Shown here: one piece after another, positions 1 through 28,454 of the stretch
How the letters are laid out: each line of letters begins with the position of its first letter
Position numbering within the stretch: the first letter of the stretch is position 1
DNA from: Candidatus Eiseniibacteriota bacterium
Lineage (GTDB): Bacteria; Eisenbacteria; RBG-16-71-46
Assembly (NCBI GenBank): GCA_038231135.1
Contig: JBBRLX010000043.1
Location: 1 to 28,454 of the forward strand
Direction of reading: 5' to 3'
DNA length: 28,454 bases
Notes under the pieces: model-generated
What the model was told of the DNA's origin: nothing
Database searches by the model: none
The model's input: the letters and a program-made list of their open reading frames with translations, nothing else
Program-made: the position numbers and the translations under genes

Positions 1-153
1 GGGCTGTAGCGGTGGGTGACGGAAAGGCTGCTTCCGAACTGCGACGGCTCACGGCGAGGAGTTGGTTCGCGTGGTCCAAGATTTCGCCGCTGCTCGCGGA
101 ATGCCGAAGACGGCATTCGCGGGTTGGCGCCTCCCGGCCGATAGGTTGTCCGT

Positions 154-486
154 ATGTCTGAGCTGCGAATCCTGCTGAGCAGTTTGCGAAGCCACGTCGA
201 TGGCTCGGCGGTGCCGGTGGAATCCATCCCGGAGACGCTGGGGATCCTTCGCGCGATCGAGTTCCGGCTCCTCACGCAGAGCCTCCGTCCAGCCGAACTG
301 GAACCGCGACTTCCTCAGGATCATGGCGACACGTGGCTCACCGCCGACGACGTGGCGATGCGACTCAAACGCACTCGCGCCTGGGTATACCGGCAAGCGC
401 GGCGATGGCCGTTTGCCAAGCGGCCCACCCGCAAGACGCTGCTTATCTCCGAACGCGGCCTCACGCATTGGCTGCAGCGTCAATAG
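154..486 (+). CDS. Excisionase-like helix-turn-helix DNA-binding protein (HTH_17/AlpA-like)
   Basis: 110 aa; C-terminal WLTADDVAMRLKRTRAWVYRQA...LTHWL winged-HTH pattern; immediately upstream of the integrase. Confidence 0.75.
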   Translation: MSELRILLSSLRSHVDGSAVPVESIPETLGILRAIEFRLLTQSLRPAELEPRLPQDHGDTWLTADDVAMRLKRTRAWVYRQARRWPFAKRPTRKTLLISERGLTHWLQRQ

Positions 487-598
487 CTTGCCACCCGGCA
501 TCATTCGCGCGACCATCCCCTCCAGTGCGGGAATTCCCTGCGGGAATGGCTCTGGCTTTGGGCAGGCGCGTCCGCTTGCTCGACGGAAGGAGGCAGCC

Positions 599-1720
599 AT
601 GGCTCGCGGCCAAGGCAGGGTATTCCAACCGAAGGGTAGTTTGAATTGGAGCATTGAGTACTGGGTTCGGGGTCAGCAGCGACGGGAAGCATCCCGCTCG
701 CCGAAGAAGAGCGATGCCGTAGCGCTCTTGAAGCGACGTCAGGGAGAAGCCGCAACCGGTCGGCTCGTTAGTCCCCACGTTGAGCGCACCACGTTCGAGG
801 AGTTGTCGGCCATGCTGGTTCAGGATTATCAGGTGAACGGTCGGAAGTCCCTCGACCGGGCCCGACGATCACTTCACCATCTGGCCGGATCCTTCGCGGG
901 CGTGCGTGCACTCGACATCACGTCGGATGTGGTGACGGCCTACATCGCCGGACGTCTCACGGGTCCTTCGCCCGCGCGGCCAGCCACGATTCGCAACGAA
1001 CTGGCCGCGCTCACGCGCATGTTCACGCTCGGCTTTCGCGCCGGCAAAGTGCCGTCGCGTCCCGCCTTCCCATCAATCGCCGTCCACAACACGCGCTCCG
1101 GGTTCTTTGAGGAGGAAGAGCTCAGTGCCGTGCTGAATCACCTGCCGGAGGCGCTGCGCGCAGTGGTGCAGTTTACCTACCTTACCGGCTGGCGCATCGG
1201 CGAAGTGCGGCAACTCACCTGGCGACAAGTCGACCTCAAGGCCGACGTGGTGCGGCTCGAGCCAGGCGAGACGAAGAACCGGGAGGGACGCGTCTATCCC
1301 TTCAGCTCGTCACCAGAGCTGAAAGCTCTTCTGCTGGAGCAGCGCCGCATCACCTCACTGCTCGAGCGCGAGGTCGGTGGTCTTGTGCCGTGGGTCTTTC
1401 ATCGGCAGGGCAAGCCAATCCGGAATTTCCACATGGCGTGGCGGAATGCGTGTCGCAAGGCGGGGTATCCCGGACGGCTCGTGCACGATCTTCGGCGCAC
1501 CGCTGTACGGGAGATGGAGCGTGCTGGGGTACCGCGGTCCGTGGCGATGAAGCTCTCGGGGCACAAGACCGAGAGCATCTACCGCCGGTACGCGATCGTC
1601 TCCGAAGCGGATCTCGCCGAAGGGGTGGGACGTCGCGCAAGCTTTCGCGAGAGAACCCGCATAGTTCCCGCACAGTCGGCGGGTTTGGCAGGTGGTGGCG
1701 ACGATGAACCGTCGGCGTAA
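599..1720 (+). CDS. Tyrosine recombinase / phage integrase
   Basis: ATG at 599 after GGAAGGAGG. Catalytic motifs TGWRIGE (R), ETKN (K), HDLRR (HxxR), SGHKT (H), YRRY (Y); N-terminal arm-binding-like region. The ORF-track start at 200 is over-extended. Confidence 0.95.
   Translation: MARGQGRVFQPKGSLNWSIEYWVRGQQRREASRSPKKSDAVALLKRRQGEAATGRLVSPHVERTTFEELSAMLVQDYQVNGRKSLDRARRSLHHLAGSFAGVRALDITSDVVTAYIAGRLTGPSPARPATIRNELAALTRMFTLGFRAGKVPSRPAFPSIAVHNTRSGFFEEEELSAVLNHLPEALRAVVQFTYLTGWRIGEVRQLTWRQVDLKADVVRLEPGETKNREGRVYPFSSSPELKALLLEQRRITSLLEREVGGLVPWVFHRQGKPIRNFHMAWRNACRKAGYPGRLVHDLRRTAVREMERAGVPRSVAMKLSGHKTESIYRRYAIVSEADLAEGVGRRASFRERTRIVPAQSAGLAGGGDDEPSA
1656..1676 (+). promoter_or_regulatory. 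Candidate integrase arm-type binding sites (tandem CCCGCA[T/C]AGT)
   Basis: CCCGCATAGT (1656-1665) and CCCGCACAGT (1667-1676) with 11-bp period, about 60 bp from the tRNA 3' end. Confidence 0.5.
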
Positions 1721-1733
1721 GTCGCTGCGAAAT

Positions 1734-1822
1734 TGGTGCCGGAGGTGGGGGTCGAACCCACACTCGATTTGAGTCGAACGGGATTTTGAGTCCCGCGCGT
1801 CTGCCAGTTTCGCCACTCCGGC
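1734..1822 (-). tRNA. tRNA-Leu (anticodon CAA)
   Basis: Reverse complement reads GCCGGAGTGGCGAAACTGGCAGACGCGCGGGACTCAAAATCCCG, a long variable arm, then GTGGGTTCGACCCCCACCTCCGGCACCA. Encoded CCA; class II structure. Confidence 0.97.
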
Positions 1823-1993
1823 ACGGGTTGCGGGCACGAAACTACCCGATTCCCGTCCGTTGCGTGAAATGGTTCGACGCGGACACGCGCACCGTCGGCC
1901 GCCACGCGTCGGCTCGGGGGGAGCTACCCCGTTCCTCGAAAGCCACAGGATCTCGTTCCCTCACCTTCGGAGCCTCGTCGACCCGACCTCGAT

Positions 1994-2644
1994 TCAGCTC
2001 CCGAGCGAGGGGCGTGGCCGCGCAGGTGGCCCCGCGGCGCACTGCGGCGAGGCGAGGGGACATCCGTACACGGGGGCTGTCCCCCCGGATGGCCGCGTGC
2101 CGTTCGCGGCATCGACGACGCCGCGCTCTCCGAGATTGGCGCCGACATGCCCGCGAGCGCCGGTGATGCCGCCGCTGAAGACGAGGTGGCCGGATGCGTC
2201 GTAGAGCGCGACCTGCCCCGACGTGAAGGCGCCGAAGTTCTCGAGCTCCCGACCCCCGGTATCGACGACGGCCGTGACCCCCGGGATGGCGCTGGCGGTG
2301 CGCCACAGGTCGTCCTTCACCCAACGGTCCGTGAATCCGGACGGCTCGAGGAAGACCACCCGGGCCGCGATGTGGCCCCGGCCACGAGTCATGATGTCTT
2401 CCAGCTCGGCAATGGTCGCGCGGGTGCAGGGACAGTGCGGATGCACGGCGACCACGAGCGTCTGCCTCATGGTGTCATGATGCATGCGGCTCGCCGCCGG
2501 CCATGTCGCGGGGGGTTCGCCCGGCCGCCCGGGAGTCAGCGAATATCTCAGCAGCAGGCCAAAGCCGATGGCGACGAGACACATCCATAGGGCCATCCCG
2601 ACGAACACAGCTCGATGCGAATCCCTGAGGGTGCCGAGCGACAT
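1994..2644 (-). CDS. RedB-like membrane-anchored thioredoxin-fold protein
   Basis: ATG at 2644 with AGGAG upstream; N-terminal TM helix; HPHCPCT motif, FSGGITGARGH and C-terminal VYGCPL, recalling proteins annotated as RedB. Confidence 0.7.
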   Translation of the reverse strand: MSLGTLRDSHRAVFVGMALWMCLVAIGFGLLLRYSLTPGRPGEPPATWPAASRMHHDTMRQTLVVAVHPHCPCTRATIAELEDIMTRGRGHIAARVVFLEPSGFTDRWVKDDLWRTASAIPGVTAVVDTGGRELENFGAFTSGQVALYDASGHLVFSGGITGARGHVGANLGERGVVDAANGTRPSGGTAPVYGCPLASPQCAAGPPARPRPSLGS

Positions 2645-2989
2645 TCGCCGTGCTCCTAATGGTGGGATGCGTGTTTCGAGGCCGATATGTGAGGGTGATC
2701 GGCACCATTCCGTGCCGGCCGCGTGAACCTGGCGGGCGGTGGGCGCGAACCCCACGAAACGTTCGTACATCTCATACCCGCGGACGATGACGGGTCACCG
2801 GGATCCCCCGCGTCAAGACCCGTGGGCGAGGGGCCGATGCTCAAGCACGGGGCTCTTCCAACTCGTGCTCGATGCCGTTCTCCCGGAACGCCTGACGGCA
2901 GCGGATGTTCGCTGCGCCAAACGTCCCATCGACACGCTCAGCCCGTTGGTCGCCACACGGCCGTGTGCGTGAAGGTGAGGGACCCCTGA

Positions 2990-3394
2990 ATGGCGAGAAT
3001 ACTGGTCATTGAAGACGACCCGTTCGTGCGGACGATGATTCGAGAAATCCTGGAGGCCGACGGCCACGATCTGTCCACCGCCGAGGATGGCGTAGCCGGT
3101 TGTGCGCTGTTGCAAGTCGAGTCGTTCGACCTGCTGATCACTGACATCGTGATGCCCAACCAGGATGGGCTCGAGACGATCCTGGCAACTCGCCGTGAGC
3201 AGCCCGAGCTGCCGATCCTGGCGATCTCCGGCGGCGGCCGCTACGAATGGACCGACGTCCTCGAGTCGGCCGAACTGTTCGGGGCGACGCGGACGCTGAC
3301 GAAGCCGTTTGCGGTCGAGGCGCTCGTCACGTGCGTGCACGAGCTGCTCGAGGGCGCGGTGCACGCGTCCTTCGAACGGGGCCGGGCGGCATGA
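2990..3394 (+). CDS. Single-domain response regulator (CheY-like receiver)
   Basis: ILVIEDD, ITDIVMP (phospho-Asp), ISGG, KPF motifs. Confidence 0.93.
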   Translation: MARILVIEDDPFVRTMIREILEADGHDLSTAEDGVAGCALLQVESFDLLITDIVMPNQDGLETILATRREQPELPILAISGGGRYEWTDVLESAELFGATRTLTKPFAVEALVTCVHELLEGAVHASFERGRAA

Positions 3395-4533
3395 ACATCG
3401 AACAGGTGCGCTGGCAGGCGGCCACCGGGTGGTCCCCGGGTCCGCTCGGTCAACTACGCGCGCAGCCTCAGCTCGTCCTGATGTTCGGCGGGCCGCAGGC
3501 ATTGCGGCAATCGGGGTGCATTGCGGACGTGGTCGCGGCGTATCCGAAAGCGATCCTGTTCGGTTGTTCGACCGCCGGGGAAATCTTCGACACGCACGTC
3601 ATGGACGACTCGGTCGTCGTGACGGCGATCCACTTCGAGCACACGCGGGTGCGGGCGGCGCACGCCGACATTGGCGGGGCGGCGAACAGCTATGCCGTAG
3701 GCACTCAGCTCGCGACGTCGATCGAGCACGAGGGCCTCCGGCACGTATTCGCATTGTCCGACGGGCTCGGGATCAACGGGAGCGACTTCGTGCAGGGGCT
3801 CAAGGCGTTTCTGCCGGAGAACGTCACCATCACCGGCGGACTGTCCGGAGACGGTGCGCGGTTCCAGCAGACGTACATCATTCGCGGGACGACTCACTCC
3901 TCCGGGTCGGCCGGCATCATCGGATTCTACGGCGATCGTCTGACCATCGGCTTCGGATCCCTGGGTGGCTGGGATCCGTTTGGACCCGAGCGGCTGATCA
4001 CGAAGTCGCAGGGCAACGTGCTCTACGAGCTGGATGGGAAATCGGCCCTCGCCCTGTACAAGGAGTACCTGGGGCCGCATGCCGCGGGCCTGCCGGCCAC
4101 GGGACTGCTGTTTCCGCTGAGCATTCGCGGCGCCCAGAGTGAAGACCCCGTGGTGCGCACGATCCTGTCCGTCGACGAGTCCCGGCAGAGCATGACGTTC
4201 GCCGGAGACATTCCGGTCGGCGCCTACGCCCGTCTGATGAAGGCGAACTTCGATCGGCTGGTCGACGGCGCGACGGTGGCGGCGCGCACGTGCGCCACGG
4301 CCATGGGGCCCTCGACGGCGGAGCTGGCGATCCTCATCAGTTGCGTGGGGCGGAAGCTCGTGCTCCAGCAGCGGATCGAGGAGGAGGTGGAAGCCGTTCG
4401 CGACGTCCTGGGCGCGGGCGCCGTTCTCACGGGCTTCTATTCCTACGGCGAGATCTCCCCGTTCACACCGACCGCGCGTTGCGAGCTTCACAACCAGACC
4501 ATGACGATCACGACGTTCGCGGAAGCGGCATAG
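3391..4533 (+). CDS. FIST-domain (NosP-like) sensory protein
   Basis: ATGA overlap with the upstream gene; GCSTAGEI, GGLSGD, ISCVGR, GFYSYGEI and ELHNQTM motifs of FIST_N/FIST_C. Confidence 0.92.
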   Translation: MNIEQVRWQAATGWSPGPLGQLRAQPQLVLMFGGPQALRQSGCIADVVAAYPKAILFGCSTAGEIFDTHVMDDSVVVTAIHFEHTRVRAAHADIGGAANSYAVGTQLATSIEHEGLRHVFALSDGLGINGSDFVQGLKAFLPENVTITGGLSGDGARFQQTYIIRGTTHSSGSAGIIGFYGDRLTIGFGSLGGWDPFGPERLITKSQGNVLYELDGKSALALYKEYLGPHAAGLPATGLLFPLSIRGAQSEDPVVRTILSVDESRQSMTFAGDIPVGAYARLMKANFDRLVDGATVAARTCATAMGPSTAELAILISCVGRKLVLQQRIEEEVEAVRDVLGAGAVLTGFYSYGEISPFTPTARCELHNQTMTITTFAEAA

Positions 4534-4535
4534 GC

Positions 4536-6632
4536 GTGCCGCAGCGCCATACACTGCTGCAGCGGCAGATTCGATCCAGTTTCGCCGAACCCCCGGCCCC
4601 CTCGGCGGAGTGGACCGCATTCACGACCGCGGTCGGGACTGCCTATCGCCAGTTCGACGCGGACCACGCGCTGCTCGACCGCGCCATGGAATTGAGTTCC
4701 CGAGAGTTGCTCGAGGCAAACTCGGACATTCGCGGAGTCGTACAGGCGTTTCCGGACCTGTTTCTGTGGCTGACACGGGACGGGACGATCACCGCATGCC
4801 GCGGCCAGGCGTGCAAGGATTTGGTGCTCCCGGTGGATGATCTCATCGGCAAGCGAATTCACCAGGGGCCCGATCCCACGGCCAACGCTCAGCTGGAATC
4901 GGCGCTGGACACTGTGAATGCCGGTTCCAGGCTGGTCACGGTCGAATACCCGCTGACCATCGACGGCTGCGAGCGGTACTTCGAGGCGCGGCTGCTGCCG
5001 CTACTCGAAGGGCGGATCCTGGCGATCGTCCGGGACGTGACCGGGCGGAAGGCGAACGAGCAAGCGCTGGCTCGCATGGTCGCGACGCTCCAGGCGACGC
5101 TCGAGTCGACGACGGATGGCATCCTCGTCGTCGATGCGCACGGCAAACTGGTCAGCTTCAATCGCCGACTCGTGCAGTTGTTGCACATTCCGGAAGACGT
5201 CATGGAAAGACGGAGTTCTGACAACAACGCCATCGTCGACTACGTGGTCGGCCAGCTCGTGGACCCGGAGATGTATCAGGCGAGGATTCGTGAAGTCTAC
5301 GCCGACCCGAAGGCGGAGAGCTTCGACGAGATCGTCTTCATCGATGGCCGGATATTCGAACGCTATTCGAAGCCGCAGATCCTGAACGACTGCGGCATCG
5401 GCCGGGTATGGAGCTACCGTGATGTCACCGGGCCCCGGCAGGCGGAGGCCGCGCTCCGCAGGAGTGAGGAGCAGTTGCGGCAGGCCCAGAAGATGGAGGC
5501 CATCGGACGACTGGCCGGCGGGGTCGCACACGACTTCAACAACGTGCTGACGGCGATCATCGGGTTCGGCGAACTGGTGCTCGCGGGGATGCCGCCGAAG
5601 GATCCGCTCCGCACCAAAGTGCAATACATGACGACGGCGGCGAGCCGCGGATCGGAGCTCACCCAGCAACTGCTCGCCTTCAGCCGCCATCAGGTGATCG
5701 CGGCGAATGCCGTCGACATCTCGACCATCATCGCCAACCATGCGCCGATGATGCAGCGACTGATCGGGGGAACCATCGAACTCGTCCAGCGGACCCACCC
5801 TGGCACCGGCCTCGTGAGCGTCGATCCCGTGAAGATCGAACAGATTCTGCTCAACCTGGCGATCAACGCCCGCGACGCGATGCCCGGAGGCGGCCGGCTC
5901 GTGATCGAGACCGCCAACGTGGTGCTGGATGAACACTACGTGACAGTCAATCCCGGAGCCGTTGCCGGCAACTACGTGATGCTGGCGGTCTCGGATTCCG
6001 GGAGCGGCATGACTCGTGAAGTGCAGAGCAAGGTGTTCGAGCCGTTCTTCACGACGAAAGAGGTCGGCAAGGGGACGGGCCTGGGGCTGTCCACGGTGTT
6101 CGGCATCGTGAAACAGGTGGGTGGCCACATCGGACTGTACAGCGAGCCTGGCAGCGGCACGGTGTTCAAGGTGTACCTGCCGCTGGCGAGCGCTGCCGCG
6201 GCGGCCGACACAGCGAACCCACCGGAGTCCGCGCCACCGCGCGGCGGCGAACGCATCCTGCTCGTGGAGGACGACGACGCGGTTCGTTTGCTGGCCCGGG
6301 AGGTGCTGACCCAGGGGGGCTACGCGCTGGTGGAAGCGTCCAACGGAATCGATGCGCTGGCGCTGGCGGAACGGCACCAGGGCTTCGACCTGGTGGTGAG
6401 CGACGTGATCATGCCGGCGTGCGGAGGCCGGGGGCTCTCGGAAGAGCTCCGCTTGAAATGGCCGGATATCCGGATCCTGTTCATGTCGGGCTTTACCGAC
6501 GGGGCCATCATTGATAACGGCGTCCTGAACGAAGGGGTGCCGTTCATTCAGAAGCCGTTCCGGCCGGATGCGCTCCTGCGGAAGGTACGAGAGGTACTGG
6601 ACGCTCCCGTCCGGGGTGCCCGGGCAGCCTGA
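4536..6632 (+). CDS. PAS-PAS hybrid histidine kinase with C-terminal receiver
   Basis: Probable GTG start 2 bp after the FIST stop; N-terminal HTLLQRQIR; two PAS-like regions; H-box AHDFNNVL, N-box NLAINARDAM, G-boxes DSGSGM and GKGTGLGL; receiver VSDVIMP. Confidence 0.93.
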   Translation: MPQRHTLLQRQIRSSFAEPPAPSAEWTAFTTAVGTAYRQFDADHALLDRAMELSSRELLEANSDIRGVVQAFPDLFLWLTRDGTITACRGQACKDLVLPVDDLIGKRIHQGPDPTANAQLESALDTVNAGSRLVTVEYPLTIDGCERYFEARLLPLLEGRILAIVRDVTGRKANEQALARMVATLQATLESTTDGILVVDAHGKLVSFNRRLVQLLHIPEDVMERRSSDNNAIVDYVVGQLVDPEMYQARIREVYADPKAESFDEIVFIDGRIFERYSKPQILNDCGIGRVWSYRDVTGPRQAEAALRRSEEQLRQAQKMEAIGRLAGGVAHDFNNVLTAIIGFGELVLAGMPPKDPLRTKVQYMTTAASRGSELTQQLLAFSRHQVIAANAVDISTIIANHAPMMQRLIGGTIELVQRTHPGTGLVSVDPVKIEQILLNLAINARDAMPGGGRLVIETANVVLDEHYVTVNPGAVAGNYVMLAVSDSGSGMTREVQSKVFEPFFTTKEVGKGTGLGLSTVFGIVKQVGGHIGLYSEPGSGTVFKVYLPLASAAAAADTANPPESAPPRGGERILLVEDDDAVRLLAREVLTQGGYALVEASNGIDALALAERHQGFDLVVSDVIMPACGGRGLSEELRLKWPDIRILFMSGFTDGAIIDNGVLNEGVPFIQKPFRPDALLRKVREVLDAPVRGARAA

Positions 6633-6670
6633 AGCCGCCTGAGCCGCCTCAACCGTTTCCTGCTTTCGAT

Positions 6671-6855
6671 CTGCGATGCCGCACGGGGTGAGGTTCGGAG
6701 CTGCGATGCCGTACGGGGTGAGATTCCTCCGGCGGGGACGCTTCGGCCCCGCCCTCCTGGCGGGTCCTCGCTACTCGCGCAGCGCTCCGTGCATCCCTGC
6801 ACTCCCGCGCTGCGCTCGGTCCCCTCCGGAACCTCACCCTGAACGGCATTGCAGC
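6671..6855. mobile_element. MITE/REP-like intergenic element with terminal inverted repeats and a duplicated left end
   Basis: A 26-bp unit CTGCGATGCCGYACGGGGTGAGRTTC at 6671-6696 and 6701-6726 (24/26 identical), an inverted copy at 6829-6854 (22/26), and an internal nested hairpin at 6777-6815. Confidence 0.55.
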
Positions 6856-6957
6856 ACGTGGTCGTCATGGATCAGTGCCTCTTGCGTGGATGATGCGGGG
6901 AAGGCGATGCTGCTGCGGGGCGATCGTGGTGCGGTGAAGCCCGTGGATGGAGGGTCG

Positions 6958-8391
6958 ATGCCGGAGGCGAAGTACGACGTGATCGTGATCGGCTCGGGGC
7001 CGGCGGGAGAGAACCTCGCAGGTCGCACGGCGAAGGGTGGGTTGCGTACTGCGATCGTCGAGTCCGAGCTGGTCGGCGGCGAATGTTCGTACTGGGCGTG
7101 CATTCCGAGCAAGGCATTGCTGCGGCCGGTTGCGGCGCTCGCGGAGGTGCGCGCGGTGCCGGGCAGCCGCGAAGCGGTTACGGGCACGATCGACGTGAAC
7201 GCGGTGCTGGCGCGGCGTGACCGGCTCGTCGGCGACTGGAAGGACGACAGCCAGGTGAAGTGGCTGAACGGCGTCCACATCGACCTGCATCGCGGGCACG
7301 GCCGGTTGTCGGGGCCGCGCCGCGTCACGGTGACGGGCGCCGACGGCCGCACGACCGACCTCGCGGCCCGCCACGTGGTCGCGATCTGCACCGGCAGCGA
7401 CACGGCGATGCCGGCGATTCCCGGGCTCGCCGGGGCCAGACCCTGGACGAGCCGCGAGGCGACGAGCGCCCGCCACGCTCCCGTGAGTCTGGCGATCCTG
7501 GGCGGGGGCGTGGTGGCGTGCGAACTGGCGACGGCGTGGTGCGGCCTCGGCACCCGGGACGTCACCATCATCCAGCGCGGCAGCCGGCTGCTGCCGGCCT
7601 TGGAGGAGTTCGCGGGGCTGGCGGTGCGCGAATCGCTCGAACGCCGTGGCGTACGGGTCGTCACCGGCGCCACCGCGACCCGCGTCGAACGCGACGCGCA
7701 CGGTGTGCGGCTGACGCTCACGGATGGCGCCACGGTGAACGCGGCGGAGCTGCTGGTGGCGACCGGCCGCGCACCGCGCACCGGTGACCTCGGCATCGAG
7801 CACGCCGGTCTCGAGCCGGGCGCGTGGATCGACGTCGATGACAGCATGCGCGCGACCGCGGTGGCGGACGGCTGGCTCTACGCCGTGGGCGACGTCAATC
7901 ACGTCGCGCTGCTCACGCACATGGGCAAGTACCAGGCGCGGGTCGCGGGCGATGCGATCGTCGCGCGCGTCCGCGGCGACGCGGCCGCGGAGCGGCCCGC
8001 GGCATGGTCCGCATACGCCGCGACCGCGAACGCCGCAGCGGTGCCGCAGGTCGTGTTCACCGATCCCGAGGTGGCCGTCGTCGGCCTCGACGAGGCGCGG
8101 GCGCGCGCGCGCGGGCTGCGGGTGCGAACCGTCGAGTTCGGGCTGGGTCACGTGTCGGGCGGGGCGCTCCATGCGGAGCACTACGCCGGCACCGCCCGGA
8201 TCACCGTCGACGCCGACCGTCACGTGATCGTGGGCATGATGCTCGTGGGTCCCGGGGTGGGCGAGTTGATCCACGCGGCTACGATCGCGATCGTGGGGGA
8301 GGTTCCGCTGGAGCGCCTATGGCACGCGGTGCCGGCGTTCCCGACGATCAGCGAGGTGTGGCTGCGGCTGCTCGAAGCCTGGGGACTGTGA
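6958..8391 (+). CDS. Class I pyridine nucleotide-disulfide oxidoreductase (dihydrolipoamide dehydrogenase-like)
   Basis: ATG at 6958 after GGAGGG; FAD motif IGSGPAG; redox disulfide GGECSYWACIPSK; GGGVVACE, ATGRAP, AVGD, FTDPEVA; C-terminal AFPTISE. Confidence 0.92.
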   Translation: MPEAKYDVIVIGSGPAGENLAGRTAKGGLRTAIVESELVGGECSYWACIPSKALLRPVAALAEVRAVPGSREAVTGTIDVNAVLARRDRLVGDWKDDSQVKWLNGVHIDLHRGHGRLSGPRRVTVTGADGRTTDLAARHVVAICTGSDTAMPAIPGLAGARPWTSREATSARHAPVSLAILGGGVVACELATAWCGLGTRDVTIIQRGSRLLPALEEFAGLAVRESLERRGVRVVTGATATRVERDAHGVRLTLTDGATVNAAELLVATGRAPRTGDLGIEHAGLEPGAWIDVDDSMRATAVADGWLYAVGDVNHVALLTHMGKYQARVAGDAIVARVRGDAAAERPAAWSAYAATANAAAVPQVVFTDPEVAVVGLDEARARARGLRVRTVEFGLGHVSGGALHAEHYAGTARITVDADRHVIVGMMLVGPGVGELIHAATIAIVGEVPLERLWHAVPAFPTISEVWLRLLEAWGL

Positions 8392-8463
8392 TCTCGCGCC
8401 CGGCACGCGTCACCACCGGTCGCCTCCAGCCGTCACCAGAACCTGGGCGGCACAGTTCCGGCG

Positions 8464-9441
8464 TCAGCGGGCGATCAGCAGGCTCTCGGCGAACGGCCAC
8501 TCGTCGTCCACCCACTGGCCGGCGCAGCTGAATCCCGTCCGCGTCGCGATCGCGCGCGGCTCCTCGATCGAATACTTGTGCGAGCTCTCGGTCCAGATAC
8601 TCTCCATGGCCCGCAGCGGCACCTCGATGCCGAGCGCCGCGATCGCCACGGTTTGAGCGCGCTGCGATACCAGATGCATCTCCACGCGTCGCTCGGCGGC
8701 GTCCCAGCGAACGCGGTGCCGGAATTTGGAGAGGTCGAACGTGGCGCCGAGCTCGCGATTCAGGTGGGCGAGCAGGTTGAGGTTGAACGACGCCGTGATG
8801 CCGAGCGTGTCGTCGTAAGCCGCGAGCAGCGTGGCCACCGGCTTCAGCAGGTCGGTGCCGAGCAGCAGCCCGTCCCCGGGAGCCAGCTCCGCCCGCACGG
8901 CGGCGAGGAACTGCTCGGCTTCCGGGCGATCGAAATTGCCGATCGTGCTGCCGAGGAACAACACCAGCAACGGGGTGCCCGCGGGGCGGTGAGCGGCCGC
9001 CATCGCGAGCCCGCGCAGGTAGTCGCCGGCGATCGCCTGCACGCGCACCCGGGGCACGTCCGCCAGGTCGCGGGCGCAGTGCAGCAGCGCCGCGCGCGAA
9101 ATGTCGATCGGGACGTAGGTGTGGGGCGCGCCGGGCGGGAGCGCCTCGAGCACCGCGCGCGTCTTGCGGCCGCTGCCGCTGCCGAGCTCCGCCACCACGC
9201 GCGTGCCCGGGATCGCCGCGACGATCGCCGGCGCGTGGCTCCACAGGATGCGCTCATCGGCGCGCGTCAGGCCGTATTCGGGCAACAGGCTGATCGCCTC
9301 GAACAGCGCCGAGCCGAGATCGTCGTAGAGCAGGCTCGAGGGCAGCCGCTTCTGGGTTGGATGCTCGAGGCCCGCCCGCACCTGGCTCGCCAGTTCCGCG
9401 GCGGGGCTGGCGGTCGGACGCTGTGAAGGGGCGGTGCTCAC
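8464..9441 (-). CDS. egtD: L-histidine N-alpha-trimethyltransferase
   Basis: LYDDLGSALFEAI..LPEY, ELGSGSGRKT (SAM binding), GSTIGNF, AYDD, FNLN, VEMHL, WTESSHKY; adjacent to egtB. Confidence 0.93.
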   Translation of the reverse strand: MSTAPSQRPTASPAAELASQVRAGLEHPTQKRLPSSLLYDDLGSALFEAISLLPEYGLTRADERILWSHAPAIVAAIPGTRVVAELGSGSGRKTRAVLEALPPGAPHTYVPIDISRAALLHCARDLADVPRVRVQAIAGDYLRGLAMAAAHRPAGTPLLVLFLGSTIGNFDRPEAEQFLAAVRAELAPGDGLLLGTDLLKPVATLLAAYDDTLGITASFNLNLLAHLNRELGATFDLSKFRHRVRWDAAERRVEMHLVSQRAQTVAIAALGIEVPLRAMESIWTESSHKYSIEEPRAIATRTGFSCAGQWVDDEWPFAESLLIAR

Positions 9442-9496
9442 GCGGCGGCCGGCCTGGTCATCGCGCGCGCCGGCCGCGGAGTTCCGAACGTCGCGC

Positions 9497-10816
9497 TCAC
9501 GCGGTCACCAGCCGGAACGTGGCGTAGAGGTATGGATAGTGCGGCTGGAACCAGTTACGGAACGAGCGTCTGAGGAAGCACGCCGCGGTGCGCGGCGAGC
9601 CGCCCTTGAGCACGAAATGATCGCCGTCGAAGAAATTGGCGGAGTAGCCGGCGTAGAGCGGGTGAGGCTCGAAGCCGTCGAATGGCGCGAACGCGGTGCG
9701 CGTCCATTCCCAGCCGTTTCCGACCAGCTCGGATACGCCGAACGCGCTGTCACCGGCGGGAAACGCGCCCACCGCCGACGGCTCCCAGTGACGGAAGTCG
9801 AAATTGCCGTGCCGCGCCTCAGGCGCCGCGTCCCCCCATGGATACTCGCGCTCGCCGTCCGCCAGCGTGCCGTACGCGGCACGGTGGAACTGTTCCTCGG
9901 TCGGCAGCTTGCCGCCGGCCCAGCGCGCGTAGGCACTCGCCTCGGCCTGGCTCACGTAGACCGGGGCATCGAGGGGTAGCGGCAGCGCGCCGAACATGCC
10001 GCGGAACTCCCAGCCGGAACCGCGCGGGGTCCAGAATCCGGGATGAGTGCGCTCCTCGCGTTCCTTCCAGTTCCAGTCGGATTCGCTCCATAGCGCGCGG
10101 TTCCCGTAGCCCCTGTCCGCCACGAACTCGAGGAACTGCGCGTTCGTGACCTTGTTCGCGCCGATCGTGAACCCCGGCACGGCCACCGTGTGCGCGTCGA
10201 ATTCGTTGTCCCAGCCGAAGCCGCGGCGCCGGTCGCGCCCCAGCGTCGCCGTGCCCGCGGGGATCGCGGCCGTGTCGCGCCCGGCGCTGCCTGTCTGGGG
10301 CGCGGGCGCGTAGGAGGCCGGCGCGCGCTTGCCGTCGAACGGCACGTGGTGCAGCAGATAGGCCAGCGTCTCCGCGTGCATCAGCCGATGCTCGATCGCC
10401 ATGTTGAAGATCGTCGCGGCGTCGAACCCCGGCGCGATCGAACGCGCGCCGCTCACGCATTCGTCGACGATCTCGCGCACGCGCGCGTTGTAGGCGTCGA
10501 TGTCCTCGCGTCGCGGCCAGTCGGAGGCCGGCTCGTTCGGCAGGCCGCCGTCGACGGGATCGATGCCGAACGCGAACAGCTTGTCGAACTCGGCGCGGAA
10601 CGGTTCGACGCCGTGCGACTGCCGTGCGATCAGGTTCCAGTCGAACGCCTCGACGTGGCCGAGATAGAACACCAGGCGATGGCGCTCGGGGATCGGCCGC
10701 GAGTACAGCGCCTCGGGGGTCAGCAATCCGAACAGCTCGTCGGTCCAGCCGCGAGCCACTCCCAGGCGTCCGGCCAGAATCCTGCGGTCGTCGGTCATCA
10801 GCAGCGAGTCCGTCAT
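9497..10816 (-). CDS. egtB: Non-heme iron sulfoxide synthase for ergothioneine biosynthesis (DinB + FGE-sulfatase domains)
   Basis: FYLGH and EHRLMHAE iron-ligand histidines; FGWDNE, LPTEEQF, GNGWEW, KGGS, FRNWF; GGAGGA ribosome-binding site; upstream of egtD. Confidence 0.88.
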   Translation of the reverse strand: MTDSLLMTDDRRILAGRLGVARGWTDELFGLLTPEALYSRPIPERHRLVFYLGHVEAFDWNLIARQSHGVEPFRAEFDKLFAFGIDPVDGGLPNEPASDWPRREDIDAYNARVREIVDECVSGARSIAPGFDAATIFNMAIEHRLMHAETLAYLLHHVPFDGKRAPASYAPAPQTGSAGRDTAAIPAGTATLGRDRRRGFGWDNEFDAHTVAVPGFTIGANKVTNAQFLEFVADRGYGNRALWSESDWNWKEREERTHPGFWTPRGSGWEFRGMFGALPLPLDAPVYVSQAEASAYARWAGGKLPTEEQFHRAAYGTLADGEREYPWGDAAPEARHGNFDFRHWEPSAVGAFPAGDSAFGVSELVGNGWEWTRTAFAPFDGFEPHPLYAGYSANFFDGDHFVLKGGSPRTAACFLRRSFRNWFQPHYPYLYATFRLVTA

Positions 10817-10879
10817 GAGATCCTCCGGGTCCGTCGGGCCTTGGATGGCAGACTGTCGAGCGAGTTGCTGATTTTGAGC

Positions 10880-12436
10880 CTAATCGCGGGCTGCGGGCAA
10901 GCGCAGACCGCGCGGCACGATCCGGCGTTCGATGACATCAAACCCGCCCTGGACGAGCAGCGCCAGCACGGCGGCCGGGATCGCGCCCTGCAGGATGAGC
11001 GAATTCTGCCGCAACTGGATGCCCGACAGGATCGGCTCCCCAAGCCCGCCCGCCCCGATCAGCGCGGCCAGCGTGGCGGTGCCGACATTAATGACGGCGC
11101 TGGTCTTGATGCCGGCGAGGATCGCGGGCGACGCCATGGGCAGCCGCACCCGCATCAGGCGGGCGCGGGGCGGGAGCCCGATCGCCGCCGCCGCCTCGGC
11201 CAGCGGCGCCGGGATCGATTGCAGGCCCACGCAGGTGTTGCGCACGATCGGCAGCAGGCTATAGAGGAACAGGGCCACCAGCGCAGGCGCGGCGCCGATG
11301 CCGAGCACCGGGATCAGCACCGCGAGCAACGCGAGCGATGGAATGGTCTGGAGCAGGCCGGTTCCCGTCAGGATGATTCCCGACAGCCACGGCAGGTCGG
11401 CGGCGAGGATGCCGAGCGGGACGCCGAACACGATCGCCGCGGCGAGCGACAGCGCGACCAGCTCCAGATGCTCGGCGGTGTGACGCAGGATGCTGGCGGC
11501 GACGCTGGGTTCGGCGTCGTCGCCCCGTGCCGTGCCGCCGCCCGCGCCGGTTCCGGCGATGCCGGCGCCGGCCGCCGCCCGTCCTGCGTGAATCTCGGTG
11601 AGCAGCGACTCGGCCGACGCGACGTAGCCCTGCTTCGCCAGCACCACGCGCGCGTTCGCGCGGATCATGCGCGGCTCGTCGATCACGCCGGTCAGCGCCG
11701 CGATCGCCGCCAGCGCCCGCGGTTCCCGCCGCGCCAGGTCGAGGCGGTAGAGCCAGACCGCGTCGTAGCGCGGGAAGAATCCCCGATCGTCCTCGAGCAG
11801 GCGCAGTCCGAGCTGCGCGATCTGGGCGTCGGTGGTGTAGATGTCGGTGCCGTCGATCGCGCCGCTCGCGAGCGCGCCCCACGCCAGCTCGTGCTGGAGG
11901 CCGCGCACGTCGCGCATCGCGAGGCCGTAGCGCCGGGCGAGACCGGGGTAGCCGTCCGGGCGGCCGAGGAATTCGTGGGTGAGGCCGAGCCGCACCCCGC
12001 GATGCTTCGCCAGGTCCGACAGCGTGCGCAGCGAGTCCCTGGCGGCGACCGGGCCGGTCACCGCGAGCGCATACCCGTCGTTGAAGCCGATGGGATCGCT
12101 GATGCCGAGTCCGTGCGTCGCCAGCCTCGAGCGCAGCTCGGGGATCGTCAGCGGCTGCTGGCTGTGGAGGATCACCTCCTGGATCGTCCCGGTATATTCG
12201 GCATACACGTCGATGCTGCCGGATTCGAGCCCGGCATACACGATCTCGGTGCCGCCGAGATTGCTGTGATGCACCACGTCGGGGATCCCGTGCAGGCGCA
12301 ACTCGATCGTCAGCGCCTCGCCCAGCACCCAGGACTCCGGGAACGCCTTCGAGCCCACGGTGACGCGCGCGGCGGCCGGCGCCGCGGGCGCCAGCAGCAG
12401 CAGCGTGAGTGCGCACCACACGAGTCCGCGGTTCAT
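10880..12436 (-). CDS. Betaine-family ABC transporter, fused substrate-binding domain and permease
   Basis: Signal peptide; GSKAFPES, YAEYTGT, EFLGRPDG, YTTD, FFPRY (OpuAC/OsmF-type binding domain); permease motifs QTIPSLALL, EAAAAIGL, GAGGLG. Confidence 0.92.
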   Translation of the reverse strand: MNRGLVWCALTLLLLAPAAPAAARVTVGSKAFPESWVLGEALTIELRLHGIPDVVHHSNLGGTEIVYAGLESGSIDVYAEYTGTIQEVILHSQQPLTIPELRSRLATHGLGISDPIGFNDGYALAVTGPVAARDSLRTLSDLAKHRGVRLGLTHEFLGRPDGYPGLARRYGLAMRDVRGLQHELAWGALASGAIDGTDIYTTDAQIAQLGLRLLEDDRGFFPRYDAVWLYRLDLARREPRALAAIAALTGVIDEPRMIRANARVVLAKQGYVASAESLLTEIHAGRAAAGAGIAGTGAGGGTARGDDAEPSVAASILRHTAEHLELVALSLAAAIVFGVPLGILAADLPWLSGIILTGTGLLQTIPSLALLAVLIPVLGIGAAPALVALFLYSLLPIVRNTCVGLQSIPAPLAEAAAAIGLPPRARLMRVRLPMASPAILAGIKTSAVINVGTATLAALIGAGGLGEPILSGIQLRQNSLILQGAIPAAVLALLVQGGFDVIERRIVPRGLRLPAARD

Positions 12437-13182
12437 GCGCGCGCCGGTTCCGGGAACGCCACCGGCCGCTGCGCCTTGAGGAACGCGGTCACGAACGGAT
12501 CCGCCGGCCGGGTGGCGAGATCGGCGAACGTGCCGCGCTGGACGATGCGCCCGGCTCGCAGCAGCGCGATCTCGTCGCCGACGATGGCCGCCTCGGACAC
12601 GTCGTGCGTGACGAACAGCACGGTCTTCTTCAGCCGCTCGAACGCCTGGCGCAGGTCGCGCTGCAGGTCGGCGCGGATCATGGGGTCGAGCGCCCCGAGT
12701 GGCTCGTCCATCAGCAGCACCTCGGGGTCGAGCATCAGCGCGCGCATCAGCCCCACGCGCTGGCGCTGGCCGCCGCTGAGCTGCGACGGGTAGCGCTCGA
12801 GGAGCTGGGCCGGGATCCGGACGAACTCCAGCAGCTCGCGCAGGCGGGCGGCGATGCGCGCGCGGTCCCAGCCCAGCTCCTGCGCCACCAGCGCCACGTT
12901 GTCCGCGGCGGTGAGGTGCGGGAACAGGCCGCCCTCCTGGATCACGTAGCCCATGCGCAGCCGCAGCGCGCCGCGCGTCGTGGGGGTGAGCGGCGTGCCC
13001 ACCACCGAGATCGTGCCCGCGTCCGGGACCAGCAGTCCCACCACCAGCCGCAGCAGCGTGCTCTTGCCGCAGCCGCTCGGACCGAGCAGCACCAGCGTGG
13101 TGCTCGCGCCGACGTTCAGGTGATCCACGTCGAGCGCGAGCGTGCCGTCGAAGCTCTTGCGCAGCCCCACCACCTCGATCAT
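12433..13182 (-). CDS. ABC transporter ATP-binding subunit (OpuA/ProV-like, no CBS domains)
   Basis: Walker A GPSGCGKS, signature LSGGQ, Walker B LLMDEP, VTHD; 4-bp overlap with the permease gene; start placed at MIEVVGL. Confidence 0.93.
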   Translation of the reverse strand: MIEVVGLRKSFDGTLALDVDHLNVGASTTLVLLGPSGCGKSTLLRLVVGLLVPDAGTISVVGTPLTPTTRGALRLRMGYVIQEGGLFPHLTAADNVALVAQELGWDRARIAARLRELLEFVRIPAQLLERYPSQLSGGQRQRVGLMRALMLDPEVLLMDEPLGALDPMIRADLQRDLRQAFERLKKTVLFVTHDVSEAAIVGDEIALLRAGRIVQRGTFADLATRPADPFVTAFLKAQRPVAFPEPARA

Positions 13183-13350
13183 CGGGCGAGGGTACCAGAC
13201 GGCGCGCCGCACGGTGAGCCGTGAGGCGTCGTGCGGTCGGCGCGCATCACGCGGCGCCGCGGAGCGCAGCCCTGAGGATCGTACTGCCGCCGCCGGTCGT
13301 GCTAATGTGCGCCGCTCGAGCGCGGAACGGATTCCAACACGGGAGCTGCC

Positions 13351-14127
13351 ATGGCGGATCGATCACGATTCGAAGGACGCGTGGTGCTGGTGACGGGGGC
13401 GAGCAGCGGCATCGGGCGGGCCACGGCGCGGGCGCTGGGCGCCGAGGGCGCGCGCGTGGTGGCGGCAGGCCGCCGGCGGGACCGGCTCGACGCGGTGGTG
13501 ACGGACATCACGGCCGCGGGCGGCGAGGCGGTCGCGATCGCGGGGGACGTGCGCGAGGCGGCGGCGTGCGCCGCGTGCGTGGAGCGCGCGGTGACGGCAT
13601 TCGGCGGCCTCGACGGCCTCGTCAACGCCGCGGGCGTGATCGGCAACGGCAGCATCACCGCGACCGAGCCCGCCGAGTGGGATCGCGTGATGGACAGCAA
13701 CCTGCGCTCGCTGTACCTCATGACGCGCGCCGCGGCGGGCGAGCTCGCTCGTCGCAAGGGCTCGGTCGTGAACCTGTCGTCCGTTGCCGCGACGCGGCCA
13801 TACCCGGGCCTGCTGGCCTACTGCGTGAGCAAGGCCGCGGTCGACATGTTCACGCGCTGCGTCGCGCTCGATCTCGCGCCGCAGGGCGTGCGCGTGAACG
13901 CGGTCAATCCCGGCGTCGTCGTCACCGAACTGCACACGGTGGCGAACGCGGTGCCCGACTACGCCGCGTTCCTCGAGCGCGGCAGGACGACGCATCCCAT
14001 CGGACGCGTGGGGCAGCCGGAGGAGGTCGCGGCGCTGATCCTGTTCCTGATGTCCGACGCAGCCGGCTGGATCACCGGCGTCACCTATCCCATCGACGGC
14101 GGCCGCGCGCTGTCGAGCGCGCGCTGA
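13351..14127 (+). CDS. Short-chain dehydrogenase/reductase
   Basis: TGASSGIG, VNAAG, NLSS, catalytic YCVSK, VNPG, IDGG. Confidence 0.93.
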   Translation: MADRSRFEGRVVLVTGASSGIGRATARALGAEGARVVAAGRRRDRLDAVVTDITAAGGEAVAIAGDVREAAACAACVERAVTAFGGLDGLVNAAGVIGNGSITATEPAEWDRVMDSNLRSLYLMTRAAAGELARRKGSVVNLSSVAATRPYPGLLAYCVSKAAVDMFTRCVALDLAPQGVRVNAVNPGVVVTELHTVANAVPDYAAFLERGRTTHPIGRVGQPEEVAALILFLMSDAAGWITGVTYPIDGGRALSSAR

Positions 14128-14129
14128 CC

Positions 14130-14471
14130 ATGGCGCGCGGGCGGAGGAGCGGTGGCAAGGGCGGCGGCGAGCCGTGGGCGGCGCCGCTGCGATGGGCGAG
14201 CTGGGCGCTGGCGCTGGTGGCGCTGGGCTCGGCATTCGCGCCGATGTCCGTGGACTTCCTGCGCGGCCTGCACCTCGCGCTGTGCATCTTCGGCGTGCTG
14301 GAGGCGGGTATCGCACTCGGCAAGGGCCGCCGCTGGCCGTTCCTCGCCTATGCCGCGATCGCGGTGCTGATGAATCCGATCCGCCCGTTCACGTTCGCAC
14401 CCCAGGTGTGGCGCATCCTGCACGCCGGCGCCGGGCTGTGGTTCGCGGCCGATCATTTGCCGGGCGGGTGA
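14130..14471 (+). CDS. Small membrane protein (possibly DUF6804-like)
   Basis: ATG 2 bp after the SDR stop; 113 aa with about 4 hydrophobic segments; IAVLMNPIRPF..VW motif. Confidence 0.65.
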   Translation: MARGRRSGGKGGGEPWAAPLRWASWALALVALGSAFAPMSVDFLRGLHLALCIFGVLEAGIALGKGRRWPFLAYAAIAVLMNPIRPFTFAPQVWRILHAGAGLWFAADHLPGG

Positions 14472-14580
14472 GCGATCCGCGGCAGAGCGTCCGGCGGCAG
14501 CACGCCGCCGATGACCGGTAGGGAACATCCCGCAAGGCGCTGCCGCACAGTGCCATCGAGTGCCAATCTCGCGTGACGCA

Positions 14581-14613
14581 CGAACGCCCGGAGCGACTCG
14601 CTACGGGCGTTCG
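14581..14613. terminator. Hairpin between convergent genes (likely terminator)
   Basis: CGAACGCCCG (14581-14590) pairs with CGGGCGTTCG (14604-14613), with an inner AGCG/CGCT stem; no clear U-tract. Confidence 0.5.
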
Positions 14614-14632
14614 GTGTGTGTGCGCGCCGCCG

Positions 14633-16516
14633 CTACTTCTCTTTCAGCAGCTTCTCCATCTCGTCCATCACCGAGTTCATCTCCTTCATCGCCGCCTTGA
14701 ATGGCACCGAAGTGGTCATGTCGACTCCCGCGCCCTTCAGCAGATCGATCGGATACTTGGACGACCCCGACGCCAGCATGTGCAGATAGGCATCGCGGTG
14801 CGGATGCGCGGTGCCGGCCGCCTCGGCGCGAATGCCGTTCGCGATCGCGGTCGAGGCGACGATGCTGGTGGCGTACTGGTAGACGTAGAAGTTGTAGAAG
14901 AAGTGATCGACGTACGCCCACTCGTTGCCGTACAGCTCGTCGACCTTGCACACGCCCTGGGCGTGTCCGTAGTACTTGCGCACGATGCCCAGGTACAGCT
15001 CGCTGAGATTCTCGCCGGTCAGCGTCTCGCCCTTCTCGGCGAGCTGATGAATCTGCAGCTCGAAGTCCGCAAACAGCACCTGGCGGAACAGCGTGCCCCG
15101 CAGGTTGTCGAGATAGCTGCCCAGCAGGAACAGCCGCGTGGCCCGATCCCTGGTCTGGTCGAGCATGTGATGCAGCAGCAGGTTCTCGTTCAGCGTCGAG
15201 GCCACCTCGGCGACGAACGTCGAATAGTCATGCGTCACGTAGGGCTGGTGCGTGTCGGCGAGGTAGGTGTGCATCGAATGCCCCGACTCGTGCGCCAGCG
15301 TCGACACTTCCTCGTAGATGCCGGTGAAGTTCATGAGCTGGTAGGGGTGCACGCCGTAGGCGCCGGTGCTGTAGGCGCCGCTCTTCTTGCTGGGCGTCGG
15401 CATCCAGTCCATCCAGCCGCCGGTGAAGCCCTTCTTCAGCGTCTCGACATAGTCGTTGCCCAGCGGCTTCACGGCCGCGAGCGTGTGCTCCATCGCCTGT
15501 TCCGGCGTGAACTTGAGGTCCACGTTCTTGATGATCGGCGCGTAGAGGTCCTCGTACCGCAGTGTGTCGACCGCCATCATGCGCTTGCGCAGCCTCAGGT
15601 AGCGGTGGAGCGTCGGCAGGTTCGCGTTCACGTCGGCGATCAACTGGGTGTAGACCCGGGGCGGGATGTTGTCGTGGAACAACGCCGCCTGGACGCAGCT
15701 GTCGTACTTGTGCACGTCCTTGTTGAAGATGTGCGCGCGCACCTCGGCGTTGAGCGCGGCGCCGCAGGTGTTGCGATAGTCCTTGTAGGCGGTCCAGAAC
15801 GCCTGGAACACCTTGCGGCGATCCGCGCGGTCCGGCAGCGCGCGGTACTGGGTGTACCCGGCCTGGTCGAGGCGCACGGATTCGCCGTTCGACAGCGTGA
15901 CGGTCGGGTAGGGCAGCTCCGCGTTCGTGAACAGGTCGCGGATCGTCTCGCCGGCGCCCGCCATCGAGCCTGCCTGGGCCGCGACCTTCTCCTCCTCGCG
16001 CGTCAGCGTGTGCGGCGCGAGGCGCAGGATGTCGTCGAAGTACATGGTGTAGGTCTTGAGCTGGGCGTTCGCCGCGATGAATTCGTGGATCCTGGGGGCG
16101 CCGATCGCCAGGATCTCGGGCCGGATCCATGCCGTCGCCGATCCGAACTGCACGCCGAGCTGCTGGGCCGACTCGCGCATCGCGAGGTGCCGGCTGATCC
16201 GCGTGTCCTCGTCCGCGAGCATGCTCGCGTAGTTGTAGAGCCGGCTCAGATCCCGGTCGACATCGAGAAACGCACCGATCGCCTTCGCCAATGCCTCGGG
16301 CGAGTCGCCCAGGTGGCCCTGATACTTCGCCACCTCGGGAATGCGCTTCGCGATGGCGGCCTTGCCGTCCTGCCACGCCGCTTCCGACGGATAGAGCGCC
16401 GTGAGATCCCATTTGAGCTTCGCCGGCACGGCGGACCGGTCGACCGCGCGCGCGGCGAGCGTCCCGACCGGCAGGCTCGCGACCGCGAGCAGGAGCGGCA
16501 TCAGCATTCGATTCAT
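14633..16516 (-). CDS. pepF: Oligoendopeptidase F (M3B) with N-terminal signal peptide
   Basis: KWDLTALY, KKSGAYS, TLAHESGHSMH (HExxH), FVAEVAST, FYVYQYA; MNRMLMPLLLAVASL signal peptide; AAAGGA ribosome-binding site. Confidence 0.93.
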   Translation of the reverse strand: MNRMLMPLLLAVASLPVGTLAARAVDRSAVPAKLKWDLTALYPSEAAWQDGKAAIAKRIPEVAKYQGHLGDSPEALAKAIGAFLDVDRDLSRLYNYASMLADEDTRISRHLAMRESAQQLGVQFGSATAWIRPEILAIGAPRIHEFIAANAQLKTYTMYFDDILRLAPHTLTREEEKVAAQAGSMAGAGETIRDLFTNAELPYPTVTLSNGESVRLDQAGYTQYRALPDRADRRKVFQAFWTAYKDYRNTCGAALNAEVRAHIFNKDVHKYDSCVQAALFHDNIPPRVYTQLIADVNANLPTLHRYLRLRKRMMAVDTLRYEDLYAPIIKNVDLKFTPEQAMEHTLAAVKPLGNDYVETLKKGFTGGWMDWMPTPSKKSGAYSTGAYGVHPYQLMNFTGIYEEVSTLAHESGHSMHTYLADTHQPYVTHDYSTFVAEVASTLNENLLLHHMLDQTRDRATRLFLLGSYLDNLRGTLFRQVLFADFELQIHQLAEKGETLTGENLSELYLGIVRKYYGHAQGVCKVDELYGNEWAYVDHFFYNFYVYQYATSIVASTAIANGIRAEAAGTAHPHRDAYLHMLASGSSKYPIDLLKGAGVDMTTSVPFKAAMKEMNSVMDEMEKLLKEK

Positions 16517-16662
16517 GTTCGTCCTTTCAAATGGGGAACTCCCCGTCAGGAACCTGGTGAACGCGGCGGCATGCTAGCACCGGTACTGGAGCGCCGGAAA
16601 ACCGGGGGACGAACGCACCGGATCGGCCGGTGAGCGTGGCGCTCCTGCCTGAAACGCAGCGC

Positions 16663-17670
16663 TCAGCGCTTCATCATCATCTCGATCTGCCACAGGTCGC
16701 GCCGGCTGGCGCGTATGAATGGCAGGATCGCGATCCAGCCGGTGGGGCCGATCGCCTTCTGGAGATAGGTCATCTCGGCGAAATTCGCGGCGACGTCGCG
16801 GTCGATCGGCACGTCGAGCCCGGCCTGGCGGGCGAGCAGCATGCCCTTGGCCCGCAGCGCGAGCTCGAGCCGGATCTGCAGCAGGCACAGCATGTCGCCC
16901 ACCACCGGGCCCGGGAACCGGCTCTTGAGCGACTCGAGGTAGTGGCCCACGCGCGTGTCCGAGATCGCGCCCGAGTGGATCAACTCGAGCAACTCGACAT
17001 CGGCGTCGAGACCGACGCCCAGCCAGTTCTGCGTGGCGCGCTCGCTGCGTTCGAACACCAGAAACAGCAGCAGCGGCATCGTCACGAACAGCAGCGCCAC
17101 GCCCACCAGCGGGCTCGCGCTCAGCGCGTTGTACGCGGCGTGAACGGCGATCGCGATCGCCAGGCCGGGCAGGGCGCCGGCGAGGCCGTGCGTCTCGCTG
17201 TGGTCGGCGAGGTTCTTGGTGACGATCCCCACGATCGCGGTCGCGCCGCCGTGCATGACTGCGGTCCCGAGTCCGCGCACCAGCCACAGCACCGGATCGG
17301 GATCGGCGAGCGCGTGCGCATAGTAGAGATTCTCGACCAGCGCGAACCCGGCGCCGACGGTGAAGCCCTGGATGCCGGCATCCACCATGAACCCCACGCG
17401 GTCGAGCCGGATCAGCACGATCACGTAGAGCGCCTTCAGCGACTCCTCGATCACCGGCGCGAGGTAGCGTTGGAGCACGAACGGGCTCACGTGCCCGGGG
17501 CCGAGCAGCGACACGTTGATCGTGAACGCCAGCCCCGCGGCGATGGCGCCGGCGCCGATCGCACGCAGCACGGCGGGCCGCGCCACGAGCTTGTAGCTGT
17601 CCATCAGCATCAGACCTGCGAGGAACAGCAGCACCGGCAGCAGGCCGGCCAGAAGGGCGACGGGATTCAC
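16663..17670 (-). CDS. prsW: PrsW-family (M82) intramembrane metalloprotease with C-terminal extension
   Basis: GTG start (VNPVALL) 10 bp after the upstream stop; APVIEESLKA (EExxK), GAGFALVEN (FxxxE), MHGG, VHAAYN (HxxxN). Confidence 0.88.
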   Translation of the reverse strand: MNPVALLAGLLPVLLFLAGLMLMDSYKLVARPAVLRAIGAGAIAAGLAFTINVSLLGPGHVSPFVLQRYLAPVIEESLKALYVIVLIRLDRVGFMVDAGIQGFTVGAGFALVENLYYAHALADPDPVLWLVRGLGTAVMHGGATAIVGIVTKNLADHSETHGLAGALPGLAIAIAVHAAYNALSASPLVGVALLFVTMPLLLFLVFERSERATQNWLGVGLDADVELLELIHSGAISDTRVGHYLESLKSRFPGPVVGDMLCLLQIRLELALRAKGMLLARQAGLDVPIDRDVAANFAEMTYLQKAIGPTGWIAILPFIRASRRDLWQIEMMMKR

Positions 17671-17680
17671 GCGGCGCCCG

Positions 17681-20662
17681 TCACAGCAGCTTGAGCGACA
17701 CCATCCACTCGTCGCCGAGGTGGCGGGCGCGCTGCCATGCGCGCGCGTAGCCAAACGACAGCGTGAGCGGCTGGAGCGTGAGCAACTGGAAGCGCAGATC
17801 GGCCTGCGCCCCCAGGTCCTGGTAGCGCCCGCGGGTATCGGCGTGCTGCGGATCGGTGAGGAGCCCGGCGCCGAACAGCGACAGGCGGGCGTTTGTCGCG
17901 TAGAACGCGAGCGTGCCCGCGCGGCGGAATCGCAGCGCCGGCAGGTCGAGTTCGGCGAGCGCCCGCGCGAAGCGGGTGCCCGCGATCGCGTCGATCGCGA
18001 CGCCGGGAAAGCTGTCGTACCCGCGATAGCGATGCGGATCGCGGTGGTCGATCCAGTTGTTGCCGAAGCCGCCGAAGTATTCATACGCGAATGGCTGCGT
18101 GGCGTCGCCATACGCGTGCCCCGCCGCGGTGCGCAGCCACAGGGAACTGTTGCGCAGTGGCAGTGGCGTGCCGGCGTCGAGCGTGGCGGCGACCCGCGGG
18201 AACCCCTGCCAGGTCGAGGCTCCGCCGCGCACGAACCGCACGCCCTGGCTCTCGGCCTCGAGCGTGCCCTGCCAGCCCAGCTCGTAGTCGACGGCCCCGA
18301 TCGACGCGCGCAGGTTCTTGTAGGCGAACTCGGCCGTCGCGACCGCCAGCTTGTCGAACCCGGGCGTGGTGGACACGTTCTGGGCGTCGGGCAGCCGGTC
18401 GAGGCCGCCGTAGCCGTCGAGGCCCACGGAAACATGCAGGGACCGCGGCGCGTCCTCGCGCAGCATGCGCTGCCACGTGACGCCGGCGTCGTAGCCCTTG
18501 CGGCTCGATTTCGTGGGCCCGACGAGGTCGTAGAACGAGGCGCCATTGTAACGATAGCGCGCCGAGAGGCTGGCGTGCTGGCCGTCGAGCGCGAGATGGA
18601 TGCGCTCGGTGCCGCGGCTGCCCGGCGTGTACGACACGGTGGCGGAGCCGCCATAGATGGAGACCGGGTCCGAGAAGTTCATGCGCACCCCGACCGCGGT
18701 CTGCTGCTTGTAGCCCTCGACGACCGGATACGCGGTGGTCATGCGCACCTGCGGCAGCGGGCGGTAGCGCCCGGCGAACGTCTGCAGCGAATCGAGCCGG
18801 ATGCGCGACGGCGGCGGCACCCGCCAGGTCTCGAGCACGGGATGCGACTCGACCAGCTCCCGGCCCAGGAACGTGATCGCGCTCACGTCGGTGAGCGGAT
18901 GCGCCTCGATGACCGCGGGCACGAACCCCCGGCCGGAGTAGCGGAACACGATCAGCGAATCGCCCGAGCCCGGCAGCGGCCGGAACAATCCGGTCTCGCA
19001 GTTGCTCACAACGTCCATGGAATCGGCTGCGAAGTCGTAGCGGAAGATGTTCGATACGCCGGTGTAGTAGCTGCTGCCATAGAGCTGCCGGCCGTCGGGC
19101 GTGAACACGAAGCTGGTGGGGATCGCGGTGCCGAAATCGTGGAGCGTGGTCGAGCTGGTGTCGCCGGCTGCGAGGGCCGCGAGCTTCATCGAGCGCAGCG
19201 TCTGCCGGCCGCTGATCTCGGCGACCGAGCCCACCAGCGTCGTGCCGTCGGGGGAGATGTCGAGATCGTAGAGATCACGCCCGTAGGGGAGTGTCATCAC
19301 CTGGTGGAAATCGGTCCATGGCGGCGGCATGGTCACCAGCGTCGAGAACCCATTGAAATGGCGCACGCCCCACAATGACCGGTCGGCGGGATTGAACGCC
19401 AGGTCGCCGATGCGGGCGTTGCGGATCAGCCGCCGCGAGCGGCCGGTCCTGGGGTCGAGCACGTTGAGTCCCCGCCAGCCGGTGTTGTCGCTGGTGAAGA
19501 ACAGCGTGTCGCTCCCGGGGTCGTGGGCGAGCGACGTCACGAAGTAGAGTGCCGGGCCCTTCACCTCGGTGAGCCGGCGCACGCGGCCGCTGGCGAGCGA
19601 GATCGCCGCAATGTGCGCCACGGCGCCCGGGTAGTCGACGCCCACGTACAACTCGTGCCCGTCGCGGCTCCGGTAGGCGCGCGACACCGAGCCCAGCGCC
19701 GTCTTCGACAGGTCGCGGTACGGCGTCACCGGGTAGCGCCGGATCGAGTCGAGGTTCGCGCGCTGGAACCCGTGCTCCCACGCGATCCAGTCGCTCCATG
19801 CCCGGTCGAGCGACGTGCCAAACACCTGTCGGAACCGGGATGCGAAGTACGCTCGATCGCCGGGGGCGCGCCCGACCCACCGGAGCAGGTGTTCGGGCGA
19901 ATGGACCTGGGCCAGGTAGCTCATGAACCGGGTGCCGTAGAGATAGGAATTCACTCCCACCTGGAAGTCGACCTTGGTGCCCTGCGACTCGAGTCCCAGG
20001 GGATCGTAGATGCGCGTCGAATCCCGCACCATCGCACGGAACACCATCTCGTCGTACGGCCCCTGTGCGCGGCCGAGGCCGCCCGCCATCCAGGTCTCCA
20101 TGAACACCGCGATGCCCTCGTGGTACCAGCGCGGCGCCGCGCGGCGCGGCAGCGTGAGGTAGTCGTAGAGCATCGTTACCGGCTGGTCCGCGGTCTCGCG
20201 CACCTTGCCGTGGAACAGCGTGCGGAACCACCGGTCGGAGCCGGCCGTCTGGTCGAGCGCCACCACGTGCACCACCTCGTGGTTCATCGTGAAGTTCATG
20301 CGTTCGTTGGACGGGCCGGTTTCGTAGACGAAGTTGGACGGCGCGATCTGCACCGACATGCTGTTGCGCGGCGCCACCCACACGCCGGCGTTCCCGTAGT
20401 CCCCCGAGTCGTCGAGGATGACGTTCACGCGCTCGGACGGCGAGTAGCCCCACAGCGCCTTGTGGAACCGCAGGGAGTTCTCGAAGCACCGCGCGGTGTA
20501 ATCGGTGAGGAACTCCATCGACCGCCCGGGATAGATCAACCGCATGTCCCGGGTCTCGAGCACCGAGAACTGGGCGCGGACCGGCGCCGGGCCGAGCAGC
20601 AGCAGGACGAGCGCCGGGAGCACGGCGAACGACCTGCGCACGCGACGACGGGCTGGTTTCAA
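17681..20662 (-). CDS. Outer-membrane protein: gluzincin/MA-clan peptidase domain, beta-propeller and C-terminal beta-barrel
   Basis: Signal peptide ending VRA-Q; HEVVH plus PRWYHEGIA zinc motif; TolB-like SPDG/TPDG repeats; alternating aromatic beta strands at the C-terminus. Start uncertain: TTG 20662 with GAGGG upstream; alternatives 20641 or 20722. Confidence 0.75.
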   Translation of the reverse strand: MKPARRRVRRSFAVLPALVLLLLGPAPVRAQFSVLETRDMRLIYPGRSMEFLTDYTARCFENSLRFHKALWGYSPSERVNVILDDSGDYGNAGVWVAPRNSMSVQIAPSNFVYETGPSNERMNFTMNHEVVHVVALDQTAGSDRWFRTLFHGKVRETADQPVTMLYDYLTLPRRAAPRWYHEGIAVFMETWMAGGLGRAQGPYDEMVFRAMVRDSTRIYDPLGLESQGTKVDFQVGVNSYLYGTRFMSYLAQVHSPEHLLRWVGRAPGDRAYFASRFRQVFGTSLDRAWSDWIAWEHGFQRANLDSIRRYPVTPYRDLSKTALGSVSRAYRSRDGHELYVGVDYPGAVAHIAAISLASGRVRRLTEVKGPALYFVTSLAHDPGSDTLFFTSDNTGWRGLNVLDPRTGRSRRLIRNARIGDLAFNPADRSLWGVRHFNGFSTLVTMPPPWTDFHQVMTLPYGRDLYDLDISPDGTTLVGSVAEISGRQTLRSMKLAALAAGDTSSTTLHDFGTAIPTSFVFTPDGRQLYGSSYYTGVSNIFRYDFAADSMDVVSNCETGLFRPLPGSGDSLIVFRYSGRGFVPAVIEAHPLTDVSAITFLGRELVESHPVLETWRVPPPSRIRLDSLQTFAGRYRPLPQVRMTTAYPVVEGYKQQTAVGVRMNFSDPVSIYGGSATVSYTPGSRGTERIHLALDGQHASLSARYRYNGASFYDLVGPTKSSRKGYDAGVTWQRMLREDAPRSLHVSVGLDGYGGLDRLPDAQNVSTTPGFDKLAVATAEFAYKNLRASIGAVDYELGWQGTLEAESQGVRFVRGGASTWQGFPRVAATLDAGTPLPLRNSSLWLRTAAGHAYGDATQPFAYEYFGGFGNNWIDHRDPHRYRGYDSFPGVAIDAIAGTRFARALAELDLPALRFRRAGTLAFYATNARLSLFGAGLLTDPQHADTRGRYQDLGAQADLRFQLLTLQPLTLSFGYARAWQRARHLGDEWMVSLKLL

Positions 20663-20688
20663 GCGGCGGCCCTCGAGGAGGGGAACGC

Positions 20689-20720
20689 GGAAATCCCGCG
20701 CGATGCCGCGCGGGGTTTCC
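20689..20720 (-). terminator. Stem-loop after the repeat-protein gene (partial terminator or mRNA stabiliser)
   Basis: GGAAACCCCGCGCG-GCAT-CGCGCGGGATTTCC: a 14-bp stem with one mismatch, 18 bp after the stop codon. Confidence 0.5.
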
Positions 20721-20738
20721 AACGACGGTACGAAGATG

Positions 20739-21761
20739 TCAGTGCGTTTCGAGTGTGCGCGCGGCCAGTTCCGACTGGCTTGCGAGCTTGCTGAATTCGG
20801 GCGCCGAGACCAGTTTCTGGAAATCCGCCTGGGTGATGAGCTTGTTGAACTCGGGAATCGCCACCACCTTCGCCAGGTCCGGGTCGATCGCGAGTTTCGC
20901 GAATTCCGGGCTCGACGCCAGCTTCGAGAATTCCGTGGTCGCCGCGACCTTGAACAGGCCGGCGTCGATCGAGTGCTGGAATTCCGGCGTGGTCACGAGC
21001 TTGCCGAACTCGGGCTGCGCCGCCAGCTTCTGGAACTCGGCGCTGGTCACCAGCTGGTTGAATTCCGTGACCGTCTTGATCTTGTTGAACTCGGTGACGG
21101 TCTTGATCTTGTTGAACTCGGTGACGGTCTTCACCTTGTTGAACTCGGTGACCGTCTTGATCCTGTTGAATTCCGTGACGGTCTTGATCCTGTTGAACTC
21201 GGTGACCGTCTTCACCTTGTTGAGCGACGCGTCCGTCATCATCGCCGCGAATTCCGGTGTCGTCACCAGCTTCGCGAATTCGGGATCCTTCACGATGCGT
21301 GACAGCGCATCCTGATCAGCCGTGCTCAGCTTGCCGAACTCGGGTGTTGCCGCGATCTTCCAGAACTCGCTGCTCGACGCCATGTGCGCGAACTCGGGCT
21401 GCGCGATCAGCTTGTGAAACTCCGTGACGGTCGAGAGCTTCTGGAATTCCGGCTGTGTCACCATGCGGCCGAATTCAGGATTCTTCGCGAGCTTGCTGAA
21501 TTCGGGGCTCGTCACGAGCTTCCGGAACTCCGCATTCGTCTGCATCTTGTGGAACACGTCGGTCTGGAGGAACGCCTGGGTGTCGGCGTCCTTGATCGCC
21601 ACGTCGTTGTCGGTGATCTGGTTCGCCTGATAGCGATTCGCGGCGCCGATGGTGCCCTCGGTCCCCACGGGCGCCGGCGCCTTACCCTTGAGCAGCAGGT
21701 ATCCGCAGCCCACCGCCGCGACGACGGCGACTGCAACGAGGATGCCCTTGTTGTTCGCCAT
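20739..21761 (-). CDS. Membrane-anchored protein of about 30 tandem 9-aa repeats (xPEFxKLxx), function unknown
   Basis: AAGGAG ribosome-binding site; N-terminal hydrophobic helix; about 40-aa unique region; then repeats such as SPEFSKLAK, QPEFQKLST and VTEFNKIKT to the C-terminus. Confidence 0.9.
   Translation of the reverse strand: MANNKGILVAVAVVAAVGCGYLLLKGKAPAPVGTEGTIGAANRYQANQITDNDVAIKDADTQAFLQTDVFHKMQTNAEFRKLVTSPEFSKLAKNPEFGRMVTQPEFQKLSTVTEFHKLIAQPEFAHMASSSEFWKIAATPEFGKLSTADQDALSRIVKDPEFAKLVTTPEFAAMMTDASLNKVKTVTEFNRIKTVTEFNRIKTVTEFNKVKTVTEFNKIKTVTEFNKIKTVTEFNQLVTSAEFQKLAAQPEFGKLVTTPEFQHSIDAGLFKVAATTEFSKLASSPEFAKLAIDPDLAKVVAIPEFNKLITQADFQKLVSAPEFSKLASQSELAARTLETH
21057..21218. repeat. 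Six tandem 27-bp coding repeats
   Basis: Units such as GTTGAACTCGGTGACGGTCTTGATCTT start at 21057, 21084, 21111, 21138, 21165 and 21192; they encode [K/R][I/V]KTVTEFN. Confidence 0.95.
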
Positions 21762-21818
21762 GGGGATCTCCTTGGTTCATTCGGCCCACGCGCCGGATCT
21801 CCGGCGCTCACGGTAGCC

Positions 21819-21844
21819 ATACACGACATCGTGAAATTCGTTGG
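21819..21844 (-). promoter_or_regulatory. Candidate ECF sigma promoter of the repeat-protein gene
   Basis: CCAAC-N14-CGTGTAT, matching the motif upstream of the sigma gene; AAC and CGT are typical ECF -35/-10 cores. Confidence 0.6.
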
Positions 21845-21866
21845 TGGAAGTCTTGCGGCCGCCCCG

Positions 21867-22649
21867 TCAGGGATGGTCTCCCGGGATCGGGACCTCCTGT
21901 TCGCGGTCCTGCCCCAGCGACCGCAACGTGAAGTGCAGCAGCGGAGACCCGGCGCCGGCGCCATGAATCCTGAGCGAATAGCGCAGGTCGCCCGAGAACG
22001 TGATCGTGATCGAGCCAGGCTCGAGCGCGGCGTGCGCGGGGGCGGGGACGATGCCGCCGATCGCGGTCAGCGTCCGCTGGGGATCGTGATCGAGCACCAG
22101 CGTGGCGCCGTCGGTGGATCGGGCGTCGATGCGCGCCTCCACCGTGTCGCCGATCCGGCGCAACTCCACCCGGGCGTGTGCGGTGGCCGCGTCGAGCACG
22201 ACGACCGCCGCGGGTGCGCCGCCGAGCGGCGCCAGCGTGCCCGACACGGTGAGGTTCGAGGGGCCGCCGCGGCCGGTGGCGAGGGACCACACGAGGATGC
22301 CCGCGGCGCAGCCGGTCGCGAACGTGGCAGCCAGGCGGATCGCGAGCTTGCGGTCGAGCCAGCCCGCGAAGCGGCGGTCGAGCCGTGCGGCAGGGCGGCG
22401 GTCGAGCCCCGCGGTAAGCCGCACTGCCCCTTCGGACTGGATGCTGCGCATGATGTTCCGCTTGAGGTCGCCGGGCGGCGGGAGCGGCCGCGCGGCGCGC
22501 AACGCCCGCACCGCGGTCTCCAGCGAGTCCCATTCCTCGCGCGCCTTGGCGTCGGTCGCGACGCGGGCCGCCAGCTCCGCGCGCTCGGCCGGGCTGGCCT
22601 CGCCGTCGAGCACCGCGTGCGCCAGTTCCGCGAACGAGGGGCGGGTCAT
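21867..22649 (-). CDS. Single-pass membrane anti-sigma factor (ZAS-like N-terminus without zinc ligands)
   Basis: ATGA overlap with the ECF sigma gene; AVLDGEASPAERAELAARV anti-sigma-domain pattern; one TM helix; beta-rich periplasmic domain. Confidence 0.8.
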   Translation of the reverse strand: MTRPSFAELAHAVLDGEASPAERAELAARVATDAKAREEWDSLETAVRALRAARPLPPPGDLKRNIMRSIQSEGAVRLTAGLDRRPAARLDRRFAGWLDRKLAIRLAATFATGCAAGILVWSLATGRGGPSNLTVSGTLAPLGGAPAAVVVLDAATAHARVELRRIGDTVEARIDARSTDGATLVLDHDPQRTLTAIGGIVPAPAHAALEPGSITITFSGDLRYSLRIHGAGAGSPLLHFTLRSLGQDREQEVPIPGDHP

Positions 22650-23191
22650 GATGCCGTCACCCCGCGGCGGCGCAACGCCTCGCCCAGCAGCTGGCGGGCG
22701 CTGAACAGCCGCGATTTCACCGTCTTCTCGGGAATCCCCGCCACGTCGGCAATCTCCGCGTACGACAGCTCCTGGAAGTGTCGCAGCACGATCACCTGCC
22801 GGTACTCCGCGCTCAATGTCATCAGCGCCTCCTGTAGGTGATCGCCGAGTTCGATGCGTTCGAGCGTGTCCGCCGGACCCGGAACGCCGTCCGGAATGCC
22901 GTCGTCGAGCTCGTCGTGCCGCCTGCGCCGCTGCACGAAATTCAGCGACTCGTTGATCGTGATGCGGTAGATCCAGCTGTAGAACCGGTGCGCCGGATCA
23001 TAGCTCGCGAGATTCCGCCACACCTTGAGGAACACGGTCTGGGTCAGATCGCGGGCGTCGTCCGGGCTGCCGGTCATCCGCCAGGCCAGGTTGTAGAGCA
23101 CGCCCTGGTATTCGTCGACGAGTGCTTCGAATGCGCGTTCGTCGCCCCGCTGCGCGCGGTGGATCAAAGCGAGCTCCGGGTTCTCCGACAT
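22646..23191 (-). CDS. ECF RNA polymerase sigma-70 factor
   Basis: GDERAFEALV, DARDLTQTVF, FYSWIYRITIN (region 2); LSYAEIA..GIPEKTVKSRLFSAR (region 4). Confidence 0.95.
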   Translation of the reverse strand: MSENPELALIHRAQRGDERAFEALVDEYQGVLYNLAWRMTGSPDDARDLTQTVFLKVWRNLASYDPAHRFYSWIYRITINESLNFVQRRRRHDELDDGIPDGVPGPADTLERIELGDHLQEALMTLSAEYRQVIVLRHFQELSYAEIADVAGIPEKTVKSRLFSARQLLGEALRRRGVTAS

Positions 23192-23193
23192 CA

Positions 23194-23220
23194 ATACACG
23201 CGCTCCCGGGGAAAAGTTGG
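23194..23220 (-). promoter_or_regulatory. Candidate autoregulatory ECF promoter, leaderless
   Basis: CCAAC-N15-CGTGTAT ending 2 nt before the ATG at 23191; no Shine-Dalgarno sequence. Confidence 0.6.
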
Positions 23221-23237
23221 CGGACGGTTGGCGGCAG

Positions 23238-23522
23238 TTATTCGATGGTCAGCAGGCGGTCGAGCCCGGCGTAGGCGAACACGTTGCGGACCCGGGGCTG
23301 GAGCCCGACCAGCTTGAACGCGTGGCCCGCGGCGTGCAGACGCTTGTAGGTCTCGATGAGCACGCCGATTCCGGCGCTCGAGATGTATTCCAGCCCGGAC
23401 ATGTCGACCGTGACCGGCTCCAGCAGCGGGCGGAGCGCCGCCTGCGCCCGCTCGGCCTCCGCCGCGTCGAGCCGTCCCGCCAGTTTCACGCGTCCCGCCT
23501 CGCCGATCTGAATGTCGAGCAT
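23238..23522 (-). CDS. STAS-domain anti-anti-sigma factor (RsbV/SpoIIAA-like)
   Basis: LAGRLDA; DMSGLEYISSAGIG containing the phospho-acceptor Ser; VRNVF..GL; TGATG overlap with the upstream gene. Confidence 0.9.
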   Translation of the reverse strand: MLDIQIGEAGRVKLAGRLDAAEAERAQAALRPLLEPVTVDMSGLEYISSAGIGVLIETYKRLHAAGHAFKLVGLQPRVRNVFAYAGLDRLLTIE

Positions 23523-23929
23523 CAGGGGCCGATCCTCTTGGTGACGGTGATGGTGCTGACCCGATCCACGTACTCGTAGCGCACGTCGTCGGCGATCCGT
23601 TTCACGAGGTGAATCCCGAGGCCCCCCGGCCGCCGCGCGTCCAGCGGCGCCGTGGTGTCGACCGGTCGGGCCTGGGTGAGATCGAATCCTTCGACGTCGA
23701 AATCCTTGAGGACCAGCGTCACCGCTACCGGGTCGGCCTCGAGTGCCACGAGGATCTCATGCCGGCCGTCACGCCCGTATTTCACGAGATTGGTGAACAG
23801 CTCCTCGACGATCACGTCGAGGTCGTAGGTGAGCCCGGGGTCGAGTCCGCGGTCCGCGACGAACTGGTGGACGAAGGCGAAGATCGCGTCCAACGACCCC
23901 ACGGCCCGGGGGAATCGACGTTCCGGCAT
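23522..23929 (-). CDS. RsbW/SpoIIAB-like anti-sigma Ser kinase (HATPase_c_2)
   Basis: VEELFTNLVKYG (N-box), GGLGIHLVKRIADDVRY; start placed at MPERRF. Confidence 0.88.
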   Translation of the reverse strand: MPERRFPRAVGSLDAIFAFVHQFVADRGLDPGLTYDLDVIVEELFTNLVKYGRDGRHEILVALEADPVAVTLVLKDFDVEGFDLTQARPVDTTAPLDARRPGGLGIHLVKRIADDVRYEYVDRVSTITVTKRIGP

Positions 23930-24047
23930 GGGTGGAAGGTACGGCCCGTGGGCGGGCGGGGCAACGGAAGCTTTGCGGCACCCGTGCCGCGCAGCTAGCA
24001 TGGGAGTATCGAGCCTTAACACTCACCACCCCTGACGAGGCGTTCCC

Positions 24048-25595
24048 GTGTCCCCAGCCGACCCGCCATTCGTCGATGCGGCGCGCGCAGCGTTTCCCGG
24101 CAACGGCGCCGCGCTCACGCTCGGAGCGCCGATTCTGAACGGAATCTGCCACCCCGAGCCGTTGGTCACGGTTTCGCTCGCGATGATGAACCGTCACGGC
24201 CTGATCGCGGGCGCCACCGGTACCGGCAAGACCCGCACGCTGCAGCTCATGGCCGAGCAGCTCTCGGCGCACGGCGTGCCGGTGTTCCTGTCGGACGTGA
24301 AGAGCGACGTGTCCGGCATCGCGGTCCCGGGCGCGCCGAACGACCGCGTCGCCGCCCGCGCGAAGGAGATCGGTTACGACTGGACGCCGGCCGGCTTTCC
24401 GGTGGAATACCTAAGCCTGACGGGCGCCAGGGGCGCACAGCTGCGCGCGACCGTGTCGTCGTTCGGGCCGCTGCTGCTGTCGAAGGTGCTGGGCCTGAAC
24501 GAGACCCAGGGCAGTGTGCTGTCGCTGGTGTTCAAGTACTGCGACGACCAGAAGCTGCTGCTGCTCGACCTGGCCGATCTGCGCGCGGTGCTGCAGTACC
24601 TGAGCGGCGACGGCGCCGCTCAGCTCAAGGACTATGGCGGCATGTCGAAGGCCACGGTGGGAGTGCTGCTGCGCGACATGGTGGAACTGGAGCAGCAGGG
24701 CGCGGGCGCGTTCTTCGGCGAGCCCGAATTCGAGCTCGAGGACCTGCTCCAGATCGACCGCGACGGCCGTGGAGTCGTGAGCGCGCTCGAGCTGTCGGAC
24801 GTGCAGGACAAGCCGGCGTTGTCCTCCACGTTCATGATGTGGCTGCTGGCGCGGCTCTACGCCGAGCTGCCGGAAGTCGGCGATGTCGACAAGCCCAAGC
24901 TGGTGTTTTTCTTCGACGAGGCACACCTGCTGTTCGACGGCGCGAGCAAACAATTCCTCGAAGAGGTGCAGAAGGTCGTGCGGCTCGTGCGCTCGAAAGG
25001 CGTCGGCATCTTCTTCGTCACCCAGAGCCCCAAGGACGTGCCCGCCGATGTACTCGGCCAGCTCGGGCATCGCGTGCAGCACGCCCTGCGGGCGTTCACG
25101 CCCGACGACGAGGCGGCACTGCGCGCCGCCGCGCGCACCTACCCCAGGACTCCATTCTACGACGTGCAGGCGACGCTGATGTCGCTCGGCATCGGCGAGG
25201 CGTTCATCACCGTGCTGTCGCCGAACGGCGTCCCGACGCCGCCGTTCGCCACGCGGCTGGTGCCGCCGGCGTCGCGGATGGGCCCGCTGACGGATACGGA
25301 GCTGGCCCAGCGGCTCGGCGCATCGCAACAGGTGAAGCACTACTCCCAGGCCATCGATCGGGAGAGCGCGCGCGAATTGCTGGCGGCGCGCGCCGAGACG
25401 GCGCCCGTGCCGCCCGGCTCCGCCGCCGCGCCGGGTAGCCGGCCCGCGGCGTCCGCCGCGAGTGCCGGAGTCGACATCGGCAAGATTCTCAATTCACCGC
25501 TGGCGCGCACAATCGCCGGCACCGTGGCGCGCGGTCTGATGGGCGCGCTGCTCGGCACTCCCGCGCGGCGCCGGCCATCGCGGCGTTCCTTCTGA
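24048..25595 (+). CDS. DUF853 / HerA-like P-loop ATPase (YjgR family)
   Basis: MNRHGLIAGATGTGKT, DVKSD, FFGEP, LVFFFDEAHLLF, RSKGVG, RVQHALRAFTP. Confidence 0.92.
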   Translation: MSPADPPFVDAARAAFPGNGAALTLGAPILNGICHPEPLVTVSLAMMNRHGLIAGATGTGKTRTLQLMAEQLSAHGVPVFLSDVKSDVSGIAVPGAPNDRVAARAKEIGYDWTPAGFPVEYLSLTGARGAQLRATVSSFGPLLLSKVLGLNETQGSVLSLVFKYCDDQKLLLLDLADLRAVLQYLSGDGAAQLKDYGGMSKATVGVLLRDMVELEQQGAGAFFGEPEFELEDLLQIDRDGRGVVSALELSDVQDKPALSSTFMMWLLARLYAELPEVGDVDKPKLVFFFDEAHLLFDGASKQFLEEVQKVVRLVRSKGVGIFFVTQSPKDVPADVLGQLGHRVQHALRAFTPDDEAALRAAARTYPRTPFYDVQATLMSLGIGEAFITVLSPNGVPTPPFATRLVPPASRMGPLTDTELAQRLGASQQVKHYSQAIDRESARELLAARAETAPVPPGSAAAPGSRPAASAASAGVDIGKILNSPLARTIAGTVARGLMGALLGTPARRRPSRRSF

Positions 25596-25620
25596 CGCGA
25601 CCCGCCGTGCCGTTGCGAGC

Positions 25621-27858
25621 GTGAAGCCTAGACCCGGTCCCGCCGGCTCGCCGCGATCGGGCGCTGCCGCCGGCAGCAGGCGGCCGGCGGCGGGCGCTGA
25701 AGCCGGTGCGTCGGTGGCCTCCGGCCGCTCCGTGCCGGCGTTCGCGCTCATCGGGCTCACCGTGCTCGCCGCGGTGCTGCTCTACCTGCCCGCGCTCCAC
25801 ACGTCGTTCTTTGCCGACGACTACCTGTTCCTCGACCAGGTGCGCGGGAAGACGCTGTTTCAAGCGCTGCGCACGCCGGACCCGCTCAGCAACTTCTACC
25901 GCCCGGTGTCGCGCCAGCTGTATTTCTGGTCCGTCGCCGGGGCGAGCCACGAATCGCCGTGGGTGTTCCACGTCGTCGGCCTCGCATGGTTCGCCGTGCT
26001 CCTGATGCTGTTGTTCGGCCTCGCGCGCCGGCTCGCGGGCACCTATGCCGCGACGTTCGCCACCGCGATGGTGGCGCTGCACTACACCGCCGACGTGCCG
26101 ATCCGCTGGGCGTGCGGCAGCCAGGAGCTGCTGTCGGTGAGCGGCGCGCTTGCCGCGCTATGGCTGTTCCTGAGCGGGCGCCGCTGGCCCGCGGCGATCG
26201 CGATGATGTTTGCCGCGCTGTCCAAGGAAGTCGTGCTGCTGACGCCGCTGATCGCGATCGTCGCCGATCGCAGGACCGGCGAGCCGTGGCGCGTGGCGGC
26301 GCGGCGCGCGTGGCCGCTCGCGCTCGGAGTCGGCGTGTGGGCCGCGATCTGGATGCTGGCGCCGCACACCCGGCAGTCCGCGGGCACCGAGATCGAGATC
26401 AACGCGTGGAATCCCATCGCGACCTACGTGCACCTGCTGCAGGTGATCGCCGGCGCCGAAGTGCGGCAGGGCGAATTGTGGCGCATGCCGACCGTGGCGC
26501 CGCCGCCCGGGCCGCTGCTGCTCGCCCTGATCGCCGTGTTCATGGCGGGGATGGGGTGGCGCTGGCGGGGATTGGTGATGCGGGGGCGCGCGGGCGGTGC
26601 CGACACCGCGGGTGGCGCCGCCGCGAGCCTCGTCGATGCGGGGGAGGACGCGGCCGCCCAGACAAAGAGCCTATCGCCGCGTCTGACGACCCGTGACGTG
26701 AACGAGGCGCGGCGCCATGCCATCGTGACCGGAATCGCCTGGGCCCTGCTGGCGACGCTGCCGGTGGTCGCGGTGGCCGTGCTGTGGAGCGCCTACTACT
26801 ACCTGTTCGCGGTCTGCGGGGCCGCGATCGCGCTCGGCGCGTGGTTCGCGGGGCGCGCGCGCATCTGGGCCCTGCTGTCGCTGGCGCTGCTCGCGTGGGG
26901 CTCGAACAGCGCCCGGCACCTGCAGGAGTTCGCGACCCCGCGCAGTCCGTGGACCGCGATGTCGCACATCGACAAGTTCTACATCGAGCGCGCCACCCGA
27001 TATTGCGAGCGCTACCTCGAGGACTTGAAGGGCATGAAGCCCACGCTGCCGAAATCGAGCACGCTGTTCTTCGCCGGACTGAAGGGCAACATCGCGTTCC
27101 AGGTGGCGAACGGCCCGCTGATGCGGTGGGCATATCGCGACAGCAGCGTGCGTTCGTACTACCTCAATGACTTCACGCTCGCTAAGGCCCAGCGCGGCCC
27201 GGCATTCTTCTTCCTGGGTTCGGGCGATTCCCTGAGCGAAATGCCGCCGGGCCCCGACCTGTTCGAGCGCATCGCATTCAGCATGTTGGTGAACGAGTGG
27301 CCACCCGGCGCGCGCGATGCGCTGACGCTGCAACTGGAACAACATCCCGACGACCTGCGCGCCCGCTACTGGATGGCATGGTGCCAGTGGGCGCTCGGAG
27401 ACACGCTGGCCGCGCGCGCGTCGCTCACCGCCGCCAAGTACGCGCTGCAGCGCGGCCCCGCCCCGACGCTGGCCCTGGGCACGGCGCTCGGCCAGGCGGG
27501 CAAGATCGACTCCGCGCTGGCACTGATGCGGGAGGCGGTGCCGCAGTACGCGCTCGACCCGGTGTCACACGCGCTGCTCGCGGACCTGGAACTGGTGAAG
27601 AACGCGGAGGACCCGGCCGGACCCGTGGAGGCCTACGCCGCCCGCACGCTGGCTCCCGGCACGGCGCTGATGTGGCGGCGCTGGGCGACCGTGCAGATGC
27701 ACCGCCACCGGTACCTGGAGGCGTTCAAGTCGTTCCGGCAGTACTTCAAGATGGCTGGCGCGGACAGCGCACGGGATCTCGAGGCGCAGATCTGGATCAA
27801 GGGCATCCAGCAATCGCTGCCGGGAGGGGACATCGCGCCGGAGGGACTGCGGCAGTAG
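25621..27858 (+). CDS. Polytopic membrane protein, GT-C glycosyltransferase-like, with C-terminal TPR-like helices
   Basis: FFADDY and FYRPV after the first TM helix; LSKE motif; about 10 TM segments; helical-repeat C-terminus. Start uncertain. Confidence 0.65.
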   Translation: MKPRPGPAGSPRSGAAAGSRRPAAGAEAGASVASGRSVPAFALIGLTVLAAVLLYLPALHTSFFADDYLFLDQVRGKTLFQALRTPDPLSNFYRPVSRQLYFWSVAGASHESPWVFHVVGLAWFAVLLMLLFGLARRLAGTYAATFATAMVALHYTADVPIRWACGSQELLSVSGALAALWLFLSGRRWPAAIAMMFAALSKEVVLLTPLIAIVADRRTGEPWRVAARRAWPLALGVGVWAAIWMLAPHTRQSAGTEIEINAWNPIATYVHLLQVIAGAEVRQGELWRMPTVAPPPGPLLLALIAVFMAGMGWRWRGLVMRGRAGGADTAGGAAASLVDAGEDAAAQTKSLSPRLTTRDVNEARRHAIVTGIAWALLATLPVVAVAVLWSAYYYLFAVCGAAIALGAWFAGRARIWALLSLALLAWGSNSARHLQEFATPRSPWTAMSHIDKFYIERATRYCERYLEDLKGMKPTLPKSSTLFFAGLKGNIAFQVANGPLMRWAYRDSSVRSYYLNDFTLAKAQRGPAFFFLGSGDSLSEMPPGPDLFERIAFSMLVNEWPPGARDALTLQLEQHPDDLRARYWMAWCQWALGDTLAARASLTAAKYALQRGPAPTLALGTALGQAGKIDSALALMREAVPQYALDPVSHALLADLELVKNAEDPAGPVEAYAARTLAPGTALMWRRWATVQMHRHRYLEAFKSFRQYFKMAGADSARDLEAQIWIKGIQQSLPGGDIAPEGLRQ

Positions 27859-27922
27859 GGGTGAGGCGCTGGAGATCGCGATCGAATTGCAGCGCTTCGT
27901 GCTGCGGCTCGTGGGGCGGCGT

Positions 27923-27952
27923 TTGACCCGGCCCGCGCGCCTGCGGTACAAA
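27923..27952 (+). promoter_or_regulatory. Candidate sigma-70 promoter of tRNA-Ala
   Basis: TTGACC-N18-TACAAA, 20 bp upstream of the tRNA. Confidence 0.4.
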
Positions 27953-27972
27953 CGAAGGCCGCAAAATCATGT

Positions 27973-28048
27973 GGGGCTGTAGCTCAGTTGGGAGAGCGCC
28001 TGACTGGCAGTCAGGAGGTCGACGGTTCGATCCCGTTCAGCTCCACCA
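27973..28048 (+). tRNA. tRNA-Ala (anticodon GGC)
   Basis: 76 nt, GGGGCTG...CAGCTCCACCA; G3:U70 identity pair; anticodon arm CCTGA-CTGGCAG-TCAGG; GGTTCGATCC T-arm. Confidence 0.98.
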
Positions 28049-28193
28049 TTTTCAACCTCCCGCCGTTCTGCAACGACAACGAGTTGGATGATTCAGGGGG
28101 CTAGTTCGTCCATGGGCTTGCCGGCTTGCCCGACCGGATTCCCTCGTTCGTCTGACTCGCTTGAGCACAATTCGGGCCACCATTTTTTGGGGG

Positions 28194-28454
28194 GGCTTCC
28201 GACTTTGGTGTGGCTGAAGAAGGTGGCGTGAGGGCCTGATAAGCTGAGCGCGGACCCTGAACCCAAGGACGCGCGATGACGATCGACAGCCGGACCCTGT
28301 ACACGGCGCTGCTGGGCCTGACGCCGCCGTGGGAGATCACGGACGTGGAAGTGAAGCAGCCGCCAGGCGAAGTTCACATCCGGGTGGCGTTGCCGGACGA
28401 CACGCTGTGGGTGTGTCCCGAGTGCGGCACCACCGCCCCGATCCACGATCACCA
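28194..28454 (+). mobile_element. ISL3-family insertion sequence, left end (partial)
   Basis: Probable left inverted repeat starting GGCTTCCGACTTTGGTG (exact boundary within about 2 bp), about 80 bp before an ISL3-type transposase start. Confidence 0.7.
28276..28454 (+). CDS. ISL3-family transposase N-terminus (cut by the window edge)
   Basis: Manual translation MTIDSRTLYTALLGLTPPWEITDVEV...VHIRV...WVCPECGTTAPIHDH shows the LGL-x-x-PW motif and the zf-ISL3 CPxCG motif; AAGGA ribosome-binding site. Not in the ORF track. Confidence 0.85.
   Translation, partial: MTIDSRTLYTALLGLTPPWEITDVEVKQPPGEVHIRVALPDDTLWVCPECGTTAPIHDH

Follow-up and report, generated by a model that had tools for sequence, protein, structure and literature searches.

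Seven co-oriented genes on the minus strand of a 28,454 nt window from a Candidatus Eiseniibacteriota genome form a cassette (16663..23929) that is self-contained and apparently undescribed, as the original prediction had proposed, and that is conserved across phyla. It encodes an RsbW-like kinase, a STAS protein, an ECF sigma factor and its anti-sigma factor, a repeat protein, an outer-membrane (OM) protein and a PrsW-family intramembrane protease. According to the reading that we favour, with slightly less than even confidence, the repeat protein is the output of the circuit, PrsW cuts both proteins that bear a common motif, the barrel of the OM protein exports or trims the product, and the partner switch gates PrsW. 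A second, clearly less probable reading is that the cassette constitutes an undescribed secretion route, with PrsW as its STAS-switched release protease, an N-terminal Gly-Thr sorting signal, export by the peptidase–propeller–Omp85 barrel and a cut that also activates the sigma factor making more of the cargo, a single gene with an internal promoter and start encoding both anti-sigma and cargo in many lineages.

Gene content and organization

The orientation, overlaps, gaps and protease motifs originally described for these genes were all confirmed. The two overlapping pairs are RsbW/STAS (1 nt) and sigma/anti-sigma (4 nt), whilst the remaining intergenic gaps measure 43–46, 105, 16 and 10 nt, the third widening to 76 nt if the OM gene starts later; the region yielded neither a sigma-70 promoter nor a terminator. 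The first gene (23522..23929) encodes an RsbW/SpoIIAB-like serine kinase of 135 aa (Pfam HATPase_c_2, E 9e-20), which reaches neither the RsbW nor the SpoIIAB equivalog cut-off. It is followed by a stand-alone STAS protein of 94 aa (23238..23522; Pfam STAS_2, E 4e-18) with a YISS phospho-acceptor motif, of which Y46, S48 and S49 are invariant in 51 orthologues. The ECF sigma factor (22646..23191; Sigma70_r2 and r4_2) comprises 181 aa from an ATG at 23191, with an alternative TTG at 23194, and falls below the SigW (120 vs 209 bits) and RpoE equivalog cut-offs. The single-pass anti-sigma (21867..22649) is recognised by hydropathy and a weak RseA_N match (E 9e-4), and consists of a Cys-free N-terminal domain, a helix at residues 102–120, a Gly-Thr-Leu sequence at 137–139 and a variable periplasmic domain.

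The repeat protein of 340 aa (20739..21761) has a strong ribosome-binding site before its gene, and displays a basic N-terminal end, a helix at residues 6–24, a Pro-rich linker, a TEGTIGAANRY motif and approximately 28 nine-residue repeats. For the OM protein (17681..20722) a TTG at 20662 is the more likely start, as it is the sole candidate with a clear ribosome-binding site. The last gene (16663..17670) encodes the PrsW-family protease, 335 aa in length, for which the Pfam PrsW-protease match (PF13367, E 1e-19) is limited to residues 38–207 and the score lies well below the PrsW equivalog cut-off (23.6 vs 225 bits); its E75-E76, H140 and H177 are nonetheless invariant in 51/51 orthologues. 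Beyond the match lies a conserved C-terminal extension of ~130 aa (17052–16666), predicted to be cytoplasmic from hydropathy and charge. Longer or fused forms of PrsW were not seen amongst 613 candidates, which is weak evidence, and a sequence search of the PDB returned no significant match to either PrsW or the OM protein. The genome further encodes a homologue of RseP, as well as a separate BamA.

Conservation and modular arrangement

A gene-neighbourhood search seeded with PrsW demonstrated conserved co-occurrence of the components across the 43 loci that had 7.1 kb or more of upstream sequence; by HMM, matches were found for STAS in 42, OM in 41, RsbW and the repeat protein in 40 each, sigma in 38 and anti-sigma in 36. 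The synteny excludes a chance arrangement of genes. Owing to kinship amongst the loci, with near-duplicates in some cases, the counts are non-independent. In all 49 OM-seeded loci with room, the repeat gene lies directly upstream of the OM gene. PrsW is not immediately 3′ of the OM gene in 6 of 46 OM-seeded loci; it is found elsewhere in the locus in two of these, and no PrsW lies within 8 kb in L155 and L171. The cassette is present in approximately 10 phyla and is common amongst uncultured soil and sediment bacteria, and in its host phylum it is nearly all-or-none, occurring in 64 of 151 genomes. No cultured carrier was found (80/80 named records are MAGs), a plasmid collection yielded no PrsW match, and literature searches returned no paper describing the seven-gene cassette. 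Similarly, the examined portions of the ECF reclassification supplement (PMC7826278) contain no group with both PrsW and STAS.

Natural deletions divide the cassette into modules. Loci lacking the sigma factor retain repeat–OM–PrsW–STAS (L027, L064, L072, L085 and L210); a close sigma factor was absent from all four of their genomes tested, and the repeat promoter was missing in the three such loci scored. Conversely, loci without the repeat and OM genes retain RsbW–STAS–sigma–anti-sigma–PrsW (L013, L018, L052 and L209). The persistence of each half without the other weakens the earlier proposal that the OM protein is the upstream signal input. No gene accompanies PrsW more constantly than STAS (42/43 loci), which adjoins it in the rearranged loci L083, L141 and L142; in L214, an OM-less locus of a fragmented genome, STAS was not found.

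The repeat protein and its fusions

Of 23 [ED]F spacings in the repeats, 19 are 9 residues, with two of 18, one of 17 and one of 20. Amongst relatives neither sequence nor period is conserved (periods of 4, 6, 8, 9, 10, 11 and 12 occur), and the predicted exported product is therefore without evident activity. The N-terminal family comprises 1848 clusters at E ≤ 0.001. An atlas search with the repeat protein gave low-scoring STI1-like leads only, and its STI1 Pfam match is a sum over the repeats, with no single stretch passing; a chaperone reading was set aside, as relatives carry unrelated repeats. A lipoprotein reading was likewise rejected, since the Cys is not conserved.

Of 114 classified repeat genes, 38 are fusions with the anti-sigma N-terminal domain in which the helix and motif native to the anti-sigma are replaced, pointing to interchangeability of this segment between the two proteins. 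On the PrsW tree the fusions are dispersed, sharing supported groups with split forms. Within the coding sequence, 37/38 fused genes retain a start preceded by a ribosome-binding site, the median binding energy (−10.7 kcal/mol) being close to that of stand-alone repeat genes (−10.9 kcal/mol), compared with −2.8 kcal/mol for controls (19 % of 2391 at −5 or below). An internal sigma-type promoter also lies within the coding sequence of 17/38 fused genes, compared with 3/3068 controls. Retention of these signals favours the repeat protein as the output of the circuit. On these sequence features a fused gene likely makes two isoforms, the predicted short one possessing the motif and lacking the sigma-binding domain.

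Promoters and regulon

An ECF-type promoter motif (CCAACTTT ... TGTA; 23193..23221, minus strand, score 29.3) abuts the sigma start codon; it is the best PWM site in the genome, and the motif precedes 40/41 sigma orthologues. A second, weaker copy precedes the repeat gene (21818..21845, minus strand, score 12.0). Scores of at least 12 were found before 43/61 stand-alone repeat genes versus 3/3068 control windows, with a scoring promoter absent from 21/38 fused and 18/61 stand-alone repeat genes. In 56 of 87 orthologues the sigma start codon is positioned only 6 nt past the −10 GTA, and thus upstream of where ECF geometry would place the +1; the sigma-proximal promoter may accordingly yield anti-sigma rather than sigma. 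The original suggestion that the sigma factor drives both itself and the repeat gene hence stands in so far as the motif precedes both, but the self-driving part is weakened and the copy before the repeat gene is weak in this window.

A large regulon is unsupported, as sites scoring at least 16 number 8 genome-wide against 4–11 in shuffles, and the promoter pattern has just two matches in two betaproteobacterial genomes, namely the sigma site and the internal site of the fused gene. Some genomes have extra promoter sites before genes for secreted proteins, one being common to G000 and G001.

These observations bear on a somewhat unlikely alternative, namely trans-envelope sensing, whereby the repeats would form a periplasm-spanning sensor or tether on the OM protein, a signal perceived there would license destruction of the anti-sigma by PrsW, and an envelope response would be mounted by the sigma factor. 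Consistent with this, the repeats form the anti-sigma's own periplasmic tail in the 38 fused loci, the length of the repeat region is roughly kept amongst relatives though its sequence is not, the repeat and OM genes are inseparable, and there are the extra sites before secreted-protein genes. Such a role is difficult to reconcile, however, with sigma-less loci that keep repeat–OM–PrsW–STAS with no recipient for the signal, with OM-less loci that keep the signalling half, with the retention in 37/38 fused genes of a start for a form unable to bind sigma, and with a regulon that looks tiny.

A motif common to the anti-sigma and the repeat protein

A Gly-Thr-hydrophobic motif is situated 12–15 residues outside the membrane helix in both the anti-sigma and the repeat protein. 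In the anti-sigma this is VSGTL (22233..22247, minus strand), a predicted cleavage signal. Its G137 is the sole invariant column in 58/58 anti-sigmas, the periplasmic domains of which are ~16 % identical, and G[TSA][MILV] occurs within 22 residues after the helix in 56/58 compared with 50/268 background windows. The corresponding sequence of the repeat protein, TEGTIGAANRY (21630..21662, minus strand), is a putative cleavage site and barrel-targeting signal; its G, I and A are nearly invariant (52 rows), and the motif lies ~12 residues past the helix in 56 repeat proteins. Homology between the two regions is not claimed, because only the motif aligned (probability 6 %) when the helix region of the anti-sigma and the N-terminus of the repeat protein were compared as profiles. 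The motif lends weight to the earlier suggestion that PrsW may process the anti-sigma and/or the repeat protein.

It is improbable that signal peptidase I, rather than PrsW, cuts here at [VTA]-x-G|T, which would make the N-terminus of the repeat protein an ordinary long signal peptide and the anti-sigma RsiV-like, with PrsW having another substrate. A V, T or A does lie two before the Gly in 44/56 repeat proteins, and a precedent exists in RsiV, which signal peptidase cuts at an AXA site seven residues past the helix (PMC4183432). The invariant residue of the cassette motif is nevertheless Gly, with Ala in only 2/56 repeat proteins and 0/58 anti-sigmas; the residues past the Gly are conserved too, the site is 12–15 residues from the helix, and PrsW is kept alongside either motif-bearing protein.

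Fold of the outer-membrane protein

An AlphaFold2 model of the OM protein from a 62-row alignment (pLDDT 93, pTM 0.90), superseding an unusable one from 7 rows (pLDDT 52.7), comprises a signal peptide, a gluzincin-type peptidase domain (~20572–19736), a six-blade propeller (~19735–18893) and a 16-strand Omp85-type barrel (~18745–17684), with no POTRA domain. The HExxH of the peptidase (20281–20267) does not vary amongst 62 orthologues, nor do the E and Y downstream of it. The propeller (residues 282–537) matches TolB with a Z of 22.5, and the barrel matches BamA (8xnb) with a Z of 19.3 (rmsd 4.6 over 301 aligned residues). Whole-model fold searches were filled by propeller matches, leaving the peptidase domain without a structural match. 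Amongst 20 homologues, 8 displayed weak Omp85_2 matches, all below cut-off, and none matched PF00149; an atlas search returned unnamed clusters together with PD40, Omp85 and Peptidase_MA look-alikes.

The intact OM active site, a sigma-proximal promoter whose +1 is predicted to fall inside the sigma ORF, and the predicted short isoform, with its motif but no sigma-binding domain, would suit a negative feedback in which this sigma-induced isoform is a decoy competing for PrsW, the OM peptidase destroys the released product and the proximal promoter makes only anti-sigma; this is highly improbable, as a decoy is purposeless in sigma-less loci and a 963-residue barrel protein plus hundreds of repeat residues is costly for one.

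The partner switch and its target

RsbW/RsbV partner switches normally control SigB or SigF rather than ECF sigma factors. Here, the switch is retained even where the ECF sigma has been lost, and therefore likely has a non-sigma target; co-retention of the STAS and PrsW genes, the basis for a functional link between them, suggests that it likely gates PrsW and not sigma. A complex prediction for PrsW and STAS from 51-row alignments scored 0.10, which carries no weight for or against the link. A GAF-PP2C is encoded in 21/43 PrsW-seeded loci; this locus has no PP2C phosphatase gene, and 8 ORFs with a PP2C domain lie at other places in the genome, none of them assigned as the cognate one. STAS proteins acting as outputs with non-sigma targets have precedent (PMC8256260).

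Comparison with known systems

In Bacillus, PrsW serves as the site-1 protease that cuts the anti-sigma RsiW, which has a Zn-binding His/Cys anti-sigma domain; CsfT and CsfU of C. difficile are grouped with the same sigma-W/RsiW/PrsW/RasP pathway of regulated intramembrane proteolysis. The cassette resembles that of B. subtilis in its ECF sigma, adjoining single-pass anti-sigma, PrsW with intact EE/H/H residues and genomic RseP homologue. It differs in that its hosts are diderm, its protease lies within the operon and has the C-terminal extension, its anti-sigma lacks a Cys motif, the first 100 residues being free of Cys, and it is extended by another protein with the motif, a protein of Omp85 type and a partner switch. 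As in RsiV there is a conserved small-residue motif past the anti-sigma helix, and as in RsgI, with its disordered periplasmic tail, the fused forms have a low-complexity extracytoplasmic tail; in contrast to both, the motif is Gly-Thr-hydrophobic rather than AXA and the operon carries the gene for a dedicated protease.

The HATPase_c_2 kinase, conserved-Ser STAS and frequent GAF-PP2C recall RsbU/RsbW/RsbV, SpoIIE/SpoIIAB/SpoIIAA and the non-canonical SypA and BtrV systems (PMC8256260), although the cassette has no SigB/SigF-type sigma, its neighbour being an ECF sigma. With Omp85/TpsB, WD40-Omp85 and two-partner secretion proteins (PMC4104836) the OM protein has in common a BamA-like 16-strand barrel, a TolB-like propeller and one adjoining dedicated partner gene. 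Unlike Metallo-Omp85 (PF00149), it has an N-terminal HExxH gluzincin (HExxH..E..Y), and unlike type Vb proteins it is without the two TpsB POTRA domains, peptidase, propeller and barrel taking up the whole of the model. The partner, moreover, is membrane-anchored with short repeats and no TPS-type Pfam match, and is not a TpsA. FecA/FecR/FecI differs again, as the cassette has a 16-strand barrel and no TonB-dependent receptor or FecR Pfam match. Glutamic intramembrane proteases process tripartite sorting signals (10.1101/2023.06.07.544157), and PrsW was proposed earlier as an export-processing peptidase (PMC3482391). As with myxosortase and JDVT-CTERM (10.1101/2023.06.07.544157), a dedicated glutamic protease co-occurs with a short motif, helix and basic cluster; unlike JDVT-CTERM and MYXO-CTERM, the signal is N-terminal, reversed, based on Gly rather than Cys and shared with an anti-sigma, and the enzyme is of the PrsW family (PF13367) rather than PF02517.

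Proposed mechanism and significance

In the favoured reading, PrsW would act on both motif-bearing proteins, cutting anti-sigma and repeat protein alike at the motif just outside the inner membrane. Cleavage of the anti-sigma, with a site-2 step presumably performed by the genome's RseP, would free sigma for transcription of the repeat gene, whilst the cut repeat protein would be released to its obligate partner, the Omp85-type peptidase–propeller–barrel protein, for export or trimming. RsbW/STAS, with GAF-PP2C in many relatives, would gate PrsW from the cytoplasm, plausibly via its C-terminal extension.

If true, this would define a recognition motif for PrsW-family proteases and extend their substrates by a second class, and would assign a partner gene to the Omp85 subtype with peptidase and propeller. 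The cassette would also represent a case of partner switching directed at a protease instead of a sigma factor, and those fused genes that retain an internal promoter and start would clearly exemplify how a single gene in bacteria can encode an anti-sigma together with a target of the cognate sigma.

Composition and conservation of the cassette

The seven minus-strand genes of the original prediction (16663..23929), encoding an RsbW-like kinase, a STAS protein, an ECF sigma factor, an anti-sigma factor, a repeat protein, an outer-membrane (OM) protein and the intramembrane protease PrsW, are all present as described, and their overlaps, gaps and the 9-residue period of the repeats were borne out. 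Pfam assigns the kinase, STAS, sigma and PrsW proteins, with a weak RseA_N match for the anti-sigma factor and no credible family for the repeat and OM proteins, whilst NCBIfam gives only superfamily models above cut-off, for STAS and sigma. Within the 4.09-Mb genome, of which the window is an entire contig, the cassette genes are single-copy, sigma excepted. The flanking genes, for oligoendopeptidase F and a HerA-like ATPase, do not belong to the system, because they were found in 2/43 and 1/43 loci, respectively.

PrsW was detected in 9 of 40 relatives, with the OM gene immediately upstream in seven; the other two carry just RsbW-STAS-sigma-anti-sigma-PrsW, and the OM protein was not found in their genomes. 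In a PrsW-seeded scan, the best 80 of 493 relatives derive from Eisenbacteria, betaproteobacteria, gammaproteobacteria, Bacteroidota, Ignavibacteria, Balneolota, KSB1, Calditrichota, Krumholzibacteria, Acidobacteriota and Gemmatimonadota. For the 43 PrsW-seeded loci whose upstream sequence reaches 7.1 kb or more, HMM matches number 42 for STAS, 41 for OM, 40 each for RsbW and the repeat protein, 38 for sigma, 36 for anti-sigma and 21 for GAF-PP2C, although locus and genome sets overlap and are related, and counts are not independent. Three of the misses are artefactual (one frameshifted and one short anti-sigma domain, and one N-masked repeat gene). In the betaproteobacterial loci L044, L046, L057, L072 and L099 (about 2800-5900), GAF, PP2C and RsbW-like kinase form a single protein of ~575 aa. 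A second, fragmented prsW copy (L015:16648-17199) lies ~4 kb downstream of the intact gene in genome G014.

As a reverse control, a metagenome scan was seeded with the OM protein (best 80 of 585). Wherever the locus leaves room, the repeat gene lies upstream of OM (49/49), and PrsW follows downstream in 40/46; of the remaining six, two have PrsW adjoining STAS elsewhere in the locus, two stop shortly after OM and two are without PrsW in 8 kb. Co-occurrence, which had been proposed as the check on the system, was retained from both seeds. Locus L171 has sigma, repeat and OM genes, with RsbW, STAS, PrsW and the promoter motif absent within +/-8 kb. Across 151 genomes of the phylum, 64 have PrsW, 60 OM, 59 STAS and 55 the repeat protein, and just 2 of the 87 PrsW-less genomes hold another cassette part, both at contig ends. 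The cassette is real and widespread. It is also apparently undescribed, as originally suspected: a literature search, with most subscription papers outside its reach, found nothing on it.

Reduced loci and the proposed target of the switch

Six loci (L027, L064, L072, L085, L210 and L211) have no sigma or anti-sigma gene, yet keep STAS and the repeat gene, as well as OM and PrsW where the contig extends that far. A close sigma is absent from all four of their genomes checked (best identity 40%), and the repeat promoter is missing in all three such loci scored. Conversely, L013, L018, L052 and L209 are without repeat and OM genes and keep RsbW-STAS-sigma-anti-sigma-PrsW. L214 consists of anti-sigma-PrsW-PP2C, STAS not being found for it in a search of a fragmented genome. 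PrsW and STAS form the intersection of the reduced loci, and from this co-retention we infer that the RsbW/STAS switch acts on PrsW. PrsW extends ~130 residues C-terminally past the Pfam domain, with many residues invariant; hydropathy and loop charge suggest that this extension is cytoplasmic.

The OM protein

The predicted structure, built from 62 rows (pLDDT 93, pTM 0.90), comprises a helical domain with the HExxH motif, a propeller of six blades and a barrel of 16 strands. The modelled propeller matches TolB (Z 22.5) and the modelled barrel Deinococcus BamA (Z 19.3, rmsd 4.6, 301 aligned). Residues H98, E99, H102, E152 and Y210 are invariant in the homologue alignment, and we take them to be a gluzincin active site; Peptidase_MA_2 gave a single weak match among 20 homologues. 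The window's genome encodes a separate BamA, plus RseP. WD40-Omp85 and Metallo-Omp85 (PF00149) subfamilies have been described (PMC4104836), and the peptidase-propeller-barrel arrangement does not appear in the accessible portion of that paper.

Fused anti-sigma/repeat genes

The 114 parsed repeat genes divide into 38 joined in frame to an anti-sigma N-domain, 61 separate, 12 without sigma in view and 3 unclassed. By a rule demanding ATG or GTG before the helix and a ribosome-binding energy at or below -5 kcal/mol, an internal start passes in 37/38 fused genes (median -10.7) and the start of separate genes in 61/61 (median -10.9), against 19% of 2391 internal ATGs in OM and PrsW genes (median -2.8). 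The promoter motif (score at least 12) lies within the coding sequence of 17/38 fused genes and ahead of 43/61 separate ones, compared with 3/3068 control windows. For the first locus set, the motif was found internally in 10/10 proteobacterial fused genes and 0/8 others. By eye, 30 long forms from the top 147 representatives have an internal Met ahead of the helix, and the preceding residues, mostly Gly/Glu/Arg, are consistent with an encoded ribosome-binding site.

A quick, unrooted PrsW tree (85 rows, loci without classification omitted) places fused forms at several points, with some supported groups holding both fused and split forms. This unrooted topology points to repeated deletion-fusion, with the intergenic region becoming linker. 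A short fused class, with just about 55-80 residues ahead of the internal start, has the anti-sigma domain reduced to its C-terminal half (repeat-protein representatives P0136, P0145, P0166, P0185, P0245 and P0267; loci L089, L150, L154 and L156).

Promoter and sigma start

The motif CCAACTTT-N13-TGTA precedes 40/41 sigma genes. In the window's genome the sigma site is the best-scoring match and the repeat-gene site is weak; sites scoring at least 20 number 4 versus 0 in three shuffles, with no excess over shuffles at 16 or above. Ten other genomes contain 1-4 exact matches versus 0-3 with a reversed control, and both of the matches in each of G047 and G050 fall inside the cassette.

One out-of-cassette site is common to genomes G000 and G001, ahead of orthologous genes for a ~320-aa secreted protein of no named family (G000:C8:69601, +; L192, G001:C114:31970, -), which is a candidate regulon member. 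In G000 a Ser/Thr kinase gene follows. Further promoter-like sites, at G000:C14:87470 (-), G000:C47:7563 (-), L196 and L207, precede a large secreted-protein operon and genes for a small secreted protein, a peroxiredoxin-like protein and a secreted Cys-rich protein, as read from sequence.

In 56/87 orthologues the start codon of sigma sits 6 nt past the G of the -10 GTA, whilst 12/87 have no standard in-frame start (ATG/GTG/TTG) there, and ribosome binding at the sigma start is weak (median -3.3). This oddity is found in the window (23221-23186, -) and among orthologues at L019, L023, L025, L057, L093, L113, L114, L117, L122, L138, L144, L170 and L178. Such an arrangement suggests either non-standard initiation or a promoter with +1 inside the sigma ORF. 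By counting from the flipped -10 base, as in the accessible text of PMC7776599, +1 would fall a few bases within that ORF, and the sigma-proximal promoter may therefore make anti-sigma instead of sigma. The proposal that sigma drives itself and the repeat gene accordingly stands in part: the motif precedes sigma and most separate repeat genes, but the proximal promoter may serve anti-sigma, and the window's repeat site is weak.

Other features of the window

At the contig end, a tyrosine integrase gene (200-1720) stops 13 nt short of tRNA-Leu (1734-1822), which is probably the site of an integration. The tRNA-Ala gene lies at 27973-28048. A gene for a FIST-domain protein and, after it, one for a PAS hybrid histidine kinase occupy 3247-6632 (+). 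The region 8464-13212 (-) encodes an ABC ATPase, a fused substrate-binding/permease protein, an EgtB/SenA/OvoA-family enzyme (below all three cut-offs) and EgtD, and is probably an ergothioneine-type synthesis and uptake cluster.

A shared motif and the proposed mechanism

Anti-sigma and repeat proteins share a Gly-Thr-hydrophobic motif outside the membrane helix. Gly137 is the sole invariant column among 58 stand-alone anti-sigmas, whose periplasmic domains are ~16% identical, and is followed by Thr in 46. The motif falls within 22 residues past the helix in 56/58, versus 50/268 background windows. Amongst 56 repeat proteins (one locus skipped), G-T-I occurs at a median of 12 residues past the N-terminal helix, followed by A-x-R-Y, with the repeats variable in both period and sequence; this N-terminal family comprises 1848 clusters at 50% identity. 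At what is predicted to be the periplasmic side, the EE pair of PrsW opens a helix, a position that would suit cleavage close to the membrane.

We tentatively propose, at somewhat under an even chance for the whole and with every step inferred, that the switch gates PrsW, which would cut both anti-sigma and repeat protein at the Gly-Thr motif, with RseP completing anti-sigma degradation. Freed sigma would transcribe the repeat gene, and probably also OM and prsW, and the OM protein would bind the released repeat protein via its conserved new N-terminus and export or trim it. That information instead runs from the OM protein to the cytoplasm is unlikely. Cleavage by signal peptidase, as the accessible text of PMC4183432 reports for RsiV, is less probable again, and a decoy feedback loop is the least credible reading. 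That the cassette represents a new export route is rather less likely than not; it is assembled from known parts, and is a variant of protease-controlled ECF signalling.
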